A DNA stretch of 64,000 bases, from the IMG/VR virus record IMGVR_UViG_3300023202_000383, positions 1-64,000 of that record; one strand, 5' to 3'. Below, one piece after another: positions 1 to 64,000 of the stretch. Positions within the stretch are counted from its first letter, which is position 1, and every line of letters begins with the position of its first letter. The position numbers and the translations under genes are program-made. Under the pieces are notes generated by a model. The model did not search any database and was not told where the DNA came from. It was given only the letters and a program-made list of their open reading frames with translations.

Positions 1-255
1 ATGAATATACAGAGCGATTTAGATCACTTATTGATGACGGTGAAATCAGTAGTTCTGTACGCAATCTTGGTTAAAGACAAAGACCAAGAATTAAGCGATC
101 AAGAAATAGAAGAAAAAGTATTCAATGTGTTTATGGGAATGCTAAATAGAACATTTGGTAATAGGCCAGGCGATTATGAGTTGGTGAGAGCCGACTATGA
201 GATAATATATGAAGCCGCAGTCAAATGGTCTTATGATTATTTGTATCTTTCTTAA
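1..255 (+). CDS. hypothetical protein (may start before the window)
   Basis: 84-aa ORF with protein-like composition; no motif recognised. Confidence 0.55.
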   Translation: MNIQSDLDHLLMTVKSVVLYAILVKDKDQELSDQEIEEKVFNVFMGMLNRTFGNRPGDYELVRADYEIIYEAAVKWSYDYLYLS

Positions 256-973
256 AAAGCATAAAATTTTTAATAACCCATGATTCAGCGTCCGTTTTGT
301 TTTTCCAGATATCAGACCACCATTGACTAGCGGTTTGATCATATTCGAATCCATATTTTGATATTTTACCTATCCAATATTGTTTTGGTTGGCAATTTAT
401 GTGGCCTGTCCCAGGCTGCCCAGGCCTTGCGGCAGTAAAAAATATCATCCTATTAGACGCCCTACATAAATTATCAATAAACTTATTTGATAATTCCTCC
501 GGTATGTGCTCAGCTACTTCTACCGACCACGAGCAATCAAATCCGTTAACATTTATTTCAGATGTAATATCTGCTTTTTCTATATATTGCTTTATATACG
601 CAGGAATATATGGCTCAGCATTGTCGCGATTTAGCTCATAGCCCCTGATCTTGTGCGCTCCACCTTTTAAGCATCCTTCCAGGAATGAACCTACCCCGCA
701 CCCAAAATCAGCAACCGACTTTATATGATAATATTTTACGAACATTTCCGCTATATCTATTTGCCAATTTCTATATTGGTCTAAATGGCGTTTATAATAT
801 TTCTGCTTATATATGCTTTCTGGATTAGATAAATATTTTGCGGTAGTTTTATATATCTTCAGCCGCCTAGATAATTGCTTATGGTCATCGCTATCTGCTT
901 TTACAGAAGATAACTTTTTGTTTAACCTATCTATTCTATCAAATGTAAGTTGTAGGAGATATTCGTTATCCAA
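221..973 (-). CDS. class I SAM-dependent methyltransferase
   Basis: Motif I VADFGCGVG and SVEVAEHI. Start moved to TTG at 973, which follows GAGG; the longer ORF-track start overlaps the divergent lipoprotein gene. Confidence 0.8.
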   Translation of the reverse strand: MDNEYLLQLTFDRIDRLNKKLSSVKADSDDHKQLSRRLKIYKTTAKYLSNPESIYKQKYYKRHLDQYRNWQIDIAEMFVKYYHIKSVADFGCGVGSFLEGCLKGGAHKIRGYELNRDNAEPYIPAYIKQYIEKADITSEINVNGFDCSWSVEVAEHIPEELSNKFIDNLCRASNRMIFFTAARPGQPGTGHINCQPKQYWIGKISKYGFEYDQTASQWWSDIWKNKTDAESWVIKNFMLFKKDTNNHKTI

Positions 974-995
974 AATAGTGCCTCGTGGAGGAATC

Positions 996-1838
996 ATGGG
1001 TAGGCTTATAATAATATTAATACTTGTCGGATCTATTGTCGGTTGCAGCAGCTCTACAAAAACACCTAGTGATAAAGAAATACCTAAGAATCTAGAACAG
1101 GCAGAAAAAGTTATAAAAGAATCTGCAGAAGGAATAAGCTCATCTGCAGACAAAATCACCGAGCATACTGACAATATAAATAATGAAGTCAATGAGATAA
1201 AAAGCCAACCACCCGAGACGCCCGTAAGCAATGTTGGTGAGAATGTTAACAAGATAGAAGAAAACAGTAAGAAGATAGAAGATCTTGCCAATAAAATAAA
1301 GCTCTTGAGCAATGATTTAAATGTTGCAAGAAGCCAATTAAAAGAGGCTAGTGATAAGGCTGAGTCGCTTCAAAAAGAATTCAACGAGCTTAATGACAAA
1401 TATCAAGAACTTATAATGGAACAGACTGCAGCCAGGAATAAGATGTTGTATGGTATAGTCTTTATGGGGATCATTGGGTTTGGTATAAGTGCTGGGTTGT
1501 TGGTATTTGGTGCGGGCAAGTTGGGAGTTGCTGGTATGGTTGGTTCAATATCTGTTGCTACCGCTGCTACAATCTACCAAGACGAATGGGAAAATATTGG
1601 CACTATTGGCGGCATAGTGCTGTTGCTTATTGTTGTGTTTGCAATATATCACTTCTGGAAACAGAGACGAGCTACTCATCAAGTTGTCCAAACTGCTGAA
1701 ATAATGAAGGAAAGACTTGATCCAGAAGACAAAAAAGAATTGTTTGGTACTGAAACGGAGCCTGGCAAAATCAACATGCTCCAAGACAAAGATACTAAGA
1801 ATGTAGTTAAGAAACTCAGGAAAGTTAAAATCTGGTAG
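996..1838 (+). CDS. lipoprotein with long coiled coil and C-terminal transmembrane helices (possible spanin-like protein)
   Basis: GGAGG RBS at about 986-991; signal MGRLIIILILVGSIVG-C with lipobox; heptad-rich middle; about 3 hydrophobic segments. Confidence 0.7.
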   Translation: MGRLIIILILVGSIVGCSSSTKTPSDKEIPKNLEQAEKVIKESAEGISSSADKITEHTDNINNEVNEIKSQPPETPVSNVGENVNKIEENSKKIEDLANKIKLLSNDLNVARSQLKEASDKAESLQKEFNELNDKYQELIMEQTAARNKMLYGIVFMGIIGFGISAGLLVFGAGKLGVAGMVGSISVATAATIYQDEWENIGTIGGIVLLLIVVFAIYHFWKQRRATHQVVQTAEIMKERLDPEDKKELFGTETEPGKINMLQDKDTKNVVKKLRKVKIW

Positions 1839-1846
1839 GAGATAAA

Positions 1847-2089
1847 ATGAAGAAATTATTTGAAAAAATCAAGAATTGGTGGAGCGTTACTGATGGCAAG
1901 AAGACCTACATCATGGTCGGCGTTATCTTGTTTTTGGTCGTCGTGGAAGTGCTTGTAGATCTTCCATTTTGGGTCTGGCTAGTTGTAGGTGCCGCAGTTG
2001 TCTATACTCTTAGACACAGCATCGAGAAGCTGCACAAAGCAATTGTCGACTCGAATAGCGAAGACAAAGCGGATTCTAACGATGAATAG
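1847..2089 (+). CDS. small two-TM membrane protein, holin-like
   Basis: GKKTY followed by two hydrophobic helices and a charged tail; GGAG RBS. Confidence 0.5.
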   Translation: MKKLFEKIKNWWSVTDGKKTYIMVGVILFLVVVEVLVDLPFWVWLVVGAAVVYTLRHSIEKLHKAIVDSNSEDKADSNDE

Positions 2090-2264
2090 ATTTGCTGACG
2101 TTCGTTAGCTGGTGTTCTTTCCAACCTTCTGCTTGACCCTTAAACATCTTTCTGGGCCATTTGTATGGCTTGTTCTTGCCGACAGCGCCGAAGTGCTCGT
2201 CGTCTTGCCATACCTTTTTGCTTGTAGCTTTGGGTTGATTGCGATGCAATATGGTCAGTTTCAT
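2076..2264 (-). CDS. hypothetical protein
   Basis: 62-aa ORF whose start overlaps the stop of the upstream minus-strand gene. Confidence 0.45.
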   Translation of the reverse strand: MKLTILHRNQPKATSKKVWQDDEHFGAVGKNKPYKWPRKMFKGQAEGWKEHQLTNVSKSIHR

Positions 2265-2602
2265 GGGCTAAATTCTACTAGTGTATGCCAATTTAACAAA
2301 AACATATATCCTATTAATGTAGAAAATATAAGCGCGAGAATCAACGAAACCATTAAGACTCCGGGCTTATCTTTAACCAAGTACAATGCTAATAACGCCG
2401 TAGAAGCTGCCAGAGTTTTAAATCCTACTAAGCCAAGAACGCCACAATTTGCTAAAAACCACGACGCAAGTGGGTTTAATTCATCTACGTTCTCAATATT
2501 CATGTGGGTGATTGTCATGATCAAGTCCATTATGTTGGCACAAACTAAGTATCCTATTATTATACAAACTAGGTTCGCCTTCGTTGACTCTTTCATTATC
2601 AC
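2261..2602 (-). CDS. small membrane protein (DUF5658-like)
   Basis: Hydrophobic helices with D-x-x-x-T and ELNPL motif. Confidence 0.6.
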   Translation of the reverse strand: MIMKESTKANLVCIIIGYLVCANIMDLIMTITHMNIENVDELNPLASWFLANCGVLGLVGFKTLAASTALLALYLVKDKPGVLMVSLILALIFSTLIGYMFLLNWHTLVEFSP

Positions 2603-2634
2603 CCTCCATTTTAGATTTGACGGAGGGTGATATA

Positions 2635-2952
2635 TTATTCCGGTTTTCCCGGCACATACAATTTACACCAGCCGCTAGGCTGTATGCGGCCTCTAATTTG
2701 AGAGCATATATGCTTTTTGTTTGCTAATTTAAGATATATGAATTCGCAATTGCCGCATGTATTGTCAGACCCGCTGTCGTCAACATATTGCGAATCTTCT
2801 TTTGACATCTTATATGGTGGGGTTCCACTACCAAGTATATGATATAGCAATACCTCATCTCTCTGGTCATCAGGCAATTCCCTGAATTCATTAATAACCT
2901 TCTTTACTTCTTCAGGGGCGTTCTTACCAGCGTCTGGGTACATATTATCCAT
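2635..2952 (-). CDS. HiPIP-like [4Fe-4S] protein
   Basis: QY...CGNC...C...RGRIQPSGWCKLY reproduces the HiPIP cysteine spacing and GWC motif. Confidence 0.7.
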   Translation of the reverse strand: MDNMYPDAGKNAPEEVKKVINEFRELPDDQRDEVLLYHILGSGTPPYKMSKEDSQYVDDSGSDNTCGNCEFIYLKLANKKHICSQIRGRIQPSGWCKLYVPGKPE

Positions 2953-2973
2953 AGTTTCACCTCATTTTATTTT

Positions 2974-3498
2974 TTACGGACTGTACCTATCGTAGCCTTT
3001 CTTCTCCAATTTAGATCTGAGCTTATCGATGTCTTTGATAGGATAGCCCTTTTTGCCGCCATTTAATATGTCTTTGTATGGAGGCACTTTCCCCTTTTTG
3101 CCAAATGTTCCATTATAAGTATTGAATGTAATATATCTCCCAATGTCTTCAAACACCATACATAAGGTCACAACATCGGTCTGGCCATCGAATTCTACGT
3201 CATCTCTTATCCACAATTCGCTTATGCTGTTTAAATGATTCATATCTGCGATATTGCTGCCGACATTTTGCAGCTTCTTTATCGGTTTGCGTTTTTTGAT
3301 TTTCAGATTAACAGTGTCAGTATCCTTATCGAATATTCTCTGTCTGTTTACTCTAATTTGCTTGCCCGATTCTATATGAACGGCATGGATCAGCCCTTGT
3401 TTGTCTGGCTTCATGTTATATATGGCATATCCATCCAATAAGTTTCCCATAAAGCATAATTTGACTTTTTTAAGTGGTCTCTCTTCCATTTGCTCCAT
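2974..3498 (-). CDS. hypothetical protein
   Basis: 174-aa ORF in a tightly packed minus-strand run. Confidence 0.7.
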   Translation of the reverse strand: MEQMEERPLKKVKLCFMGNLLDGYAIYNMKPDKQGLIHAVHIESGKQIRVNRQRIFDKDTDTVNLKIKKRKPIKKLQNVGSNIADMNHLNSISELWIRDDVEFDGQTDVVTLCMVFEDIGRYITFNTYNGTFGKKGKVPPYKDILNGGKKGYPIKDIDKLRSKLEKKGYDRYSP

Positions 3499-3886
3499 TT
3501 TGCCATCCTTTAACTAGATCTTTAATTAAATTGCTATTCCTAAACTTCATTTGGTCGCTCAAAATTGCTCTGAATTTATCCATACTTATATATCCACATT
3601 TTACAAATTCAATGGGATCCATATTGTTTTTCCTTAGTTTACAGCCATCACATATTGGTACTATATTAGCCTGTACACAAGGACCCTTTTTGGATATAGG
3701 GAACATAAATTCTACGCTAGAAGTGTCCGAGCTGCAGTAGGCACATTTAGACTCATAAAAGTCTAAAATGTCCATTGCTTGATCAAGCGTAATGTCCGAT
3801 AGCATGCCAGATTTTTTGGCCCGATGCCTGCCTTGGCGAAGCCAACCGCCTATGCGATGTCTAATATGATTATCAGCATCTGGCAT
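3470..3886 (-). CDS. HNH-fold zinc-binding protein, catalytically degenerate
   Basis: CAYC...PISKKG...ANIVPICDGC; catalytic His positions are not conserved. Confidence 0.65.
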   Translation of the reverse strand: MPDADNHIRHRIGGWLRQGRHRAKKSGMLSDITLDQAMDILDFYESKCAYCSSDTSSVEFMFPISKKGPCVQANIVPICDGCKLRKNNMDPIEFVKCGYISMDKFRAILSDQMKFRNSNLIKDLVKGWQNGANGRETT

Positions 3887-3920
3887 TACATATAATATGC
3901 GCGTTATTATTTGATAACAA

Positions 3921-4241
3921 TTACTTAGATAATGCTGAAGACGTTATCATTCTTATTATCGATGCAACCACGTCTGCAAAATCACCACCATCAACAACAT
4001 ACCATACATTTTTGAGTTTTATTACAGGAAATGACGACATATCTAGACGCCCAGTTTCAGTGGATTCGTCTTCACCAGACTCTATTGATTCAGCAATAGT
4101 TGGCTGCAGAACAAACACGAATCCAACCCCTGCCCCAGCTTTGTCTAGAGCGTCTAGTTGATCGGACACGGATCTGTCCGGTATTTCAACAAAGCTGTCA
4201 TTTTTCCAATTATCAGCCGGTATTATTCTTATAGTATCCAT
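3921..4241 (-). CDS. hypothetical protein
   Basis: 106-aa ORF. Confidence 0.6.
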   Translation of the reverse strand: MDTIRIIPADNWKNDSFVEIPDRSVSDQLDALDKAGAGVGFVFVLQPTIAESIESGEDESTETGRLDMSSFPVIKLKNVWYVVDGGDFADVVASIIRMITSSALSK

Positions 4242-4270
4242 GCCAATGAAAATACTATCTGTCTTATATA

Positions 4271-5275
4271 TTACTCTTCATCATCATATTCATATTCATC
4301 TTTATCATCACTATCGTCAGCTACCTCGTATGTCTCATATTCAGCAGCGTGATCTTCTAACATTTTAGCAGCTTTATGAACCTGCATTTCCATAGCAACA
4401 GACATAACTTCTTTGCGAGTCATCAAGTTATATCCATCATATTTTATACCTTGTAGCATTTTTGATATTTCCAATATCCTGCTCGACGATATTTGACGTA
4501 TCATGTCATTGGCTAAACTATCGTCTATATTGGCCAGTTTTATAATATTGTGCATTGCCACAATTTTTTCATTTGGTGTCATCGGTATGCGTTTATTGTT
4601 TATTACCATACCATCAGGGGTCACGGCAAGACTAAAATCTTTCTCATCACCAGGTACTATACCAACAACAACCGGCTCAGATATATTAATATCTTCTATG
4701 CCAGCCTTTCTCTTCAGATCGATAAACTGCTTTATAGCGATAGAGAATTCACCCATAATTTTTCTGATCGCTCTTCTTTCATCATGATTTAATTCGGTTC
4801 TTCTTAGGTGCAGAAGAGTGTCCTTTTCTGGGTCTACCTCTCTTACCTCAAACTCGCCTCTTGGGCTAATATCCGGATCTTTAATCTTCCCGCTTTTGTA
4901 TTGTTGGATTGCCTCTCTAGCTTCTTCTTCAGAGTCATAAAATCCACCAAATTCTGCACCGGTTTTTATAAGCGGAATTGGCTTCTGCTCTTTGTTTGAC
5001 AACTTTTCAGAAAACCTTCTTGGTGCTTTATATAATATTATCCAATGAGGTCTATTAGATGCTTTTAGGCCATTTAAATATTGGTCGACTCTTTTAGCAG
5101 CAGTCTTTGCCGGGTCTTTAATGCCATCATCGGCATATAAATCCGTCAACCCGTTTATCATCATTCTTCTAAATGATACAGTTATCCCAACTTTTTTAGC
5201 ATGTTTGTAAGCACTAGATAAGGAATTGATAAATTCCTTATCGAAATGCACAGAATCTTCATGGAGTATATTCAT
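4271..5275 (-). CDS. hypothetical protein with acidic tail
   Basis: 334-aa ORF with D/E-rich C-terminus. Confidence 0.75.
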   Translation of the reverse strand: MNILHEDSVHFDKEFINSLSSAYKHAKKVGITVSFRRMMINGLTDLYADDGIKDPAKTAAKRVDQYLNGLKASNRPHWIILYKAPRRFSEKLSNKEQKPIPLIKTGAEFGGFYDSEEEAREAIQQYKSGKIKDPDISPRGEFEVREVDPEKDTLLHLRRTELNHDERRAIRKIMGEFSIAIKQFIDLKRKAGIEDINISEPVVVGIVPGDEKDFSLAVTPDGMVINNKRIPMTPNEKIVAMHNIIKLANIDDSLANDMIRQISSSRILEISKMLQGIKYDGYNLMTRKEVMSVAMEMQVHKAAKMLEDHAAEYETYEVADDSDDKDEYEYDDEE

Positions 5276-5296
5276 ACCAGATTATAATATCTTTGT

Positions 5297-6940
5297 CTAA
5301 TCCGGCCATTGTATGGCCTCATTAAACCATTTAGGTAGAATATTCTTATTGCGATCATGCCACCATTTAAATGATTTGTCTAATATATAAGTGTCTGCAG
5401 AATCGGATTTGCTACGGACACTCCTGCCGCTGCTTTGGACTAGTTTTAAAGCCGTCAGCCATTCATAATAAGCTGGATCCACTTCCATTCTAGCAGCCAA
5501 CTGCTTGTCCTGATAAAAATTCGGGAACGGCACTTTGCATATTATTTGAAACCTGCTTAAGTCTTCTATTAAATCGACACCTTCATGCATCGCTGGCGCT
5601 ACTATTATGGTATTATCGCTATTTTTATGATATTCCAGCATGTCTTTCTTTGTTCTGAAATCATTCTGGAATAGCACTCTATTAGAAACTTCTTTCGGCA
5701 AATCTTCGATCAACATTTTTGATATAGAAAAATTATGAGTATGCACGATCCCTTTATTATTTGGGTATCTGTTGCATATCTCAGCCACCTTTTTTGTGAT
5801 TGGTGGGCCCCACCTGCCTTTTTGTTTGTCTCCGCCACTCACTTTTACTGTTGGCATATAATATATTGGTCTATTTTCAACTGGGAATCTGCTCCTCATG
5901 CGCTTTGCGGCCAATTGATCTTTATCTATCGACAAAGATCTGGCCATAACATTTACATCTAGGATGGTTGCGGACATCATCAGAACATAGTCCGCCATGT
6001 TAAATAGGTGGTTGTGTACTTCATTGTACACATTGACTGGCTTAAATTGAACCGTTCTAGAATTGTCTCTCTCAACTTTATGCTCTACTACCCAACGCCC
6101 AGCACTGTCAGATTGCATTTTCGCAACAAACCAATTTAACTTATCTAAAAGCCGCTTGTATTTGTCTAATTTCTTAGTGTCTTCAGCTTTCCTGGCTTGT
6201 ATGATTCTTCGGCCAACATGAGTCAATATCTTCTCATCTTCTATCCATGTAGCATATTGTTTCGCTGATTTAAATTTTGGATATTTACAATCAAAATCTC
6301 TGTCGTTGAGGCTAACAGATATAAAATCAAGCATGACGGGTTCTATATTGTGAGCCTCGTCTATAATCATTAATTTTCTGTTCTTGAAGCTCTTAGTGTA
6401 CGTAGTTTGATATAAAAAGCTAGAGAAATTCATTAAGCATATGCTTGCAGATTTAGCTTTATTAAGTTGTGTATAATACGGGCACAATCCGCGATCCACA
6501 CACTCGTCATACTTGGCTTCGTCTTTTCTTTTGCAGTGCCCATCTGCACAATCATAAAATTCCTTCTTCCACGATGCTGCCGTTGATGGCTTGATTAATT
6601 TAGAACCTACCAACCTATCAGCATTTAATTTATAATAGCTGCACTCATAGGCATTTCTGCCCTTCAAATCTACAAGGCGATGACCAAATCGACCTGATTC
6701 TCCAAATTCGTTTACTAGCTGGTCTTGAAGGACTTTTTGAACTGTTAGATAGTAGCTGTTACCAAACAATCCAGCCAATGTCAGAGCTATAGCAGATTTC
6801 CCTGCACCGGTTGGTGCTTCTAATATGACAAACTTTTTGTTGTCACTAAAGCTCTTAAGAGCGAATTTTATGGCATCTAATTGCCCTTCCCGTGGCGCAG
6901 GAAACGGGAAGTGCTTCATGATTGAAGTTTCTATGTCCAT
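5297..6940 (-). CDS. DinG/XPD-family SF2 helicase with Fe-S cysteines
   Basis: Q motif (PREGQ), EAPTGAGKS, IIDEAH, four-Cys cluster, QSSGRSVRS. Confidence 0.9.
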   Translation of the reverse strand: MDIETSIMKHFPFPAPREGQLDAIKFALKSFSDNKKFVILEAPTGAGKSAIALTLAGLFGNSYYLTVQKVLQDQLVNEFGESGRFGHRLVDLKGRNAYECSYYKLNADRLVGSKLIKPSTAASWKKEFYDCADGHCKRKDEAKYDECVDRGLCPYYTQLNKAKSASICLMNFSSFLYQTTYTKSFKNRKLMIIDEAHNIEPVMLDFISVSLNDRDFDCKYPKFKSAKQYATWIEDEKILTHVGRRIIQARKAEDTKKLDKYKRLLDKLNWFVAKMQSDSAGRWVVEHKVERDNSRTVQFKPVNVYNEVHNHLFNMADYVLMMSATILDVNVMARSLSIDKDQLAAKRMRSRFPVENRPIYYMPTVKVSGGDKQKGRWGPPITKKVAEICNRYPNNKGIVHTHNFSISKMLIEDLPKEVSNRVLFQNDFRTKKDMLEYHKNSDNTIIVAPAMHEGVDLIEDLSRFQIICKVPFPNFYQDKQLAARMEVDPAYYEWLTALKLVQSSGRSVRSKSDSADTYILDKSFKWWHDRNKNILPKWFNEAIQWPD

Positions 6941-6974
6941 AACAAGTAAATACCGGCTTAGTATTCAACTACTT

Positions 6975-8051
6975 ATGAAAATCAACATATCAGCTGATAT
7001 TCATGTTGGCGTTCCCAATCGTTTAGACGATATAATGTGGGCATTGCGTAAGATGCGTCAATACAACGCCGATAATAATATAGATACATGGTTAATATTG
7101 GGAGATCTTCTGCACGACAGAGAATCATTAAATATTAAAGACTTATGTGAATTAGTGGAATTTTTAGAGGAAACCGACAATAGATATAATCAGAAAATCA
7201 TATCATTCCCAGGCAATCATGATATGTTTCTTAAAAATTCCTGGGACATAAATAGCTTAAAACCGCTAAGTAGATATATAGATTGTAAGACTACAGTATG
7301 CAAGGTAAATCTCGGTGGCATCAGATTTTGGATTCTTCCGTTTATACATTATGAATCCAAGTACATGAAGGTCTTAAATAAGATAGAAGAAAAGCACGAA
7401 GATGGCGATGTGTTGCTAACACACATAGGCGTAAAGTCAGCAACAATAAATACCTGTTTTCTGCTTCAATCATGGTCGATAGTTGACTTTTCCAACAGCC
7501 CATTTGATAGAATATATACTGGTCACTTCCATTCAAAGCAACAGGTTGGAGACAATGTTTGGTATCCAGGGAGCCCAATACCGTTTAAATTCGACGAAGG
7601 TGATGTTGATCACGGGTTCTTTGTATTCGACACAGACACTAGGACTCATGAGTTTGTGAGCATATGGCATGGTGGGAAAGATTCAGATGACCCACCACAA
7701 TTCATAACTTTAGACGACAATTTAATAAGCTCAAAAAAGAGCGATGAAATAAATGGCAATATGGTAAGGGTAGCTTTATCTAAGGATTACACCCACAATC
7801 AGCTGTCAGAAATAAAAGACCACTTGACGAAACTAGGTGCCAAAAAAGTCAGGTGGATGCATCTAGCATCTAAAGAAGACAAAGAAGGAATAAAGCTAGC
7901 CCAGAAAACAGCGTCGTCCGCATCAGAGTTATTTGAGCAATATGTTGACGCAGACGAAAAGGGAACAAAAGACCTGAATAAGTCCCTTCTAACCAAGATA
8001 AATAAAATGATTATCGCAGAAGGCGATAGAAGATACGAACTTATAGAATGA
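6975..8051 (+). CDS. sbcD: Mre11/SbcD (T4 gp47-like) nuclease
   Basis: ADIHVG, GDLLHD, GNHD and GHFH metallophosphoesterase motifs; start taken at ATG 6975. Confidence 0.9.
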   Translation: MKINISADIHVGVPNRLDDIMWALRKMRQYNADNNIDTWLILGDLLHDRESLNIKDLCELVEFLEETDNRYNQKIISFPGNHDMFLKNSWDINSLKPLSRYIDCKTTVCKVNLGGIRFWILPFIHYESKYMKVLNKIEEKHEDGDVLLTHIGVKSATINTCFLLQSWSIVDFSNSPFDRIYTGHFHSKQQVGDNVWYPGSPIPFKFDEGDVDHGFFVFDTDTRTHEFVSIWHGGKDSDDPPQFITLDDNLISSKKSDEINGNMVRVALSKDYTHNQLSEIKDHLTKLGAKKVRWMHLASKEDKEGIKLAQKTASSASELFEQYVDADEKGTKDLNKSLLTKINKMIIAEGDRRYELIE

Positions 8052-9802
8052 TAGAAATAGAAAATGTTAGATTTAGGAATTTTCTAAGTTATGGGGACTC
8101 CGACACAAGCATACGTCTCGATAACCTAGGATCATGTCTGATAACCGGAGAGAACGGTGCTGGTAAGTCTACTATATCGAATGCCATATTGTGGTGTTTA
8201 TTCGGCAGGACAATGCACTCTGCTGCTCCAGGGGATAAAGTAGTAAATTTTTTCGTCGGTAAAGACTGCTTTGTAGAGCTAAATTTCAAAAATGGAGACA
8301 AACTAACTAGAACCAGAAAATCAGATAAACACAACGACCTGCTTTTAGTCAAGGATGGGCAAGATGTTTCTTTGGGCACAACCAAGATGCAACAAGCCAA
8401 CTTGAATAAAATGCTTGATCTGGATTGGGATATATTTTGCGGCTCTACATTTTCAACTCAATTTGGAAAATCGTGGATGGAAATGGGCGACACAAAAAGG
8501 AAGCAAGCCCTGGAGCGCGAATTCCACATGGATAAAATAGTGTTATATGCCACTATTGCCAAAGAAAGCAAGAAGAAATTAGAGGAAAAGCAAGAGTCTC
8601 TTAGGACGGCTATTAATCACAAAAGACTCCTAATAGATAATTTATCGACTGAGATCGAGCAGTTAAAAAAGTCATCCGAAACCTTCGAATCCGACAAAGC
8701 CAATAGGATCAAATCAGCGACAGAAACCCTAAATGATATGATAGAGAGCCGGGATTCTATCGATACATATGACATAAAGTCTCTACAATCTAAATGGGAC
8801 TCTATAAATAAGGTCGCAGATAAGTTATCAAAGAAACGACCTGATGTTGTGAAATTAGAATCGGAGTCTAGAAGAATTTCGAATGACATAGCATATCAAA
8901 AAGAGAAAGTTAAATCTTGGAAAAACAAAGATGGGAAAGTCTGCAGCGAATGCGAACAGACTATACCGCATGATCACGTCAAAGACAAAATAAAAGACCC
9001 AGCCGAAGCTATAAAGTCTCTTAATGATAAGTTACAATCGATAGATTCAGATATAAAATCTAAAAAAGACGAATTATCCAGAATCGAAAAAATCATAGAA
9101 GAAAACAAACCGTCAAAGACTGTCTCAGAAGCGAAGGCGGCTAATGATGAGCACAAAAAGCGATGCAACAGTGTAGAGAAGCACAAAAAATTTATAGATA
9201 GCATTAAATCAGAAAAGAATGAGTACAAAAGCTCAATAGACAGGATCAACACCAAAATCAAGCAAGCAAATGTGGAGGTTGACGACCTATTAAGTAAGAT
9301 CAAGAATATTGATACGGCTTTGCTGCATTATAACTATGTATATAAGGCATATAGCGACAGACGAAAGATCAAAAGCTATATGCTAGATCAGTATGTGCCT
9401 TATCTAAACGAGAGAATCAAGCATTACCTAGATAAGTTCGATCTTGATTTGGAGCTAGAGTTCACAAATGCCCTGTCAATAAAGACAAACTATTGGGGAT
9501 ATGAATTCTTTAGTGGGGGTGAGAGAAAACGAGCGGATGTTGCTATGATGCTGGCGATGTTCGATTTGCACATACTAATGTATGGCAAGCAATGTAATAT
9601 TATGATGTTCGACGAAGTAGATGGCAGGCTAGATCCGCCCGGCGTAGAAGCGTTTGCTGACATTATAAAGAACGACTTAGAGAATAAAGTAGACTCTATA
9701 TTGGTGATAAGTCAGCACAAGGATATGCGCGGAGCATTGTCATCAGAAATAAAAGTTATTATGGACAATAGAATCTCAGAAATATCAGAAATTCTAATTT
9801 AG
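8048..9802 (+). CDS. sbcC: Rad50/SbcC (T4 gp46-like) ATPase
   Basis: GENGAGKS, coiled coil with CSEC zinc hook, FSGGE signature, MFDE Walker B. Confidence 0.92.
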   Translation: MIEIENVRFRNFLSYGDSDTSIRLDNLGSCLITGENGAGKSTISNAILWCLFGRTMHSAAPGDKVVNFFVGKDCFVELNFKNGDKLTRTRKSDKHNDLLLVKDGQDVSLGTTKMQQANLNKMLDLDWDIFCGSTFSTQFGKSWMEMGDTKRKQALEREFHMDKIVLYATIAKESKKKLEEKQESLRTAINHKRLLIDNLSTEIEQLKKSSETFESDKANRIKSATETLNDMIESRDSIDTYDIKSLQSKWDSINKVADKLSKKRPDVVKLESESRRISNDIAYQKEKVKSWKNKDGKVCSECEQTIPHDHVKDKIKDPAEAIKSLNDKLQSIDSDIKSKKDELSRIEKIIEENKPSKTVSEAKAANDEHKKRCNSVEKHKKFIDSIKSEKNEYKSSIDRINTKIKQANVEVDDLLSKIKNIDTALLHYNYVYKAYSDRRKIKSYMLDQYVPYLNERIKHYLDKFDLDLELEFTNALSIKTNYWGYEFFSGGERKRADVAMMLAMFDLHILMYGKQCNIMMFDEVDGRLDPPGVEAFADIIKNDLENKVDSILVISQHKDMRGALSSEIKVIMDNRISEISEILI

Positions 9803-9854
9803 ATAGTCTTGCTAAGAGACCCAGCTATAAGAAGTATCACACAAATCAGATCTA

Positions 9855-10439
9855 TTAATACTTTCCTCCGCCACCTTCCGGTCTAGCAGGCACATCTCTT
9901 CTGAAGAACTGCCCAGATCCGGTATCTGCTGTAGCTCTAGACGGCGACATAGATATTGTCTCGACATCAACATCCCTTATTCTACCTGCTTCCAAGCCCT
10001 TTGTCGAGTTGACCACGAATTTTATAATTTTTCTTGCTGTTAGATGATCTCTTGCTGGTGACTCTGCCAGCGTCTCTGGCCTGTTAAAATCCAAACCAGT
10101 CGCATTGGCGTGTTCTGTGTATCCTAGGAACAATTTTTTGTTGCCTAGAACGAACATATTCCATCCGAGTTTCGTATATCCAGTCGTAGGGTCTATTTCA
10201 TCGGCGTGCGGTATGACTTCTATCTTATTTATTAATTCTGGTATTTGCTCATGGATATCAGACATCAATGCCGGGTGCACAAGATTATCTACGTTCTCTA
10301 TGCCTTTGTTATAAAAATATTGCAAGAGCAATCTTCTAATAATTTCAGCGTTGAGCTGGCTAAATATACGTTTTGCTAGTGTGTTGCTTACCATTAACTT
10401 ATCTTTGCCTATCGATCTACGATGCCCAAGGAAAGGCAT
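9855..10439 (-). CDS. hypothetical protein
   Basis: ORF of about 190 aa; the true start may be slightly downstream. Confidence 0.65.
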   Translation of the reverse strand: MPFLGHRRSIGKDKLMVSNTLAKRIFSQLNAEIIRRLLLQYFYNKGIENVDNLVHPALMSDIHEQIPELINKIEVIPHADEIDPTTGYTKLGWNMFVLGNKKLFLGYTEHANATGLDFNRPETLAESPARDHLTARKIIKFVVNSTKGLEAGRIRDVDVETISMSPSRATADTGSGQFFRRDVPARPEGGGGKY

Positions 10440-11728
10440 TTAGATTTTATCTCAGACTTATGGCTTTCTACTTCTTTAGCTGAAATGCCTAAGAACTTCG
10501 CTATGTGGATCTTTCTGGCCGTTTGACTCCCCCAAGATGACGAAAACTCTATCCAAGTGTTTCCTTTTTGACTCAGAATGTCGAATATTTTCTTTGTGGT
10601 TCCAGAGTCTAAATTAGACCTAATCGTATCCAGCGCTTCATTAGATATATATTCGTCTACCGACCCAGTATGATTATATTCTTTTTGGCTATTAAATTCT
10701 ACTGCATCTGACCAGTTTGAATCTTCTTGCCCACTTCCGGACCTTTTGTAAGGCGAATTCATACTAAGAACTATCACTGGATCTTCGCAATCAACCTTTG
10801 CGTCTATCATAGATATCTGTTTGCTGGTTGATGTGACGGAGATTTGTGAAAAGTCAATCCATGAAATATCAATATTGTAGTTTTTATATTCTTTTGTGAT
10901 ACCAACCATAAATGAATCGAACGCCAACGGTGTCTGCATCAAGCTTAGGTATATGTCAAGCTCGCCTCCACTAACCGCTTTTGATTCATCGTAGTAGTAT
11001 TTACACTTGTTCGATTTTAATTCATTTAATATAGAATAAAATGCTATTATATCGGCTGGACCACATACTTCCACTTTAGTGGTCTGCGTCTTTATGATGT
11101 TCTCTTTTAATATCTGTCTAAAATAATTCCAAATCCATACAGAATACCATTTCCTTCTCTGAATACTATCATCTAGGATGCTATATGGATCCTCTACTTT
11201 CGTATCGCCACCAATGGATTCTATTGGAGATTCTAATTTCCGCTCAGCCGCTTTTTTGGATCTATATGGCCCGAGATCTATACTATCCCCAGAGATAAAG
11301 TACCCTTCGTCGTCTTTGTCTATATCGACTACATTTCCGTCTATTTCGGACTTCTTGCAATTTGGGCATATTTTATATTGCCTATCAAATTGCCTGATTT
11401 TTCCTGCGCTAGTTTTGTATTCTGATGATTCACAAAGATTGCATTTGTATGTGTAATCTTTGTGATATAGCAAATGTGCAGTGGCCCGCCATATTGCTAT
11501 TATAAATTCTTGATATGCCGCATTTTGGTCAGACCTGTAATCTCCAGATATAGTAGCACCAAGTTGCTTCATAAATTCGAACTTGTCTGCTGCCAGAGAC
11601 GGGTCGTCAGCCACCTCCTTGACTATGCCTTCTATTGTCTTTCTTTGCTCTTCTGAAAGATTTGTCATCGTTTGCGTGGCTATAGATCCACGCAAGTACA
11701 ATGCCGGTAGCTGCATTAACTTAGACAA
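10409..11728 (-). CDS. sigma-factor-like protein with zinc-ribbon insertion
   Basis: Region-2-like AYQEFIIAIWRA and WIWNYFRQIL split by CNLC/CPNC; C-terminal HTH KIHIAKFLGISAKEV. Confidence 0.55.
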   Translation of the reverse strand: MSKLMQLPALYLRGSIATQTMTNLSEEQRKTIEGIVKEVADDPSLAADKFEFMKQLGATISGDYRSDQNAAYQEFIIAIWRATAHLLYHKDYTYKCNLCESSEYKTSAGKIRQFDRQYKICPNCKKSEIDGNVVDIDKDDEGYFISGDSIDLGPYRSKKAAERKLESPIESIGGDTKVEDPYSILDDSIQRRKWYSVWIWNYFRQILKENIIKTQTTKVEVCGPADIIAFYSILNELKSNKCKYYYDESKAVSGGELDIYLSLMQTPLAFDSFMVGITKEYKNYNIDISWIDFSQISVTSTSKQISMIDAKVDCEDPVIVLSMNSPYKRSGSGQEDSNWSDAVEFNSQKEYNHTGSVDEYISNEALDTIRSNLDSGTTKKIFDILSQKGNTWIEFSSSWGSQTARKIHIAKFLGISAKEVESHKSEIKSKCLSLGIVDR

Positions 11729-11768
11729 TTTTATTCTCCTGGTTCCTACTTCATAGTATTTATATCAT

Positions 11769-12404
11769 ATGGCACAATATTGTAATTCACAGAAATTAGA
11801 TACCATATGGGAATCGTGGCAGCTTTCTAGAGAGACCCCTGATTTAGAATTGGTCCGTGATTCTGGGTTGTTATGGACCAGAAGATGTGGCGACGATATG
11901 CTGCTACACTGCACGGCATCAGAGAATGATTTTTGGTTTGTGTCTATTAACGGTTCGATCCATTCATCTGATATTATTTTGGCTTTTAAATCCAGTACGT
12001 TTGAACCGGATTATGATTTGATTTCTGAGCTATCAGAATCTGAATTCATATATGAGCAAGACGAAATAGAAAGTTGGAACGAATTAGTGCACATGATAAT
12101 TCCGGTAGTGACTAATATATCTAAAAAATTCAATCCTAGGAATGAAGACGAAAAGTTTGAATTGATCCAAGAAGCCCTCTACGTGATATTAGACAAAATA
12201 AATAGAGGTATTCTTAAAATGAAGAAAGGCAAAGCCCCTTCATTTAATCTACTTACTACAGCAATAATAAATGCTATGCGGTCAATTAAAAATAAAGAGA
12301 ACCGCATCAAGACCAAGGATGCTAAGATATTTCAAGGGCTGATTAATTCAAAATGGCAAAATCGATCCTCGTACCAGTGTCAGCAATCTCTGGCAAACGA
12401 GTAG
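11769..12404 (+). CDS. sigma-factor region-2-like protein
   Basis: ELIQEALYVILDKI...PSFNLLTTAIINAMRS resembles region 2 of phage sigma factors. Confidence 0.55.
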   Translation: MAQYCNSQKLDTIWESWQLSRETPDLELVRDSGLLWTRRCGDDMLLHCTASENDFWFVSINGSIHSSDIILAFKSSTFEPDYDLISELSESEFIYEQDEIESWNELVHMIIPVVTNISKKFNPRNEDEKFELIQEALYVILDKINRGILKMKKGKAPSFNLLTTAIINAMRSIKNKENRIKTKDAKIFQGLINSKWQNRSSYQCQQSLANE

Positions 12405-13279
12405 CATATAAGAAGAAGCCCAGAGTAGGGGGAAAGACGGTTTCGATAAAGTCGAAAACCCCGATTGTCTCTCATAAAAGTATAAAGCCCAAGATAGGCA
12501 AAAGAACAAGGCAGATAGCTAGCACAAAGCAAAGGCTTAAAGCTAGCATAAATACTAAAAAGGGCGTCGTAAAAAACAGTCTCAACGGTGGGTCTGATCC
12601 GAGAATAAATGACTTAAGGAACAGTTGCGCCGGGAAACTACTTGTAATCATTGGGAATGGGCCGTCGCACAAAGAAGCACCACTATACAAGTTAAAAGAT
12701 TTAGATAATGTTGAGATGATGTGTGTAAACAGGCCCGACGAGAGAATATGGCCGCCGGACTACTGGACATTCTGCGACAACAGCCAGTATAAAAGACACC
12801 TGAATTTGTGGGAAAGGTTTGCCGGAACAATATTTAATACCAAATCTGTAAAAGCGGAAAAGACAAGTAGTATAAAACTGGTCACTAAAGCCGGTAGAGG
12901 GTTTAGTAACAATTTAAATAAAGGCGTCCATGTAGGAAGATCAACTGTATATACATCTATGCAGATTGCCACTTGGTTAGGGCATGATAAAGTGTACATA
13001 TTTGGATGCGATATGGCGGCAGTAAAAGGAAAGTTGTATCCATGGGGCTCTAACCCAGATGTTGATGATCAAACCAGAATAAATAGGTTCAAGAATGAAT
13101 CGGAATACTATTCCTGGGCCGCAGAAAACATGCCACAAAGGATTATAGATAAATTTGTATTTTGTAGTGCGTACAACACGTGGCCCTTTACAAAGAAATT
13201 CAAAACTATTGACCACATGCAGGCAGTAAAAAATATTATAAAGCTTTCCAAGGAGATGAGCAATGGCCAAGAAGAATGA
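12353..13279 (+). CDS. DUF115/MAF_flag10-like glyco-enzyme with K/R-rich N-terminus
   Basis: IIGNGPS, MCVN, STVYTSMQIA...GHDKVYIFGCD. Confidence 0.7.
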   Translation: MAKSILVPVSAISGKRVAYKKKPRVGGKTVSIKSKTPIVSHKSIKPKIGKRTRQIASTKQRLKASINTKKGVVKNSLNGGSDPRINDLRNSCAGKLLVIIGNGPSHKEAPLYKLKDLDNVEMMCVNRPDERIWPPDYWTFCDNSQYKRHLNLWERFAGTIFNTKSVKAEKTSSIKLVTKAGRGFSNNLNKGVHVGRSTVYTSMQIATWLGHDKVYIFGCDMAAVKGKLYPWGSNPDVDDQTRINRFKNESEYYSWAAENMPQRIIDKFVFCSAYNTWPFTKKFKTIDHMQAVKNIIKLSKEMSNGQEE

Positions 13280-13493
13280 TGGTAATATCCCGAAGAATAC
13301 AAAGGCGTCTGTGCCTAAAAATTCAACAACAGGAAATGCTAGCCAAAAGACCACTGCTGGCGGGCATCCTGGCGGGGAGAATAAATTCCAAGAGATGGCA
13401 CCAGGAAAAGGGTTCTTTGTCGTAGATAGCCGCCCAGGTCATACTCAGAAGAAAAATATAGAACACAAGCAAGATTATAATAAGGACAAATAA
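13263..13493 (+). CDS. hypothetical low-complexity protein
   Basis: GGAG RBS; overlaps the upstream gene end. Confidence 0.55.
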   Translation: MAKKNDGNIPKNTKASVPKNSTTGNASQKTTAGGHPGGENKFQEMAPGKGFFVVDSRPGHTQKKNIEHKQDYNKDK

Positions 13494-13807
13494 TCTTCGA
13501 TTTCGCGTTCTAGATATTCACTCTTCTTCTTACTCATACTGACGCGCGACGACATCACTATATGGTTTGTATATGTCCATCTAAATATGCCGCCAATGTA
13601 TGCTAGTTTAGTTCCAAAACCCATGCCACCCAATCTAGACGTAAATTCTACAACAACACAAACATTTGTTCCCGGTTTTTGAATATCGTCGTTAACTTTC
13701 AGCCACTCACCCTTATAAGCTGAAAGATATACTTTGATAGTTGATTTATCGATAGTTCCCGATATATCATCAGATACTTTAATCATAACATAAAGCAGGC
13801 CCTGCAC
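13475..13807 (-). CDS. hypothetical protein
   Basis: ORF of about 105 aa; true start probably near 13789-13783. Confidence 0.55.
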   Translation of the reverse strand: MQGLLYVMIKVSDDISGTIDKSTIKVYLSAYKGEWLKVNDDIQKPGTNVCVVVEFTSRLGGMGFGTKLAYIGGIFRWTYTNHIVMSSRVSMSKKKSEYLEREIEDYLSLL

Positions 13808-13824
13808 ATAATGCAGGGCCTGCT
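13794..13824. terminator. intrinsic terminator hairpin
   Basis: 13-bp perfect inverted repeat AGCAGGCCCTGCA / TGCAGGGCCTGCT just after the minus-strand gene ending at 13853. Confidence 0.8.
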
Positions 13825-13852
13825 AAACGAGGGCGGGCGCGACCGAACTGGT

Positions 13853-14245
13853 TCACGCAGATTCAGCGGTTGCCTCTATCACATCAGCAACATCTACTGC
13901 TTCCGGTTTTTCTTCAGCTTTTGTTTCAGCTTTTGTTTCGGATTGTGTGTTTTGGGACTTTGCCTGCTGAGCTACTGGGCAGTCGTCGATTTTTCTCTCT
14001 GTGTAAATCTTGCACTTTTTCTCAAGCTTGTTCTTATCAATGTCGTGCGTCGTCTTTTCTGCATTCCACTTTTTGCCGGGTTTGTCATTGAATGTATTGA
14101 CGTACGTTACCTTGTTGGTATTATCGTTAATCAGCATCCAACTAACCGCTTCGATTTTAAATCCCTTTAGCGGCTTAGAAAAAACTCTGGTTGCCGGGAT
14201 CGGCTTCATTCTTTGCCCATACTTTTCTGCTAGTTGCTTATCCAT
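13853..14245 (-). CDS. hypothetical protein
   Basis: GGAG RBS, A/E/K-rich tail, followed by a terminator. Confidence 0.75.
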   Translation of the reverse strand: MDKQLAEKYGQRMKPIPATRVFSKPLKGFKIEAVSWMLINDNTNKVTYVNTFNDKPGKKWNAEKTTHDIDKNKLEKKCKIYTERKIDDCPVAQQAKSQNTQSETKAETKAEEKPEAVDVADVIEATAESA

Positions 14246-14294
14246 TTTGATTCTCCAAGAGTGTATTGTTCAAATACTTGTTTAGTATCATATT

Positions 14295-14507
14295 CTAGGC
14301 TCTAGAATAATATCCACTAGATATATCTTCTAGAGCCTCCTCGATTTTCTTATCCATATAATCCCATCCTTTATTCCAATTTCTATAAAACGAGCTCGTT
14401 GATGGGTATGGATTGTATGCTCGGCTTTTTGCGTCTTGTCTGGCTATTGCGCCTTCCTCAAAATAGACCGATCCTGGCTTCGTATTGTTTTTCCGTCGTC
14501 TTTGCAT
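14295..14507 (-). CDS. ribosome modulation factor (RMF)-like small protein
   Basis: FEEG..A......NPY......WNKGW pattern. Confidence 0.45.
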   Translation of the reverse strand: MQRRRKNNTKPGSVYFEEGAIARQDAKSRAYNPYPSTSSFYRNWNKGWDYMDKKIEEALEDISSGYYSRA

Positions 14508-14522
14508 CGAACTTATAATACA

Positions 14523-14756
14523 TTAGCTAGTAATTATCTTGGTCCGCCTAAGATCAACATATACCTCTCTGCGGCCCTGCCTGTCTCCGTCGCCTATAAG
14601 ATTTCTGTATCTCATTTTCCTAGCTGATGCTTTTACGAAATCCCTACTTATTTGAAGATGCTCAGCAGTCTTTTTGAGAGACATTCCACATTTAAACGCC
14701 TTTAAGATTTTATAAGACGTTGGGCCAACTTCTACAGTGCCTTCTATCTTGTTCAT
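14523..14756 (-). CDS. small HTH protein
   Basis: GMSLKKTAEHLQISRDFV helix-turn-helix pattern. Confidence 0.5.
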   Translation of the reverse strand: MNKIEGTVEVGPTSYKILKAFKCGMSLKKTAEHLQISRDFVKASARKMRYRNLIGDGDRQGRREVYVDLRRTKIITS

Positions 14757-14801
14757 GCAACGCAGTAGAACATTCTATCTTCCAAAAGAATCAACATTTA
14801 A

Positions 14802-15545
14802 TTATTTGCTCAATCTGTCATTTATAATTTTAGTACATTCTTCGCTCAATTCGACGCCCAAGAAATTCCGAGATTCTAATTTAGCAGCCATTAAACTAGA
14901 CCCACTTCCAGCAAATGGATCAAAAACCAAGCCGCCAGGCTTGCACATTGCCTTTACCCAGATTCTGACTAACTTCACAGGCATTTGGGTTGGAACACCT
15001 TTGACTCTTTCTTTATGTGTCCCTGCTATTCTCTTAAACGAGAAAACATCGTCCGGGCATTTACCTCTAGGATCAGCTCTTTTGTCATTATATAAAAGCT
15101 GCCTATCTGATGGCGTAGCAACCGATATTGGATCAAAATAACACTTCTTGTCTTTTCCGAATCTAAGGCCATGGGTCTTGCTTCTAGTGAATTTCTTTCT
15201 GTTATCTAGCTTTCCGCTCTGTCCGAATTTATAATGCCAAATAAGCCATTCTAAGCGTTTCATCTCCAGCTTTTTCCTACATATTGTATCTATATCTGAG
15301 ATATACTCATCGCCCATAAATATTAACATATTTCCGCCGCTCTTCAACAATCTGAAAGCTTCATATATCCACTCTTCAGACCACGCTAAAAAATCATCAT
15401 CAGGTCTGTTGTCATTATATGAGTCATACTTAAAATCAATATTAAACGGCGGATCTGCTATTATTAAATCCGCAAATGGTTTGTCTATTGTTTTCATCCA
15501 CTCTAAAGAGTTTCCGTTAATGCATTTGTTGATTTCCATAAGCAC
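14802..15545 (-). CDS. N4-cytosine/N6-adenine DNA methyltransferase (beta class)
   Basis: IADPPFN (motif IV) precedes FDPFAGSGS (motif I). Confidence 0.9.
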   Translation of the reverse strand: MLMEINKCINGNSLEWMKTIDKPFADLIIADPPFNIDFKYDSYNDNRPDDDFLAWSEEWIYEAFRLLKSGGNMLIFMGDEYISDIDTICRKKLEMKRLEWLIWHYKFGQSGKLDNRKKFTRSKTHGLRFGKDKKCYFDPISVATPSDRQLLYNDKRADPRGKCPDDVFSFKRIAGTHKERVKGVPTQMPVKLVRIWVKAMCKPGGLVFDPFAGSGSSLMAAKLESRNFLGVELSEECTKIINDRLSK

Positions 15546-15574
15546 GTATGTAACATCGATCCCTACTCAATAAT

Positions 15575-15586
15575 ATCAAATATAAA
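15575..15586 (+). promoter_or_regulatory. recurrent CAAATATA upstream motif, putative phage promoter
   Basis: Copies also at about 25347, 28250, 36765 and 61534 (+) and 60738 (-), with a variant near 3907 (-); all lie shortly upstream of start codons. Confidence 0.5.
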
Positions 15587-15599
15587 AAAGGAGGGAGAT

Positions 15600-15842
15600 A
15601 TGGGAGCTAAGAGGCACACGAAGTTTCCGTTTGGAAAGCATAGAGGCATGCCCATAGAACAATGCCCCACTGCATATTTAAAATGGGTGTCAGAAAATCT
15701 TATTGACACAGACATGCATGAATTCGCTGTAGTTGCTAGAGAAGTTCTGGAAGGCAGGGCAGACGATAAGAAATGCCATGATATAGAAGAAGCCGCTGAC
15801 GAATTCCTTAGAAGCCACGGCATAGATCCTCGTAATTTATAG
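15600..15842 (+). CDS. DUF3820-like protein
   Basis: FPFGKHRG.PIEQCP.AYLKW; strong AGGAGG RBS. Confidence 0.75.
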   Translation: MGAKRHTKFPFGKHRGMPIEQCPTAYLKWVSENLIDTDMHEFAVVAREVLEGRADDKKCHDIEEAADEFLRSHGIDPRNL

Positions 15843-15858
15843 ACAGTATTTTATTCGC

Positions 15859-16494
15859 ATGGGAATACTGTCTCACTCCAAAGTATACTTGTGCGGCCAA
15901 GTAGAGAGCGATCTAGATAACGCTTATTCATGGCGTTCATCTATGGCCGATATATTAAAAAGTATAAATAAAGAGATAATAGTTTGGGACCCTCTTATAA
16001 CTCCGTCATGGGTCCCAGATTTCTGCCAAGATCCGAAAGCTTTCGACAAAAGTATACTACACCATAACTTGTTTAATATAGATCCTGATCACGAATCAAG
16101 AAAAAGAATAGTAAACACAAATCTGATCGTTCGAAAGGTATGCCATAAATTAGCGTCGACATGCGATTGGATGATAGCCAGGTTGAGCGACAAATTCACA
16201 TGGGGTAGTATACAGGAACTTGAAATAGCCATACAGAGAGGTATCCCGATATTTATAATATATGCCGATCGACCGCTTAGCGTATATGGATCAACTGGCA
16301 TTTTAGAAAACAGGGTAGGAGATCCAATTATAAGCCATTTAGACGACTACGTATTCAATGATGTTAATAAAATGTATGATATAATTAGGGAATTGGACTC
16401 TAAAGGACCAGCTTCCGATTTGATTAAGAATGACCCATTTAAATGGTCTTTCATAACATACACAGACGGAGAAGACTATGCTCCCATTGCATAA
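15859..16494 (+). CDS. nucleoside 2-deoxyribosyltransferase / nucleotide N-glycosidase family
   Basis: VYLCG, WR, CDWMIA and GSIQELEIA (catalytic Glu retained). Confidence 0.7.
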   Translation: MGILSHSKVYLCGQVESDLDNAYSWRSSMADILKSINKEIIVWDPLITPSWVPDFCQDPKAFDKSILHHNLFNIDPDHESRKRIVNTNLIVRKVCHKLASTCDWMIARLSDKFTWGSIQELEIAIQRGIPIFIIYADRPLSVYGSTGILENRVGDPIISHLDDYVFNDVNKMYDIIRELDSKGPASDLIKNDPFKWSFITYTDGEDYAPIA

Positions 16495-17164
16495 ATTAGA
16501 AATTGATGTAACTAATTCAAAGCAGATAAACGAAGCTGCACAAATAGCCACAGAGCATTTTTGCGCAGCAGTTGTTGTTACTCCAGAGTTAGTTCAAGAT
16601 ACATTAATAGCCAGAAACATGTATCGCGGAAAATGGAAAATAATATCTACAGTTGATACTCCAAAAGGTCTGCAATTTGCAGACAATAAATTTAGGGGTA
16701 TGCCTGTTCAGTCATTGTCAGCCGATGGATACGAGATACTCTTAACTTATGGCGAAAAGAACGACATTGCCAGAGAAATAAAATATCTAAATCAATTTTA
16801 CAAAGGTCATTTTAGTCCATTAACCGAATTTAGATATACATTGGATTTTGGCACTGACAAAAGAGACGAAAAGTTCGTTCAAAATGTGTGTGATATTATC
16901 ACCAAAATATCTATGCCATCATTTTTGAGAAACACACATTTATGCAAAGTATCAGCTACAGCTGGTAGTAAAAGTTCGCTAGAAAAACAAACTAAAATGA
17001 TATCTGACAAGTCTGTTGTGCCAGTAAAACTTAGCGGCAACATTGATGCAGACAATTATACTGATATAGTTGTCCCAAGATTTGGCGTGAACCTCAAGCA
17101 AGCTAGGTCTATTATCAGGAAGCTAAAAGAAGCCAACGAAAAATTAACAGCTAAAGGGCGGTAG
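16478..17164 (+). CDS. DeoC-like TIM-barrel protein, Schiff-base Lys apparently replaced
   Basis: AAVVVTP, STVDTPKG, ADGYEI, VKLSG; FLRNTH stands where DeoC has FxKTSTG. Confidence 0.55.
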   Translation: MLPLHKLEIDVTNSKQINEAAQIATEHFCAAVVVTPELVQDTLIARNMYRGKWKIISTVDTPKGLQFADNKFRGMPVQSLSADGYEILLTYGEKNDIAREIKYLNQFYKGHFSPLTEFRYTLDFGTDKRDEKFVQNVCDIITKISMPSFLRNTHLCKVSATAGSKSSLEKQTKMISDKSVVPVKLSGNIDADNYTDIVVPRFGVNLKQARSIIRKLKEANEKLTAKGR

Positions 17165-17173
17165 ATTTGAAAT

Positions 17174-17779
17174 CTACTTTAATCTAGACGCTTCTTGCTC
17201 AATGCTCTGATCACTCGTTTCTTGTTGTTCTTTCATTTCGCCTTTTTCTTTGTCGATTAGACGAACCACGTACTGAATGATATCGCGATACCACCATAAT
17301 TCATCCTCTGATACGTCATTCGACAAATGCTTGTCGATTTTCAATACTTCAGACTTGATTTCAGATAACAATCTCTTCGTTTCAATGTTCATTCTGATTC
17401 GTCCTGATTCGTCCTGTTCGTCCTGTTCGTCCTGTTCATCCTGTTCATCCTGTTCATCCTGTTCATCCTGTTCATCATCCTGTTGGTTTGTGGTCTCACG
17501 TTCGACCAATTCATCAATTTCAATTTCTTCAATGAGTTTATTAGCTCTGGCAAACCACTTTTTGACCGCAGATCGGCTTTCGGTAACAACAAAAAAATTA
17601 CCACAGGGGGTATGTATTGTTACACAATTAAAGCCAAACGGGGGGATGCAAGTGTCGCAGTCGATATGGATTTCGATTCCGTTTTCGTGAACCAACTGCA
17701 CGGTGTATAAATCGACGCGGTTTGATGTCCATCCCTTTGTTCTGGACATCAATTTCCACATCTTCGTTTCAATGTTCAT
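17174..17779 (-). CDS. hypothetical protein; two MNIETK-initiated modules joined by a (DEQ)n linker
   Basis: GAAGGA RBS before ATG 17779; second MNIETK start at 17392. Confidence 0.6.
   Translation of the reverse strand: MNIETKMWKLMSRTKGWTSNRVDLYTVQLVHENGIEIHIDCDTCIPPFGFNCVTIHTPCGNFFVVTESRSAVKKWFARANKLIEEIEIDELVERETTNQQDDEQDEQDEQDEQDEQDEQDEQDESGRIRMNIETKRLLSEIKSEVLKIDKHLSNDVSEDELWWYRDIIQYVVRLIDKEKGEMKEQQETSDQSIEQEASRLK
17409..17483. repeat. 9-bp tandem repeat TCRTCCTGT, 7 full units plus 1 imperfect
   Basis: Read directly from sequence; encodes a DEQ repeat on the minus strand. Confidence 0.95.
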
Positions 17780-17944
17780 TCTGATTCCTTCTGATTCCTT
17801 CTTTCTTTTGATGTTACTGAATATCATTTGACTCGTCTCAAATCTTTTGCCGCCTTAATCGCCCGCTCTTTTCCGCCAAAATTGAAATTGCAGCGTTACA
17901 ATCAAGCAGTCCGTTTATTTTCTTCCCGACGTGCAGAAAAAGCT

Positions 17945-18379
17945 TTACAGAAAATTCCCAAGATACTGACGGAGAAGAATAATAACGTCATCTCCGTTAA
18001 TCGATCTCAGTTCCAGATCTTGTATATCGTCGAAATCATGCTGGTGCGAGAATACCAAACCTGACATATTAAAAGACACATCTTTTTTAGTGGCAAATCT
18101 ATGTGCCGCATTGTTCGCATATATTGTTTGGTGCTCCCGATGAAAATCTAGATCAACCGACGTAATAATTATTTCATGTGTTATCAGTACCATCGGCGTC
18201 TTTATATATGGAACGTTAGCATGTTCGCTTATATATAAATCTGCGGCGGCAATTACAGTTCTTGGGACACCGGCCAGAGTGCTGATAGGACTGGAATCAA
18301 ACAAAGATGCTAATTCGTAGCTAGGCTTTATTCTGGTCAAGTGAGTATGAGAATCTATTCTCGGGTACGGTAACATCAA
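17945..18379 (-). CDS. hypothetical protein, last gene of the purZ operon
   Basis: Start overlaps the sulfotransferase stop codon. Confidence 0.55.
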   Translation of the reverse strand: MMLPYPRIDSHTHLTRIKPSYELASLFDSSPISTLAGVPRTVIAAADLYISEHANVPYIKTPMVLITHEIIITSVDLDFHREHQTIYANNAAHRFATKKDVSFNMSGLVFSHQHDFDDIQDLELRSINGDDVIILLRQYLGNFL

Positions 18380-18951
18380 GCTGGATATCCAAAGATCTCA
18401 AAATCCATGTCCAGTTTACTATAAGCCACTCGCTTTAAGTCGTCATCGTAATATTCGGACCAATGCTTGTGGTCTGTAGAATTGTGCTTATCTAATTTTA
18501 AATCAATCCCTATAGTCTTTACAATAGCGTTGAAATCCTCGTCTAGATTTTCGAATCGCCCAACAAAGTCAACGACTATTTTGCTTCTATCATCACATAT
18601 CCATCTTCTTTGTCTCCACCAATCTAGAGAATTATTTATTATAAAATCTTCGAATGTCTTGTACTTTTCCGTGAATTTAATGATATTTCTTTTATAATTG
18701 TATTCATAAGCAGACACTAAATGATCATACGGGTTCCTTACGAATGCGAATTTATAGTAATTTGCCCATTCCTCTGGAAATCTTCTCTTTATTTTCCGCC
18801 AAGTAACATGATGATAATCGTCGCTATCGATTTCGTCGTTTGGGACTATATCATTAGCTATATTGCCTTTTTTCATGGCAAATTTTATGCTAGTCCCAGC
18901 GGTCTTAGGGATATGGACAAATATGAACTTGTGTTTGTGCGAAATAATCAT
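18376..18951 (-). CDS. sulfotransferase family 2 protein
   Basis: FIFVHIPKTAGTS (5'-PSB), FAFVRNPYDHLVSAY (3'-PB), DFVGRFENL. Confidence 0.88.
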   Translation of the reverse strand: MIISHKHKFIFVHIPKTAGTSIKFAMKKGNIANDIVPNDEIDSDDYHHVTWRKIKRRFPEEWANYYKFAFVRNPYDHLVSAYEYNYKRNIIKFTEKYKTFEDFIINNSLDWWRQRRWICDDRSKIVVDFVGRFENLDEDFNAIVKTIGIDLKLDKHNSTDHKHWSEYYDDDLKRVAYSKLDMDFEIFGYPA

Positions 18952-20156
18952 ACGTTTGCGAACACCACACTATCCGTACTTGGCCCGTGACTCCAGAATG
19001 ATGCCTCAACTCTATCTGGCAGGCAATCAAGATTATGATGTCTTATGAAATCTTTCATCTTTTCGTCGCCATATCTTTTAGACCCAACATAATTTAAAAA
19101 CGTGAACGCCAAGTATATCTTAAATGGGTTTGGGGGCATATTTTTTATTATAAAATCTTCTAATGCGAGTGTCGAAAATCTCATAATACGCCTAGGTAAC
19201 TTGGTAAGTGTAGTCATTTCAACAGGCACATCATAGCCAGCGATTCTCGACACCTCTTCCCAAGTCAATTCCTCACTGTCTTTAAATATATCGCCACTAT
19301 ATGAATCTACTTCTTCATATTCCTTGCCTTCCGATTCATATATCTGCACTTCATCCCAAGTTAAGAACTTTCTAGACTCTTTGTCAAGATATCTCTTGCT
19401 ATTTATTCTAATTGGCATAGTTCTATTTACTCCAATAATGTTGCCAATCAGATTCGGCGGCAGGTCCATGTCTGACATAAGCCCACCCACTGTGGTAGCT
19501 CTACTTGTGCAGTTAGGGTAGAAATTGGAATATAACGACAAGAAATGGCCTTGACTACCGTCCATAAGTGCGGTCGAGCTACTTAATTCAATTATCATAT
19601 CCAAAGGATCATATATCATATCCTTTAATTCATCATAGTCTTTAGCAACCTTCGTCTTTCTTAAGGACTTCTTGGCTCTACATGCGCCGCTTCCGGACCC
19701 AGTTGTGCCGTGCTTGCTTGTGCCCTTATATGGGTCAACTTCATTGTATGGGTCGCCCTCGAAGTTTTTTACTCCATTCTCAAAATCTATGTCATCCTGC
19801 GTGACTATCCCGGCATTGGGGTGTATATGTACGTGCGTTTTGGGGATATTTAGATCATGCATTTCTTTCAAAAGATCGTCTATGACAAACGCAGAACCGG
19901 GGCCAATAACCGCATGCGGCTCATATGGGATACCGTTTGCTAGATAACCATAATAAAACATACCAGATGGTAGTATTTTGAAGACATATTTTGTTCCGGA
20001 ATCTCTTACGGTATGGCTAGCGTTTCTGCTATTAGCAGTCAAAAGATAACGGGGGCAATTATTTTTAGCTAAATACGCTGATATTAGGCCTTTAGATTCA
20101 GATCCAAATTGTGCACCAAGACAAATATTTACTTTGCCGTTCTCGAAAAAACTCAT
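18948..20156 (-). CDS. purZ: PurZ-type adenylosuccinate-synthetase homolog (2-aminoadenine pathway)
   Basis: AQFGSESKG (Ser at the PurA Asp13 position), NASHT, DGSQG..LSLY..FYP..TSR, RTMPIRI, TTLTKLPRR (Leu at the PurA Arg303 position), TFLNY. Confidence 0.85.
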   Translation of the reverse strand: MSFFENGKVNICLGAQFGSESKGLISAYLAKNNCPRYLLTANSRNASHTVRDSGTKYVFKILPSGMFYYGYLANGIPYEPHAVIGPGSAFVIDDLLKEMHDLNIPKTHVHIHPNAGIVTQDDIDFENGVKNFEGDPYNEVDPYKGTSKHGTTGSGSGACRAKKSLRKTKVAKDYDELKDMIYDPLDMIIELSSSTALMDGSQGHFLSLYSNFYPNCTSRATTVGGLMSDMDLPPNLIGNIIGVNRTMPIRINSKRYLDKESRKFLTWDEVQIYESEGKEYEEVDSYSGDIFKDSEELTWEEVSRIAGYDVPVEMTTLTKLPRRIMRFSTLALEDFIIKNMPPNPFKIYLAFTFLNYVGSKRYGDEKMKDFIRHHNLDCLPDRVEASFWSHGPSTDSVVFANV

Positions 20157-20203
20157 TTATGTCTCCAAACTGGTATTTTATTGCAAGGTAACGTTTTAAT
20201 ACA

Positions 20204-20593
20204 ATGATAATCCCAACATCCATAAAAGTCAACGGCGTGTCAGGTGGAGGTTCTTACTATCCAGAATCTGTAGTTAAGGAAGCCATAGATGATTTTAATA
20301 ATAACTTGAAAGTCCGTAAGTCTGAGGGCGGATTAATAAATAGGAAGCACATCCAGATTACAGATGAAGTTACTCATATTACAAAGAAATTATTTATAGA
20401 AGATGGTAGGCTATATGCTGACATAGAATTGTTAGACAACCGACACGCTGATGATATAAGGTCTAAAATAAAAGGTGGATATTCTGTTATAGCAAGACCT
20501 GTAATGGCTGTTCCGTCATATGTTTTAGATGACCCATCCAAAATAATATCAGACATCACTAAAATCATGAAAGTTCAATTAGAGATCCAATAA
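20204..20593 (+). CDS. prohead protease (gp21)-like fold, probably inactive
   Basis: YYPESVVKEAI...VTHITKKLFIEDGRLYADIELLD; the S-R-G catalytic segment reads ARP. Confidence 0.5.
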   Translation: MIIPTSIKVNGVSGGGSYYPESVVKEAIDDFNNNLKVRKSEGGLINRKHIQITDEVTHITKKLFIEDGRLYADIELLDNRHADDIRSKIKGGYSVIARPVMAVPSYVLDDPSKIISDITKIMKVQLEIQ

Positions 20594-20979
20594 TGAAAAA
20601 CAGAGAATACATTTTCGTTTTCGAAGGCAAGTTTCTTGAATCAGATTCGCTAATAGACATATTTGGTGGAGTCACTAAAGAAGAGTGGGAAGTAATAGTA
20701 AAGGGGACTATAGGGTACTACTGCTTGATGATCGCTACAGACAAGGTATCGGAGTCTCTAGACAAAAAAGACCTTAGGCTCTCTAGGAAGCTCAAAAGAA
20801 CAATTCTGCAAATGAAAAATATAGACCCTGCGTTGTTATCTGAATTCGATTTAGAAGAAATCATTGAAGCAAGAGCTGAGGAAATGAAGAAGTTTGAAGA
20901 GGCTAACCAGAAAGCATTTGAGTCCATGAGAAATAACGGCAATCTCATGAAGTATCATGTAAAAACGAGTTCTTTATGA
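20593..20979 (+). CDS. hypothetical protein
   Basis: Translationally coupled ORF. Confidence 0.65.
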   Translation: MKNREYIFVFEGKFLESDSLIDIFGGVTKEEWEVIVKGTIGYYCLMIATDKVSESLDKKDLRLSRKLKRTILQMKNIDPALLSEFDLEEIIEARAEEMKKFEEANQKAFESMRNNGNLMKYHVKTSSL

Positions 20980-21314
20980 TAGCACAATGGAACAAATCTC
21001 CAATTGATGTATTCGGTACTCCCAACGGCTTTGATGCTTCAATATGCGGCTACTGTGAGGAGAAAAACGGAAGGTTCTATGTGTATATTGTACTTGAAAT
21101 AAACCAAAACAACTCTACATCATCGTATCTTCTTAAAGAAAATTCTAGAAAGATATTTGGACATGTTGATGTTGATAATATAGAGTCGCCGCACTTACAA
21201 AAGCAGATAGATAAGTTAAATGGAATATCTCATAAAGATTTAATAATAAAAGCCCAGCTATATGAATCAAAGGGTAAACTATTAGATGAAAATTGGAATA
21301 TTTTCAAAGTTTGA
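20976..21314 (+). CDS. hypothetical protein
   Basis: ATGA-coupled ORF. Confidence 0.65.
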   Translation: MIAQWNKSPIDVFGTPNGFDASICGYCEEKNGRFYVYIVLEINQNNSTSSYLLKENSRKIFGHVDVDNIESPHLQKQIDKLNGISHKDLIIKAQLYESKGKLLDENWNIFKV

Positions 21315-22362
21315 TATGGCTGGCGGTTCTGAATTCAGAGCCGCTGAAATGGCCAATGCGATAGCTAAATACAGCAATCACGAGTCTCTTATTCTGGCAG
21401 AGAAGCAAGTGCCAACCAGGATAAGAGACTATGTGAATAATAGTGTTAAAATAATTGAAAACGTAGTGCTACCCCAACCAAAGAACAAAGACGTTCTTTA
21501 TGAGGTAGATTCCCTTTTAGTCATCAATACTGATTCAAAAGATTTTACAACATTAGACTATTGGCAAGGCAAATCCACTAGGCATAGTGCTGTCATAGAT
21601 GTCTCTAAAATCAAGCAGATATGTTTTTTATTTAATTGGATAGTCAGCCCGTCTAGGCATCTATTCAAGCTTAATGAACTATCTGACATAAGAATAATCA
21701 CCACAAACGAGAAATTCTTTAAAGAAATAAGCGATCAAGACAGATATGAAATGGTAAGACATCTGCCTAGAACAATATTAAGAAGCCCAATAGATAATAC
21801 CAAATTCGACGACATCACAAGAAAACCATTAATCGATAGACCAATAAGAGTTGGAATGCATTCTAAATCCGTTGGGAACAAATGGAACAAAGAATTTAAA
21901 GACTTAATTAAGTACACAACAACCAAATATGGTAACAAAGTCCATTGGAAATTCATGGGAATGTCAAGAGAGCTAACTGAGTCTTTAAAACAAACCGATG
22001 GTAATATAACGATATCAAAAGAATTCGCAGAAGAAGTACCTCAGTTCCTATCTGATTTAGATATATTTACATTTTATATATCATGGTCCAGAGAAGAACC
22101 TTGGTCTAGAGCTTGTGCTGAGGCTATGGTTAGCGGATTGCCTGTCCTGGCGACCAACAAAGGTGGTAATAAAGATCAAATAGTGCATGGTAACAATGGA
22201 TTTTTATGTAAATCGCTACAAGATTTCAAAAATCACCTGACCGTCTTGATAGAGCACCCAGGAATTATATCAGATATGGCAAGAAATTCTAGGATATTGT
22301 CAAAGCAATTCCATAGCCAAGAAATAATCAGACAGTATATAAATTTTATAGATGCTCATTGA
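21286..22362 (+). CDS. glycosyltransferase family 4 (GT-B)
   Basis: AGGSE, REEPWSRACAEAMVSGLPVLATNKGG. Confidence 0.88.
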   Translation: MKIGIFSKFDMAGGSEFRAAEMANAIAKYSNHESLILAEKQVPTRIRDYVNNSVKIIENVVLPQPKNKDVLYEVDSLLVINTDSKDFTTLDYWQGKSTRHSAVIDVSKIKQICFLFNWIVSPSRHLFKLNELSDIRIITTNEKFFKEISDQDRYEMVRHLPRTILRSPIDNTKFDDITRKPLIDRPIRVGMHSKSVGNKWNKEFKDLIKYTTTKYGNKVHWKFMGMSRELTESLKQTDGNITISKEFAEEVPQFLSDLDIFTFYISWSREEPWSRACAEAMVSGLPVLATNKGGNKDQIVHGNNGFLCKSLQDFKNHLTVLIEHPGIISDMARNSRILSKQFHSQEIIRQYINFIDAH

Positions 22363-23143
22363 AAAAGAACAATATAAAGTATCCATGTGTACAACATGCA
22401 TGGATAGGCTATATACATTAAGAGAAACTCTTCCGAAGAACATAGAAGATAATGCTGACTATCCATTTGTCGAATTCGTTGTCTTAGATTACAATAGCAA
22501 AGATGGCTTGGGCGACTGGATAAAAGAAAATATGATGCCATTTATAGAATCTGGCATCGTCAGCTATTATAGAACAGAAGAGCCTCAATATTTTAGTATG
22601 TCACATTCAAGGAATATTGCTTTCAGAGTAGCATCTGGTGACATAGTAAATAATTTAGACGCTGACAACTTCACCAATCAAGGGTTTGCGTCCAGAATAA
22701 ATGAAATGGCACAACTGGGATCAAAGGATAGGGAAGTTGCATACCCAAACCCAGCAACAGAAGTAAATAAAGTCATGTTTGGTAAAGGCAAAAAGCTATT
22801 AAGAGGCAGATTGGGGTTCTTCAAGAGCGACTTCGTAAACCTTTTAGGTGGATATGACGAAGATCTGCAAGGATATGGTCACGACGATAGGGATTTGTAC
22901 AACAGAGCTATGAAACTTGAGTTTAATTTGTTGTGGTTTGGTGGCCAATATGTCGATAGAATAAAAACTTCCAGAGCCGAAAAAGTAGTAAATATGAAGA
23001 TAAAGGACTGGAAGAAGACAGAAAATATGAACAAAGAAGTAAGCAAGAAGAAAATAGACGCGGGTATATATAAAGCTAATCAGAATAGGCATTGGGGCAA
23101 AGCAACCCTAATAAAAAATTTCGATCAAGAAATACAAATATGA
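22352..23143 (+). CDS. glycosyltransferase family 2 / GT7-like
   Basis: SMCTTCMDRL, VVLDYNS, NLDADN, GGYDEDLQGYGHDD. Confidence 0.85.
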   Translation: MLIEKEQYKVSMCTTCMDRLYTLRETLPKNIEDNADYPFVEFVVLDYNSKDGLGDWIKENMMPFIESGIVSYYRTEEPQYFSMSHSRNIAFRVASGDIVNNLDADNFTNQGFASRINEMAQLGSKDREVAYPNPATEVNKVMFGKGKKLLRGRLGFFKSDFVNLLGGYDEDLQGYGHDDRDLYNRAMKLEFNLLWFGGQYVDRIKTSRAEKVVNMKIKDWKKTENMNKEVSKKKIDAGIYKANQNRHWGKATLIKNFDQEIQI

Positions 23144-23859
23144 GCAGAAGCATATCATTTTGCACCACAACCTTCAACAGGTTGGAGCATTTAAGCAAGA
23201 CTCTGCCATATAACATCAGAGATAATCGCCTATATTCTAAATTAGAATTAGTTATTCTTGACTGCGGATCTAAAGATGATACGCATAAATTCATGAGACA
23301 GTTCGAAAACCTTATGGAAGTCGGTAAGCTATCATATTATAAATTATTGTGGCCTGAAATCGAGTTCTTTGATGCAGCAAGAATGAAAAACATATGCCAT
23401 AAATTAGCAAATGGTGAATTACTGTGCAATTTAGATGTTGACCAATACTCTACAAAAGGGTTCGCAAGAAAATTAAATATATTGTGCAAGCATAAAAAGG
23501 ACAAATTCATAATAAGCAAAAATGGAAAATTGTGGGGAAAGTTGGCTGTCCTAAAGAAAGATTTCATCAAGATGCTTGGCGGATATGATGAATCAATGGA
23601 TGGTTATTGGTCTGATGATGAGGACTTATTTAATAGAGCTATTGCACAAGATTTTGAGCCAATAAGATTTAATAATGGGTTCAAAATGATTCACCACGAC
23701 AGATCAAGCAAATACTTCACATATGATCATGACAACAAAACCAAAAACAGGATAATATCTAATAAAAACATATTAGATCATAGATATAAAGCCAATATAG
23801 ATAGACAATGGGGCTGTGGAGTATTATTAAAAAACTTTCGTGAAGAAATCAAGATATGA
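23140..23859 (+). CDS. glycosyltransferase family 2 / GT7-like (tandem paralog)
   Basis: SFCTTTFNRL, ILDCGS, NLDVDQ, GGYDESMDGYWSDD. Confidence 0.85.
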   Translation: MSRSISFCTTTFNRLEHLSKTLPYNIRDNRLYSKLELVILDCGSKDDTHKFMRQFENLMEVGKLSYYKLLWPEIEFFDAARMKNICHKLANGELLCNLDVDQYSTKGFARKLNILCKHKKDKFIISKNGKLWGKLAVLKKDFIKMLGGYDESMDGYWSDDEDLFNRAIAQDFEPIRFNNGFKMIHHDRSSKYFTYDHDNKTKNRIISNKNILDHRYKANIDRQWGCGVLLKNFREEIKI

Positions 23860-24626
23860 AAAATCTTTTGGTAGCAAATTTCCAGCCTCCAGCCGATAGC
23901 GGTAACGATAAAAAGAAAGGTATGGACATAAATGGCTTAAAACTATTTATAAATGCTCAGATAGACAATAGCCTTCATTTAGGGTGGGACCCTAAAGACA
24001 TAATATTAGTCACAAATTTTATGCATCATTACAACGGCATAAATGCTTTTGTGACTAATTTAAACTCTAGTTGCCTGACTGGTAGCAAAATGTTTACTAT
24101 AAAATGGCTTTATGAAAACAATATAATAGATGATACGATATGGGCTCATGATTTAGATGCATGGCAGAATGATCCATTTTACGAGCCAGAATTTAAAGAT
24201 GTAGGAGTCTCAACATATAGCAGACCCAAATTCAACGGCGGTAGTATATTCATAAAACCGTCGGCCTTGGATATTATCAATGAAATAATAAATAATATAA
24301 TTACAAATAATGAAGATAGAGAAGAACCAACTATAAATGAAATTTTAAAATCAAATAAATACAAAGACAGAGTCACTGTACTAAATAACACGTATAATGT
24401 TGGGTGTTCTGGATATAAGGAGAGATACGAAAGAAGCAGCAAACCAATAAAAGTTTGCCATTTTAATCCACTAAATAGATTAGCATGGTGGACATTTGTT
24501 GGTGATAGACACAAATTAGGTCAAGCAGCCTCTGACAGATTAGCTTCTTTGTTGACCAAAAAATTCGGCAAGTATCAAAGCTTCAGAAGCGTGCCTTATA
24601 CTATGGATGAAAGAGATTTTAAATGA
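23856..24626 (+). CDS. nucleotide-diphospho-sugar transferase-like protein
   Basis: WAHDLDAW DxD motif, FNGGSIF, YNVG, CHF. Confidence 0.65.
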   Translation: MKNLLVANFQPPADSGNDKKKGMDINGLKLFINAQIDNSLHLGWDPKDIILVTNFMHHYNGINAFVTNLNSSCLTGSKMFTIKWLYENNIIDDTIWAHDLDAWQNDPFYEPEFKDVGVSTYSRPKFNGGSIFIKPSALDIINEIINNIITNNEDREEPTINEILKSNKYKDRVTVLNNTYNVGCSGYKERYERSSKPIKVCHFNPLNRLAWWTFVGDRHKLGQAASDRLASLLTKKFGKYQSFRSVPYTMDERDFK

Positions 24627-24741
24627 TTATCAGTAGTATAGTGATAAAAATATTAAGAAGACATTATTTTAATAAAATAATCAAAGACTTATTAGACACA
24701 AGATATGCAGAAGAAAGTTATGAATGTATTATACTTGAAGA

Positions 24742-24845
24742 AAAGTAGCAAAGTAGCAAAGTAGCAAAGTAGCAAAGTAGCAAAGTAGCAAAGTAGCAAA
24801 GTAGCAAAATAACACCAGAGCAAAATAACACCAGAGCAAAATAAC
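24742..24845. repeat. 8-bp-period array: (AAAGTAGC)x8 then (AAAATAACACCAGAGC)x2 plus a partial unit
   Basis: Read directly from sequence; intergenic. Confidence 0.95.
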
Positions 24846-24854
24846 AAGATTTGT

Positions 24855-25305
24855 AGATGGGAATCTCATATTGTCGGATCTGGTCCAGGCGAGATATGAG
24901 ATTGACTTTCCATCAGATTAATCCAGATCCCGCAAAGGTAGAGAACTACCTTCAGCGAAAATCCGATTGCTGAGAGAGCGCCCGGTAGGCTATTTCACCG
25001 GTCTAAGCCTACCATTCACCTTGGATAACCATTGGGTTACATGGCAAAAATGCAACAAGCAAAGCACAGTAACTCCCAGGAGAACACCCGCAGTCTCCGG
25101 CTCCGGGCCTAGCTATATCGGTTGGCACCCTGGGGATTAGAAACCAGGCTCTGTCATTACTAAATACCTACGCTGCTAGAAGCAGTGGGCAAAAGGGCCG
25201 AAATCGGGAAGGTTCCTGTCCATGGCAGCGTGAGAGTCAGACGTGATTAAAAAAGAAAAAGATGTTTCTCTCTTCGATTTTTCTTCTTCTTTTTTTTAAT
25301 CATCA
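24855..25305. ncRNA. candidate structured non-coding element (ncRNA or origin)
   Basis: No ORF of 60 aa or more; GC-enriched; several perfect inverted repeats (AATCTCATAT/ATATGAGATT, GGATCTGG/CCAGATCC, GGTAG/CTACC, GGTAGGCT/AGCCTACC, TAACC/GGTTA). Confidence 0.45.
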
Positions 25306-25363
25306 TGATCTCTCCAAGGTAAGGGAAACCGGACTATTTATAAATTATCAAATATAAAACGAC

Positions 25364-25585
25364 ATGTTTAAATGGCTTTTCGGCAGCAAGAAGCAAGAAA
25401 TGCATATCCATGTACATGTGGATGGTATTTTGAATGTTCAAGGTCAGGATTTAAAGCTTGGCATAAATTCGGATGCAGATATAAGCAACAATAAACAGGA
25501 TCCAAAAGAATCACACATACCTGAAATGGACCCGACAATTGGAGAAATTGACTTACCGCAGGTAGAATTTGGCGAAGAGGACTAA
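25364..25585 (+). CDS. small acidic protein with N-terminal amphipathic helix
   Basis: MFKWLFG start; preceded by the CAAATATA motif. Confidence 0.6.
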   Translation: MFKWLFGSKKQEMHIHVHVDGILNVQGQDLKLGINSDADISNNKQDPKESHIPEMDPTIGEIDLPQVEFGEED

Positions 25586-25586
25586 A

Positions 25587-26615
25587 ATGATTAAAATAGG
25601 ATTAGATCTTGGCACAAAGACAATCGTTTCTGCTAAAAGAGGCGAAGAAAACAAGCCTATATTCAAGCATGAAATAAATGGGTTTTATGAATTCCCGACA
25701 CCAGATAGCTTTACAAAAAAGCTGTTGGTTGGTCAGAAAATACCATTTGTTGAGAAGGATGGCAAGATATATGCTCTTGGCCGGAAGGCTGAGCAGTTTG
25801 CATATGCTGTCAATTCTACTCTTCGTAGACCGATGGCTGATGGTACAGTTAGCAAAGAGGAAGAAGCCATTAATATTATGGCATCGATTGTCCATGCTAT
25901 AATTGGCAAGTTAGATGATGATGCAATATTGTACTATTGTATCCCAGCAGACGCTATAAATAAGAGCACAAATGTGCAGTTCCACCAGAAGATTGCACAG
26001 ATGATAATTGATCGGTATCAAAGAAGTAAAGTAACTGTCAAGGGTTATCCTATCAATGAAGCCAGAGCGTTAGCTATAGGTTCTGGTGAGCCGGTTTGTA
26101 TTGCTGTGTCATTTGGTGCTGGTATGGTCAATGTTTGTTATTGCATGTACGGCATGTCAGTGTTTGAATTCAGTTTAGTTGGTAGCGGAGACCGGGTTGA
26201 TGCGGAGGCTGCTAGGCAGTTTGGATATGATCCAGAAAATCCAAATAAGAGCAGTCGCGAAACGCCGACAACCATGTGTAAGAGAAAGCACCAAATAGAT
26301 CTGACAAAATCTAAAGATGAAGTAGATAGAAAAGACCAGGCGATAATGATTTCGTATCAGATTCTGATAGAGAATGTTGTTGACGGTATTATAAAGGGTT
26401 TCAACGAAAACGAAGAAAAAGCCAAGATAGATCAGGCAATCCCTGTTGTAATAGCTGGTGGTACTTCATCTCCTCCGGGGTTCGGCGAATATTTTGAGGA
26501 GATTATGAAGTCTAAAGAACCCCCGTTTGAAATATCCACTATAACGGTACATCCTAGACCATTATATGCTGTTGCGGAAGGTTGTCTTATCGCTTCTGAG
26601 AGTCATGAGGAATAA
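25587..26615 (+). CDS. actin-fold ATPase (MreB/MamK/ParM superfamily)
   Basis: GLDLGT (phosphate 1), NEARA (connect 1), SFGAG (phosphate 2), IAGGTS (adenosine), PLYAVAEG (connect 2). Confidence 0.85.
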   Translation: MIKIGLDLGTKTIVSAKRGEENKPIFKHEINGFYEFPTPDSFTKKLLVGQKIPFVEKDGKIYALGRKAEQFAYAVNSTLRRPMADGTVSKEEEAINIMASIVHAIIGKLDDDAILYYCIPADAINKSTNVQFHQKIAQMIIDRYQRSKVTVKGYPINEARALAIGSGEPVCIAVSFGAGMVNVCYCMYGMSVFEFSLVGSGDRVDAEAARQFGYDPENPNKSSRETPTTMCKRKHQIDLTKSKDEVDRKDQAIMISYQILIENVVDGIIKGFNENEEKAKIDQAIPVVIAGGTSSPPGFGEYFEEIMKSKEPPFEISTITVHPRPLYAVAEGCLIASESHEE

Positions 26616-26640
26616 AATCAAAATTAAGTAGGAGGCAATT

Positions 26641-26883
26641 ATGGCACATCATGTAGTAGGTATAGGTCTATTTTCAGTTGCCAGAGATGGCACTGTTATG
26701 CCTGGAAAAGAAGGTACGATAGCTCAGGTTGCTACTTCTAATCTAGAAAGAAGAATTGTACCAACTAAAGGTGTAGATAGCTCAATGAATTATCCCACAA
26801 TAGTTGAATATCTAGATTTAGAAGAAGATGCTGGCTTTGATCTGGTTCATATAGACCAATATACTATAATAACTAAGGGCTAA
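26641..26883 (+). CDS. hypothetical protein
   Basis: AGGAGG RBS. Confidence 0.7.
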   Translation: MAHHVVGIGLFSVARDGTVMPGKEGTIAQVATSNLERRIVPTKGVDSSMNYPTIVEYLDLEEDAGFDLVHIDQYTIITKG

Positions 26884-26884
26884 A

Positions 26885-27310
26885 ATGCCGAGAAAGAGCC
26901 TAGAAGACAGGCTATGTGAAGCGTTATTAAGTCATTCGTCAAAAGACAATGACCAGTTTGATGAATATGTTGAAGATATCAAAGATCTCATGGGGTCATC
27001 TGGAGTTCTAGAAGAAGGCAAAAAGATAACTGTTACTACTATAATAGATACTGATGAAGATGAAGAAAAGATAGATCCTCAGGTAAAATTAAATATCCCA
27101 GATGAAGCAAAAAACAATTTCATGAACAAGGCTCAGGAATTGGGAAATTTTGATAGTCCTGCTTGGGTTGAGCAAGTTGTCAATGGTCTAAAGCAAGCGG
27201 GGGTTCAAGGAATGAACCCTATTGAGGATGATGAAAAGCCTGTAACTAAGAAAGAGATCATGTATCTAATATCTATGCTGATTGATCTCATAAAAACAGG
27301 AAAAGTATAA
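26885..27310 (+). CDS. hypothetical acidic protein
   Basis: Operon-packed ORF. Confidence 0.7.
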   Translation: MPRKSLEDRLCEALLSHSSKDNDQFDEYVEDIKDLMGSSGVLEEGKKITVTTIIDTDEDEEKIDPQVKLNIPDEAKNNFMNKAQELGNFDSPAWVEQVVNGLKQAGVQGMNPIEDDEKPVTKKEIMYLISMLIDLIKTGKV

Positions 27311-27915
27311 TGGCGCTAGAAGGTAAGGGACTAAACCTTAAAGGCGACAACACTTTCAAACCAGTTACCCCAGGCGTTAGAGTCACAGATATAGTTGTTA
27401 GAGGTGGCGGGGGAACGGTAACATTCTCTGATGGTGTTACTGTAGAATATTTATTTCAATTTATACAAGATCCCAGTATACCGTCTGGCGGTATCTTCGA
27501 TGTCACTCTGCAGGGCGATAGAGCTAAGAGAACGTATGAAAATGTGATATCTCAAGCTGTTTGTGATATGGTTGATTGGGTGACTCAGTGTTCCAGTCTC
27601 AATAGGCGAGTTTCTGAATTAGAAAAGTTACTTGGTAGAGGTGTTGAATTTACGTTCGAGATTGAGGATTGGGACGATCTTGGTGTAAAGAATCAGATCC
27701 ACATTATAAATGAAGGAACTCCTGGGCCTGGAGAAATTGGTCCACATGAATTAGGTACTTCTAGATCATTCCATATATCTGTTTGGAAAAGGGATGGGTC
27801 CCCTGCGATATTCGGCGTAGATACTGAATTCGAAATCAATTTAGATACTGGATTAATCAAACTTATTAAAGCTCCTTTAGGTAAGCCATTTGCTGGCAGG
27901 GTTATTGTAAGTTGA
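27310..27915 (+). CDS. putative virion/fibre protein
   Basis: C-terminal PGPGEIGPHEL...FAGRVIV module shared with 28294..28992. Confidence 0.55.
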   Translation: MALEGKGLNLKGDNTFKPVTPGVRVTDIVVRGGGGTVTFSDGVTVEYLFQFIQDPSIPSGGIFDVTLQGDRAKRTYENVISQAVCDMVDWVTQCSSLNRRVSELEKLLGRGVEFTFEIEDWDDLGVKNQIHIINEGTPGPGEIGPHELGTSRSFHISVWKRDGSPAIFGVDTEFEINLDTGLIKLIKAPLGKPFAGRVIVS

Positions 27916-28238
27916 TTAGGCTGAAAGCTATAGAACTCGTTGAAGCAAGAAATGCTTTTGAACCATATTTAAGTAGGCAATTGCCGTATGGTTTGTCTAA
28001 AAGAATGGGCAATATTGTAGCTGAACTTGACAAGCATATTTTAAGGTTAAAATCGCATCGCCTTGCTATGGCCGATAAATATAAAGAACTTGACGACCCT
28101 GAAGGATTTAATAAGAAGTCAATAGAATTAATGATGTCAGACGTAAAATTAGACGTTGATAAGATTCCTGAAGAACTTATTGATAAAGTAGAAGTCAGAC
28201 CATCAGATATGAAATATCTTTCGCTGTTTGTTGAATGA
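27912..28238 (+). CDS. hypothetical helical protein
   Basis: Overlapping, operon-packed ORF. Confidence 0.55.
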   Translation: MIRLKAIELVEARNAFEPYLSRQLPYGLSKRMGNIVAELDKHILRLKSHRLAMADKYKELDDPEGFNKKSIELMMSDVKLDVDKIPEELIDKVEVRPSDMKYLSLFVE

Positions 28239-28293
28239 TTAATTCTTTAACAAATATATTATGAAAGATTAACTCTAATGAAAGAGATATCTG

Positions 28294-28992
28294 ATGTCTA
28301 AAACTTTTTATGAAGCAATTATCGCGCAGGGTGGCTTTGCTGGGCAGGTATTTGATGTTGCTGCTGGTCCTGCCAACACCGATGTGATTGATGCTCTTTT
28401 GAGTGCCAGCGATGGTGTTCTTACGGAGAATGCTCCAGTCAATATGATATCAACCGGTGCTCTCTCTGCTGGAGCTGGTACTGATGGTATTGTTGACCTT
28501 GATATTACTGCGTTGGAGCAGGAAGGTCGCTGGTTCTGGCTTTCTGTTAGAAACAGTGATATCGGAACAATTAGCTTAACTGTTACTTCTACCACAGATA
28601 TTAATGGTGGCGGTGCCACCTTAACTATCAGTAGTGCTCAGGACCTGTTGTTTGTTCATGAATCTGGAGGCACTTGGAGAGCTTATCGCCAAGAACTTAG
28701 CACAGCCCCAACAAATGCTAAGATTTTCCGCGATACATTTGCTGCTAGTGATTGGTCTGGTGGGCCTACTAACTCTATTACAGTAATACAAACTGGCGCT
28801 CCTGGTGCTGGTGAAATCGGGCCTCATGGATTAGCTATTGCTAGTTCTTATGCTGTTCAGGTATATCGAGATTCAGACGATGAGCTTGTGGATCTTGGTA
28901 CAGTAGTAGATGGTGGCACCGGTGATATCACCTTGACTAAAACTGGCCTTGGTACTAATTTTGATGGTCGTGTGATTGTCGTTGGTGACTAA
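28294..28992 (+). CDS. putative virion/fibre protein
   Basis: G/T/A-rich beta-type sequence; PGAGEIGPHGL...FDGRVIV module. Confidence 0.6.
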   Translation: MSKTFYEAIIAQGGFAGQVFDVAAGPANTDVIDALLSASDGVLTENAPVNMISTGALSAGAGTDGIVDLDITALEQEGRWFWLSVRNSDIGTISLTVTSTTDINGGGATLTISSAQDLLFVHESGGTWRAYRQELSTAPTNAKIFRDTFAASDWSGGPTNSITVIQTGAPGAGEIGPHGLAIASSYAVQVYRDSDDELVDLGTVVDGGTGDITLTKTGLGTNFDGRVIVVGD

Positions 28993-29013
28993 AACTTATG
29001 AGGGGGGCTGGCG

Positions 29014-29205
29014 ATGGACGCCGACAAAGTATATAAAGATCTAAAGGATGAAGCTAATGCTCTCATTGGTCGCGAGAGAGAGCTGGAGAGTAGGATAGAA
29101 GCTGTCAAAACTTTGAGAAGCAATAACAGAGATCGAAGAGTTAGGATTGAGAAGCTTGAGGCTCAGCTTGCGGAATTAATGGATGACGTTCTTGATAACA
29201 AATAA
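29014..29205 (+). CDS. small coiled-coil protein
   Basis: GAGGGG RBS; heptad pattern. Confidence 0.6.
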   Translation: MDADKVYKDLKDEANALIGRERELESRIEAVKTLRSNNRDRRVRIEKLEAQLAELMDDVLDNK

Positions 29206-29232
29206 GAAATAAACGCTGGTTTATAAAGTGGT

Positions 29233-29991
29233 ATGGCTAGAGAGTTCTTTGATACTGTTGCTACTAAAGCTGGTTTGGCTGGCGAATATGAAGAACTAAT
29301 TGAGTCTGAATTCGCCGCCTCGGCTGGACCAGCGTATACGCCCGGCGAAGATGGAATTTTTAGGGTAGTTGCCTCTAGGACAATTCAGTTATTGAAGGGT
29401 AGTCCAATCTATGTGGAGACTTTTCAGGACTCTGCTGCCACCCTACGAGTTCCGTCTGGGCTAATAGCAAGCAATGATGCCAACGATGGTAGATTTTATT
29501 TTGTCAAGAACAGCGGAATTGGGAATGTTGCATTACAAGATCACTTAGGTGGATCTTTGGCGGCAATCCGTAAAGGTCAATTTGTTGTTGCCCTACATGG
29601 AGATGATGATAATTGGGATGCTTCTGGGTTGCTTAGTTCCGACGCCGTCGTCGAAGTCAAGAACACGTTGACGACCACGGACACACTGCTGAACACGATC
29701 GCCACGATCGACGTCGACCCCAGCACCGTACACCATCTGGACGTGACGATCACGGCGCGGGAGGGCGACAATAATAGAGGGTCGTTCGTGCGTAAGGCCA
29801 CGATTTACCGTAATTCGACGGGCGGGGCAGCAATCGAGAATAACGTAATCGTGGTATTTGACGAGAGCAGCAGCGGTAACTTTAAGATAGCTGTCGTGGC
29901 GAGCGGCAACAGCATACTCATTCAGGTTCAGGATGAGCAGGGGCAAACGGTGAACTGGACCAGTTGGCACAAACTCTACTCACAGGCGTGA
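29233..29991 (+). CDS. putative fibre/structural protein, chimeric (AT-rich 5' half, GC-rich 3' half)
   Basis: Codon composition switches abruptly near 29640 with no break in frame. Confidence 0.65.
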   Translation: MAREFFDTVATKAGLAGEYEELIESEFAASAGPAYTPGEDGIFRVVASRTIQLLKGSPIYVETFQDSAATLRVPSGLIASNDANDGRFYFVKNSGIGNVALQDHLGGSLAAIRKGQFVVALHGDDDNWDASGLLSSDAVVEVKNTLTTTDTLLNTIATIDVDPSTVHHLDVTITAREGDNNRGSFVRKATIYRNSTGGAAIENNVIVVFDESSSGNFKIAVVASGNSILIQVQDEQGQTVNWTSWHKLYSQA

Positions 29992-29992
29992 C

Positions 29993-30634
29993 ATGATTAC
30001 CGGCATCACACAATTCGGGTTGGAGGGGCGTGTAGCAACGGTGGATCACGACCCGGCTATCGTGTCGACCGATGTCCCCGCAGGTTCGATTATCCTGTCG
30101 ACCTCCACAGGATTGCTCTACCGAAAACTCACCGGCGGCAGCAACACGGATGTGTTGCCGATGACCGCTTCCAGTCAGCCGTTCGATTGGGACAGCGGGG
30201 CGTCGGCGGTCGCGGCGGTCGTCGCGGCCGGGATGCTGTCGCTCGAATTGCTTGCCGATACCGACTCGAAGGTAGTCGGCGGCGACGTTGCCCCGCTGCA
30301 CGTCGACCTCGATCAGGCGTTGGAGCTTGACGTCAAGATCGTCACCCTCAGCTTGGGCGACGCGTCGGCCGACGCGCACCTGCGGCTGACGGCCCGCTAC
30401 GTGGGGTTGGGCGAGGCGGCGGACAAGACGCCCGACGAGACGATCGACCACATCTTTGAAGTCGCCAACGTAGATAAGTGCGTGCACGCCGTGACGTTCA
30501 CACTGGACCCGTCGCTTATCTCCCCCGAAGACCTGCTAAACCTGGAGCTGTCGCGGCTGGGCACGTCAGCGAGTGACGTGTTTACCGGCTCCATCGGCGT
30601 TGCCGAGAGGTCGCTGCTGAGGTTCTTTAACTGA
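29993..30634 (+). CDS. putative structural (beta-rich) protein in GC island
   Basis: Coupled to neighbours; high GC3. Confidence 0.65.
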   Translation: MITGITQFGLEGRVATVDHDPAIVSTDVPAGSIILSTSTGLLYRKLTGGSNTDVLPMTASSQPFDWDSGASAVAAVVAAGMLSLELLADTDSKVVGGDVAPLHVDLDQALELDVKIVTLSLGDASADAHLRLTARYVGLGEAADKTPDETIDHIFEVANVDKCVHAVTFTLDPSLISPEDLLNLELSRLGTSASDVFTGSIGVAERSLLRFFN

Positions 30635-31164
30635 TGGCAAGCACGTACGAACTGATACTGTTCCGCGAGGAGACCCGAGACGACGGGAAGGTGGCGTTGC
30701 TGCGTATCCCGTTGGTGGCCGGTGCGGGGATCGACCTCGACGCGGTGATCGGGGAGGTATCCGCCGGTAGCGGTGTGAGCGTGCAGGAGGGATACGCCGA
30801 GAGCGAAGGGACCAGTTCGACGACCAGCACCAACTTTCAGCAAAAGCTCCGCGCCAGCTTGACGGGTCTAGACGCCGGTACGTATGAGGTGGCGTGGTCT
30901 TGTGAGGTGTTGCCCGGCAAAAACAATCTGGCTGCCCGCGTGCGGGTTCAAGTGGATGACACGACGACGCTAAACAGCCCTGACCCGGTCCTCAATCGAG
31001 ACAATAGCGGGGGCAACGTGAAGGGCTGGATGCCTCTCAGTGGGTTCCGTCAATTGGCATTGAGCGCCGGGGATCATGACTTCGACATCGACTTTGCTTC
31101 ACCTCAGAACGGAAAGTCAGTAGATATCCGGTTTGCGCGTATCAAAATAGCGAGGACAAATTAA
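30634..31164 (+). CDS. putative structural/fibre-tip protein in GC island
   Basis: TGATG coupling; beta-sandwich-like composition. Confidence 0.65.
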   Translation: MASTYELILFREETRDDGKVALLRIPLVAGAGIDLDAVIGEVSAGSGVSVQEGYAESEGTSSTTSTNFQQKLRASLTGLDAGTYEVAWSCEVLPGKNNLAARVRVQVDDTTTLNSPDPVLNRDNSGGNVKGWMPLSGFRQLALSAGDHDFDIDFASPQNGKSVDIRFARIKIARTN

Positions 31165-32106
31165 GTGGCCGAGCAAGCATACACGTACAGCATCGCCAGC
31201 GACTTCCCGTCGGGCGCGGTCAACACGCAGAAGCTGCACGACGAGGTCGTGGCCGACACGGCGATCACGACGCAGCTCGACCGCATCGACACCGACGGCG
31301 ACGGCTTGTCAATCGTGTTTCAGGCGGCGCTGTCGGCGGCGGAGAAGACGGCGCTGGACGGCGACACGACCGGACCGGCCGGGGGGCTGATCGCGCAGCA
31401 CGACAACAGCGCGTCCGCCCCCGACTACGGGAAGATGCAGATCGACGGGATCTCCCCGGACGCCAACGGCTCGCTGCCGCAGGCCCCGATCATCTCCACG
31501 CCGGGCCACCGGCTCAACGACCGCGACGTGCTGGTGCGGGTGGGCGAGTTCGACAACCCGTTCGAGGACCTGCGGGTCAACCCCGACGACAACAAGGAAG
31601 TGGCGTGGGGCGAGGTCACGTGCGACCCGGCCGACACCGATCCGGCGAACAAGACCGGGGTATTCAAGCTCGACGGCAACGGCGACTGGGTCCGCTGCAC
31701 CGACCAGACCGACGCGGCCGCCAACGCCGGGCTCACGGTCCTGGAGTACCAGGCCCGGCAGGGCGGCGTGGCCGGGGGCGATGCGCTCAAGTACGACGTG
31801 CGGGGCGGGACGCTGTGGGTCGACTCCAACGTGCCGGACGACGGCGACCGCTGGTCGCACCGCGTCTATTCGGTCGGTGCCCCGGACCTGTCGGCCGTCC
31901 TCGGCGGCCGGGTGCCGTTCTTCGACGGTTACCTGTTTCCCTATCGCAACAACTGGATGCAGACGCTCAATCCCGTGGCGTTCCCGATGGATCCGTCGGC
32001 GTCGGCGGCGGCGAGCATCGTCCGCGTGTGGTTCTATTACAAGGCGGGCACGGCGTACGAGCACGTGCTGCGGTTCCACCTGTACCGACCGACCGGAAGC
32101 TGGTAG
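31165..32106 (+). CDS. putative structural protein in GC island
   Basis: GTG start directly after the upstream stop; very high GC3. Confidence 0.7.
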   Translation: MAEQAYTYSIASDFPSGAVNTQKLHDEVVADTAITTQLDRIDTDGDGLSIVFQAALSAAEKTALDGDTTGPAGGLIAQHDNSASAPDYGKMQIDGISPDANGSLPQAPIISTPGHRLNDRDVLVRVGEFDNPFEDLRVNPDDNKEVAWGEVTCDPADTDPANKTGVFKLDGNGDWVRCTDQTDAAANAGLTVLEYQARQGGVAGGDALKYDVRGGTLWVDSNVPDDGDRWSHRVYSVGAPDLSAVLGGRVPFFDGYLFPYRNNWMQTLNPVAFPMDPSASAAASIVRVWFYYKAGTAYEHVLRFHLYRPTGSW

Positions 32107-32118
32107 GGTTTCCCATTC

Positions 32119-32190
32119 ATGAAGCTAATATTCTGCCCAGACTGCCGGGACGTGTTTAAGCTAGTCCGCGATGAGCCCCGTAAATGCTGA
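32119..32190 (+). pseudogene. truncated N-terminus of a small Zn-binding protein (MKLIFCPDCRDVFKLVRDEPRKC)
   Basis: CxxC...C start that stops at the island boundary. Confidence 0.5.
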
Positions 32191-32237
32191 GATTCTTGCT
32201 ATATCGAGACCCATCTGCTTAGTATTTGGATTAAGCT

Positions 32238-32888
32238 ATGGCTGACAAGATCAGTGTGCTTATGCCAACATATAATCGTGCGCACTTGATAGGTGTGTCT
32301 ATAAAGTCTATATTGTCCCAGACCCATAAAAATGTTGTTTTGTGCATCTATGATGATGGGTCTACTGACAATACAGAAGATGTCGTAAAATCATTTGGCG
32401 ATAACAGAATCATATATCATAAATCCGGAAAGAATTCTGGGTGTCCAGTTGCTAGAAATAAACTTCTTGAGATGGCCAATACTAGGTATGCTTGTTGGCA
32501 AGATAGTGATGATATCTCAAATAAGCATAGAATAAGAGAACAATTGAAGGCTATAAAGAAGTCGAAGGCGGCTATGGTTTGGTCTACGTTTAGGTGGTTT
32601 GACAAAGATATTGGCGATTCTTGGATGGAAGAACCAAAATCGCATAGTGGTACGGCTGCCCATGCTAGCATAATGTTTGAAGTATCTAAGGCCGTGCCAT
32701 TTAGATTGGTAAAAACTTTGGGTGGAGAAGATGCTAAGTGGCGTAGAGAAATAGAATCAGTTTATGGCAGGACGTTAAAAATCCCCAAAATATTGTATTA
32801 TGTAAGAAAGCACAATGATAGGATTGGGGTATGGAAGAAGAATCCTAAAGCCAATAAAGACTGGTACAACAGGATGGTCAAAAGATGA
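32238..32888 (+). CDS. glycosyltransferase family 2
   Basis: ISVLMPTYNR, YDDGSTD, WQDSDD. Confidence 0.92.
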   Translation: MADKISVLMPTYNRAHLIGVSIKSILSQTHKNVVLCIYDDGSTDNTEDVVKSFGDNRIIYHKSGKNSGCPVARNKLLEMANTRYACWQDSDDISNKHRIREQLKAIKKSKAAMVWSTFRWFDKDIGDSWMEEPKSHSGTAAHASIMFEVSKAVPFRLVKTLGGEDAKWRREIESVYGRTLKIPKILYYVRKHNDRIGVWKKNPKANKDWYNRMVKR

Positions 32889-33529
32889 CACTAAAATATT
32901 TAGTGGTTGGGACTGGCAGATGTGGTACTGGCTATATATCAAAATCGTTTGATAAAATTGGCATCCCATGTGGGCATGAAGAAATATTTAGCTTAACTAG
33001 AGTTAAACGCATAGATAACTTAAGAGTCAAAGAAAATCTAAATAAGTCCAAAAAAGAAGCCGAGTCAAGTTGGCTAGCCGTTCCGTGGTTAGATAATTAT
33101 GTGATAATACCGGAAGATTGTAAGATCATTCATATAACTAGACATCCAAAGGATACCATAGAATCACTTTTAGACACTGGAATGTTATCTAGATATGACA
33201 ATAAATATACACAATTTGCGTTTAGAAATATGCCGAGGATGAGGCCGGAGTATGACCCTATTATAAATTGTGCTATTTGGTACGTTTGGTGGAACAGGAA
33301 AATAGAAAACACAACCAGAAATGTAATAAGGCATAAAGTAGAAGACGATATAACTAATTTGTTTGATAGAATAGGACTGCCACACAATAATAAGCTATTT
33401 AATAACACTAAATATAATAGCAGGGTATCTAAAAAGAGAAGACAAGTAGATCTCAAGGAAGAACTTAGCGGGAAACCGATATTAAAATATTTATTGAGCA
33501 TGGCAAGCGAATATGGATATGAAATGTGA
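32885..33529 (+). CDS. P-loop sulfotransferase-like protein
   Basis: VVGTGRCGTGY, GHEE, IIHITRHPKDTIES. Confidence 0.7.
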   Translation: MTLKYLVVGTGRCGTGYISKSFDKIGIPCGHEEIFSLTRVKRIDNLRVKENLNKSKKEAESSWLAVPWLDNYVIIPEDCKIIHITRHPKDTIESLLDTGMLSRYDNKYTQFAFRNMPRMRPEYDPIINCAIWYVWWNRKIENTTRNVIRHKVEDDITNLFDRIGLPHNNKLFNNTKYNSRVSKKRRQVDLKEELSGKPILKYLLSMASEYGYEM

Positions 33530-33702
33530 AAGACGTCGGCAAAGCCAAACTGGAATCAGAGAAAGCTTTAACTGAGTATCTAAAATGCCAGCAAGAACTG
33601 CTGGTAATGATCAATAAACAAATGGATCTGGGAAGAATCTACGCTGAGAAGAGAGCCGAATATTTGGCTTTGAAAGAAGATAATGAGCCAGGAATTGATT
33701 AA
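33526..33702 (+). CDS. small helical hypothetical protein (58 aa, absent from the ORF track)
   Basis: GTG overlapping the upstream TGA; open to TAA at 33702. Confidence 0.45.
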   Translation: MKDVGKAKLESEKALTEYLKCQQELLVMINKQMDLGRIYAEKRAEYLALKEDNEPGID

Positions 33703-35327
33703 GGTTTCAATATAAATTTATAATGTCCAGCATCCCACAGTCTTCTATATTTATTATTAAACATATTTTCGGCCTCGGTAAGACGCGAGTCGAAATTTTC
33801 TAGTAATTTTGATAATTTGTGTTTTTGAAAGTGTTGGCGAGAATACAATATCGATGTGTTGCCGTCTTTATAATATTTATAATTTGGCTTAGTTAAACCG
33901 CATGGTTTGAATCCTAATTTTTTATATAAATTTCCTGTCGAATATCTTGCGTCTGCATATGTTAAAATTGATTTTGGGTCATGTAATGCTATAAAATGAT
34001 TTAGTAGTTTTCCTGCTCCCCCGATAGCTGTTGAACCTATAGCTTGTGCGTATCTTATTATTTCCCATTTATATTTATGGTGCTTGGCAAAAGACATGCA
34101 TGCGACTAATTCTCCATTATATGTTAATCCAATTCTTACCGATGCATCCCGCGATCCATATATATGGTTTTCAGTCATAAATGAATCGTAATCTTTTGTG
34201 TTCAACGATATTATTTTACATTTTCTGGCGTATAATTTTGATGAATACCCAAGTTTATGATTTATTATTGATTTGACTATATTTTGTTTGTTTGACCATT
34301 CGTCCTCGTTTATTTGCAGAAGTTGTATATTGTTTTCTACGCATCTAGTATGTTTAGCTTGATGTTTAAATCTTTCGTCTTTTGATTCAGTATGGTTGTA
34401 TGAATGGTAATATAACCCATTATATTCGATAGCTACGTTATGATTTGGCAGATAGATATCGATTTCTAATGGATATATTGTCTTTCTATCGTTAATAATA
34501 TATTCAGTATTTATCGATTTTATATATTCTATTATTTCTTGGTGTGGTTTAGAAATCGAGTTAGAGCATTTAGGGCATCCGTGTCCGTTTAAATGATTAC
34601 TTACTGTTTGGGAAAAATTGCCGTGTATGATACATGTTATTGTGATTGGTTCCATGTACCCGCTGTAATTGGATTTGTCATATGAATATTTGTCGCCGTG
34701 GATCGATATTGCTCTATTTATTATATCTTCTGTTGTAGGTGTGTTTATTGCACATTTAGGGCAACCGTGGCCTTCGAGGTGCCTTCTGGTTAATTGTTTA
34801 AATTTGCCATGTTTCGGGCATTTTATTATTATGTGACTTCGATATGATTTATATATCGAATCGCTATAATCATATTTGTTATTGTGTAATTTTGATGATT
34901 TATTTATAAAATCGTCAATTGTATTACTTAAATTTTTTATTCCGCATAATTTGCACCCATACTTTCCGTAGATGTGTGATTTTGGTGTTTGTTCGAATTC
35001 GCCGTGTTCTGGGCATATTATTGTGATTTTTGTATAGCTATTGACATACTCAGATTTACTATAATCATACTTATCGCCGTGCACTAATGTTGCTTTTTCT
35101 ATAAATTTATTTAGTGGCAATTTAAGATTTTGTTTTTGTTGTTGCCTAAAACATTTTTTGCATCTTGCGCCTTTTTTGTGATTTCTAGCGCGTTGTCTAA
35201 ACTCTCCGTGTTCCGGGCATATTATTGTGACGCGTCCGCTCAATTCAATTTCTGTAACCTTTGAATAGTCATACTTGTTATTGTGTATCAGGGATGATTC
35301 ATGTATAAAGCGTTGTAATTTATTCAT
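33699..35327 (-). CDS. Hef-like free-standing endonuclease: DUF723-type Zn repeats + Vsr/EDxHD nuclease + Mom/GNAT-like domain
   Basis: Four KYDYSK...ICPxHGxFxQ...CxxC repeats; EIDIYLPNHNVAIEYNGLYYH; GGAGKLL..LTYADARYS.G.LY..LGF. Confidence 0.8.
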   Translation of the reverse strand: MNKLQRFIHESSLIHNNKYDYSKVTEIELSGRVTIICPEHGEFRQRARNHKKGARCKKCFRQQQKQNLKLPLNKFIEKATLVHGDKYDYSKSEYVNSYTKITIICPEHGEFEQTPKSHIYGKYGCKLCGIKNLSNTIDDFINKSSKLHNNKYDYSDSIYKSYRSHIIIKCPKHGKFKQLTRRHLEGHGCPKCAINTPTTEDIINRAISIHGDKYSYDKSNYSGYMEPITITCIIHGNFSQTVSNHLNGHGCPKCSNSISKPHQEIIEYIKSINTEYIINDRKTIYPLEIDIYLPNHNVAIEYNGLYYHSYNHTESKDERFKHQAKHTRCVENNIQLLQINEDEWSNKQNIVKSIINHKLGYSSKLYARKCKIISLNTKDYDSFMTENHIYGSRDASVRIGLTYNGELVACMSFAKHHKYKWEIIRYAQAIGSTAIGGAGKLLNHFIALHDPKSILTYADARYSTGNLYKKLGFKPCGLTKPNYKYYKDGNTSILYSRQHFQKHKLSKLLENFDSRLTEAENMFNNKYRRLWDAGHYKFILKP

Positions 35328-35397
35328 AATAAAATATCTTTGATTACAGATAGATCCTCTGCATTGCGTGTTGTATTTTATATACATGGTTGACATA

Positions 35398-36747
35398 ATG
35401 AAATATAATGGTCCTACAGACTTTGCTCATCTTCATGTCCATACTTTATATAGTACGCTTGATGGGGTTCAATCTCCAGAAGAATTGTTTTCTACGTGCA
35501 AAGAAAGAGGATGGAGTGCGTTAGCCGTAACCGAGCATGGGACATTGGCATCAGTCCCAGACAATTATGCGGCTGCAAAAGAATACGGCGTAAAGTATAT
35601 AGTTGCTTGCGAAATTTATTACAATGATTATGAACCGACTAGGCAAGATCTTGTTAAAGAAGATGTTAAAATTCGCAAGCTAAAAGAAACCGACCCTAAT
35701 TTTTATTATAAAATGTCTAGAAATAGGCATTTAACAGTCCTTGCTAAAAACGATAAGGGTGTGGAGAACATAATAAAATTGACCACTCAAGCGTGGGAGA
35801 CTGGATTTTATTATAGGCCGAGGATATGGTTTGATAAATTAGATGAATATAGAGAGGGTTTATTGGTATTGAGTGGATGTTTAAATGGGCCTGTTTCTCA
35901 TGAGTTAAGACATGGGAATTTAAGGTCTGATGATATGAGAGGTGCATTAGACTATATACATAAATTCAAAGAAGTATTTGGCGATGATTATTTTGTAGAA
36001 TTGCAGATGCCTTGTCTTCCTGATTTTCCTGACCACAAAGTCTTCCGTGCATTAAATCATATAGCTAACAAGTACAATATACCGAAAGTTCTTACAAATG
36101 ACGCACATTATCTAAATCGTGAAGACTTTGAAATCCAGAAATTAATGATGGCTATATCCCAGGGTTTAACTGTTGATGATCCGAATCTGTTCCATGTAAA
36201 TAGTGATGAGCAATATCTTAAAACCAGAGCAGATCTATGGCACACATTTAAGACTGGGAAAGACGGCAAATATTGTGAATATGTGACTGATAGCGAATTT
36301 GAAGATATGTGCAACAACACATTGGTAGTTGCCGGTAAATGTGATAATTTCGAACCTGATTTGTCGTCGAAGGTTCCTACATTAGATAATGACGAGCAGA
36401 TCTTAAGAACCCTTGTGTACGATAGGCTTAAGCAAGAGGGATTCGATAAAGATGAAACTAAGTACAATATAGACAATAAAGAAGTTACTTATAGAGAACA
36501 AGCCGACATAGAATTGAATAGGTTTATTGAGAAGAATTTCGCCAGCTATTTCTTGATAACCAGAGATTTGGTGCAGTATAGTTTAGATAACGGTTGGCCT
36601 GTTGGACCGCGAGGTTCAGTTGGCGGCAGTCTAGTGTGTTATTTATTGGGCATAACCGAGTTGGATCCAATAAAATGGAATTTATCGTTTAACAGGTTTT
36701 TAAGCCCCTCGCGCGGAGGAAAGATGCTAAACATTAAGGCAGAATAG
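35398..36747 (+). CDS. dnaE: DNA polymerase III alpha, fragment 1 (PHP domain + N-terminal palm)
   Basis: HLHVHTLYSTLDG, TEHG, NDAHY, YFLIT, GPRGSVGGSLV, RFLSPSR, then stop. Confidence 0.9.
   Translation: MKYNGPTDFAHLHVHTLYSTLDGVQSPEELFSTCKERGWSALAVTEHGTLASVPDNYAAAKEYGVKYIVACEIYYNDYEPTRQDLVKEDVKIRKLKETDPNFYYKMSRNRHLTVLAKNDKGVENIIKLTTQAWETGFYYRPRIWFDKLDEYREGLLVLSGCLNGPVSHELRHGNLRSDDMRGALDYIHKFKEVFGDDYFVELQMPCLPDFPDHKVFRALNHIANKYNIPKVLTNDAHYLNREDFEIQKLMMAISQGLTVDDPNLFHVNSDEQYLKTRADLWHTFKTGKDGKYCEYVTDSEFEDMCNNTLVVAGKCDNFEPDLSSKVPTLDNDEQILRTLVYDRLKQEGFDKDETKYNIDNKEVTYREQADIELNRFIEKNFASYFLITRDLVQYSLDNGWPVGPRGSVGGSLVCYLLGITELDPIKWNLSFNRFLSPSRGGKMLNIKAE
36728..36746 (+). repeat. direct repeat flanking the inserted endonuclease gene (partner at 38604-38628)
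   Basis: TAAACATTAAGGCAGAATA here; the partner reads TAAACATTAAG-ATTAAG-GCAGAATA. Confidence 0.85.
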
Positions 36748-36777
36748 GTCTAATTCAGTTATAAGCAAATATATAAT

Positions 36778-38613
36778 ATGATAAATGTACAACGAAGCAA
36801 AGAAGTGTTTGGATTAAAAAGCATCAATAGGATTCCTAAAAAACAGAAAGTTATATGTAATTGTGATGTTTGTGGGGTTGAATCACGTATTACTAAGCAG
36901 CACCATTATATATGCAGCAAACGTGCTGGTTTATATAGATGTAAAGATTGTGGTAGAAAAGCCATGGCATCTAAAGTATCAAAAGCCATGATATCAAAAT
37001 GGCAAAACGACAAATACAAATCCAAGCAGATTGGCAGGACTCATAGCGATGAATTAAAGGAATATGCTAGGCAGAGAGCTATCAAATTGTGGAAAGATAA
37101 AGAATATGTGGCAAAGTATAATGCTGGGTTTGACCCGGCCAAGGCTAGAAAGAATCTAAAGGCCACCAGATCGGTTGCCAATAAAGCTGCATCGCTTGCT
37201 ATGGCTGATAAATGGCAGGAAAAAGAATATCGCAGTAAAATGTCAGATCAATCAGCTAAGCTATGGAGTAACGATTGTTATAGAAACAAAGTAATAAGTA
37301 GCCTCAAAAAACATTATTCGTCATTAGAAGTTTTAGATAGATGTTCAAATAGAGCGAAAAAATTGTGGAAGAATAATGATTATAGGGATAGGTGGTTCAA
37401 ATCATTTATGCAATCATTTGGCAATGAAAGGTTACACGAAATTTCATTACAAAGTGCCAAGAATTGGGGAGACCGAGAATATAGAGATAAAATAGAATCA
37501 CAATGGGACGATCAAAAACGTGCAGAAATGTCCGAAATATGTAAAGAATGGTGGACTGATGATAGGAGAGCTGAAGTTTCTGAGATTATGATAAGTAGGT
37601 GGTCGGACCCTAATTTTAGAAAGAAAACAATAAAAGCATTTATTGATTCATGGACTGAAGAACGCAGGCAGGCTGCTAAAGATTCATGGACTGAAGAACG
37701 CAGGCAGGCTGCGTCTGATAGATCCAGGAATTTGTGGAAAGATCCGAAATATGTTAGCAAGATGGTTGATATGATCGGGAGGCCGTCGTCTTTAGAAATT
37801 CAATTCGCCAGCTTATTGGATGATTATGGCATCGAGTACACGCAACAGTTCCATTTAGGGCCATATTTATTTGATTTTAAGGTCAACGATGTCTTAATAG
37901 AAATTAATGGCGATTATTGGCATAGATTGCCGAAGACAATATCAAAAGACAAGGCTAAAGCTACTTATGTTGAAAAACATTATCAGCAATATCAGCTTAA
38001 GTATTTATGGGAGCATGAATTTTATCAATTAGAAAAGATTAATAAATTTATTGAATTCAGTTTTGTTGGTTCTGACGTAGAAGAGGTTGATTTTTCAGAA
38101 TTAAAATTTGTTACTGATATAGATTATGATTCAATAAAATCGTTAATTGAGAAATATCATTATAAAGGAAGTATTGGTCGGGGTGGGGTGTATTATGGTG
38201 TTATATATCGTGGTAATTTGATCGCTGGGTCTGTTGTTGGGTCACCAACTAGGAATGTTGTTGGTGGCGAGTTGTTACGATTTGTTATACACCCACAGTA
38301 TCAGGTCAAGAATCTTGCATCGTGGTTTTTGAGTAGAATCTCAAAGCATGCTTTGAGAGATTATGATTTATTGTTTACATTTGCTGATCCGAATTTTAAC
38401 AATTACGGCACAATATATGAGGCTAGCGGCTGGGAATTTGCTGGCGAAACAAAATCAGATTATTGGTATGTTAGCGAAGACGGTTGGGTTATGCATAAAA
38501 AGACTTTATGGAATAGAGCAAAGAATTTATGTATGTCAGAAAGGTATTTTGCTGAGGTTTTTGGATATAATCGGGTATATGGGTTGCCAAAGAGAAAGTA
38601 TATTAAACATTAA
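36778..38613 (+). CDS. free-standing endonuclease: helical W-repeats + DUF559/Vsr-like nuclease + Mom-like GNAT domain
   Basis: PSSLE...FDFKVNDVLIEINGDYWH; ELLRF...NLASWFLS...TFADPNFNNYGTIYEASGW. Confidence 0.8.
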   Translation: MINVQRSKEVFGLKSINRIPKKQKVICNCDVCGVESRITKQHHYICSKRAGLYRCKDCGRKAMASKVSKAMISKWQNDKYKSKQIGRTHSDELKEYARQRAIKLWKDKEYVAKYNAGFDPAKARKNLKATRSVANKAASLAMADKWQEKEYRSKMSDQSAKLWSNDCYRNKVISSLKKHYSSLEVLDRCSNRAKKLWKNNDYRDRWFKSFMQSFGNERLHEISLQSAKNWGDREYRDKIESQWDDQKRAEMSEICKEWWTDDRRAEVSEIMISRWSDPNFRKKTIKAFIDSWTEERRQAAKDSWTEERRQAASDRSRNLWKDPKYVSKMVDMIGRPSSLEIQFASLLDDYGIEYTQQFHLGPYLFDFKVNDVLIEINGDYWHRLPKTISKDKAKATYVEKHYQQYQLKYLWEHEFYQLEKINKFIEFSFVGSDVEEVDFSELKFVTDIDYDSIKSLIEKYHYKGSIGRGGVYYGVIYRGNLIAGSVVGSPTRNVVGGELLRFVIHPQYQVKNLASWFLSRISKHALRDYDLLFTFADPNFNNYGTIYEASGWEFAGETKSDYWYVSEDGWVMHKKTLWNRAKNLCMSERYFAEVFGYNRVYGLPKRKYIKH

Positions 38614-38628
38614 GATTAAGGCAGAATA

Positions 38629-39015
38629 ATGGATAAGAATCAGATTAAGTTAGGAATAACATCTATACAGCGATCCGTTGTTGTGTGCAATAGGTTGGGG
38701 CTGTTTGAAGCAGCGTCGGCTGCTGTTTACAGTATGATAGATGCTATAAACGCTTTGGTAGAAGGCAACGAAGAAACTGCTGCTGAAGATTGTTTCAAAT
38801 CATCGTTTCTGATATATAAGGTTTTGTACGAATCATTTTCTGAAAAGTTTGAGAAGAGATCCAGTCTAGCGGAAGACGCGGAGAAAATTCTGAAAGAATC
38901 CAATGATTGGAATGCATTTGCAAAAGCGTCCAGTAATTATATGGATGCAATAGCAGAGGTTGTACATGGAACGGAATTCGAGGCCGAATTCTTGAAATTT
39001 AAAGTTGGCTCCTGA
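38629..39015 (+). CDS. hypothetical helical protein between dnaE fragments
   Basis: TAATG-coupled start. Confidence 0.65.
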   Translation: MDKNQIKLGITSIQRSVVVCNRLGLFEAASAAVYSMIDAINALVEGNEETAAEDCFKSSFLIYKVLYESFSEKFEKRSSLAEDAEKILKESNDWNAFAKASSNYMDAIAEVVHGTEFEAEFLKFKVGS

Positions 39016-39496
39016 TAAAATAGACATATATTGCTTTGCTAGAGGCAAGGATAGTCCATACGCATATGGCATCCTTGTGGTCGCACATTATGGCGAAGAG
39101 TGTAAAGAGCACGAGAAATTTGGTTTCGTAGATGCGAAAACGCCTACTGAGGCCAATATCAAGATAATATTGATGGCGTTGAAGTCCGTTAAAGATGACT
39201 TTAAGGACCTCGATATCACTCTTCATGTAAGAAAATCTGCATTTTATTGTGTTGATAGAACATCTTGGGGAACCTATAGAACAAAGCCAACCAGACATCA
39301 TAAACTGATAGGTGCGGTGAGAAGTTTGTTTGACGAGCTTCCTAATGCAAGATCAAAGATGATATTCTCCAAATACCAAAAGTATGCTAAAAGATGTATA
39401 AAAAAGTCTAGGAGCATGTTTCATGCGAAACGACGCGAGTTGGGACGATATAAAGGTGATAGCGGTCAAGGAGCTCGTCCAGAAAAAGCTACCTAA
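39005..39496 (+). CDS. RNase HI-fold protein, catalytic acidic residues lost
   Basis: IDIYCFA (for IYTDG), YGILV, TPTEANIKIILMAL, ITLHVRKS (for TDS). Confidence 0.5.
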   Translation: MAPDKIDIYCFARGKDSPYAYGILVVAHYGEECKEHEKFGFVDAKTPTEANIKIILMALKSVKDDFKDLDITLHVRKSAFYCVDRTSWGTYRTKPTRHHKLIGAVRSLFDELPNARSKMIFSKYQKYAKRCIKKSRSMFHAKRRELGRYKGDSGQGARPEKAT

Positions 39497-41192
39497 CGAG
39501 TATAAGTCTAGATTTAAGACAGAAATAAAAGAGATCGAAAAGCAAGGTGCCAATGCCTATTGGCAGCAGCTATATAACGAAGATCACAAATACGACACGA
39601 ATAACAATGGTTTGGTCTTGCCCTGGATATTAGGCATGACCGATGTTGATCCTTTAAAATCAGACCATCAATATACAAGGTCGACGGACTGGCCTGACAT
39701 AGATGTTGACTGCTTACCGACAGCCAGAGATAGGATCAAAGAATATGCTGCAGAGAAATATGGCAAAGACAAAGTCTGTAGCGTAGGGTTGTGGCAGACA
39801 TATAAATTTAGGTCAGCATTACAAGACTCTGTTAGAGGTGTTGGTGGTAATGTCAAAGAAATCATGGACATCACTAAGCAGTTGCCGGATGATGTTGACG
39901 ATCTGAAAGATGGTGGTTTTGCAAAGTGCACTGAATGTAAAACGAAGCATAATGAGCATAAATGCCCAGAATGTGGATCAACAGAAATAGATGGGATCAC
40001 ATTTGGGAAGGTGATAGAAGATCATGAAGAATTAAAGAAATATTATGGAGAGCATCCTAAAGAAGTCAATCTAGCCGTTAGAATGATAGGAAAAATAAAA
40101 GCGCTGGGTAAACACGCTGGCGGCCTTATTATATCTGATAGAGTGCTATTCGGAAATGTCCCTATGGGCGTTTCAAATGGCCATTGGACAAGTTTGTGGA
40201 CTGAAGGCAGGAGTACTCAATTATCTAAATTCGGGTATATTAAGTGGGATATGCTTGGCCTTAAAACTTTGCAGTATATTCATGAGTGCTGCAAATTAAT
40301 CAATAAAACCAGAAATTACAAGTTTAATGTTATTCCATGGAAAGGAATGGACCCATGGGAAAACTGTCTTGGATACTATTGGGATAATAATGGCGTAAAA
40401 CACAAAGTGAGGATGGATGACGAAAAAACCTTTGAGATGATGAACGCCATAAGGACCGATACAGTATTCCAATTCGACACGGCACTGCAGAAGAAGATTT
40501 TAGAAAATGGCGTAAACAGCTTTTATGATTTACAGATATTTAATGCAATGGGCCACCCAGGTCCGTTGCCAATGATCGATGAGTATGTAGCTCGACGTGA
40601 CAATGAGGACTACGATTGGAAGAGCGAGGAGCATCCTGATGTTGCATCGTTGCTTAAAGACACAAAGGGTATCATAGTATATCAGGAGCAATTGCAGAAG
40701 ATCTGGCAACATTTGGCTAAATTCACGGCTCCCGAAGCTGAATCTGCGAGGAAGGCTGTTGCTAAGAAATGGACGGAAAAACTAAAGCCTGTTGAGGAGA
40801 AGTGGGTAAGGGGCGCATCTAAGATAATGGGCGAGCGGCGGGCTAAAGATTACTGGGGGAAGATGAAAACTTTCGGTAGGTATGCCTTCAATAAATGCCT
40901 GGACAAAGATACTATATTAGAAGATCCTACAAATGGCAATACTATAACTGTTGAAGAGCTTTTTGAATCTAAATCGAGCTTTAAATTAGAATCTTATTGT
41001 GATGATGGATTTGTGGTCGATGACGTTGATGAGATAATCGAATGCGGTGAACAAGATATTTATGAAATAGAATTAGATAATGGGGCGATTCAGAAAGTCA
41101 CTTTGAATCATAAGTTTAGGTGCGATGATGGAAAATACTGGACAGTCAAAGAAATCATCGAAGGCAATTATTCCATCGTGGTTCGACCATAA
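39423..41192 (+). CDS. dnaE: DNA polymerase III alpha, fragment 2 (catalytic palm/fingers) fused to N-half of split intein (40896-41189)
   Basis: WPDIDVDC, GKHAGG, IKWDMLGLKTL, IVYQEQ, YAFNK|CLDKDT...KVTLNHKF. Confidence 0.9.
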   Translation: MRNDASWDDIKVIAVKELVQKKLPNEYKSRFKTEIKEIEKQGANAYWQQLYNEDHKYDTNNNGLVLPWILGMTDVDPLKSDHQYTRSTDWPDIDVDCLPTARDRIKEYAAEKYGKDKVCSVGLWQTYKFRSALQDSVRGVGGNVKEIMDITKQLPDDVDDLKDGGFAKCTECKTKHNEHKCPECGSTEIDGITFGKVIEDHEELKKYYGEHPKEVNLAVRMIGKIKALGKHAGGLIISDRVLFGNVPMGVSNGHWTSLWTEGRSTQLSKFGYIKWDMLGLKTLQYIHECCKLINKTRNYKFNVIPWKGMDPWENCLGYYWDNNGVKHKVRMDDEKTFEMMNAIRTDTVFQFDTALQKKILENGVNSFYDLQIFNAMGHPGPLPMIDEYVARRDNEDYDWKSEEHPDVASLLKDTKGIIVYQEQLQKIWQHLAKFTAPEAESARKAVAKKWTEKLKPVEEKWVRGASKIMGERRAKDYWGKMKTFGRYAFNKCLDKDTILEDPTNGNTITVEELFESKSSFKLESYCDDGFVVDDVDEIIECGEQDIYEIELDNGAIQKVTLNHKFRCDDGKYWTVKEIIEGNYSIVVRP

Positions 41193-41920
41193 AATTATAA
41201 GCTACAATGATAATATAAAAAGTAATGATACAATAAAATCAATATGTTCAATATGCGGCGATAAAACAAGTAGAAAATTTATCGAACATAAAAGGCTGTG
41301 CAATAGGCAATCAAGATATGTTAGCTCATATCGGTGCCGGTCTTGCCTGACAAAGTCAGATGATTACAAAATCAAAATAAAAAAAGCTGAATTCGACACA
41401 GATGCTATGAGTAAGAGGTCAAAAAAGCATTGGGCTAATTTATCAAAGCACGATCGTAAGGCATTAACTAGCAAGATAACAGCCAAATTAAGAACTGATG
41501 CTGTAAGAGAAAAAATTAGCAAGTCTATAAAAGAAAAATTTGACGATCCAGATTATATTCGTAAAGTTTCGGAGGCGAGAAAGAAATATTGGGAAAATTA
41601 TGAATATAGGAAAAATAGGACGTTATCGATAGATGAATTTATAGAGAGATCTAAGTCAGTTCATGGCGATAAGTATGATTATTCGAAAGTTCAATTCGAT
41701 TCTGCCAGGAATTCTAAAGTTGATATTATATGTCCAGATCATGGTGTCTTCCGACAAAGACCGTTATGGCATTATTTGTATGGTAATGGGTGCCCAGATT
41801 GTTAGACAAGAATTCCAAAAGCACAAACTTAGCGGTAAATTAGACAATTTTGATAGTAATTTGACTGAACTACAGAATATGTTCAATAATGGATATAGGG
41901 TGGGATGCTGGACACAATAA
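41125..41920 (+). pseudogene. internally deleted Hef-like endonuclease remnant between the intein halves
   Basis: ORF 41125-41805 has W-repeats and one DUF723 repeat, then stops; 41805-41920 in another frame reads RQEFQKHKL...LTELQNMFNNGY, the family's C-terminal end; nuclease and GNAT domains are absent. Confidence 0.7.
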
Positions 41921-41922
41921 AT

Positions 41923-43071
41923 ATGAATGGAAACGTAGCTAAAATAAAGTCTATAAAATATGTCGGTAAAAGAAGATCATACAACATATGTATGGAATCT
42001 AGCCAACATAATTATTTAATAAAACCATCTAGCGGGCAACCTATTCATAAAAATTCCCATAGCATAGGCTATATAACGGAGGCATATTGGTGTGCATGGT
42101 TAAAGGCTCACTTTCCGCCAGAATGGTGGGCGTCTGTTATGAGTTATTGCCACCATGTGAGACTCAAGAGATACATGAATGTGGCAAGGTCTGAGGGCGT
42201 TAAATTTGGTCCTATAAATATAGAGGACCTGTCACCATATTATTCAGTCGACCCAGAGACGCATAAAGTCACTCCTGGTCTTATAAGCATAAAGGGGATC
42301 GGCCAGAAAGCTGCAGACAAACTGTCTGGTAAAGGAAAGTATGATAATATAGATGATTTCGTGGATAAATTTGGAAAAGACAAAAGGGTGATGGAAAGAT
42401 TGATACTTCTTGGTGCTTTTCAGAAATACCACCCAAATATAAAAGCCACTTGGATTTGGTACCAATATAAATATTGTAGTGGCGCTGCCTCTAGAGAAAT
42501 CAAGAAGCACATTAAGTCTGAACTGCTGGCTGACTGGACCGATGAGAGAATTGAACAAGAACGCAAAAGACAGGCGGATGAATATTTTAAATTGTATCCA
42601 AATAGGCGTAAGCTTCCGAATAAGATAGCCAACTGGAATCCTAAGCCTGATGATACAAGAGAAAATGTTATGGCATTGATAGAAGACGATTATGCTAATG
42701 CCGAAAAATTCAATTTTGAAAAGGAATATCTAGGGTACTATTGGAGGAATCCAATAGAATATTTTAAGACTGATTCAGATAATACAATTATAAATGCCAA
42801 GAAGAATGGTGGGGGGTTCATAGATGTAGTGATAGAGTCTTTCGAAATAGCGGAGACTCGCAAAGGAGGATTATTCGGCAGGTTGGCAGTAATGGATGGC
42901 AGCACAGCCTGTAACGTATACATGTGGGAAGGCGAGCTCGATGCCTCTGAGAGCTTCATCGATGACGGGATAGGTATTAGACTAAATGTTGATTATAACG
43001 ACGGAAGAAGGACATTCTCAGTCAAGAGAGGATCAGTTCCTGTGATACTTGAGATGTCTGAGGACCAGTAG
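41923..43071 (+). CDS. dnaE: C-half of split intein (41923-42054) fused to DNA polymerase III alpha fragment 3 (HhH + OB)
   Basis: KIKSIKYVGKRRSYNI...IHKN|SHSIGY..AYWCAWLKAHFP; GLISIKGIG; EKEYLG. Confidence 0.88.
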   Translation: MNGNVAKIKSIKYVGKRRSYNICMESSQHNYLIKPSSGQPIHKNSHSIGYITEAYWCAWLKAHFPPEWWASVMSYCHHVRLKRYMNVARSEGVKFGPINIEDLSPYYSVDPETHKVTPGLISIKGIGQKAADKLSGKGKYDNIDDFVDKFGKDKRVMERLILLGAFQKYHPNIKATWIWYQYKYCSGAASREIKKHIKSELLADWTDERIEQERKRQADEYFKLYPNRRKLPNKIANWNPKPDDTRENVMALIEDDYANAEKFNFEKEYLGYYWRNPIEYFKTDSDNTIINAKKNGGGFIDVVIESFEIAETRKGGLFGRLAVMDGSTACNVYMWEGELDASESFIDDGIGIRLNVDYNDGRRTFSVKRGSVPVILEMSEDQ

Positions 43072-43593
43072 ATGTTAATTGATACAGACAAACTATGCTG
43101 TGATTATTGCGGGGAGATATTAGATGGGGATTTCTATTATTATTCGTTTGATTTTAAGGAAATAAATGTCCAAAACATGGCTGTGTCTGTAAAGGATGGC
43201 ATATTTAGTGCTGATGTATGCAATGATTGTATGGAATCCTACAAACAACGAGTAAAGCAAGCATATAAGCCACCTGACAAAGACGCAATATATTGTGACA
43301 TATCGGGCGAAAAATTGTCTGGCAATATATTATACTATTTGTGTATCATAACGCGCGTTGATGTGCGTTTTAGCGGAAAACTATATTACTGTGAAGTATG
43401 TAAACAAAATAAGAAAGTAAGTAACATCCCCTGTGAAGAATGCCCAGAAAATCACCAATTAACAAGAAATGCAGATGTCAAAAAAGATGAAGAGCATTTT
43501 GAATTTAATTTTAGCAAACAAATGTATGATTTGTTTGTAAATCATGTCGACATCATTAAGAAAAGAGGAATAGAAGAATGGGCGAAGATATGA
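43072..43593 (+). CDS. Cys-rich zinc-binding hypothetical protein
   Basis: Several CxxC pairs arranged as an internal repeat. Confidence 0.7.
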   Translation: MLIDTDKLCCDYCGEILDGDFYYYSFDFKEINVQNMAVSVKDGIFSADVCNDCMESYKQRVKQAYKPPDKDAIYCDISGEKLSGNILYYLCIITRVDVRFSGKLYYCEVCKQNKKVSNIPCEECPENHQLTRNADVKKDEEHFEFNFSKQMYDLFVNHVDIIKKRGIEEWAKI

Positions 43594-44075
43594 ATCCATA
43601 TAATATGTCTGAAATTAAAATAGAAGACGAGATCGTTCTAGGCAGGCCGGTCGAATGGGACTCCGAACCAGACAATGCAGACGGATCAAAATCTGATGGT
43701 ACCTATATTGAGCCAATTAAGTATGAGACTACATGTCCATATTGTGGGAGCTTAATTAGCTATGAGTCGAAATTTTTATCCGTGCAGTGCCAAGAATGTG
43801 GTAAGGGCGAGTTTGAAGAAAGAGATCCTGTTGACCACGAATCGCCAGTCGATCTAGATATTGAATTAACGGACATTGAAGGCGAAGAAGATGAAATCGA
43901 CACAGAAATTGATGGACAAGAAGAGAGCGAAGAGAATGAGGAAGAGGGAGGGTCAGAAGAGAAAGAAAATGCTGAAGATGAGAATGATCAAGAGATCGAT
44001 AAAAAGGGCGACGAAAGAGAGAATAATGAGGAAGATGGAGAAGAAATAGATATCGATAAGCTTTTAGAAGATTGA
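43578..44075 (+). CDS. zinc-ribbon protein with acidic tail
   Basis: CPYC...CQEC; E/D-rich C-terminus. Confidence 0.65.
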   Translation: MGEDMNPYNMSEIKIEDEIVLGRPVEWDSEPDNADGSKSDGTYIEPIKYETTCPYCGSLISYESKFLSVQCQECGKGEFEERDPVDHESPVDLDIELTDIEGEEDEIDTEIDGQEESEENEEEGGSEEKENAEDENDQEIDKKGDERENNEEDGEEIDIDKLLED

Positions 44076-45001
44076 TGAATTATATTATTGGTGGTGGATT
44101 CGTTGGGCTGTTGGCTAGGGACATATTGGGTCCTGGGTATTCTATTATACCGATTGGCAAATCAAGATTTTATTCTCATAAGCCGCCAGTGGCCGATGAT
44201 TTTATAATTCGGGATGAAGCCATTGATGATTATATGAATCAGTTCGCATTCATGCCAGTATATCATAAAATAGGATACTCTATAGCCGGTCAGATAACTT
44301 ACAACCATGACCTGGCGTTGGACGCATGGTTGCATAAAAAATTCGGGGACGATATCCCATCTCATGCCGATCAATATATGAGATCCCATACTGAATTTTT
44401 TGTGTACGGTGATTGCTCTGAGATATACACTAGATTGAAGAACAGATATAAAGAAGAGATGATAAGTAATCATCAGAAATATGGTGTAGTTACTTCAATC
44501 TCCAATCATGTCATTAAGACTGAAACCGGTGCTAGCATCGAGTATGACAATGTTGTGTCTACAGTTCCATTGAATGTTATCACCGGTTGGCTTGGCAAAG
44601 AAACTAAGTTGCCAGTTTCTGATGTGTGGTGTTATCATTTAAAAACCGATAAGCTGGATTTTGAAGGCGCAAACGGCCTTTTAGTCTGTGACCCTGAGAT
44701 AGAAGGCATATATTATGCCAATAAGATTAGTAACGACAATTATATTTTATATTCTAATAAAAAGATAGAATACCCAGGCCAGCTGTTCCATAGCTTGGTT
44801 GGAGACTTTGTGCTGATAGGCGAAATAAATATCCCGGAAGCGATGCCGCGTGGCGATAAGCCGAAGCCAGCTTCATTTAGTGACGGCTATCTGATGGCAA
44901 TGCTAGAGGATAATGGTGTTACTCCCGTTGGGTCGTGTGCTGAATGGGATGACTGTTTGGATATTGGGTCCGTGATTAAAAAACTGATTCGAATGAAATA
45001 A
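44075..45001 (+). CDS. FAD/NAD-binding oxidoreductase-like protein
   Basis: IIGGGFVGL dinucleotide-binding motif; VVSTVPL; VGSCAEWD. Confidence 0.7.
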   Translation: MNYIIGGGFVGLLARDILGPGYSIIPIGKSRFYSHKPPVADDFIIRDEAIDDYMNQFAFMPVYHKIGYSIAGQITYNHDLALDAWLHKKFGDDIPSHADQYMRSHTEFFVYGDCSEIYTRLKNRYKEEMISNHQKYGVVTSISNHVIKTETGASIEYDNVVSTVPLNVITGWLGKETKLPVSDVWCYHLKTDKLDFEGANGLLVCDPEIEGIYYANKISNDNYILYSNKKIEYPGQLFHSLVGDFVLIGEINIPEAMPRGDKPKPASFSDGYLMAMLEDNGVTPVGSCAEWDDCLDIGSVIKKLIRMK

Positions 45002-45621
45002 TGTCAGAAAAACCAGACAAAATGGAAATGCTATGCAGCCTCAAAGAGGCATGTATGAATTGTGGCATGTGCGACTTAGGTTGGCAAACCGGCGATGATG
45101 TTGAACAATACAATCCGCATGTCTTTAGCAACTTTGATCCAGCTGTAAGACTCCCTGAGATAATGGTTGTTGGGCAGAATCCAGGATGGAATGAAGTGTG
45201 CCAAAAACAGCCTTTTGTTGGAGATGCCGGTAAAAATTTTGACAATGAGCTTTTTAAACATGATGTAGACAGAAAGCACTTATATATAACAAATGCTGTA
45301 AAATGTTTTAGTAAGGGAAACAAAAAACCATATGAAGAGCAAGTCAACGCTTGTGAGCCGTTCCTTCGTATGGAGATCAATATTATAAAGCCGCAATTTA
45401 TAGTTGCGCTTGGGGCGTTGGCGTTTAATTTATTGTGCCCTGGAGAAGATTATCGCAGCAACCTTGGTAAAATAACCAAGAGCAAAAAATTCAATCAGAA
45501 GGTGTTTGCAATATATCACCCTTCTCCGCTCAATTTATCTAATGCTGATAGGCGTAGTAAATACGAAAAAGACATTAGAAAGCTCTGCAAACTCATGCAA
45601 CATTTCTTGACACCATTTTAA
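45001..45621 (+). CDS. udg: uracil-DNA glycosylase family 4
   Basis: CMNCGMC, VVGQNPG, PFVGDAG, TNAVKC, YHPS. Confidence 0.9.
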   Translation: MSEKPDKMEMLCSLKEACMNCGMCDLGWQTGDDVEQYNPHVFSNFDPAVRLPEIMVVGQNPGWNEVCQKQPFVGDAGKNFDNELFKHDVDRKHLYITNAVKCFSKGNKKPYEEQVNACEPFLRMEINIIKPQFIVALGALAFNLLCPGEDYRSNLGKITKSKKFNQKVFAIYHPSPLNLSNADRRSKYEKDIRKLCKLMQHFLTPF

Positions 45622-45990
45622 TTATCTTATGGGGTCTAGGTAATAATATGTAATTTTATTCCTCTTGCGCTTCTTTAATGTATATAAATTTTGTTTTTTT
45701 AGGTAGTTCTTGATGCGAATAACTATCGAGGAAAGGTTTTCTGTGTCAGAAGCCAGCAAGAGTTCTTGCTTTGTTAGCCCAGGTGGTGATTCCAATAACG
45801 CGACAATTGCGTTTTGGGTTTCTCGTATCGCGAGCATTTTCTCTTTTGATTTAGCGTCTTTTACTTCTTTTGCTTCTTTAGCATTTTTTAATATTTCCGA
45901 TCTAATGTCCTGGACTTTATCGGATATATCTGCATCCAAATTTATAGTTGGATGTTCTTCTAGATTTACTGTTATTTCTTCTGAGGACAT
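45622..45990 (-). CDS. hypothetical protein, possible winged helix
   Basis: PGLTKQELLLAS...SIVIRIKNYL. Confidence 0.55.
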   Translation of the reverse strand: MSSEEITVNLEEHPTINLDADISDKVQDIRSEILKNAKEAKEVKDAKSKEKMLAIRETQNAIVALLESPPGLTKQELLLASDTENLSSIVIRIKNYLKKQNLYTLKKRKRNKITYYYLDPIR

Positions 45991-45993
45991 ATG

Positions 45994-46803
45994 ATGGAAA
46001 AAAGATGCATATTTAGTGGTAGCACTGAGAATTTAAATACTTCTATGAACATAATTGTTGATGGTGAAACAGTGACGTGTTTTATATCTGATGAATATGC
46101 AGAAGACGCTACAATAAAGAGTGTCAAGGAGGCATACGCAGCCAGGCAGCATAAAATAGAAGAGCTCAAAAGACAAGCCGAGGAATTGGGCATTGTTATA
46201 GGTGATGATGCTGCACAGAAGCAAGCTGGTATGCAGCCACAGCAGCCACAGCAGCCACAGCAGCCACAGCAGCCACAGCAGCCACAGCAGTCACAGCAGT
46301 CACAGCAGCCACAGCAGCCACAGCAGCCACAGCAGCCACAGCAGCCAGAAGTCGATCAAACAGGTATGGTCGATGCGAAGGTGGCCGATGGTAATTTAAT
46401 TGATCTATCTAAAGTAAAATCCACATCAAATGTTGGTGGCCCGCAATCTCAATATGCCATAGAGTCTATAACAGAAGCGTCTGAAGATTTAAAAGAAGGC
46501 GAGAAGGCTAGGATTCAGAATGTTGAAGCTCGGAAGGGGTTAAATGTCCCGATACCAGTGGAGAGAGTTGGCAAGACTGGCACTACTAGAGTTAAGATTT
46601 CTAAATATTCAGATGCTGAATTGCAGAATAGATTTAAAAAGATGGCAGATGCTACTCAGAGCGATCAATTTGAAGGATATAGCAGATCATATGAGGTCAG
46701 GCTATCTAAGTGCCCATTGTGTAGAGGTAGTGGGACGGTTAAGAATAGCCAGGTGTGCCCAAAATGTGGCGGTGCTGGCGAGATAGAAGTGCATCAATTT
46801 TAA
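45994..46803 (+). CDS. hypothetical protein with QQP repeat and C-terminal DnaJ-type zinc finger
   Basis: CPLCRGSG...CPKCGGAG. Confidence 0.75.
   Translation: MEKRCIFSGSTENLNTSMNIIVDGETVTCFISDEYAEDATIKSVKEAYAARQHKIEELKRQAEELGIVIGDDAAQKQAGMQPQQPQQPQQPQQPQQPQQSQQSQQPQQPQQPQQPQQPEVDQTGMVDAKVADGNLIDLSKVKSTSNVGGPQSQYAIESITEASEDLKEGEKARIQNVEARKGLNVPIPVERVGKTGTTRVKISKYSDAELQNRFKKMADATQSDQFEGYSRSYEVRLSKCPLCRGSGTVKNSQVCPKCGGAGEIEVHQF
46234..46347 (+). repeat. 9-bp tandem repeat CAGYCACAG x12 plus partial (QPQ/QSQ)
   Basis: Read directly from sequence. Confidence 0.95.
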
Positions 46804-47072
46804 TATGGCGTGCCTGGGTTATTTAGGCCGAAATATTTTCTATATCTTGGGTTTTTGATAACTGGAGATGTCAAAACTCCTGACCCGCCTTTTGTCTTTC
46901 TTAATTCTGGGACCCCAGGCCCGGAGCCTATTAGAGACTTCTTTCTTCTTTGCCTTCTCTTAGCATCATATGCTTTCATGCGCATAGCTTTCGCTATGGT
47001 CTTGCCCAAACCCCAAGCCGTCTTTAGACCAATTCCGATAGTAGTTTCTTCATATAGGTCATTAAGCTTCAT
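46800..47072 (+). CDS. small basic hypothetical protein
   Basis: MKLNDLYEE start; K/R-rich. Confidence 0.55.
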
Positions 47073-47487
47073 ATTGAGCTGGCTGCGAAGCGTCGACTAT
47101 TTCATCCATATCTGGATTGTTTCCGGCGTCCTTTTCGGCCCCATCAAGGCCTTCTACTATTTCGGAGAGGGCTTTATGGGCAACTTCCCTCTCTTCATCA
47201 GGGACCGCCATTGCGGTCATCTCTTTCTCGAACGCTAGGCCAAATGATGGGTCGTCCACATATTTATATGAATGGACTCTGTTAAAAGCCGAAGCCACTC
47301 CATCATGGTATTCTAAATCTATGACTTTGAGCCTAAACGATTGCTCGATGTTTTCGTGCAAGTATGTAAATGTATTAGCACGCTCTTCGGGCTGCGGATC
47401 GTGATATGCCAGTCCTAATTTGGCTTTACCACTTAGCATAGACTCAACGGCTTCCAGCAATTTCTGTTGATCTTTATTGAGTGTCAT
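47062..47487 (-). CDS. hypothetical acidic protein
   Basis: GAGGGAG RBS. Confidence 0.7.
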   Translation of the reverse strand: MTLNKDQQKLLEAVESMLSGKAKLGLAYHDPQPEERANTFTYLHENIEQSFRLKVIDLEYHDGVASAFNRVHSYKYVDDPSFGLAFEKEMTAMAVPDEEREVAHKALSEIVEGLDGAEKDAGNNPDMDEIVDASQPAQYEA

Positions 47488-47575
47488 TAGACTCCCTCAT
47501 ATGGAAATTTCTAAAATTATTTTTGATAACGGTCTAAAAATATTTACTCACAATGTGCTATTTAAGCAGTATTAG

Positions 47576-49741
47576 ATGTCAGGAGGCAACATGGCTAAAG
47601 GCAAAAAAGAAAGCAAGACAGACTATTCGAACATGGACATAGACAGTCTGATGAGTAGTCTTAACAAGAAATATGGTGAGGGGTCTGTGCAGAAGTATGA
47701 TAGGGCCGCAATAGTGTCGTGCGATACTATAAGCACTGGCGTGGCCACTTTAGATGATGCTTTGCATATTGGCGGAGTACCTAAAGGGCGGGTAATAGAA
47801 ATCTATGGCCCCGAATCTGGCGGCAAGACTACTCTATCTCTGTCTATCGTAGCCGAATGCCAGGCTGCCGGTGGGACAGCGGCATTTATTGATGCTGAGC
47901 ACGCGTTGGATGTTCAGTGGGCGCACGACATTGGTGTTGATGTAGAATCATTGCTGATAAGCCAGCCGGATTCTGGCGAGCAGGCGTTGGAAATCTGCGA
48001 AGCTATGGTTAGATCGAACAAGTTTGGTATTATAGTGGTTGATTCGGTTGCAGCCCTTGTTCCTAAAGCCGAAATTGATGGTGAAATGGGCGATGCCCAT
48101 GTTGGTCTGCAGGCCAGGATGATTAGTCAGGGTATGAGAAAGCTATCTGGTGCAGTTAAGACCAGCAATACATGCTTGGTATTTATTAATCAGCTTCGCG
48201 AGAAGATCGGCGTGATGTTTGGGTGTTTACATGCTGACAATCTTATAAATTTTTCGGATGGCAAGTCGGCCACAATAAAAGACGTTGTTGATAATAAAAT
48301 CAAAGGATCAGTATGGTCTTATGATGAGGAATTAGACGAATTTTGTGAATGCCAGATTACTGATTGGCATTTCAATGGTGAAGTCAGTAATCCAGAGGAT
48401 TATTTATCTATTTCAATAAAAGGATCTGGTAATAAAAATGGGCGAATGAATATAATTGTGACGCCCGACCACGATGTGCTTACTGATTATGGCTGGGTTC
48501 GGGCAACCGATCTGGATATCGGAGACAAATTAATAACCAAGCAGCAAGATGTTATGTGTGGTGATTTAGGAAATTTTCTTAGAGGGACATTGTCTGGCGA
48601 TTCGCATATATCTCAAGCGGATGGGCACCTGTGTGCAAGTTTGAAAATCAGGGATAATATTGATATTAATTATGCAAAATGGAAGGCAAATAAGTTGTCT
48701 GCAATCAGTATGACCAAAAAGACTTATGGTAAATATGATATATATACTTCTGGGCAATTTTCTCAATTTGTTGACATAAAAGAAGATTTCCCAAACAGGG
48801 ACCCTATGCTTTTGTTGAGTAGTTTTAGTTGGCTTGGTTTTGCTATATGGATAATGGATGATGCTTGTTATAATAGAAGTAGATATGTTTTGTCTATTAA
48901 AAGGCTAAAAGGCGACCATAAAAAGATCGATGAAATTAGTAAGACACTAGACGACCTAGGCTTATATCATCATTCTAGTTATGGCGGGAAAATCACGTTC
49001 GACAAAGACATATCTGATATGATTGCCCATAAGATAGCCAAATATGTTCCTATATGTATGCGTCATAAATTACCAAATGACGTTGAATTAGATAATTATT
49101 GCGAATTTGAATTGAAGAATTCAACGAAGCAGTGCAAGACTTATGCAGAGGTTGTTGATATACGTACCGCAAGCAATAGACAAATGAAAAATGTCGGAAA
49201 ATATGATATTTCAGTGGACAGATGCCACAATTATTCCGTTGGTGGGAGACATAATGGCGTTATTGTGCACAATTCGCCCGAAACAACGCCTGGCGGTAGG
49301 GCACTGAAATTCTATGCATCAGTTAGGCTAGATGTTAGACGTACTGGAATAGAAAAAGACGGCGATACGCCGATTGGAAGTAAGGTTAGGGTAAAAGTTG
49401 TTAAGAACAAAGTGGCTCCGCCATTCTCGCAGGCTGAATTTGTTATATACTATGGCAAAGACGAGATGCCAGTATATGGTCCTGATAAGTTCGGATCCAT
49501 CTTAGATATGGCGGTAGATAAGGATATTGTTGGTAAAAGCGGGTCGTGGTATGAGTATAATGGCGATAAAATAGGGAATGGTAGGACTAACGCTGTAAGA
49601 TTCTTACAGGATTCTGATTCAGTGTCTGAGGAAATCAAAGCTAAATTGGCCGATCTTAGGAAAGCGCGTGTTGCTGAGGTCAATGAGGCCGATGAAGTTG
49701 ATGAAATCAAAGACGAAGACACAGAATCGGAAGGTGATTGA
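47576..49741 (+). CDS. recA: RecA recombinase with intein
   Basis: [46 protein letters not shown]|...|[14 protein letters not shown]. Confidence 0.95.
48224..49273 (+). mobile_element. 350-aa intein with LAGLIDADG-type endonuclease in RecA
   Basis: Starts CLHAD, block [15 protein letters not shown] and AIWIMDDA helices, ends IVHN before Ser. Confidence 0.92.
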
Positions 49742-50091
49742 TGGCACCATTTAGGCCACGATTTTCAGTTGGAGATATTGTATATCTCGTTGAATCTGCT
49801 AAGTTAGGATCACTAGAATCTTATACAATAGCTGAAGTGCGGCAGGATTTAAGGGGCCAGGCGATTTATAGAATTGGAATTCCTGCGAGGCCACCTACTG
49901 CTTTGCAAACGGTTGGCGACAGAATTACTTTAAAGAGAAGCTTCGATTTTGAGCTTAGTGAGTCTGAATTAACAGATTTATGTAGTGCTATTGAATTCGC
50001 AAAGGCTGCTTTGGAGCGGCAGCTCGCTAGAATTAATGATATTTCCGATAAGTTCTGCAGCGATGAGACTGATGGGACAGGTACTGAATGA
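49741..50091 (+). CDS. hypothetical protein
   Basis: Coupled to recA and to the helicase gene. Confidence 0.65.
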   Translation: MAPFRPRFSVGDIVYLVESAKLGSLESYTIAEVRQDLRGQAIYRIGIPARPPTALQTVGDRITLKRSFDFELSESELTDLCSAIEFAKAALERQLARINDISDKFCSDETDGTGTE

Positions 50092-50921
50092 GCTTAAAGG
50101 CTCTTGAAAATGATGAGCCGAACGACTCGCCGTTTGGTAATTATGAAGAAGAAGCAATAGCTTCCTTGATTTTAGACCATCCTGAATTTTTCACCCATAT
50201 TGCCAAATTTATAACATATAAACTTTTCAAAAGACCTGAAGTACAGTATATTATTGCAAATATTGTTGAATACCATGACAAGTACAATGAATTCCCTACT
50301 AGGGGAATATTGAAAGACACTATAGCCAAACAGTTGACCGTTGATGATGAATATGTAGACGATATATTATCTATCGTAGACAGGCCATCGAATCCCAGAG
50401 AAATACCAGCAATAAAAGACAGATTGTTAGAATGGGCAAAGACTCAAGCATATAGTTTGCTTTGGGACAAAGAAACAATTGATAGGTACAAGCAAGGCGA
50501 TTATGACTATATAGAACAGGTAGTGAATGAAGCGAAGCTGATACAGGACGTTAGTTCTACGGGACTGTGGTTCTTTGATGAACTGGAAAGTTTATTCTAT
50601 AGAGACGAGAAAGAAAGATTCACAACTGGGATTTATGAATTAGATCAATTGCTAGACGAAGGCGGACCATCCAGAGGCGATGAAGTAGTATGGATGGCAC
50701 CGACGGGTGTCGGCAAATGCCATACTCTAGAATCAAAGATGATTGAAGAAAATTTGTCAGGAATCTTTGAAATAGAGCTAGACAATGGCAAGACTCTCAA
50801 ACTCGCAGGATTTAGAGAAGTTCAAACAGCACGTGGGCCAGTAAAGGTCTGCGATCTTACCGAAGAAGACGATATTGTCGAGATACCAAATATCAGAGAT
50901 GGGGGGGATATATCTGTGTAA
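50088..50921 (+). CDS. dnaB: replicative helicase DnaB/gp41 N-part fused to N-half of split intein (50718-50918)
   Basis: EEAIASLIL, RFTTGIYELDQLL, WMAPTGVGK|CHTLES. Confidence 0.85.
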   Translation: MSLKALENDEPNDSPFGNYEEEAIASLILDHPEFFTHIAKFITYKLFKRPEVQYIIANIVEYHDKYNEFPTRGILKDTIAKQLTVDDEYVDDILSIVDRPSNPREIPAIKDRLLEWAKTQAYSLLWDKETIDRYKQGDYDYIEQVVNEAKLIQDVSSTGLWFFDELESLFYRDEKERFTTGIYELDQLLDEGGPSRGDEVVWMAPTGVGKCHTLESKMIEENLSGIFEIELDNGKTLKLAGFREVQTARGPVKVCDLTEEDDIVEIPNIRDGGDISV

Positions 50922-51009
50922 GCATTGCGAATTCTCTACGATCTCATCGATTTTAATCATATAAGCTCCAAACATGGAAGGCTGAACGACAATCTAAGGA
51001 AATTTATAC

Positions 51010-52110
51010 GTGAAAATAAAATCAATTAATAAGACTAACCAATATAAGCATGTGGACTTCGGGATGCTTGCTGAACGATGGAATAAGTCTAGGGTTCTTA
51101 CGCCAACTGGATTTGAAGAGGTAAAAGCATTCGATTTAATAAAACGAGATGCCCCCACTTTATTGCTTAGCATAGATAATGGTATGGAGATTAAGTGTGA
51201 TCCAAATCATAAAATTGTCTGTGAATCATACAAATCGGACAGTGAGACCAGTGAAATAATAGAGAAGTTCGTTAAAGACTTAGACCCAGGCACAGACAAG
51301 CTGATAGGATATGGTGGTCAACGTAGGTCATTCGAAGTGCGTGATGGTGGTACGCACGATCTATATGATATCGAAATTTGTTCGCCACATTTGTATTATA
51401 CAGCTGGCGTTTTGAGCCATAATAGCATTATGCTAGTCAATAATGCGATTGCTAACTCAAAAAAGAGCAAGAATGTTTTATATATAACTTTGGAATTGTC
51501 CCATTTAAAATCTGCGTTGAGAGGCTTAGGCGCATTGTCAAATAAATCGATAGTTGGAGAGAGCAGATTTGACAATAAAGATGATATGATAGATGTTGCC
51601 AGAAAGGTAAAAGCGAGTGGTGCTGGCGATATCGTTTTTTATCAGTACCCACCGGAAGAAATAGATGTTGATACAATATATGCATTGATAGACACTCTTA
51701 GAAAAAACGAGAAATGGCACCCAGATGTTGTAATAATTGATTATCTCGAATTAATGCTCAGTCGAAGAGACTCAGATAACTCCGAAGATTACATTAGACA
51801 AAAGAATGTTTCTACTCAGATAAGAGGCTTGGCTATTAATGAGAATGTTTGTGTCTTTACAGCCACACAAACCAATAGAAGTGGCAATGATGATAGCAAA
51901 ATGATAGATGTCACCAAGATATCTGAAAGCTATGGAAAATCTATGGCGATGGATTATTTGATAAGTATTAACCAATCACCAGATGAGTATTCGTCAACGC
52001 CAGCACAAGCCAGGTTATATGTTGCTAAAAACCGTAATGGCCCTAAATTCATAAGTATTCCAATCAAGATAAACTACAAAACAATGTCCGTTAAGGAGAT
52101 AGACCAATGA
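51010..52110 (+). CDS. dnaB: C-half of split intein (51010-51423) fused to helicase C-part
   Basis: AAGGA RBS + GTG; block B KCDPNH, LYDIEI, LSHN|SIMLVN; YITLE, IIDYLELM, TATQTNR, KNRNG. Confidence 0.87.
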   Translation: MKIKSINKTNQYKHVDFGMLAERWNKSRVLTPTGFEEVKAFDLIKRDAPTLLLSIDNGMEIKCDPNHKIVCESYKSDSETSEIIEKFVKDLDPGTDKLIGYGGQRRSFEVRDGGTHDLYDIEICSPHLYYTAGVLSHNSIMLVNNAIANSKKSKNVLYITLELSHLKSALRGLGALSNKSIVGESRFDNKDDMIDVARKVKASGAGDIVFYQYPPEEIDVDTIYALIDTLRKNEKWHPDVVIIDYLELMLSRRDSDNSEDYIRQKNVSTQIRGLAINENVCVFTATQTNRSGNDDSKMIDVTKISESYGKSMAMDYLISINQSPDEYSSTPAQARLYVAKNRNGPKFISIPIKINYKTMSVKEIDQ

Positions 52111-52433
52111 AGCTGAAGCAACTGGATGCAAAGAATGATTACCTCGCAATATACGTATCACCTATTTCTGAGGATCTTTATGTCGATGACAAGTCGCAAT
52201 ATAACAATGAAGGGGTTGTTGTTGGCAAAGGCCCGAAAGTGAGCGATTCTGATCTAGACCTGGGCGATAAAGTTATATTTCTTAATAAGAACTATAGTAC
52301 CATTACTCCAGAAAGTGGCGGATATAATGGCAATACTATAGTGATTATTAGGGAAAGCGATATATTAATCAAACATCGTGGGAGTTCGGAAGTTCATGAA
52401 GTAGTACATTGGGATGAATGGTCTGAAGAATGA
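52107..52433 (+). CDS. groES: GroES/gp31-like co-chaperonin
   Basis: EGVVVGKGP, LGDKVIF, IIRESDIL. Confidence 0.8.
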   Translation: MKLKQLDAKNDYLAIYVSPISEDLYVDDKSQYNNEGVVVGKGPKVSDSDLDLGDKVIFLNKNYSTITPESGGYNGNTIVIIRESDILIKHRGSSEVHEVVHWDEWSEE

Positions 52434-52813
52434 TATACGAATACACATGTATAGATTGCGTAGAGAGGGCTGCTGGGAAGAAAGTATCTGAGTTGTCTGT
52501 TGCTGACCATAATATATTGTCTAATCGATATAAGATATTGGTCAAGCATAGGCTTTCTGAATCTCCAACAGTTGTGTGCCCTATTTGTGATGGCAATAAC
52601 ACTTGCAAGTTGTTGCAGATGGAGACTTCATATGTTAGAGGGTATGGGTATCTCGACAAAAAAGGTGTATATAACGATATGGACTTACACAAGATGGCTT
52701 CGGGGAATGACCCATATGCCGGGTCTAGAGCTGAGGGCGAAGCCAAAGATGTGATTGATAAATTAAGAAAGAATAAGAAACGAAATGTACGATCTAAGAA
52801 TGTATATATGTAA
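52430..52813 (+). CDS. FmdB-family zinc-ribbon protein
   Basis: MIYEYTCIDC...CPIC. Confidence 0.7.
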   Translation: MIYEYTCIDCVERAAGKKVSELSVADHNILSNRYKILVKHRLSESPTVVCPICDGNNTCKLLQMETSYVRGYGYLDKKGVYNDMDLHKMASGNDPYAGSRAEGEAKDVIDKLRKNKKRNVRSKNVYM

Positions 52814-53985
52814 TGCTTGGTGTTTATACAGTATTTAGTGAAAAAGACAGGTCCAAGCCGTTAGCAACCGCTATTTCTAACGGCTTGGAAACCAGAGTAG
52901 TAAGCCTATTCGGATCAAAATCCGGCAAAACCATATATGACATAAACCAAGATGTTTGTAAGATAAAGAGTGTACTTACGTCTGGTAAAGAGATCTTAAT
53001 CAATAATCTTAAAGATCATATTATAGGGTTCGGTGTCGACAATAGTATATCTGATTCCATTAATGCCTATGAGATTCTAGAAGTAGATGGTCAACGCGAT
53101 CATAATATAGATTCCGCTAGAGCGAAAGCCAAAAAGCGGTGTCAGATGATGGTAAGTGCTAAAAAGATGGATTGGCATAAGGTAAAAGCCGGTGCGTCTA
53201 AGGTATACGCTCATTTAGAAAAGAAGGGAATCCTGTACAACTATAGTCCAACGTATCCGGCGTGGGACACCAAATTGTTCTCTGGCAGATCTAGAACCAG
53301 TGGATTTAGTATACATGGTGCTAGTAAAGATGATATGATTGCCAATATAAATGGCGACGATTTATATATAAACTTCGACTGGGTTGCAGCAGATATTAGG
53401 ATAGTGTCATACTTGAGCAAGGACAAAGTATTGTTAGAATCATTTGAAGATGGAGACCCATATAGTTATATAGCAAAAATGCTGAATGCGGATTCTGATT
53501 CTGACGAAATATCTAGAGATGAGAGCAAACGAGCATTGTTGGCCACTATCTATTCTATGGACATAGACAATCCGCTTTTAAATCTCTTCGAAAGTTTAAG
53601 GCCCTGGATGGTTGAATCATTGAAGAGATTTGACAAGGATGGATATTTGTCTAGTGTACTGGGTCGTAGATTTAGAATATCTAAAGATAGGACAAAAAAG
53701 TCAGTATTTAATGCGGTCATCCAAGGGTCTGTTGCGCACGCCATGCAGAATGTTATGTACAAAGCGTGGTTAAAATATCCAAACAAGATATTGACCGAAA
53801 ATCACGATTCGTTAGTTGTAACATGTAAAGAAAACAATAGCCAGATGCGTAAGATAATAGAGTATGTGAGTGCAATAATGTTAAGGCCATTTGATGGTAT
53901 TTTAGAAGATGAGATGATATTCCCAGTTAGTATAAGTATTGGTAAAAAATATAAGAGATGGAAATTTTATAAGAGATTGCAATGA
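52813..53985 (+). CDS. minimal family A DNA polymerase
   Basis: SGRSR, motif A FDWVAADIR, motif B RDESKRALLATIYSM, NAVIQGS, motif C NHDSL. Confidence 0.8.
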   Translation: MLGVYTVFSEKDRSKPLATAISNGLETRVVSLFGSKSGKTIYDINQDVCKIKSVLTSGKEILINNLKDHIIGFGVDNSISDSINAYEILEVDGQRDHNIDSARAKAKKRCQMMVSAKKMDWHKVKAGASKVYAHLEKKGILYNYSPTYPAWDTKLFSGRSRTSGFSIHGASKDDMIANINGDDLYINFDWVAADIRIVSYLSKDKVLLESFEDGDPYSYIAKMLNADSDSDEISRDESKRALLATIYSMDIDNPLLNLFESLRPWMVESLKRFDKDGYLSSVLGRRFRISKDRTKKSVFNAVIQGSVAHAMQNVMYKAWLKYPNKILTENHDSLVVTCKENNSQMRKIIEYVSAIMLRPFDGILEDEMIFPVSISIGKKYKRWKFYKRLQ

Positions 53986-54185
53986 TTAGTAGAAGAAAAA
54001 GAAAAGAACTTAGAAGAAAGAGAAGAAAAGACAAGAAGAAGACAACAGAACAAAAAGACACAAAGAGCACAAAAGCAACAGAGCAAAAAGCAAAAGAGCA
54101 AAAGAGCAAAAGAACAAAAGAGCAAAAGAGCAACTTCGACAAAAGAGCATGGGGCGTAAAAAATGGCAAAGAGGCAGATACCTAA
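53982..54185 (+). CDS. small K/R-rich protein built on an 8-bp repeat
   Basis: ATGA-coupled to polA; overlaps the start of the next gene. Confidence 0.45.
   Translation: MISRRKRKELRRKRRKDKKKTTEQKDTKSTKATEQKAKEQKSKRTKEQKSNFDKRAWGVKNGKEADT
54091..54147 (+). repeat. 8-bp tandem repeat CAAAAGAR x5 plus 1
   Basis: Read directly; degenerate units extend upstream to about 54050. Confidence 0.9.
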
Positions 54186-54663
54186 GTGGTTTAAAGAGAA
54201 TATCCCATCAGAAGTTTCCGATAGTTCCCTTTTCAAATTCAAAATATTGGTCAGGAAAGACCAGGTCGTCGAAGTAGATATGCGATCTGATCTAGATGTT
54301 GATTATGTGAATATTCAGCAGGAGCTAGAGGAATCCCCGTCTGTTTTTGCATATTGGGCTTCTATCTATAGCGAATTAAAAATGCAATGTACTAAAATCG
54401 AAAGACAAATAAAGACAAGGCGTGGCAGATTAGTAGAGGAAATAATAAATGATGCCACTCAAAATGGAGTAAGGCTTACTGACAAACAAGTAGGCTTAAT
54501 AATAGAAGCAGATGAAGTATTAAATGGTCTAGAAACAAAGCACATGATACTGCAGAAGCACACTGGCAAAATGTGGTTTATGGTTGAAGCAATCAGAATG
54601 AAAGCTGACAACTTAAGATCATTGTCTGGATTCGCAAAAATGGAATTTAGCCAACAGCAATAA
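54163..54663 (+). CDS. UvsY-like recombination mediator
   Basis: Helical pattern YWASIYSEL...EAIRMKADNLRSL; position next to the SSB gene. Confidence 0.6.
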   Translation: MAKRQIPKWFKENIPSEVSDSSLFKFKILVRKDQVVEVDMRSDLDVDYVNIQQELEESPSVFAYWASIYSELKMQCTKIERQIKTRRGRLVEEIINDATQNGVRLTDKQVGLIIEADEVLNGLETKHMILQKHTGKMWFMVEAIRMKADNLRSLSGFAKMEFSQQQ

Positions 54664-54683
54664 TAGAAAGGAGCGATGGCAAA

Positions 54684-55724
54684 ATGTCCAAGTACGATTT
54701 GAAGAAAATTAGGAAGAAGATCAAAGAGAAGCAAGGTGGGAGGTCTAGGGACCCGAATGAGTTTAAGACCCCGCAGCCCAAATCTGACTCTGAGCCGATA
54801 AAGATTAGGTTCTTTATTCTGCCGCCACTCAAGAAGGGCGATACATGTGCAGACGGCGTAGCTAGTCAGGATATGGATCTGTTTTATGTGGCCAATGGCT
54901 CGCACTGGGTTAACAACAGACCATATCCTTGTCCAAGAGTGCATGACGATGAGAATTGCACGATGTGTGATTTCGCTTTTGAGTTGATGAGCGAAACGCA
55001 GGACAAGGATGAGCGTAGAGCGATAGCTAGACAGTATCTGCCGCAGACAAAATATGCTGTCAATGTTTTGTTCTTAAATAGCGAGACGAACCCAGAGGAT
55101 GTTCGCGGCAAGGTCATGTGGTATAATGTTTCGAAGCAGGTGTTTGATAAGTTTGAAGCTTGCATCTGCAGGGACAATGCTGGCGATGACGCTGATCCTC
55201 AAGCTTATGGTGTATTCTTTGATGAAGAGAATGCTTACGCATTCCAGCTTGAGATTCTTAAGTCAGGTCAATATCCTAGCTACAAGACTTCGAAGTTCCT
55301 CGCTGGATCTGGGACAATGCCAATAGCCGCGAAGAAGGTCGACGGTAAGGTTGTTCCTGATAGCAATAAGATCAAGAAGATTCTTGACCAGAGGCACGAC
55401 TTGTTCACTAAATTCGAAACCAGAGATCAAGACAAGATCTCCGAGTTGGTGACGATGGTGACGAGTGAATCTCCTGGGTCTGGGTTTGACGAGGATGATA
55501 CTAATGAATCAGACTCGTCTAGTAGCTCGGATGATGAGGTCAACGCCAGCGAACTTGGCATAAGTGAGGAGATTTCCGGCGAAGAGCCGGTCTCCGAGAC
55601 TGCTGATGAATCTAAAGCTGAAGAGAAAGCCGAAGACAAGCCCAAGGAAACGGCAGAAGTTAGCAGCAATGATGAAGAAGAGGAAGAGATCGCTGCTCTC
55701 CTCAATGACTTGAATGACGACTAA
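54684..55724 (+). CDS. T4 gp32-like single-stranded DNA-binding protein
   Basis: IRFFILPP, HW...CPR...C.MC, long acidic tail; AGGAG RBS. Confidence 0.8.
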   Translation: MSKYDLKKIRKKIKEKQGGRSRDPNEFKTPQPKSDSEPIKIRFFILPPLKKGDTCADGVASQDMDLFYVANGSHWVNNRPYPCPRVHDDENCTMCDFAFELMSETQDKDERRAIARQYLPQTKYAVNVLFLNSETNPEDVRGKVMWYNVSKQVFDKFEACICRDNAGDDADPQAYGVFFDEENAYAFQLEILKSGQYPSYKTSKFLAGSGTMPIAAKKVDGKVVPDSNKIKKILDQRHDLFTKFETRDQDKISELVTMVTSESPGSGFDEDDTNESDSSSSSDDEVNASELGISEEISGEEPVSETADESKAEEKAEDKPKETAEVSSNDEEEEEIAALLNDLNDD

Positions 55725-55732
55725 GCGATTAG

Positions 55733-55764
55733 AGGGCACTGGCATAGCAGCCAGTGCCCTTTTT
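55733..55764 (+). terminator. rho-independent terminator
   Basis: AGGGCACTGGC / GCCAGTGCCCT followed by a T-run. Confidence 0.88.
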
Positions 55765-55769
55765 ATATT

Positions 55770-56615
55770 ATGGGTCCACTGTTATTAATAGATGGTAGAA
55801 ATGCAGCGTACCGCACGCTGTTTGCTGGATTGGGCGACCAAAGATTCGCCAAAAGCGGATACCATATGTTCGTTATATGGATGAGGTTTGCTCACACTTG
55901 GCTCGAGAAGTTCAATCCGCAGTCAATTCATGTGTTTTGGGATTGTCCGGGGCACCATGTATGGCGGAATAAGATATTTAATGAGTATAAAGACGGCAGA
56001 GGATATGATCATCCTGAAGTAAATATTCCGGATGAAATAAATAAGATCTGCAGCACTGCAGATGCTTTATTGAAGTACATGAATCATAGGACCTATATCA
56101 AAGACAATCAAGAAGCGGACGACTTGATTTATTCGTTTTGTCGCGTCACTTATCCGCAGGAATCAATTATAATATCTAGCGATACCGACATGTCTCAGAT
56201 TTCTTGGTGGATGCCAAATGTAAAGTGCTTTGACCCACGAAAGAAAAAGTTTATAGAGCATGATGGATGCAACCCTGCTGTTCAAAAGGCATTGGTTGGC
56301 GACAAATCAGACAATATTGAAGGCTATAGGGGAATAGGTCCAGTTAAAGGTAAGAAGCTCGCTAGCGACCTATGCAAATTATCTAAATTTTTAGACGAAA
56401 ATGGCAGCGGTGCATTTAAGAAGAATTTAAGTCTCATAGACTTGTCGCACAATCCATATAAAGTGTCTAATGACATGTATATTGTAAAACAGCTTAGCGA
56501 AGAACCGATTTTTGATAAGTCTAAAATTATGAGTTCTATTTTAGAGCATAAGGTTAGAGGCCTTCAAGCTGAATACCCTAGAATTGTCAGTCCATTTAAA
56601 CAGGTGACTGCTTAA
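55770..56615 (+). CDS. 5'-3' exonuclease / flap endonuclease (T4 RNase H-like)
   Basis: LIDGRN, VFWD, EADDLI, SSDTDM, LVGDKSDNIEG..GIG. Confidence 0.9.
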   Translation: MGPLLLIDGRNAAYRTLFAGLGDQRFAKSGYHMFVIWMRFAHTWLEKFNPQSIHVFWDCPGHHVWRNKIFNEYKDGRGYDHPEVNIPDEINKICSTADALLKYMNHRTYIKDNQEADDLIYSFCRVTYPQESIIISSDTDMSQISWWMPNVKCFDPRKKKFIEHDGCNPAVQKALVGDKSDNIEGYRGIGPVKGKKLASDLCKLSKFLDENGSGAFKKNLSLIDLSHNPYKVSNDMYIVKQLSEEPIFDKSKIMSSILEHKVRGLQAEYPRIVSPFKQVTA

Positions 56616-57034
56616 TCTTCTTCCTCTGTTATCATGCTGTCTAATTTTGTTGTTGATTCTTTATACGTAAGGTCGCATTTTCTGGACGGTGTCTGTGATG
56701 ACACCCATTCCCAAATATCTTCGTGCTCTTTCATAAGCCAAGTTATAAATGCTATGGGTGCTTTGTGTGGCGATATTTCGAATGAATATTTGTGATGGCT
56801 AGCACACAGCAGGATTCCGTTTTTTACGACATGTCTGTGGGATTTCATTTCCCTTGGTATTAAATGGTGCGCCTGTACATACTCTGTCGCCCCACATATT
56901 GCGCATTTATTATTCCACTTCGCTGCTACTAGTGATCTCCATAATTTGTCGGCTTTATTTCTCCATAATGTACTATTTGGGTTGTCTTTTCGCTTTTGGA
57001 GCTTGCTTTTCTTTTTTCTCTTTTTTCGTGCCAT
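56612..57034 (-). CDS. HNH endonuclease (NinG-like)
   Basis: CAICG...QAHHLIPR...NGILLCASHH. Confidence 0.8.
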   Translation of the reverse strand: MARKKRKKKSKLQKRKDNPNSTLWRNKADKLWRSLVAAKWNNKCAICGATEYVQAHHLIPREMKSHRHVVKNGILLCASHHKYSFEISPHKAPIAFITWLMKEHEDIWEWVSSQTPSRKCDLTYKESTTKLDSMITEEED

Positions 57035-57115
57035 ATAGTAAATTTTGATCAAGTATTATAATTATTAAATACAATATCCTATATAAGCGAAGATACTGTA
57101 AGAGAGGATGTCATT

Positions 57116-57379
57116 ATGGGATGTTGTGGTAAATCAAAGAGCACGAAACCTAAAAAACGCAAAGTAAGAATAAAAACAACGGCTTCTAGTCGCAAAAGAG
57201 CTCAGAAGACCGCTGCTATATCTTCTATATCTAAGAGGAACAATATTATTTCGGATGTATCTAATAAGTGTCCAAAATGCAATAGTAAAGTGGTGGTTGT
57301 TAATCGTATGTTGAACGGTAAGCAGCACAAAATGGTGCAGTGCACGAATATTGGTTGCGGGCATATAGCTAGGAGATGA
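57116..57379 (+). CDS. small basic zinc-ribbon protein
   Basis: MGCCGK start; CPKC...CTNIGC. Confidence 0.6.
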   Translation: MGCCGKSKSTKPKKRKVRIKTTASSRKRAQKTAAISSISKRNNIISDVSNKCPKCNSKVVVVNRMLNGKQHKMVQCTNIGCGHIARR

Positions 57380-57380
57380 C

Positions 57381-57800
57381 GTGGATTTAGATAACCAAGG
57401 CAGAGTAATAATAAGGACAGTATATGATATCAAAGAGGCCATTTCTGAGTTTTTAAAAGAAGATGATGCTACGGAAATGCAAACTGTAATTATGTCTGGC
57501 GGCAAAAAGTACGCTGTCAAGGCTGAGTCTAGCTGTAGTTATAGTCGCATGTTTATTGAAGGATTTGATATATTAAAGAGACGAAAGGAAGCAGCTGAGA
57601 ATATCAAAGTCAAGGATGGGTGTTCTCCTATAATGTTAGAGGGAAGAATGTGGTTGGATGATCTAATAGAACGGAGACTTGGTGGCGTAAGAGATGATCT
57701 TAGGGTTAGATGGGACTTGGATGACGGAACATACTATTACGATCCGTTCGCTAAAAAACTCACAAAGGCTATAGATGATGGAACGTCAAGTATCGACTGA
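57381..57800 (+). CDS. hypothetical protein
   Basis: Operon-packed ORF. Confidence 0.65.
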   Translation: MDLDNQGRVIIRTVYDIKEAISEFLKEDDATEMQTVIMSGGKKYAVKAESSCSYSRMFIEGFDILKRRKEAAENIKVKDGCSPIMLEGRMWLDDLIERRLGGVRDDLRVRWDLDDGTYYYDPFAKKLTKAIDDGTSSID

Positions 57801-58095
57801 ATTAGTTAGATATCTAGATATCAGAAATTATAATCCAGAAGTTGGCGATATAATAATAGAACACGGGTGGTTTAAAAGAACTCGGTGGTTTGGGGTGGTT
57901 AACTATATCACCGAGAATGGTGTGTTGCAGGTAATATGTGAAGGATCTATGAGGTTATTGGTTACAACTACACCAGACGCTGTTGAATCTAAAACCAAGT
58001 TAATCAGGCCTTCAGACATCGTCAATAGCTGGCCAGGAAAATACTCGATCATGCAGTCTGACCCTAAAACAAACACGCCTATATGGTATATCTAG
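57775..58095 (+). CDS. hypothetical protein
   Basis: Operon-packed ORF. Confidence 0.65.
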   Translation: MMERQVSTELVRYLDIRNYNPEVGDIIIEHGWFKRTRWFGVVNYITENGVLQVICEGSMRLLVTTTPDAVESKTKLIRPSDIVNSWPGKYSIMQSDPKTNTPIWYI

Positions 58096-58110
58096 ATCAA
58101 AAGTCATTAG

Positions 58111-59025
58111 ATGCTTCAATGGTCATCAGCAAAATCAGTGGCAACACACGGCGTGGTTACTGGCTGTGATAGAAGAATGGAATGGATGCTGCCGTGGTGG
58201 TACGGCCATTACCAAAAGCATAATAATTATAAAGTGTGTTTTGCTGATTTCGGGATGTCTGGTGAAGCGCAGAAGTGGTGCGAGAGTCGTGGGATTTTGG
58301 TCAATGTCAGACAAAAAGCCAGAAAGACATGGTTCAAAAAGCCTCTTTCTATGCTCAGAACCCCGTTTGACAATATCATATGGGTTGATCTTGATTGTGA
58401 AATAAGGAAGTCGCTGTCTCCGCTAATGGCATACTGTCAGAATGGTGTTGGGGTCACTCTTGATCCGCACAACCCGCATAACAAAGATGAGTCTGGCACA
58501 AAAATAGAAGACGCTGTTGCTACTGGCGTGGTCGCGTCTTATAGATTTAATCAGTTGATTCTTGAATGGGCAAATGCATGTCTAGATGCCAACAAGATGC
58601 GAGGCGACCAAGAAGTATTCAACCAGCTTATAATAAACAATAGGAAGCAAATAAACATAATGCCGCCTGAATATCAGTGGCTGAGGTTAGATGGCGAAAA
58701 TGATGACGCCATAATGATGCATTGGACTGGTTCTAAGGGCAAAATAAAAATCGCAAATGATCTCGGTTTCAGATCCACTCCTAAAGGCAATATAAGTGCT
58801 AGATCAGCTAGGATTAAACAGATTAATTCCAATGGCAGCAAATATGCGAAGCTAGCAAAACGAGCGGCCAGAAGACCTGCACGTTCGGTAGCTAGTCATA
58901 TAGGTAGCAAAGAACCAAAAACTATCAGCAGGAGAGTCGGCACTCCGCTCCAGCCATACTCTAACTCGCTTAAACAAAAAGTTAAAGATAAGTATAATTC
59001 CGGCAGAATCAAACCACCGAGTTGA
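58111..59025 (+). CDS. GT-A glycosyltransferase-like protein with basic C-terminal tail
   Basis: FADFGMS, WVDLDCEI DxD, RGDQE, IMMHWTG. Confidence 0.75.
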   Translation: MLQWSSAKSVATHGVVTGCDRRMEWMLPWWYGHYQKHNNYKVCFADFGMSGEAQKWCESRGILVNVRQKARKTWFKKPLSMLRTPFDNIIWVDLDCEIRKSLSPLMAYCQNGVGVTLDPHNPHNKDESGTKIEDAVATGVVASYRFNQLILEWANACLDANKMRGDQEVFNQLIINNRKQINIMPPEYQWLRLDGENDDAIMMHWTGSKGKIKIANDLGFRSTPKGNISARSARIKQINSNGSKYAKLAKRAARRPARSVASHIGSKEPKTISRRVGTPLQPYSNSLKQKVKDKYNSGRIKPPS

Positions 59026-59668
59026 TATCTTGATACTTAATGAATTTATTCAGGTAGCCGTTCTTAGAACACGATATGATTTCTGTGTTTGGGAATACTG
59101 ATTTATAATTTATCACTGCGTCTTTAAAATATCCTCTAAAGTTATCCATGAATCTTGAAAATTTTTTGGAATTTACTTTATATCTGTTGTGATAGTGAGT
59201 ATCTTTAGAGTCATTTAGATCTATTCCGCATAAATAAATCTTTTTGTATCCGAGTATCAACGCCAATTGCATAGCGCAGTATCCGCTGTTATCTCCGGTT
59301 CTGAAATCATTAAATGATTTGCCTAAACCATCTTTTCTGTTGCTTTTGATCACTTTATCGAACCTATCTAGCATGTTGTATTTTAAGCCTATCTTAGTAT
59401 CTGTTATTGTGCCGTCTATTTCCTTAAGCCTGCCGGTGGCGCAATTGGCGACGAATATTTTAGTTGACTTGCATTGATTAAATAGTAGGTCTTTTTTCTT
59501 TTTGGTCATTCTGTCTACCCAACTATAATCTATTGTCATAAAATAATTGGATGTTCTTATATCAAAGATTGCTTCGTTGGTCGCTATAGTGTCTTTATTG
59601 GTAAATTTCTTAAAGTTGAAGCCCTTTAGACTTGGGCCTCCACCAATTATAAATATCCTATTGTTCAT
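59009..59668 (-). CDS. DUF115/MAF_flag10-like glyco-enzyme
   Basis: IIGGGPSL, IATNEA, NSGYCAMQLA..LGYKKIYLCGID. Confidence 0.75.
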   Translation of the reverse strand: MNNRIFIIGGGPSLKGFNFKKFTNKDTIATNEAIFDIRTSNYFMTIDYSWVDRMTKKKKDLLFNQCKSTKIFVANCATGRLKEIDGTITDTKIGLKYNMLDRFDKVIKSNRKDGLGKSFNDFRTGDNSGYCAMQLALILGYKKIYLCGIDLNDSKDTHYHNRYKVNSKKFSRFMDNFRGYFKDAVINYKSVFPNTEIISCSKNGYLNKFIKYQDINSVV

Positions 59669-59695
59669 AATTCAAAAATACTTTGGAGAAAAATT

Positions 59696-59998
59696 ATGTC
59701 ATTTGAAACAATCCAAATCTTTCGTAAGATTCCGATCGTCAATGGTTTCGTAAGGCCGCATGATGCGTTGGAAAAAGATAGGAATGCTGTTGATGTTGAC
59801 AGTGTTTTGAATTCTGTTCCAGATGCTAATCTTAAAAAGCTTGAGCCACGCACTGGCAATGGTCATAGAGTCGCGGGACTGAAGTTTGGGGCACAAGAAT
59901 TTATAGAGACTCCAGGTGTTCCTATAGTAGATTCCAATGGCAATGTTAATTCTGGCACGATTAGCGATACTTATAGCGACGTAAGAAATCTGTTCTAA
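59696..59998 (+). CDS. hypothetical, possibly structural protein
   Basis: GGAG RBS; followed by a terminator. Confidence 0.7.
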   Translation: MSFETIQIFRKIPIVNGFVRPHDALEKDRNAVDVDSVLNSVPDANLKKLEPRTGNGHRVAGLKFGAQEFIETPGVPIVDSNGNVNSGTISDTYSDVRNLF

Positions 59999-60006
59999 TT
60001 ATATAA

Positions 60007-60042
60007 AAATGCCGCCGTCCAGGGGTCTGAACGGCGGCATTT
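60007..60042. terminator. bidirectional terminator
   Basis: AAATGCCGCCGT / ACGGCGGCATTT between convergent genes. Confidence 0.85.
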
Positions 60043-60071
60043 GCCTGCCTGACCATTAATGGTCTGGTAAC

Positions 60072-60704
60072 TCATTCTCCCGATTGCAGTGCTTGTAATT
60101 CTAGAGCGGAAAGCTCTTCGTGCATCCTATACTGCACTAAATCACGCAGAGCTTCTGTAAATTTCATTCCGCTTTCCCTGCTCTTTTGCATCACCATTGC
60201 CTGCGTTATGCCCAAAGCCCTGGACATTGGTGTGGCACCAGCGAAGTCTAGATTAACGTGTGAGGTCATGTTGTTAGTGGCTCGCACGCCTTTTGTAACA
60301 GCCAAGCCGTATCCAGTTGGCAGGCCTCTGTCTCTTTTCTCCGCCATGGTAAGTCCAAATTTAGAGAAATCGAGAGTTGCGCCGGACATCCTCAATCTGC
60401 GTACTTCTTCAACCGAGGCGTTTCTAGGAACAACCACTTTCCTATCCCCTATTTTGGTTTTCCAATATTTGCGCAGCCTAGTTTTCTCTGTGACTAGGGA
60501 ATCCAGGGCGTTTTGGTGCTTCTGGATGCTTGTTGCAGTTCTCTTTAGTACTTCTTCATATTGATCGTCCCAGGCTTCTTGGCCCAAAACTTTATCAACA
60601 ATGGAAATTGCCCTTTTGGCAGAGTCCTTGTCAACAGCAAATGTTGGCGATGCTATTAGTAGCGCTACTAGCGCCATCAACGGTATTAGGTGCGTCCTCC
60701 TCAT
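60072..60704 (-). CDS. secreted/periplasmic hypothetical protein
   Basis: Sec-type signal MRRTHLIPLMALVALLIASPTFA; AGGAGG RBS. Confidence 0.7.
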   Translation of the reverse strand: MRRTHLIPLMALVALLIASPTFAVDKDSAKRAISIVDKVLGQEAWDDQYEEVLKRTATSIQKHQNALDSLVTEKTRLRKYWKTKIGDRKVVVPRNASVEEVRRLRMSGATLDFSKFGLTMAEKRDRGLPTGYGLAVTKGVRATNNMTSHVNLDFAGATPMSRALGITQAMVMQKSRESGMKFTEALRDLVQYRMHEELSALELQALQSGE

Positions 60705-60805
60705 GGTATCCTCCTGTGCTAAAGAATCTGCACATTAATATATTTGATAGGTAATTTCTATTCAAAAATAATTAGGATTCAACGTTGGACTAAGGAGGTA
60801 TTACT

Positions 60806-61192
60806 ATGGCAAGTCAGCCTGCAAATCAAACAATCAACGTTTTTCGTAGGGTCCGTACGTTTCGTGAGGATCTCCGTCATGAGTCTGTCAAGAACATCAC
60901 TTCTTGGCTGCGTGGTTTAGTATTCTCGGTACCATCCGAGGAAGTAAGAACTGTCAATGGTGATCTGGATACATCTGTAAGCGATCTCAGTGTCTTCGCT
61001 AAGGATGGATTCCCAATTACTGTTGGTGTCCGTGCTGCTAAGGACTTCAGCACTGTTGAAGCCCTCGGTGCCCTTGCTGGTTCGCCAGCTGGTGCACAGG
61101 TCAGGGTCATTGAAATCGGTCACGACAAGTTTGTCGAGCACCGTGAGCAGAACTTGGATCGCGATCTGCACCAAGATCTCCGCGACGCCTGA
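60806..61192 (+). CDS. hypothetical, possibly abundant structural protein
   Basis: AAGGAGG RBS; own terminator. Confidence 0.75.
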   Translation: MASQPANQTINVFRRVRTFREDLRHESVKNITSWLRGLVFSVPSEEVRTVNGDLDTSVSDLSVFAKDGFPITVGVRAAKDFSTVEALGALAGSPAGAQVRVIEIGHDKFVEHREQNLDRDLHQDLRDA

Positions 61193-61228
61193 TCAAAATT
61201 TTCACAACCAATTCCAACCTGAATCCAG

Positions 61229-61255
61229 CAGAGGGCCGCAAGGCCCTCTGTTTTT
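61229..61255 (+). terminator. rho-independent terminator
   Basis: CAGAGGGCC-GCAA-GGCCCTCTG followed by T5. Confidence 0.9.
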
Positions 61256-61300
61256 GTATATGAATTCTATGGATGAGGTCTGATTTAGTCGGGGGCAATT

Positions 61301-61512
61301 TTTGCATTTGCTGACACTGTACATCATTTGTGGCATGGCGAAAGGGCTTTGCGGAAGTATGATGACAGGATAGATACTTTAGATCAGTTTAGGTTCAATC
61401 TTGATTCTGACATTAGAAAAAACGCTCATGGTGCTGGGAGTGGACTGGGCGTAACCCAGAATTGGAAGATGCTGTAGCTGAGTATATGTACCAAAGGAAA
61501 GAAGATGGATAA
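61301..61512 (+). pseudogene. frameshifted C-terminal remnant of a glycosyltransferase-like protein
   Basis: Two frames give HHLWHGERALRKYDDR...FNLDSDI and EWTGRNPELEDAVAEYMYQRKEDG; no start codon. Confidence 0.5.
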
Positions 61513-61565
61513 TGAGTTTAGTTATATGTAATTATCAAATATATAAATGAAACAGGAGAAATAGA

Positions 61566-62144
61566 ATGGTTAGAATACCGTTTACTGCATATATGAAGAT
61601 CATTCCTGATCGTGGCAGTGGTAAGCGATTTGAAGCTTGGCGAAGCTTGCAACAGATCGCACACCTTATCCATAGAGATCTCAATGAGAACCTATCTACA
61701 GCTAATATAGCTGAGCCAGGTGGCAGCGGAGAAAATTGGGGTCTTGCGCCTGGAATAGGTACCGATGATGCCAGCGAGGAAGCGGCACGCGGCAGCATGT
61801 CTAAGCTCATAGAAATAGTTGCGGTTAAGCCATCTTTTGGCGATCAGCCAGATATGGTAACTATTGTTGGGTTTAATAATGTTGCAGATTCTGCAGCTAA
61901 TAGGGCGAAGCCATACCCAGAGAAAACTATCATACATGCTGGTGAAACCGTATCGGGTCACGCTGCGGGAGCACCTGGGTGGAGAAGAGATAATTCTCTG
62001 AATCCTACGGCTAATACTGATAGCCTTGTGAAGACTTTTAAGTCTGATCTTGAAGCCGCTATTACTAATGTTAGTGCTGAGACTATTAAAATGAACTATT
62101 CTGGTATCCTTTATGGTAGAGGCGGGCATAACTTCCCGGTTTAA
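61566..62144 (+). CDS. hypothetical, possibly structural protein
   Basis: AGGAG RBS; CAAATATA motif upstream. Confidence 0.7.
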   Translation: MVRIPFTAYMKIIPDRGSGKRFEAWRSLQQIAHLIHRDLNENLSTANIAEPGGSGENWGLAPGIGTDDASEEAARGSMSKLIEIVAVKPSFGDQPDMVTIVGFNNVADSAANRAKPYPEKTIIHAGETVSGHAAGAPGWRRDNSLNPTANTDSLVKTFKSDLEAAITNVSAETIKMNYSGILYGRGGHNFPV

Positions 62145-62145
62145 T

Positions 62146-62424
62146 ATGCGACGATATACTCCACAAGACATTGTTAACTTGATTGAAGAGGATTTGGGGA
62201 AATCTTCAACTCCTAATTATTTCCGAATAGTTCAAGACTATTTAAGCAGGAGAGTCAAAGAGCTTCAGGAGGAAGGTGAGGATAATCCTTATCCTTATGC
62301 ATTGGGCGAAGCGGGTGCACATATGTCAAATCTGCTCTATGCTTTGGATCGCATAAAGATCTATGTGGATGACGAGCATGTTATTGACATAATCGATCAG
62401 GCGATCGAAAAGTACACTAAATAA
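62146..62424 (+). CDS. hypothetical protein
   Basis: ATG at 62146 just after the upstream stop. Confidence 0.6.
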   Translation: MRRYTPQDIVNLIEEDLGKSSTPNYFRIVQDYLSRRVKELQEEGEDNPYPYALGEAGAHMSNLLYALDRIKIYVDDEHVIDIIDQAIEKYTK

Positions 62425-62437
62425 GTTATAATTTAGA

Positions 62438-63324
62438 ATGAGATTGGGCTATTTATATTCTGTGACTCTCATGGAAGCCGACCTCATGGTCGGATTTGGT
62501 CCACAAATCCAAAAAACATCCAAAGAACTAGGATTGCTCCAGAAGAGTTAGCTGGGTTTATTCAATCAATAAAAGATGAAACAAAAGTATATATCCCATG
62601 GCTTATCAAACAGATTTCTCCATCAAAAGCGGGCAGTCAAAGATTGCGTCTTCCAGAAGACATACCAAGAATAATCAATGTCTTGCGGTCATTTAATAAA
62701 TTAAAGACCAAACTGCCACATAAAGACATCAATAAATACACTTTTAGAGATTTAGAAGCGCAAGTAGATAAATTGAGCGGTACCGCTATAAAATCTAAAC
62801 GCCAAAAAGCGAAAGATATAAAAGCTGAAGGAGTAGAGGATTACAGGGAAAATGCTTCATGGAAGATAATTAAAGTGACTACCGCTAAAGCAGCTTGTAT
62901 TTTGTCTAAGAACACTAAGTGGTGCACAAGCGATGAAGGTGTAGCGGCAGGATATCTCCCGCTATATATCGTGTTTAAGAAAAGTGGCAGCAAGTTGATC
63001 AAAGTTGCACAGTATGATGCTGATTTTGATCAGGTTATGGATGTAAAAGATAATCCGATAGATCAAGTACCAAAATCATTGGCTGAATTGATGAAACCTC
63101 AATCGCCTAGTCCTGAACAAGCATATCGCTATGCTAAAGATGTCATCAAGGGAAGATGGCCCGATGGAGAAGAAACGATAAAGAAAGATCCTAAATGGGC
63201 TTATCACTATGCTCTCGATGTCATCAAGGGAAGATGGCCTGAGGCTGAGGAAACGATAAAGAATGATCCTGAATGGGCTTATCACTATGCTCTCGATGTC
63301 ATCAAGGGAAGATGGCCTGAGTGA
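62438..63324 (+). pseudogene. KDIN/WC-motif protein with 24-aa AYxYAxDVIKGRWPE repeats; apparent 1-nt frameshift near 62533 and abrupt end
   Basis: ATG 62438 frame stops at 62551; the other frame carries YIPWLIKQ, KDINKY, KWCTS and the 72-bp repeats. Confidence 0.55.
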
Positions 63325-63348
63325 CAACATTAAGTTTTATGAAGTAGA

Positions 63349-64000
63349 TTACTTACTCCAGATAAATTTGAAATGGCCAGCGTCCCATAATCTGCGATAT
63401 CTATTATTGAACATATTTTCAGATTCAGTAAGAGACGGATCGAAATTATCTAATTTGTCCAATAATTTATGTTTTTGAAATTGATGTCTATTAAAGACCA
63501 TATTGTCTTTGACATAACAATATCCAGGCTGTGTTATTGAATCAAGTTTGAATCCCAGTGCTTTATATAAATTTCCAGCAGAGAATCTTCTGTCGCAGTA
63601 TGTCATTATTGTTTTTGGGCCATGCGATCTGGTAAAATGTCTAAGCAATTTACTTGCGCCGCCAATAACGTTGTTGTTTATTTTGTTGGCAAATCTTGAT
63701 ACTTCCCATTCGTATTTTTTGTGTTTGTTGAATCCCATACAACAAACGATTTCATTATCATATGTAAGAGCATATTTAACCCTTGAATTTATATGTCCTT
63801 GCATATGGTTGGTGCTCATAAAATCACTGAAGTTGTTATTGTCGAGTTCTACAATGTCACATTTTCTGGCATATATCTTGTTACTCAACCCCATCTTGTT
63901 TTTTATTATCGACTTGATTATGTCAGTTTTGTCTTTCCATTCGTTCTCATAGATTTGATATACTAGATAGTTATTGCTAAGAGCTAGATCCGCTTTATAA
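63349..64000 (-). CDS. Hef-like endonuclease with Mom/GNAT-like domain, 5' part outside the window
   Basis: Frame is open to the window edge; IYARKC, GGASKLL, TYCDRRFS.G.LY, ENMFNNRYRRLWDAG; paralog of 33699..35327. Confidence 0.8.
   Translation of the reverse strand, partial: YKADLALSNNYLVYQIYENEWKDKTDIIKSIIKNKMGLSNKIYARKCDIVELDNNNFSDFMSTNHMQGHINSRVKYALTYDNEIVCCMGFNKHKKYEWEVSRFANKINNNVIGGASKLLRHFTRSHGPKTIMTYCDRRFSAGNLYKALGFKLDSITQPGYCYVKDNMVFNRHQFQKHKLLDKLDNFDPSLTESENMFNNRYRRLWDAGHFKFIWSK

Follow-up and report, generated by a model that had tools for sequence, protein, structure and literature searches.

A long-form PurZ-family gene linked to predicted NDT-like and DERA-fold genes in a jumbo phage

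A jumbo phage encodes a divergent, longer version of PurZ, the enzyme that starts synthesis of the DNA base 2-aminoadenine (Z). Within the stretch of DNA analyzed here, the first 64,000 nucleotides of IMG/VR record IMGVR_UViG_3300023202_000383 (hereafter the window), the gene is unaccompanied by the usual helpers DatZ, MazZ and DpoZ, but its family is tightly linked to two different genes of nucleotide-breakdown type, suggesting a second, undescribed way of building a Z-DNA pathway. The gene, an intact ATG-to-stop ORF of 402 aa at 18948-20156 on the minus strand, lies on a 332-kb JGI contig (Ga0255825_1000035) from which a 256.5-kb UViG was derived; megablast of 20 kb against 50,697 phage records gave no match. 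The initial annotation described a PurA-fold protein with QFGSESKG, NASHT, TTLTKLPRR and TFLNY motifs in a large phage with a DnaE replicase, and this observation holds: the motifs are present exactly as reported, at residues 16-23, 45-49, 315-323 and 352-356, respectively. Its interpretation, that the protein is PurZ and that the genome may replace adenine with Z using a C-family polymerase, is only partly supported: the PurZ lineage, the jumbo phage, the C-family polymerase and the suggested new subfamily are borne out, whereas replacement of A by Z remains a well-motivated inference.

Homology of the 402-aa protein to this enzyme superfamily is far beyond chance. Pfam Adenylsucc_synt scores 72 bits (E 4e-20), PHROG matches agree, and the NCBIfam PurZ model NF038379 is the best of six models at 147.6 bits; this score is half the curated 300-bit cutoff, but the model is of the “exception” type and, we assume, was built on the short classical PurZs. 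NCBIfam PurA models score 25-127 bits against cutoffs of 368-700. The best matches among solved structures are PurZ of Vibrio phage PhiVC8 (6fko, E 4e-28) and of cyanophage S-2L (7odx, E 2.5e-23), ahead of archaeal-type PurA (5k7x, E 2e-20) and PurZ0 (7vf6, E 2.6e-8). In a 206-sequence alignment, Ser19 aligns with E. coli Asp13 (literature numbering) and PhiVC8 Ser14, Leu320 with Arg303, and T-F-L-N with T-K-L-D. Asp13 is 99% conserved in PurA and replaced by Ser in 100% of phage PurZ/PurZ0 sequences (PMC12884076), and every member of the clade described below has Ser here. [quoted passage not shown] Their counterparts are F17, S19, T315, F353, Y356, W299, P248 and N355. The T-F-L-N-Y stretch corresponds to N-F-C-N-Y of PhiVC8, whereas PurZ0 from the Arthrobacter phage Litotes has T-M-L-D-Q and E. 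coli PurA has T-K-L-D-V.

These comparisons correct several details of the initial annotation, which listed SKG for GKG, NASHT for NAGHT and T-F-x-N as extra deviations that could mark a new subfamily with a different substrate. T-F-x-N-Y is not a deviation but the PurZ motif itself; NASHT is a signature shared by most of the long-form clade, including Flavobacterium phage MaF61; and the P-loop Ser occupies a variable G/S/A position at which the Litotes PurZ0 homolog has Ala.

Phylogeny, the test proposed at the outset to separate PurZ from PurA and PurZ0, places the protein inside a 66-sequence clade (support 100/98) that holds the three characterized PurZs, those of PhiVC8, S-2L and SH-Ab 15497. 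PurZ0 lies outside this clade and PurA is a distant outgroup at 99/98; a quick 201-sequence tree agrees. The PurZ0 and PurA assignments are thus rejected on both residues and tree. Within this crown the protein belongs to a monophyletic (97/85) long-form subclade of about 400-490 aa found only on viral contigs, often of 80-340 kb; the UViGs of two long-form loci, L048 and L051, are of 320-341 kb. No long-form PurZ was found in about 185,000 cellular genomes, so this is a viral function rather than host purine synthesis. The gene is nucleotide-identical in three samples, leaving selection analysis uninformative. Compared with the PhiVC8 and S-2L enzymes, the protein shares only 26-29% identity, is 40-60 residues longer and is found on large contigs rather than ~40-kb genomes. 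The clade has its own changes near the active site, Gly to Ser in NAGHT, Val to Leu in TTVTK, and a 30-80-aa insert after the PIR motif.

The genomic context of the long-form clade differs from that of the short PurZs. Among 36 dereplicated long-form loci, none has DatZ, MazZ or DpoZ within 10 kb, whereas among 37 short PurZ loci 24 have DatZ and 29 have DpoZ. Long-form loci instead carry other purine-deoxynucleotide genes that fit the Z pathway, PurB in 12, guanylate kinase in 6, a MazG-like gene in 8 and an adenosine-deaminase-family gene in 5 of 36 loci, or an NDT/DNPH1-like gene plus a DERA-fold gene; the deaminase set and the NDT/DERA set do not overlap. The window has the latter pair, at 15859-16494 and 16478-17164 on the plus strand, a module that the initial annotation did not mention. 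Of 14 IMG/VR loci with the NDT-like gene, 13 have the DERA-fold gene adjacent and 12 have a PurZ-like gene within 2.5 kb, while a 13th locus comes from a UViG that carries it about 27 kb away; all three genes occur together in 13 of the 14 contigs. The three genes are contiguous and codirectional in one long-form locus (L031), but in the window the PurZ-like gene is inverted and 1.8 kb away from the pair.

The 211-aa product of 15859-16494 is tentatively placed in the nucleoside 2-deoxyribosyltransferase superfamily: 7 of 8 family members match Pfam PF15891 (best E 9e-8) and 5 of 8 match PF05014, although the window member hits Pfam only at E 0.1; a PDB profile search returned YtoQ (E 0.002); and the top Foldseek hits of a mediocre model (pLDDT 65) are NDTs, human DNPH1 and CMP N-glycosidases. 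Y10, D103 and E120 are invariant in the family, and the Asp and Glu motifs align by hhalign with the NDT-like, N-terminal part of Litotes gp51 (E 8e-4). The 228-aa product of 16478-17164 has a confident AF2 model (pLDDT 91.6) with eight β/α units, and its top ~50 Foldseek PDB hits are nearly all deoxyribose-5-phosphate aldolases (E 1e-10, TM 0.70-0.74), whereas a sequence-profile search of the PDB gave no meaningful hit. Identity to the fold-level matches of both proteins is 10-16%. A weak hhalign match to E. coli DeoC (E 0.037), covering only β2-β4, puts a hydrophobic residue at Asp102. Judged by strand position alone, without structural superposition, against Lys167 (the Schiff-base lysine) and Lys201 of E. 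coli, β7 has Lys in 7 of 9 members, whereas β6 appears to end in Arg in 7 of 9, at the position we take to be that of the Schiff-base lysine. With the hydrophobic residue at Asp102, this Arg makes aldolase chemistry doubtful.

In the leftward operon of the PurZ-like gene, a Sulfotransferase_2 gene at 18376-18951 (minus strand; PF03567, 71.6 bits) overlaps its stop codon by 4 nt, followed by a 143/144-aa ORF at 17945-18379 (minus strand), a called gene in the JGI record with no Pfam hit. A sulfotransferase homolog lies near PurZ in only one other locus (L051), 7 kb away, and the gene is probably not part of the nucleotide module. DnaE is encoded collinearly but in three separate plus-strand ORFs, identified by Pfam and by tblastn with E. 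coli DnaE: 35368-36747 (PHP, 139 bits, and the start of DNA_pol3_alpha; E. coli residues 6-377), 39423-41192 (palm and fingers, DNA_pol3_alpha and DNA_pol3_finger; residues 281-759) and 41905-43071 (HhH/β-binding region, HHH_6; residues 759-1043). The only PolA-like ORF in the window (52813-53985) covers the C-terminal third of PF00476 and matches SH-Ab DpoZ at E 0.006. Among about 80 window ORFs scanned, none is HD, MazG, NUDIX or dUTPase, and none is a MazZ or DUF550 (d)GTP/(d)ATP pyrophosphohydrolase; nothing in the window converts dATP to dAMP. phmmer probes for DatZ (three probes), MazZ, DpoZ, PrimPol, DutZ, PurB and other Z-cluster neighbors against all six-frame ORFs gave nothing at E<=10, with a working positive control, as did probes for A_deaminase, PurB, NUDIX and guanylate kinase from clade relatives. 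These negatives apply to the window and not to the remaining 268 kb of the contig; pattern scans of IMG/VR for PurB or A_deaminase did not return this contig, which is only weak negative evidence.

We posit, with a probability of about 0.6, that the ORF encodes a long-form PurZ that, like its PhiVC8 and S-2L homologs, condenses dGMP with aspartate, using ATP, to give N6-succino-2-amino-dAMP. Host PurB would cleave this product to dZMP, since no phage PurB was seen in the window, and host guanylate and nucleoside-diphosphate kinases would then raise it to dZTP. In this view, the NDT-like protein plays the role that DmtZ plays in PurZ0 phages, cleaving dAMP to adenine and deoxyribose-5-phosphate and possibly moving the sugar-phosphate onto Z, whereas the DERA-fold protein would bind or process the released deoxyribose-5-phosphate. 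Together they would drain deoxyadenylate, so that a nonselective replicase, here the split DnaE, puts Z opposite T, and the pair would stand in for DatZ, MazZ and DpoZ in this lineage. What our analysis establishes is family membership, the diagnostic residues, the clade structure and the gene linkage; the enzymatic activity and substrates, the dA-depletion role and any Z content of the DNA are inferred, by homology and from sequence alone, for every member of the clade. An N6/N4 DNA methylase and a Mom-family domain in the window may imply ordinary adenine in the DNA.

Precedents exist for parts of this scheme. NDT-family enzymes are experimentally tied to Z synthesis: DmtZ is a dAMP-specific hydrolase/transferase (PMC12884076), and NDT-M2 prefers dA, as described in a preprint. 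[quoted passage not shown] The PurZ0/DmtZ/DutZ system of Arthrobacter and Gordonia phages likewise combines a PurZ-family synthetase with an NDT-superfamily enzyme that acts on dAMP. However, PurZ0 keeps the Asp of the GTP motif (Asn355 in the protein studied here), DmtZ is usually fused to DutZ and accompanied by DpoZ-1, and the window has no Dut-like or PolA partner, a DERA-fold gene instead, and only remote similarity to the DmtZ-like domain. The consecutive reactions of DNPH1 and DERA, dNMP to base plus dR5P and then dR5P to glyceraldehyde-3-phosphate plus acetaldehyde, would form a logical dNMP-destruction pair. The closest protein in any deposited phage is the putative adenylosuccinate synthetase of MaF61 (PQ858689, ORF141; 35.8% identity), a 168-kb myovirus that shares the long-form clade and signatures and is its one cultured member. 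MaF61 carries its own PurB and a NUDIX protein, its PurZ-like gene sits among structural genes, and no relative of the window's NDT-like or DERA-fold proteins was found in any phage record. The MaF61 paper does not discuss the gene or DNA modification, and no paper in the literature searched links PurZ with DnaE, jumbo phages or adenosine deaminase.

Other readings cannot be excluded but appear less likely. The long-form clade may have moved to another guanine nucleotide (GMP or a modified dGMP), or its succinylated product may feed a further hypermodification, so that the DNA base is not plain 2-aminoadenine or is only partly substituted. The clade-specific active-site changes and insert, the subthreshold PurZ score, the absence of DatZ, MazZ and DpoZ from 36 loci, and the cotranscribed sulfotransferase, several nearby glycosyltransferases and the Mom-family domain would all fit this view. 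Yet every residue reported to contact the 2-amino group and the ATP base is conserved, the sulfotransferase is linked to PurZ in only 2 loci, and the recurrent partners (PurB, guanylate kinase, MazG-like, NDT-like) are exactly those expected for the ordinary dZTP route, so we consider it unlikely.

Less probable still is an auxiliary PurA-like role, in which the enzyme would act on IMP or dIMP to boost (d)ATP supply for an AT-rich (62% A+T) genome with canonical DNA. Large phages commonly carry nucleotide-metabolism genes, and some clade members carry a deaminase, synthetase and lyase triad that formally equals the purine nucleotide cycle; against this stand the Ser at the Asp13 position, the ATP-stacking F-x-N-Y in place of K-L-D, the position of the clade inside PurZ, and a kinase partner that is guanylate kinase, not adenylate kinase. 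Equally improbable is a nucleotide-pool weapon that would deplete host dGMP or dAMP, or make Z nucleotides, to poison host replication or counter a nucleotide-sensing defense while phage DNA stays largely canonical. No selective polymerase and no dATPase are visible, and the partners look catabolic (N-glycosidase-like and aldolase-fold), but any dZTP made would also be used by the phage's own nonselective polymerase, as in S-2L, which does this with a PrimPol-type replicase (a PrimPol gene is annotated in S-2L), and no defense or antidefense context was seen, albeit without a PADLOC search.

Every Z-genome phage discussed in the papers that we read is a roughly 40-60-kb phage that uses DpoZ or PrimPol together with DatZ, MazZ or DutZ/DmtZ-type helpers. 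The boldest scenario compatible with our data, which we regard as possible but less likely than not, is that a widespread lineage of large and jumbo phages makes Z-DNA (or a derivative) without DatZ, MazZ or DpoZ, excluding adenine through a previously unknown route in which a dAMP N-glycosidase of the NDT family is coupled to a DERA-fold protein of new chemistry, and replicating the Z genome with a bacterial-type, gene-split DnaE. Long-form genes are currently annotated as “adenylosuccinate synthetase” or “hypothetical” and would be missed by the curated PurZ model, but a cultured member, MaF61 on Flavobacterium sp. B330, makes the question directly testable. If the long-form clade is active, Z-DNA, or a related purine replacement, would reach jumbo phages of 150-340 kb, and a bacterial-type Pol III α could copy a Z genome. 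Adenine exclusion would have been solved yet again with new enzymes, adding to the “functional convergence” described in PMC12884076, and the DERA-fold partner could be a new enzyme activity on deoxyribose-5-phosphate or deoxynucleotides.

The ORF at 18948-20156 on the minus strand is intact, starts with ATG and encodes 402 aa. The translation contains QFGSESKG, NASHT, TTLTKLPRR and TFLNY, and the observation recorded in the initial annotation, a PurA-fold protein bearing these motifs, is confirmed. The protein matches Pfam Adenylsucc_synt at 72 bits and also matches PHROG 1211. Among NCBIfam models, the PurZ model NF038379 scores best at 147.6 bits, which is below its 300-bit cutoff, and an archaeal-type PurA model is second at 127 bits. 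Among solved structures, the best matches are PhiVC8 PurZ (6fko, E 4e-28) and S-2L PurZ (7odx, 2.5e-23), which rank ahead of Pyrococcus PurA (2e-20), bacterial PurA (about 1e-9 to 1e-12) and PurZ0 7vf6 (2.6e-8).

The identical protein is encoded on a 332,374-bp JGI metagenome contig (Ga0255825_1000035) and on two short contigs from other samples, and the gene is nucleotide-identical in all three. The window is the first 64 kb of IMG/VR UViG_3300023202_000383, which is 256,507 bp long; the IMG/VR entry omits the first ~75.8 kb of the 332-kb contig, a part that could be host DNA, a trimming artefact or phage DNA. The window is 38% G+C, has no tRNA and carries a large-phage replication and recombination set: an XPD-like helicase, a Rad50-like ATPase, RecA with a LAGLIDADG intein, DnaB, UvsY-like and gp32-like proteins, a 5′-3′ exonuclease and a UDG. 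In the regions 47576-49741 and 51010-52110, RecA carries an intein with a LAGLIDADG endonuclease domain and the DnaB_C ORF shows a weak intein-splicing trace at its N-terminus. An ORF at 25569-26615 is a strong match (167 bits) to Volactin, an archaeal actin homologue, here encoded by a jumbo phage and conserved in a related 341-kb UViG (locus L051, 18615-19679). A 2.6-kb island at 29600-32200 reaches 56-72% G+C and covers three called ORFs (29993-30634, 30634-31164 and 31165-32106) with no Pfam match; it may be a recent acquisition from a high-GC source. The window also has an unusual density of glycan-modifying genes (12353-13279, 18376-18951, 21286-24626, 32238-32888 and 59009-59668), comprising one Sulfotransferase_2, one GT1, three GT2-type glycosyltransferases and two MptE-like proteins, one of the latter with a weak sialyltransferase CST-I hit; their target could be virion protein, the host surface or DNA.

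The initial annotation described a large phage whose replicase is a DnaE. DnaE is indeed present and collinear with E. coli DnaE residues 6-1043, but it is split into three ORFs (35368-36747, 39423-41192 and 41905-43071) separated by a 2.7-kb insert and a 0.7-kb gap. The insert holds a 611-aa ORF (36778-38613) whose N-terminal part is paralogous to two other window ORFs (33699-35396 and 63349-63999, with DUF723/treble-clef zinc-finger hits), which makes it look like a mobile homing-type gene, whereas its C-terminal part hits the Pfam Mom family (46 bits) and weakly hits GNAT. A relative of these ORFs also sits next to PurZ in L012 and L035, two of the other PurZ loci that we retrieved. There is no DpoZ or PrimPol in the window. 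The only family-A trace is a 390-aa ORF at 52813-53985, which matches only the C-terminal third of the polymerase profile PF00476 (47.9 bits), is too short for a full polymerase and is very distant from SH-Ab DpoZ (E 0.006).

To ask whether the protein is a PurZ, we aligned it with 198 database homologues and eight references: PhiVC8, S-2L and SH-Ab 15497 PurZ, Arthrobacter phage Litotes PurZ0, E. coli PurA, Bacillus phage vB_BpsS-140, Burkholderia phage BCSR129 and MaF61. [quoted passage not shown] Ser19 aligns with the catalytic Asp13 of E. coli PurA. The PurZ0 reference has T-M-L-D-Q at 294-298 and E. coli has T-K-L-D-V; the T-F-L-N-Y of the query is therefore the PurZ (ATP-type) motif and not, as the initial annotation had considered, an extra deviation. 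PurZ0 reportedly uses GTP and PurZ ATP (Tong et al. 2023); the wording in PMC12884076 gives the opposite order, which we believe is a slip. Leu320 sits at the Arg303 position, as in S-2L and SH-Ab PurZ. The real deviations are the P-loop Gly to Ser21, at a position that varies between G, S and A and is Ala in PurZ0 Litotes, the changes from NAGHT to NASHT and from TTVTK to TTLTK, and an insert of about 33 residues after P-I-R.

A quick 201-sequence tree and a careful 89-sequence IQ-TREE run (LG+C20+F+G4) agree. The query lies in a 9-member group (100/100) inside a long-form clade (97/85), which in turn lies inside a 66-sequence clade (100/98) that contains all three characterised PurZs. PurZ0 Litotes and archaeal-like sequences fall outside, and PurA is the outgroup (99/98). 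Clustering with PurA, the outcome set beforehand as one that would overturn the assignment, was thus not observed: this is crown-group PurZ, in a distinct branch. About 50 metagenomic proteins of the long-form clade share 30-52% identity with the query; they are 385-503 aa long, and many are on contigs of 80-340 kb. Most share N[AS]SHT, T[TS]LTK and [NT]FxNY, although some sub-branches have reverted to G and V. Among 50,697 deposited phage genomes only one belongs here, Flavobacterium phage MaF61, a 168-kb myovirus, at 35.8% identity; all other phage hits are at or below 30%. The paper on MaF61 does not discuss the gene. A scan of about 185,000 bacterial and archaeal species genomes found no member.

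We next retrieved 80 IMG/VR loci plus four metagenome loci with 10-kb flanks and searched their six-frame ORFs with HMMs built from reference accessory proteins. After dereplication, the 37 loci with short crown PurZ had DatZ in 24, DpoZ in 29 and MazZ in 13, whereas the 36 long-form loci had none of the three. Instead, the long-form loci had a PurB-like lyase in 12, guanylate kinase in 6, a MazG-like gene in 8, an adenosine/AMP-deaminase-family gene in 5, an NDT-like gene in 8 and a DERA-fold gene in 9. MaF61 has its own PurB and a NUDIX protein. PurB and guanylate kinase are the steps that host enzymes reportedly supply after PurZ in the classical pathway (Zhou et al.; Sleiman et al. 2021), and MazG-like, deaminase and NDT-like enzymes are plausible ways to lower dATP or dAMP. 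In the aligned deaminases, the metal-binding and catalytic His, Glu and Asp residues are invariant; these genes lie next to long-form PurZ genes in another sub-lineage (loci L012-L015, L050 and L064), directly adjacent in L015, and represent a candidate deaminase-based route for removing adenine nucleotides. The deaminase-bearing loci and the NDT/DERA-bearing loci do not overlap.

Clustering of all ORFs around long-form genes showed that window ORFs 15859-16494 (211 aa) and 16478-17164 (228 aa) have homologues immediately upstream of the PurZ-like gene in about ten loci; in locus L031 the three genes are contiguous on one strand. We provisionally assign the 211-aa family to the NDT superfamily: 7 of 8 members hit Pfam PF15891 (best 9e-8), the member in the window only at E 0.1, and 5 of 8 hit PF05014, the PDB profile hit is YtoQ (E 0.002), and Foldseek returns NDTs, human DNPH1 and CMP N-glycosidases, although the underlying model has a pLDDT of only 65. 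Its invariant Asp and Glu motifs align with the NDT-like N-terminal part of Litotes gp51 (E 8e-4), which we take, on the basis of PMC12884076, to be a DmtZ-DutZ fusion. The 228-aa family has no sequence-level match in Pfam or PDB profile searches, but it is confidently predicted (pLDDT 91.6) to fold into an eight-stranded barrel whose top ~50 Foldseek matches are nearly all deoxyribose-5-phosphate aldolases (E 1e-10, TM 0.70-0.74). Its catalytic equipment is doubtful: hhalign to E. coli DeoC is weak and places a hydrophobic residue at Asp102 and, by strand position, the presumed Schiff-base site is Arg in 7 of 9 members.

In the reciprocal test, of 14 IMG/VR loci that carry the NDT-like gene, 13 have the DERA-fold gene adjacent, 12 have a PurZ-like gene within 2.5 kb, and one more (L193) comes from a UViG that carries a long-form PurZ about 27 kb away (locus L048); none has DatZ, DpoZ, PurB or the deaminase. 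The sister group of the long-form clade (L046 and L047) also has a DERA-fold gene directly upstream of PurZ. Neither partner has any relative in deposited phage genomes. In the window, the PurZ-like gene is inverted relative to the pair and heads a leftward operon with a sulfotransferase (4-nt overlap), which is not a conserved partner, and two ORFs of unknown function. Between the pair and this operon lies a 217-aa ORF (17174-17827) with a perfect acidic (DEQ)n tandem repeat and an internally duplicated RMNIETK segment.

In the literature searched, we found no paper that links PurZ to DnaE, jumbo phages or adenosine deaminase. The most recent survey found 481 PF00709 homologues in NCBI viruses, placed 147 phage sequences in the PurZ/PurZ0 group and describes DatZ, MazZ-2, DUF550, DutZ, DmtZ and DUF5664 as the helpers; a long-form clade with an NDT-like plus DERA-fold module is not mentioned there. 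The family is already known, but this branch of it differs from those described in its long form and in the genes that accompany it.

The interpretation in the initial annotation, a PurZ in a large phage that may replace adenine with 2-aminoadenine using a C-family replicase, is partly supported. Family membership, residues, clade structure and gene linkage are established by the present analysis, whereas the substrates, the enzymatic activity, the dA-depletion role and the Z content of the DNA are inferences. No dATP-to-dAMP enzyme is visible in the 64 kb, a search that leaves 268 kb of the contig out of view; the chemistry of the DERA-fold protein is uncertain; the clade has its own active-site changes; and an N6/N4 DNA methyltransferase (14802-15545, 155 bits) and the Mom-family domain might imply ordinary adenine. 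A UDG-superfamily protein is encoded at 45001-45621 (104 bits), and UDG domains are reported in the preprint as enriched on dZ-modified contigs. A shifted substrate or further hypermodification of the product is possible but unlikely, and a PurA-like metabolic booster or a nucleotide-pool weapon, which we consider about equally improbable, are less likely still.

We favor, with a probability of about 0.6, a reading in which the protein is a functional PurZ that makes N6-succino-2-amino-dAMP from dGMP, Asp and ATP, with host PurB and kinases completing dZTP. In this view, the NDT-like and DERA-fold pair would remove deoxyadenylate, by analogy with DmtZ, a dAMP-specific hydrolase and transferase (PMC12884076), and with NDT-M2, which prefers dA, and a non-selective split DnaE would then incorporate Z.

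What the first reader, a model, noticed from the sequence alone, without database searches (positions are those of the whole stretch)
24855..25305. Hairpin-dense non-coding stretch of about 450 bp, with a possible pseudoknot
Seen: the longest ORF-free gap in the window, locally GC-rich. A long stem (GATGGGAATCTCATAT...ATATGAGATTGACTTTCCATC) has GGATCTGG in its loop, complementary to CCAGATCC just downstream, which is pseudoknot geometry. Further stems are GGTAG/CTACC, TCAGC/GCTGA, GGTAGGCT/AGCCTACC, TAACC/GGTTA, TCCCAGG/CCTGGGG and a terminal A-tract/T-tract stem at about 25245-25302. I did not recognise tRNA, tmRNA, RNase P or group I/II intron cores. Inference: an undescribed large phage ncRNA, or a structured replication origin or packaging signal.
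Basis: partly seen in the sequence, partly recalled or inferred. Interest (0 to 1): 0.7.

Follow-up and report, generated by a model that had tools for sequence, protein, structure and literature searches.

The report
New structured RNA before phage actin operon
The non-coding stretch encodes a real, roughly 490-base folded RNA of a family not in Rfam, found in nine related giant-phage genomes and always at the head of an operon that encodes a small conserved protein, normally followed by an actin-like protein; what it does is not known.

Summary
Window 24627-25363 is by far the longest ORF-free gap, and its centre is GC-rich (0.45-0.52 against 0.27-0.38 in the flanks). It is not a known RNA: no hit among 4227 Rfam families, and no tRNA or tmRNA. 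Eight other jumbo-phage contigs carry a homologous core. On the nine sequences, 88% of cells pair, against 64% in shuffles. 29 of 35 pairs change on both sides, and the covariation score is 0.65 against 0.22 in shuffles and 0.09 or less when partners are slid. G-U pairs and GNRA loops favour the + strand.

A new long helix (24963-24971 with 25111-25121) and a different, long-range pseudoknot (25018-25025 with 25313-25320) are supported. The A/T hairpin is internal, not a terminator. The element runs on to a conserved 17-nt motif at 25321-25337.

The RNA always points into an operon that starts with or contains a 72-95 aa protein (HIHVHV...PEVEFG), usually followed by a Volactin-family actin. 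No terminator lies in between. My best reading is a cis-acting leader whose pseudoknot couples a sensor fold to the 3' motif (about 0.4). A stand-alone ncRNA is the main rival. Transcription could not be tested.

The parts
24742..24846 (.). Two perfect tandem arrays (AAAGTAGC x8.4, then a 16-mer x2.8) that abut the 5' edge of the RNA. It is uncertain whether they belong to the element.
   Evidence: Four of nine homologs have strong arrays of unrelated sequence abutting the RNA (window, L003, L105, L096).
24856..24952 (+). Variable 5' domain. It holds a long hairpin (24856-24914, core arms 24862-71 with 24894-903) and a small hairpin (24935-41 with 24946-52). Both are specific to this sequence.
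   Evidence: The 5' parts of the homologs differ in sequence and length, so there is no comparative support.
24958..24962 (+). Conserved single-stranded GAAAU ahead of helix H0.
   Evidence: Alignments A7 and A9.
24963..24971 (+). H0 5' strand (CCGAU, U, GCU). It pairs with 25111-25121.
   Evidence: 6-8 bp in every homolog. Seven of eight modelled pairs change on both sides, and 96-100% of cells pair. RNAalifold recovers it independently.
24972..24976 (+). Conserved 5-nt purine-rich bulge GAYAG (GAGAG here) between H0 and Ha.
   Evidence: Columns 20-24 of A9. RNAalifold pairs the flanking AG with CU (columns 25-26 with 320-321), and these pairs are invariant.
24977..24984 (+). Ha 5' strand (AG, bulged C, GCCCG). 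It pairs with 25104-25110.
   Evidence: Mostly invariant, with one compensatory C-G to A-U change in L089.
24985..25012 (+). Hairpin Hb (GUAGGCU with AGCCUAC).
   Evidence: 5 of 5 modelled pairs change on both sides, and 100% of cells pair., I7.
25018..25025 (+). Pseudoknot 5' strand ACCUUGGA, in the junction between Hb and Hc.
   Evidence: Perfect 8-mer complement to 25313-25320 (I8). The equivalent pairing lies at the same offset after Hb (4-10 nt) in L003, L172, L089, L176 and L105, with different sequences.
25026..25039 (+). Optional small hairpin (UAACC with GGUUA).
   Evidence: A hairpin at this place in L089 (GAAA loop), L105 (GCAA) and L002 (ACAA); absent in L003.
25076..25100 (+). Hairpin Hc (GGAGA 25079-83 with UCUCC 25094-98, flanked by CC and GG).
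   Evidence: 6 of 6 modelled pairs change on both sides, and 83% of cells pair.
25104..25121 (+). 3' strands of Ha (CGGGC-CU, 25104-25110) and H0 (AGC, UAU, AUCGG, 25111-25121).
25123..25156 (+). Hairpin He'/He. Outer stem UGGCA with UGUCA, inner stem CCUGG 25129-33 with CCAGG 25144-48, loop GGAUUAGAAA.
   Evidence: 10 of 11 modelled pairs change on both sides, and 69-80% of cells pair. The loop sequence is shared only with L003 and L089.
25157..25243 (+). 3' domain with further hairpins (for example CUGCU 25173-77 with AGCAG 25181-85). A CCGAAA(G/U) motif is shared with L003, L172 and L089.
   Evidence: Aligned by eye only, not counted.
25244..25302 (+). AU-rich terminal hairpin (A-tract with U-tract). 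It is internal to the fold, not a terminator.
   Evidence: I1 and I2. Hairpins of other sequence sit at the same place in L003, L089 and L172. The terminator scan finds none here.
25313..25320 (+). Pseudoknot 3' strand UCCAAGGU.
25321..25337 (+). Conserved 3' motif AAGGGAAACCGGACUAU. It occurs once in the 256-kb record.
   Evidence: Recognisable by eye in L003, L089, L105, L172, L176, L168 and, weakly, L096. No second copy in the genome at up to 2-3 mismatches. A related motif sits before the small-protein gene in L173 and L175, which lack the core.
25364..25585 (+). Downstream gene for a 73-aa protein (N-terminal MxxWL, HIHVHVDG, disordered middle, C-terminal PxVEFG). It has no Shine-Dalgarno sequence.
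   Evidence: In L168 this gene and the RNA are inverted together relative to the actin gene.
25587..26615 (+). Actin-like protein (Pfam Volactin, E = 6e-49).

Best explanation
The stretch is the template of a roughly 490-nt structured RNA on the + strand (about 24850-25337), from a family that is not in Rfam.

The fold:
- A long helix (H0 plus Ha), interrupted by a conserved GAYAG bulge, closes a multi-way junction that carries hairpins Hb and Hc.
- A second hairpin (He) follows, then a variable 3' domain that ends in an AU-rich hairpin.
- A strand of the junction pairs about 290 nt downstream with the segment just before a conserved 17-nt motif. This pseudoknot ties the 3' end to the core.

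Most likely function: the RNA is the 5' leader of the operon that follows (small HIHVHV...PEVEFG protein, then the actin-like protein) and acts in cis. The folded core would bind a protein or a small molecule. Forming or losing the pseudoknot would then change the accessibility of the 3' motif and of the AU-rich, Shine-Dalgarno-less start region of the small-protein gene, and so set the operon's translation or stability.

Shown: the conserved fold, the strand preference, the synteny, and the absence of a consensus terminator.

Inferred: transcription, co-transcription with the operon, the ligand, and the regulatory outcome.
For: Real and structured:
- Covariance models built from 4-5 sequences find 9 distinct homologs at 25-171 bits.
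- 88.1% of cells pair against 63.7% in shuffles. 29 of 35 pairs change on both sides. The covariation score is 0.648, against 0.222 in shuffles (0 of 500 reach it) and 0.088 or less when partners are slid.
- RNAalifold recovers H0, Ha, Hb, Hc and He on its own, with 22 of 30 pairs compensatory.

Strand: 23 G-U cells against 9 A-C cells. GNRA loops read correctly only on the + strand.

Not coding: there is no peptide-level similarity between homologous regions.

Pseudoknot: a perfect 8 bp in the window. There are 5-7 bp of different sequence at the same offset in five homologs. Three of the six have 2-4% of shuffles reaching the observed length.

Leader reading:
- The RNA has the same orientation as the next gene in every case that can be judged.
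- The 3' motif ends 5-70 nt before the next start codon.
- No terminator-like site lies between the RNA and the ORF.
- In L168 the RNA and the small-protein gene are inverted together relative to the actin gene.
- The small-protein genes lack a Shine-Dalgarno sequence, although GGAG and AGGA are enriched 4-5 fold before ORFs of this genome.
- L173 and L175 lack the core but keep a related motif before the same gene.
Against: - No transcript evidence: no RNA run was listed.
- No promoter was identified upstream of the RNA. The sigma-70 scan is at chance level.
- At 400-490 nt it is far larger than known cis-regulatory leaders.
- In L003, L089 and L168 one or two other genes lie between the RNA and the small-protein gene.
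- Close relatives with the same operon lack the core (L167, L169, L171, L173, L174, L175), so the operon can work without it.
- The terminator scan detects only GC-rich stems followed by a T-run.
- The alignments used for the counts were fitted to the model's structure, which inflates the percentage paired.
Confidence: 0.42

Rival explanations
1. It is a stand-alone, stable, trans-acting ncRNA: a scaffold, RNP component or ribozyme, in the manner of the large ornate phage-associated RNAs GOLLD and ROOL. It would be transcribed ahead of the operon or cut out of its transcript. The 3' motif would be a processing or protein-binding site.
For: - The size and ornate multi-domain fold, with a conserved bulge and pseudoknot.
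- One copy per genome.
- It occurs in either orientation relative to the actin gene (L096 and L168).
- Patchy presence among close relatives, as for accessory ncRNA genes.
- The genome carries 35 tRNA genes, so it invests in RNA machinery.
Against: - No terminator-like 3' end and no recognisable promoter of its own.
- Constant orientation towards, and closeness to, the next gene's start.
- It is not near the tRNA arrays (129-207 kb), where GOLLD and ROOL tend to sit (own knowledge).
- No similarity to GOLLD, ROOL, OLE, HEARO or raiA in Rfam.
Confidence: 0.3
2. It is a DNA-level element of the actin cassette or of replication. That could be a centromere or operator like parC, alpS or parN upstream of an actin-type segregation operon, or an origin whose hairpins form in single-stranded DNA or in a primer transcript.
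For: - Centromeres of actin-type partition systems lie directly upstream of their operons and consist of direct repeats (established knowledge: R1 parC, pLS32 parN, CGP3 alpS).
- Perfect tandem arrays abut the element in four of nine homologs.
- The 3' motif occurs twice, 60-70 bp apart, in L105 and L175.
- There is an AT-rich segment at 25244-25302.
- DNA-replication genes are neighbours, and the GC-skew minimum lies only about 5-7 kb away.
Against: - The repeats differ in sequence and are absent from L176 and L168.
- What is conserved is pairing, not sequence, and it includes a 290-nt-range pseudoknot, G-U wobble and GNRA loops. A double-stranded binding site does not need any of these.
- The GC-skew minimum is not at the locus.
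- No RNase H gene (PF00075) in this record.
- The small protein has no ribbon-helix-helix pattern after its beta-strand motif (judged by eye).
Confidence: 0.12
3. It is a very divergent member of a known RNA family, such as RNase P RNA for the 35 phage tRNAs, tmRNA, a cobalamin-type riboswitch, or a group I or II intron.
For: - Superficial resemblances only: GGUGAAAUCC (as in the cobalamin L5 region), ACAGAGAG (as in RNase P J11/12), and GAAACCGGACUAU (as in RNase P CR-V).
- The genome has many tRNA genes.
Against: - No Rfam match even at E = 10 or below, on the window region and on six homolog loci.
- ARAGORN finds no tmRNA in the whole record.
- The partner of the GAAAUCC segment is the H0 3' strand. 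It is not a P4-type 3' strand or a kissing loop.
- There are no flanking exons.
Confidence: 0.03
4. It is a decayed protein gene or non-functional spacer whose stems arise by chance.
For: Short ORFs of 38 and 57 aa lie inside it. Individual short complements are expected by chance.
Against: - No peptide-level similarity among homologs.
- Indels are not in threes.
- Covariation is far above both controls.
- It is conserved across phages whose actin proteins are only 50-66% identical.
Confidence: 0.02

Closest known systems
GOLLD and ROOL: large ornate RNAs of phages and prophages (Rfam; PMC5737381; bioRxiv 10.1101/2024.12.08.627333)
   Same: They are several hundred nucleotides long, have multi-domain covarying folds, are carried by phage genomes, have no known function, and were found by comparative analysis of GC-rich intergenic DNA.
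   Different: There is no sequence or structure match. This RNA is smaller. It is not next to tRNA genes. It is fixed at the head of one particular operon and has no terminator of its own.
Phage T4 gene 32 mRNA leader (a pseudoknot operator followed by an unstructured A/U-rich run up to the start codon; own knowledge)
   Same: A pseudoknot lies just upstream of an AU-rich region without a Shine-Dalgarno sequence that leads into the first gene. The operon encodes a protein that polymerises. The setting is a phage DNA-metabolism region.
   Different: The T4 operator is a small local pseudoknot of about 30 nt. Here the pseudoknot spans about 290 nt and locks a 3-way-junction core. Binding by the operon's own proteins is untested.
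Pseudoknotted riboswitches (SAM-II, preQ1-II, fluoride; own knowledge)
   Same: It lies upstream of the gene on the same strand. The 3' strand of a pseudoknot lies next to the expression region. The junction nucleotides are conserved.
   Different: It is 3-8 times larger. No ligand is known. It precedes a single gene context instead of a regulon. The purine-rich motif lies too far (27-45 nt in most) from the start codon to serve as its Shine-Dalgarno sequence.
parC, parN and alpS centromere-operator regions upstream of actin-type (ParM, AlfA, AlpC) operons (own knowledge)
   Same: It lies directly upstream of an operon that encodes an actin-like protein and a small partner protein. Direct repeat arrays are present in several members.
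   Different: Those are double-stranded DNA repeat arrays of 100-200 bp with no RNA fold. Here the conserved feature is base pairing, and the repeats are neither conserved nor always present.

Membership tests
Any Rfam 15 family (including RNase P, tmRNA, SRP, 6S, GOLLD, ROOL, OLE, HEARO, raiA, riboswitches, group I/II introns) | A covariance-model score at or above the family's gathering threshold | tested here: not met
   No matches in the 64-kb window. At E = 10 or below on 24600-25450, the only hits are to the A/T hairpin and one 24-nt CRISPR-repeat-like hit, all far below threshold. Nothing falls on the RNA in six homolog loci.
tRNA / tmRNA | A cloverleaf or tRNA-like domain, with a tag reading frame for tmRNA | tested here: not met
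   ARAGORN finds none in the window and no tmRNA in the 256-kb record.
RNase P RNA | A P4 helix between the GGAAAGUCC-like 5' strand and a 3' strand next to P1 | tested here: not met
   The segment after GAAAU pairs with the strand that follows Ha (helix H0, covarying). It does not pair with the 3'-terminal motif.
Structured non-coding RNA (generic) | Base pairs kept through compensatory changes across homologs, above the controls | tested here: met
Structured non-coding RNA (generic) | Transcribed as RNA | not testable with these tools
   No RNA run was listed. The DNA runs show only identical sequence.
Cis-regulatory leader / riboswitch | Lies in the 5' untranslated region, on the same strand as the regulated gene and directly before it | tested here: met
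   The orientation and closeness hold in all loci that can be judged, including the inverted L168. Whether it is really part of the mRNA is unknown.
Cis-regulatory leader / riboswitch | An expression platform: a terminator/antiterminator, or sequestration of the ribosome-binding site | tested here: inconclusive
   No terminator-like site. The pseudoknot 3' strand abuts a conserved motif, but that motif is not at Shine-Dalgarno distance from the start codon.
Cis-regulatory leader / riboswitch | Specific binding of a ligand or protein | not testable with these tools
   This needs in-line probing or binding assays.
Type II (actin-type) partition centromere | An array of direct repeats upstream of the operon, conserved as a feature among relatives | tested here: inconclusive
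   Strong arrays in four of nine homologs, of unrelated sequence, and none in L176 or L168.
Type II (actin-type) partition centromere | Bound by the operon's small adaptor protein | not tested
   No binding prediction was run. The small protein has a C-terminal PxVEFG motif and no evident DNA-binding fold.
Replication origin | Coincides with the GC-skew switch or strand switch | tested here: not met
   The cumulative GC-skew minimum is at about 18-20 kb, and the record is only about 70% complete.

The most novel reading that the evidence does not exclude
The RNA is not merely a regulator. It is a working partner of the phage's actin-like cytoskeleton: an RNA 'centromere', nucleator or cargo tag that is bound by the small HIHVHV...PEVEFG protein. 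That protein's C-terminal peptide would in turn dock onto the actin filament. This would explain why the RNA and the small-protein gene stay together even when they are inverted relative to the actin gene.
Probability: 0.07. Interest if true: 0.9.

Novelty: categorically new. Interest (0 to 1): 0.66.

Why it matters
Large, intricately folded RNAs without a known job are rare, and each one found so far has opened new biology. This one is specific to a clade of jumbo phages and is tied to an operon for an actin-like protein, a part of phage cell biology that is barely explored. It has a compact, well-defined core: one helix with a conserved bulge, a three-way junction and a long-range pseudoknot. 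That makes it suitable for probing, ligand screens and cryo-EM.

If it is a leader, it would be an unusually large cis-regulator of a viral cytoskeletal operon. If it is a free RNA, it adds a new class to the short list of ornate phage RNAs.

'Categorically new' refers here to the RNA family. No relation to any described family was found. The mechanism may still turn out to be a known type.

Tried and rejected
- **Rfam.** Searched at gathering and at E = 10 or below, on the window and on six homolog loci. Nothing.
- **Public phage records.** blastn found no match.
- **Pattern scans.** The 5' block in IMG/VR found only known members plus chance hits; L163 scored 21 bits with R1 and was lost with R2. 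The scan of 185,579 prokaryote species genomes gave 66 hits, all 18 bits or less with R1, which is the chance level. Two more IMG/VR patterns found nothing real.
- **More distant jumbo-phage records.** R1 on five records, two of them complete, found no match.
- **RNA-seq.** No run was listed. Laying DNA contigs gave no variants.
- **Pseudoknot GAAAUCC with loop GGAUU.** Considered and rejected. It appears only in the three closest sequences, and the CC is taken by H0.
- **Terminal helix P1 joining the 5' and 3' ends.** Complements exist, but they are no better than shuffles and are not at a fixed place. It was dropped in favour of the junction pseudoknot.
- **The 3' motif as a general phage promoter.** It occurs only once in the genome. 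A -35/-10 reading is possible, but its spacing would be 15-18 nt and the '-35' covaries as a helix strand.
- **ColE1-like primer RNA cut by RNase H.** An RNase H gene is adjacent in some relatives, but there is none in this record.
- **Bacteroidota-type promoter (TAnnTTTG) at the 5' edge.** The genome uses Shine-Dalgarno sites, and the motif is only about twofold enriched, from a few per cent.
- **Relatives without the core.** Their non-coding gaps (L174, L175, L167 and others) share no second RNA family, apart from a 27-nt motif shared by L173 and L175.
- **Not run.** Structure and complex predictions for the small protein. I make no binding claim.

Full report
**Setting.** The window is the first 64 kb of a 256.5-kb IMG/VR virus record, estimated about 70% complete. 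The gene content is that of a jumbo phage:
- a split DnaE;
- RecA carrying an intein;
- SbcCD-like proteins, a DEAD_2 helicase, a Mom-like protein and many glycosyltransferases;
- 35 tRNA genes further along the record.

Relatives of the neighbouring actin gene sit on contigs of 340-408 kb, one of them with terminal repeats.

**The observation.** Window 24627-25363 (737 nt) is by far the longest stretch without an ORF of 60 aa or more; the next is 227 nt. GC rises to 0.44-0.52 over 24800-25300, against 0.27-0.38 on either side. The + strand folds better than all 100 shuffles (z = -2.6). The - strand folds almost as well (z = -2.1). Inverted 8-mers are about ninefold in excess over shuffles, partly because of the A/T tracts.

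**Not a known RNA.** Rfam 15 gives no hit at gathering thresholds in the whole window. At E = 10 or below it gives only noise on the A/T hairpin. ARAGORN finds no tRNA or tmRNA in the window. Six homologous loci also give nothing on the RNA. Public phage records hold no similar DNA.

**Homologs.** The gene two places downstream encodes a Volactin-family actin (Pfam E = 6e-49). I collected its relatives' loci from IMG/VR, JGI metagenomes and Logan/ENA contigs. nhmmer first linked the window's gap to a GC-rich, ORF-free island upstream of the actin gene in L003, and then to L089, L105 and L002.

A covariance model of the core (R1), and a second one with one more helix (R2), find nine distinct members:
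- window 24953-25161;
- L003 (171 bits), L089 (162), L172 (151), L105 (144);
- L176 (49), L002 (49);
- L096 (29) and L168 (25), both on the strand opposite to the actin gene.

Pattern-selected chance hits score 18 bits or less, and one 21-bit hit, L163, disappeared with R2. There is one copy in the window's own record. R1 finds nothing in five more distant jumbo-phage records, two of them complete. Neither model finds the core in the fetched flanks of several equally close relatives: L167, L169, L171, L173, L174, L175, L082 and L084.

**The fold.** Reading from the 5' end of the conserved core:
- GAAAU.
- Helix H0. In the window it is 24963-71 with 25111-21.
- A conserved 5-nt bulge GAYAG.
- Helix Ha: AG and GCCCG with CGGGC-CU.
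- A junction that carries hairpin Hb (24985-25012), an optional small hairpin, and hairpin Hc (25076-25100).
- After H0 closes, hairpin He'/He (25123-25156).

On the nine sequences, 88.1% of cells pair (shuffles 63.7 ± 2.0). 29 of 35 pairs change on both sides. The covariation score is 0.648, against 0.222 in shuffles (0 of 500 reach it) and 0.088 or less with partners slid by 1-3 columns. H0 and Hb are the clearest, at 96-100% paired with nearly every pair compensated. H0 is also fully paired in four of the five rows of a plain MAFFT alignment that was not fitted to any structure; the window row uses a register shifted by one base. RNAalifold recovers H0, Ha, Hb, Hc and He by itself.

G-U cells outnumber A-C cells 23 to 9, and the small hairpins carry GAAA and GCAA loops on the + strand. 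Both favour a + strand RNA. One caveat: the counted alignments were fitted to the model, which favours its structure.

**A different pseudoknot.** The window holds a perfect 8-mer complement between 25018-25025 (ACCUUGGA, in the junction just after Hb) and 25313-25320 (I8). The same two places pair in five homologs, with different sequences:

| Locus | Junction strand | 3' strand |
|---|---|---|
| L003 | GCGCAGG | CCUGCGC |
| L172 | GCGCAAG | CUUGCGC |
| L089 | UUGCAG | CUGCAA |
| L176 | CGCAUG | CAUGCG |
| L105 | CGUGG | UCACG |

The junction strand always lies 4-10 nt after Hb, and the 3' strand lies 1-10 nt (1-6 nt in five of six) before the 3' motif. In three of the six, only 2-4% of shuffles reach the observed length. 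The helix crosses H0 and Ha, so it is a true pseudoknot.

It follows that the AU-rich hairpin 25244-25302 is internal to the fold, and that the RNA reaches at least 25320. It can be neither supported nor excluded.

**The 3' motif.** AAGGGAAACCGGACUAU (25321-25337) follows the pseudoknot directly. It is recognisable in L003, L089, L105, L172, L176, L168 and, weakly, L096. It occurs once in the 256-kb record, so it is not a general promoter. L173 and L175 lack the core but have a related motif just before the same downstream gene. L105 and L175 carry two copies.

**Context.** The next gene (25364-25585) encodes a 73-aa protein with three conserved parts: an N-terminal MxxWL, an HIHVHVDG strand, and a C-terminal PxVEFG peptide. 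It lies directly before the actin gene in many relatives, including distant ones.

The RNA points into the operon that contains this gene in every locus that can be judged. In L003, L089 and L168 one or two other genes intervene. In L168 the RNA and the small-protein gene lie together on the strand opposite to the actin gene. No terminator-like site separates the RNA from the ORF, and the sigma-70 scan is at chance level. The small-protein genes lack a Shine-Dalgarno sequence, although such sites are 4-5 fold enriched before ORFs of this genome. Perfect tandem arrays of unrelated sequence abut the RNA in four of nine members.

**Not coding, not an origin.** Six-frame peptides from the window's region find nothing in the homologous regions; the best E-value is 0.11. 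The cumulative GC-skew minimum, which coincides with the strand switch of the genes, lies at 18-20 kb. There is no RNase H gene in this record, although one sits next to the gap in some relatives.

**Interpretation.** That this is a real, structured and previously undescribed RNA I hold at about 0.9. Its role is inferred.
- **Cis-acting leader, about 0.4.** The fixed orientation and closeness to the next start codon, the missing terminator, the pseudoknot that ends at a conserved motif ahead of an AU-rich start region without a Shine-Dalgarno sequence, and the joint inversion with the small-protein gene fit this best. It works like a very large pseudoknotted riboswitch, or like the phage T4 gene 32 operator.
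- **Free, stable ncRNA of the GOLLD/ROOL kind, about 0.3.** This is the main rival.
- **DNA-level centromere or origin, about 0.1.**

No RNA-seq run could be found, and the three DNA runs that hold the sequence show no variation. Transcription and RNA ends therefore remain the decisive missing data.

Noticed in passing
window 29526-32251: A stretch in which 200-nt windows reach GC 0.74, in a genome of 41% GC. Its four ORFs (252, 213, 176 and 313 aa) have no Pfam match. It is possibly recently acquired DNA.
   Followed up: partly
window 25364-25585, and homologs in L003, L089, L105, L167-L176: A small protein of 72-95 aa is conserved directly before the phage actin gene. It has an N-terminal MxxWL, an HIHVHVxG strand, a variable middle and a C-terminal (L/I)PxVxFG peptide, and no Pfam or PHROG match. 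It looks like an adaptor for the actin-like protein.
   Followed up: partly
window 24742-24846; L003 944-1012; L105 3164-3284; L096 88-147: Perfect or near-perfect tandem arrays of unrelated sequence abut the RNA in four of nine members. In L096 the array lies on the RNA's 3' side. This is unexplained. They could be protein-binding iterons or slippage hot spots.
   Followed up: partly
L173 7630-7752; L175 4660-4719: Two relatives without the RNA core share a 27-nt motif (UUGGGGUAAAGrGAUmAGAGUAkAU) just before the small-protein gene. It resembles the window's 3' motif. In L173 a perfect 13-bp hairpin precedes it.
   Followed up: partly
window 47576-49741: RecA is interrupted by an intein with a LAGLIDADG endonuclease domain.
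   Followed up: no
window 35368-36747 and 39423-41192: DNA polymerase III alpha is encoded in two separate ORFs (PHP plus N-terminal part, then fingers). A Mom-like gene and others lie between them.
   Followed up: no
G000:C1 129258-154108 and 196366-206979: There are 35 tRNA genes in two clusters, including one with anticodon UUA (it would read UAA) and one with an odd anticodon loop. There is no tmRNA.
   Followed up: no
window 17386-17476, 46233-46347, 54053-54133: Further near-perfect short-period tandem arrays (9-mer x9.9, 9-mer x12.8, 8-mer x10), some of them inside ORFs.
   Followed up: no

What the first reader, a model, noticed from the sequence alone, without database searches (positions are those of the whole stretch)
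25364..26615. Phage actin-like ATPase paired with an amphipathic-helix peptide
Seen: all five actin-fold motifs are intact, and the gene is preceded by a 73-aa protein starting MFKWLFG with an acidic tail. Known: jumbo-phage cytoskeletons characterised so far are mostly tubulin (PhuZ), while actin-type ParM/AlfA systems use an adaptor and centromere repeats. Inference: a membrane-anchored actin filament system for positioning phage DNA or capsids.
Basis: inference. Interest (0 to 1): 0.65.

Follow-up and report, generated by a model that had tools for sequence, protein, structure and literature searches.

The report
Huge-phage actin with membrane-tether partner
A jumbo bacteriophage encodes an actin-like filament protein of the archaeal "volactin" family, always paired with a tiny, disordered protein that looks like a membrane tether; the pair recurs in hundreds of large phages and appears to be undescribed.

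Summary
Both ORFs exist and are real genes. The 342-aa protein (25587-26615, +) is a full-length member of Pfam Volactin (PF25216, 167.7 bits against a cut-off of 35). Its model is a confident actin fold, and it is 32-33% identical to haloarchaeal volactin orthologues. It is not MreB, ParM or salactin.

The 73-aa ORF (25364-25585, +) ends 1 nt before the actin ATG. It belongs to an unannotated family of about 400 proteins.
- 35 of 46 non-redundant viral loci carry such an ORF directly upstream of the actin gene.
- 4 of 4 homologues found from the peptide side sit 0-9 nt upstream of a Volactin gene.
- No other neighbouring gene is conserved.

The peptide is predicted to be disordered. It has an invariant C-terminal FG motif and a variable N-terminus: a short hydrophobic-basic segment here, and a true transmembrane helix in close relatives.

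Best reading: a membrane-tethered actin filament module, parallel to haloarchaeal volactin and its adjacent 4-TM CdpA-like protein. Binding, polymerisation and the cargo were not tested.

Centromere-like repeats lie upstream in this window but are not conserved in relatives. Glycosyltransferase genes recur just upstream of the pair.

I rate this a new variant of a known kind.

The parts
25364..25585 (+). Gene for a 73-aa partner protein, predicted disordered and acidic. It belongs to a family of about 400 unannotated proteins.
   Evidence: ORF. Homologous ORFs lie directly upstream of the actin gene in 35 of 46 non-redundant viral loci. The profile search found 398 proteins of 71-103 aa with no Pfam domain, and 4 of 4 looked up lie 0-9 nt before a Volactin gene. 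AF2 alone gives pLDDT 59 and no secondary structure. No Pfam, PHROG, NCBIfam or PADLOC hit.
25364..25393 (+). N-terminal hydrophobic-basic segment MFKWLFGSKK, a putative membrane-targeting sequence.
   Evidence: The same type occurs in L005, L087, L008, L010, L011 and L031. It is replaced by a transmembrane helix (Kyte-Doolittle 19-mer 2.5-3.3) in L006, L009, L012, L013, L015, L016, L025 and L057. The helical moment of the window's own copy is low, 0.27. The membrane role is inferred.
25397..25441 (+). Alternating hydrophobic/polar stretch EMHIHVHVDGILNVQ (amphipathic beta-like pattern).
   Evidence: Aligned with ITLDLNINxN and NININVRV in relatives. The 180-degree hydrophobic moment is 0.78-1.11. 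It is absent from most transmembrane-type homologues.
25517..25582 (+). C-terminal bipartite motif: IPEM, a spacer, then VEFG and EED. Proposed actin-binding end.
   Evidence: F69 and G70 are the only invariant columns among 28 partner proteins, and P(D/E)F lies about 10-15 residues before them. This block has the highest pLDDT in the peptide model, 75 for residues 61-70. Binding is inferred, not shown.
25575..25581 (+). Shine-Dalgarno-like AAGAGGA for the actin gene, inside the end of the partner gene. The partner's stop is at 25583-25585 and the actin ATG is at 25587.
   Evidence: Read directly from the sequence. The 1-nt gap suggests translational coupling (inference).
25587..26615 (+). Gene for a 342-aa actin-like ATPase of the Volactin family.
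   Evidence: PF25216, E 5.9e-49, 167.7 bits against cut-off 35, profile positions 2-320 of 321. AF2 pLDDT 91, pTM 0.89. Foldseek hits: MreB 4czi E 4.7e-14, MamK TM 0.72, BeeR TM 0.74, eukaryotic actins. 32-33% identity over 99% of its length to haloarchaeal orthologues, E 1e-44. 265 word-search homologues and 223 IMG/VR loci.
25599..25619 (+). Phosphate-1 motif GLDLGTK.
   Evidence: G5, D7, G9 and T10 are invariant across all clades.
26103..26135 (+). Phosphate-2 motif AVSFGAGMVNV, with Ser in place of the usual Asp.
   Evidence: S175, G177 and G179 are invariant. The same SFGAGM occurs in haloarchaeal volactins. The Ser aligns with Asp of EutJ.
26445..26483 (+). Adenosine motif VVIAGGTSSPPGF.
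   Evidence: G291, G292, T293, G298 and F299 are invariant.
24742..24846 (.). Tandem repeats (AAAGTAGC) x8.4 and (AGCAAAATAACACCAG) x2.8, about 520-620 nt upstream of the pair. Whether they belong to the module is doubtful.
   Evidence: TRF and pattern search: 8 matches against 0.06 expected. No comparable arrays recur upstream in relatives. A similar A-rich 8-mer array lies at 54085-54135. Short-read contigs break inside it.

Best explanation
This is a two-gene cytoskeletal module of a jumbo bacteriophage. The 342-aa Volactin-family actin-like ATPase polymerises into filaments. The 73-aa protein encoded immediately upstream, and probably translationally coupled, is an intrinsically disordered tether. 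Its N-terminal hydrophobic-basic segment sits on the cytoplasmic membrane, its acidic linker spans the gap, and its C-terminal P(D/E)x...hydrophobic-x-F-G motif binds the actin. Filaments are thereby attached to the membrane of the infected cell.

Shown: family membership, actin fold, reality of the small gene, and exclusive, reciprocal and widespread linkage of the two genes.

Inferred: polymerisation (by homology with volactin, which forms dynamic filaments in vivo), membrane binding, the peptide-actin contact, and the purpose.

The cargo is open. The recurrent glycosyltransferase genes just upstream make a scaffold for membrane-associated glycan-modifying enzymes as plausible as the positioning of DNA or capsids.
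For: Phage context: the record is a 256.5-kb virus with bacterial-type RecA, DnaB, split DnaE and a gp32-like protein.

Actin:
- PF25216 at 167.7 bits; AF2 pLDDT 91; fold matches to MreB, MamK, BeeR and actin.
- 32-33% identity to haloarchaeal volactin orthologues.
- Volactin forms dynamic filaments whose tips touch the membrane (PMC10869688).

Linkage:
- An upstream FG-ORF in 35 of 46 non-redundant loci, against 54 of 570 background ORFs.
- No other neighbour of the window is conserved.
- 398 partner homologues; 4 of 4 sampled lie 0-9 nt upstream of a Volactin gene.
- The partner's stop is 1 nt from the actin ATG.

Anchor: within one actin subclade (48-55% identity to the window), the partner's N-terminus is either MFxW(L/F)-type (window, L005, L087, L010, L011) or a transmembrane helix (L006, L009), while the C-terminal VxFGEE motif stays the same.

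Disorder: the peptide model has pLDDT 59, with the best block at the C-terminal motif.

Analogy: 64 of 75 haloarchaeal volactin loci have an upstream 4-TM protein (DUF7139) with an acidic linker and an invariant WGG motif. This is the CdpA-like HVO_2016, already noted beside volactin in PMC12126565.
Against: - No experiment supports any step.
- The largest partner clade (MAQLIKPxxVKI...) has no recognisable membrane anchor.
- The window's own N-terminus has a low helical hydrophobic moment.
- 11 of 46 loci lack a recognisable partner, including two close relatives, L004 and L007.
- The phage partner is not detectably homologous to the haloarchaeal CdpA-like protein (hhalign E 0.86), so the parallel is one of architecture only.
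- The Asp-to-Ser change in phosphate 2 leaves ATPase competence unproven.
Confidence: 0.55

Rival explanations
1. A ParMRC/AlpAC-like DNA-positioning system. The small protein would be a DNA-binding adaptor that recognises the tandem repeats upstream (24742-24846) and couples phage DNA to growing actin filaments.
For: The order repeats - small gene - actin gene matches alpS-alpA-alpC of prophage CGP3, where AlpA binds upstream repeats and AlpC filaments (PMC4446434). The repeats are far beyond chance.
Against: - The small protein is acidic (15 D/E against 6 K/R) and predicted disordered, with no DNA-binding domain found.
- Homologues carry transmembrane helices.
- Repeats are not a recurrent feature upstream of the pair in 47 relatives.
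- A similar A-rich 8-mer array precedes an unrelated gene at 54.1 kb.
- About 400 nt of ORF-free, structured-looking sequence separate the repeats from the gene.
Confidence: 0.1
2. The pair is a membrane scaffold for envelope or virion glycosylation. Tethered filaments would organise the phage's own glycosyltransferases at the inner membrane, in the way MreB with RodZ organises wall synthesis. This is a sub-case of the best explanation with a specific cargo.
For: Among the immediate upstream neighbours of the pair in 44 non-redundant loci, 13 hit GT9, 11 GT2, 3 MptE-like, 1 a sulfotransferase and 1 a pyruvyl transferase. Among the 44 downstream neighbours only 3 hit GT2 and 2 a sulfotransferase. 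Different enzyme families occur in different clades. The window has GT1, GT2 and GT2 at 21286-23859.
Against: Adjacency alone is weak evidence. Loci within a clade are not independent. Several loci, such as L005, L006 and L010, show no recognised glycosyltransferase as upstream neighbour. No interaction was tested.
Confidence: 0.2
3. The small protein is a regulator of the filament (nucleator, capper or inhibitor), or a mimic of a host peptide such as the FtsZ C-terminal IPxF-type tail that targets host division proteins. It would not be a tether.
For: It is a disordered protein with short linear motifs. The W-x-I-P-D-F element of the large clade resembles, from my memory only, the FtsZ C-terminal peptide bound by the actin-fold protein FtsA. 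The large clade lacks an anchor.
Against: The IPxF resemblance covers four residues and was not tested. The swap between hydrophobic segment and transmembrane helix argues that membrane location is the selected property, at least in the window's clade.
Confidence: 0.1
4. The actin-fold protein is not cytoskeletal but acts as a non-polymerising ATPase (chaperone-like or kinase-like), and the small ORF is an unrelated conserved leader peptide.
For: Phosphate 2 lacks the usual Asp. Viral fold matches include Hsp70 homologues.
Against: The best fold matches are filament-forming actins (MreB, MamK, BeeR, actin) over the whole length. The protein is a member of the family of volactin, which polymerises in vivo. 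The same Ser occurs in haloarchaeal volactins.
Confidence: 0.05

Closest known systems
Volactin (HVO_2015) of Haloferax volcanii with the adjacent CdpA-like 4-TM protein HVO_2016
   Same: Same Pfam family (PF25216). 32-33% identity over the full length to haloarchaeal orthologues, and the same SFGAGM phosphate-2 motif. Both have a co-directional upstream gene for a membrane-anchored protein with an acidic disordered region and an aromatic-Gly motif.
   Different: The host is a bacteriophage, not an archaeon. The partner is 70-140 aa with one short anchor, instead of about 300 aa with four TM helices (DUF7139) and a C-terminal amphipathic helix. No detectable homology between the partners (hhalign E 0.86). 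Volactin's role is the rod-to-disk shape change.
MreB (N-terminal amphipathic helix in Gram-negatives; the bitopic partner RodZ)
   Same: Closest solved folds (4czi E 4.7e-14, TM 0.65-0.69). The concept of an actin filament held on the inner membrane by a short helix or a bitopic partner (my own knowledge).
   Different: No PF06723 hit at E <= 0.1 and 17-19% identity. Here the anchor is on a separate small protein, not on the actin. No RodZ-like HTH.
AlpC/AlpA of Corynebacterium prophage CGP3
   Same: A phage-borne actin-like protein with a small co-transcribed partner encoded upstream and DNA repeats upstream of the operon.
   Different: AlpA binds DNA. The partner here is acidic, disordered and membrane-anchored in relatives, and the repeats are not conserved. 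Sequence relationship to AlpC was not tested.
ParMRC, AlfAB and Alp7AR plasmid partition systems
   Same: An actin-like ATPase with a small partner whose C-terminal end would engage the filament (my own knowledge).
   Different: The partner gene lies downstream in those systems and encodes a DNA-binding adaptor. Here no conserved downstream gene and no conserved centromere was found. At E <= 0.1 only Volactin matched in Pfam.
PhuZ tubulin spindle of nucleus-forming jumbo phages
   Same: A cytoskeletal polymer encoded by a jumbo phage.
   Different: A different superfamily. No tubulin (PF00091) in the 256.5-kb record, which is only about 70% complete.

Membership tests
Volactin family (Pfam PF25216) | Match to the family HMM above the gathering score, over the full length | tested here: met
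   167.7 bits against cut-off 35, profile positions 2-320 of 321. The same result came from the six-frame search of the record.
Volactin family (Pfam PF25216) | Direct sequence similarity to haloarchaeal volactin orthologues | tested here: met
   tblastn 31.5-32.7% identity over 99% of the query, E 1e-39 to 1e-44. 34% identity in the alignment, with shared SFGAGM, PINE and GGTSSPxGF blocks. The set includes Haloferax loci.
Volactin family (Pfam PF25216) | Dynamic filaments in vivo that touch the membrane at their tips | not testable with these tools
   Known for HVO_2015 only (PMC10869688).
Volactin family (Pfam PF25216) | Adjacent upstream CdpA-like/DUF7139 membrane protein | tested here: not met
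   Present in 64 of 75 haloarchaeal loci. The phage partner has no DUF7139 hit and no profile similarity. Only the architecture is analogous.
MreB/Mbl (PF06723) | HMM match | tested here: not met
   No hit at E <= 0.1 for the window protein. Only 'faint' precomputed hits in some homologues.
MreB/Mbl (PF06723) | Actin fold with four subdomains | tested here: met
   Foldseek TM 0.60-0.70 to MreB structures. This feature is shared by all actin-like proteins.
ParM-type (type II) partition system | Downstream DNA-binding adaptor and centromeric repeats conserved with the ATPase | tested here: not met
   No downstream gene of the window is conserved in relatives. Repeats are present in the window but not conserved. 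The partner lies upstream and is acidic and disordered.
Salactin (NCBIfam NF053533) | HMM score above the cut-off | tested here: not met
   21.1 bits against cut-off 400.
AlpAC (prophage CGP3) | The adaptor binds repeats upstream of the operon | not testable with these tools
   The gene order is the same. DNA binding by the 73-aa protein is unlikely from its composition, but it was not assayed.
PhuZ/TubZ phage tubulins | Tubulin/FtsZ GTPase domain | tested here: not met
   No PF00091 match in the record. The protein has an actin fold.

The most novel reading that the evidence does not exclude
Volactin-family actins in both haloarchaea and huge bacteriophages may share one working principle. 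A disordered tether protein encoded directly upstream would hold filament ends at the membrane through a short hydrophobic-x-aromatic-Gly motif (VEFG or INFG in phages, LSWGG in haloarchaea). The phage version would be a minimal 70-100-aa tether. In phages, this tethered filament would organise the neighbouring glycosyltransferases, giving a virus-encoded, MreB-like scaffold for glycan modification.
Probability: 0.2. Interest if true: 0.8.

Novelty: new variant of a known kind. Interest (0 to 1): 0.62.

Why it matters
The phage cytoskeletons studied so far are PhuZ/TubZ tubulins and a few ParM- or Alp-type actins that move DNA. Here a different actin lineage, known experimentally only from one haloarchaeon, turns out to be widespread in large uncultivated phages. 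There are 223 IMG/VR loci, many on contigs of 100-400 kb. It comes with a dedicated small partner that no database names.

If the partner tethers filaments to the membrane, this would be a minimal and experimentally easy actin-plus-anchor pair: 342 + 73 aa, expressible in E. coli. It would also give a concrete candidate class for the 'unknown volactin-binding factors' and the tip-anchoring seen in Haloferax. The link with glycosyltransferase genes points to an unexplored role for a viral cytoskeleton.

Tried and rejected
- Complex prediction of actin plus peptide gave no verdict (ipSAE 0.17 and 0.02, mark 0.32). This is neither support nor evidence against binding.
- AF2 of the peptide alone gave no fold (pLDDT 59).
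- hhalign of the phage partner against haloarchaeal CdpA-like proteins was not significant (E 0.86). The only stretch it aligned was VxFGK on LSWGGVE.
- The peptide has no hit in PHROGs, PADLOC, NCBIfam or Pfam, and the actin has none in PHROGs or PADLOC. The protein atlas gave nothing usable for the peptide.
- Fusion reading: the longer 'fused' homologues (370-434 aa) are mostly gene-caller extensions in another frame over the partner gene. A programmed frameshift is not needed, because L087 has its own ATG for a genuine N-terminal extension.
- Centromere idea: repeats are not conserved.
- The upstream ORF-free region at 24850-25250 has no Rfam match at gathering or at E <= 1, and no sequence conservation in relatives.
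- Searches that found nothing: the single-protein scan of viral contigs, the scan of genome contigs with phage-derived patterns and megablast of 20 kb against phage records.
- No RNA run holds the stretch, so expression is untested.
- Promoter and terminator scans were uninformative.
No alternative genetic code was used.

Full report
**Context.** The window is the first 64 kb of a 256.5-kb IMG/VR virus record, estimated about 70% complete. It has 35-40% GC. It carries a bacterial-type RecA with an intein, a DnaB-like helicase, a DnaE polymerase split into pieces, a gp32-like protein, a Mom-like protein and several glycosyltransferases. It is therefore a jumbo tailed phage of a bacterium. No tubulin gene is present in the record.

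**Observation.** Both ORFs exist as described.
- The 73-aa ORF (25364-25585) starts MFKWLFGSKK and ends in an acidic tail.
- The actin-like ORF most likely starts at the ATG at 25587 and not at the TTG at 25569. An AAGAGGA site lies 5 nt upstream, and the partner's TAA ends 1 nt before the ATG.
- The stretch 24779-26700 is letter-identical in contigs from a second sample of the same study.

**The actin-like protein.**
- Family: at E <= 0.1 it matches a single Pfam family, Volactin (PF25216), with 167.7 bits against a cut-off of 35 and over the whole profile. It has no PHROG or PADLOC match. It scores only 21 bits, against a cut-off of 400, on NCBIfam salactin.
- Fold: an AlphaFold2 model built on 30 homologues is confident (pLDDT 91, pTM 0.89). 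Its best solved-structure matches are MreB, MamK, BeeR and eukaryotic actins, at 13-19% identity. By sequence alone, no solved structure matches better than E 0.008.
- Haloarchaeal relatives: tblastn against plasmids found proteins at 31.5-32.7% identity over 99% of the length. A genome scan seeded with them returned 238 relatives. The top 80 are all Halobacteria and include several Haloferax species, so these are the volactin orthologues.
- Motifs: all five actin-fold motifs are in place. However, phosphate 2 reads SFGAGM, with an invariant Ser where EutJ has Asp in the alignment shown. From my own knowledge, not shown here, MreB, ParM and actin also have Asp there. The haloarchaeal proteins share this Ser.
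- Known biology: volactin itself forms dynamic filaments in vivo that span the cytoplasm and touch the membrane with their tips. Its binding factors are unknown (PMC10869688).

**Distribution.** The word search gave 265 homologues, all PF25216 and many on contigs of 125-397 kb. A profile scan of IMG/VR gave 223 loci. Two GenBank 'uncultured phage' genomes of 595 and 485 kb also carry it. Patterns derived from the phage proteins found no relative among representative genomes of 185,579 species.

**The small gene is real and linked to the actin gene.**
- In the fetched loci, the ORF directly upstream of the actin gene is a homologue of the window's peptide.
- After collapsing loci at 90% actin identity, 35 of 46 have an upstream small ORF with FG near its C-terminus, against 54 of 570 other small ORFs in the same loci.
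- In a 28-sequence alignment, the only invariant columns are F69 and G70. A P(D/E)F element lies 10-15 residues before them, and an alternating hydrophobic/polar stretch lies in the first half.
- None of the window's other neighbouring genes is conserved in these loci, so the conserved unit is the pair.
- From the peptide side, a profile search found 398 proteins of 71-103 aa, with no Pfam domain and no informative name. All four that I looked up lie 0-9 nt upstream of a Volactin gene.

**What the partner looks like.** It is predicted to be disordered (pLDDT 59, no secondary structure). The most confident block is at the C-terminal motif. Its N-terminus varies in an informative way.
- In the window and in L005, L087, L008, L010, L011 and L031 it is a short aromatic/hydrophobic segment followed by basic residues.
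- In L006 and L009, whose actins are about 50% identical to the window's and whose partners keep the same VxFGE(E/D) end, it is a clear transmembrane helix. The same holds in a more distant clade (L012, L013, L015, L016, L025, L057).
- Exchanging a peripheral membrane segment for a transmembrane helix, while the C-terminal motif stays, is the best evidence here that membrane attachment is the selected property.
- Two cautions apply. The helical hydrophobic moment of the window's own N-terminus is low (0.27). The largest clade (MAQLIKPxxVKI...) shows no obvious anchor.

**The haloarchaeal parallel.**
- In 64 of 75 haloarchaeal volactin loci, the gene directly upstream encodes a protein of about 300 aa. 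It has four TM helices (Pfam DUF7139), an acidic linker with an invariant W-G-G inside a well-conserved L-S-W-G-G-V-E block, and a C-terminal amphipathic end.
- This is the CdpA-like protein HVO_2016. The CdpA paper mentions it as lying next to volactin and as hinting at a common anchoring function. CdpA itself anchors the FtsZ2 ring (PMC12126565).
- The architecture (anchor, disordered acidic linker, short aromatic-Gly motif, directly upstream of the actin gene) is thus the same in both domains.
- The proteins are not detectably homologous (hhalign E 0.86).

**Mechanism.** I commit to a membrane-tethered actin filament module (confidence 0.55). The actin polymerises, and the partner binds it through the C-terminal motif and holds it at the membrane through its N-terminus. 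Polymerisation, binding and membrane association are all inferences. The one complex prediction allowed gave no verdict.

**The ParMRC/AlpAC-like reading.** This is the main rival, because perfect tandem repeats lie 520-620 nt upstream, as in alpS-alpA-alpC. Four points count against it:
- the partner is acidic and disordered;
- its homologues have TM helices;
- repeats are not conserved upstream in relatives;
- a similar A-rich 8-mer array precedes an unrelated gene at 54.1 kb.

**An unexpected association.** The gene just upstream of the pair is very often a glycan-modifying enzyme.
- Of 44 non-redundant upstream neighbours, 13 hit GT9, 11 GT2, 3 MptE-like, 1 a sulfotransferase and 1 a pyruvyl transferase.
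- Of the 44 downstream neighbours, 3 hit GT2 and 2 hit sulfotransferase families.
- The enzyme family differs by clade: GT9 recurs beside partners of the anchor-less type, GT2/MptE beside TM-type loci such as L012 and L016, and a sulfotransferase in L008. The window has GT1, GT2 and GT2 at 21286-23859.
- This suggests, but does not show, that the filament organises membrane-associated glycosylation rather than DNA or capsids.
- In the large clade, a coiled-coil protein of about 150 aa follows the actin gene in 8 loci.

**Novelty and verdict.**
- Searches for volactin, phage-encoded actin, actin-like proteins in huge or jumbo phages, and MreB in huge phages found no description of this phage clade or of the partner family.
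- Phage actins as such are known (AlpC), and the actin belongs to a named family, so this is not categorically new. I rate it a new variant of a known kind: a phage-borne Volactin lineage with a novel, dedicated, probably membrane-anchoring partner.
- Interest is 0.62. Specialists in phage and archaeal cell biology would find it surprising and easy to test.

Noticed in passing
window 24742-24846 and 54085-54135: Perfect tandem arrays of A-rich 8-mers lie in intergenic DNA: (AAAGTAGC) x8.4 followed by a 16-mer x2.8, and (AAAAGAGC)n upstream of ORF 54163. Short-read contigs of three runs break inside the first array, so its copy number is uncertain.
   Followed up: partly
window 24850-25250: An ORF-free stretch of about 400 nt with 48-54% GC in a 37% GC genome. 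The RNA fold z-score is -2.7. It has no Rfam match and no sequence conservation in relatives, so it may be an unclassified structured RNA. L004 has a comparable GC-rich, ORF-free 750 nt in front of its actin gene, in place of the partner gene.
   Followed up: partly
window 18948-20156 (-), with 18376-18951 (-): An adenylosuccinate-synthetase homologue whose best match is PurZ (NF038379, 147.6 bits, below the cut-off of 300; also phrog_1211). This hints at a 2-aminoadenine (Z-base) pathway. It lies next to a sulfotransferase gene. No DatZ or MazZ was sought.
   Followed up: partly
window 29700-32100: An island of 54-71% GC in a genome of about 38% GC. It holds three co-directional ORFs (29993-30634, 30634-31164, 31165-32106) without any Pfam or PHROG match. 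It lies downstream of ORFs 27310-27915 and 28294-28992, which share a GPGEIGPH motif.
   Followed up: partly
window 35368-43071 and 47576-52110: The DnaE polymerase is split into at least three ORFs, interrupted by a 611-aa Mom-like/homing-endonuclease ORF (36778-38613). RecA carries an intein with a LAGLIDADG endonuclease. The DnaB-like helicase shows an intein remnant.
   Followed up: no
L012-L030 (about 2500-3000) and L005/L087 (about 3180-3265 and 2501-2615): Some clades of the phage actin carry conserved in-frame N-terminal extensions. In the clade at about 40% identity, an extension of roughly 100-130 aa ends in YQVYRLGDVFTGRRV. In the L005/L087 subclade, an extension of about 30 aa contains GLEE(L/I)DFDxxF. 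The window's gene has neither, because a stop lies directly upstream.
   Followed up: partly
L032, L034, L042, L048, L066, L072 and others, about 4020-4490; also L174 and L175: In the large anchor-less clade, a coiled-coil protein of about 150 aa (weak LidA_Long_CC hits, 8 loci) is encoded directly after the actin gene. It may be a third component there. It is not present in the window.
   Followed up: no
L044, L051, L052, L082 (upstream of the actin gene): GIY-YIG-like homing-endonuclease ORFs are inserted between the partner's position and the actin gene, or in place of the partner, in a few loci.
   Followed up: no
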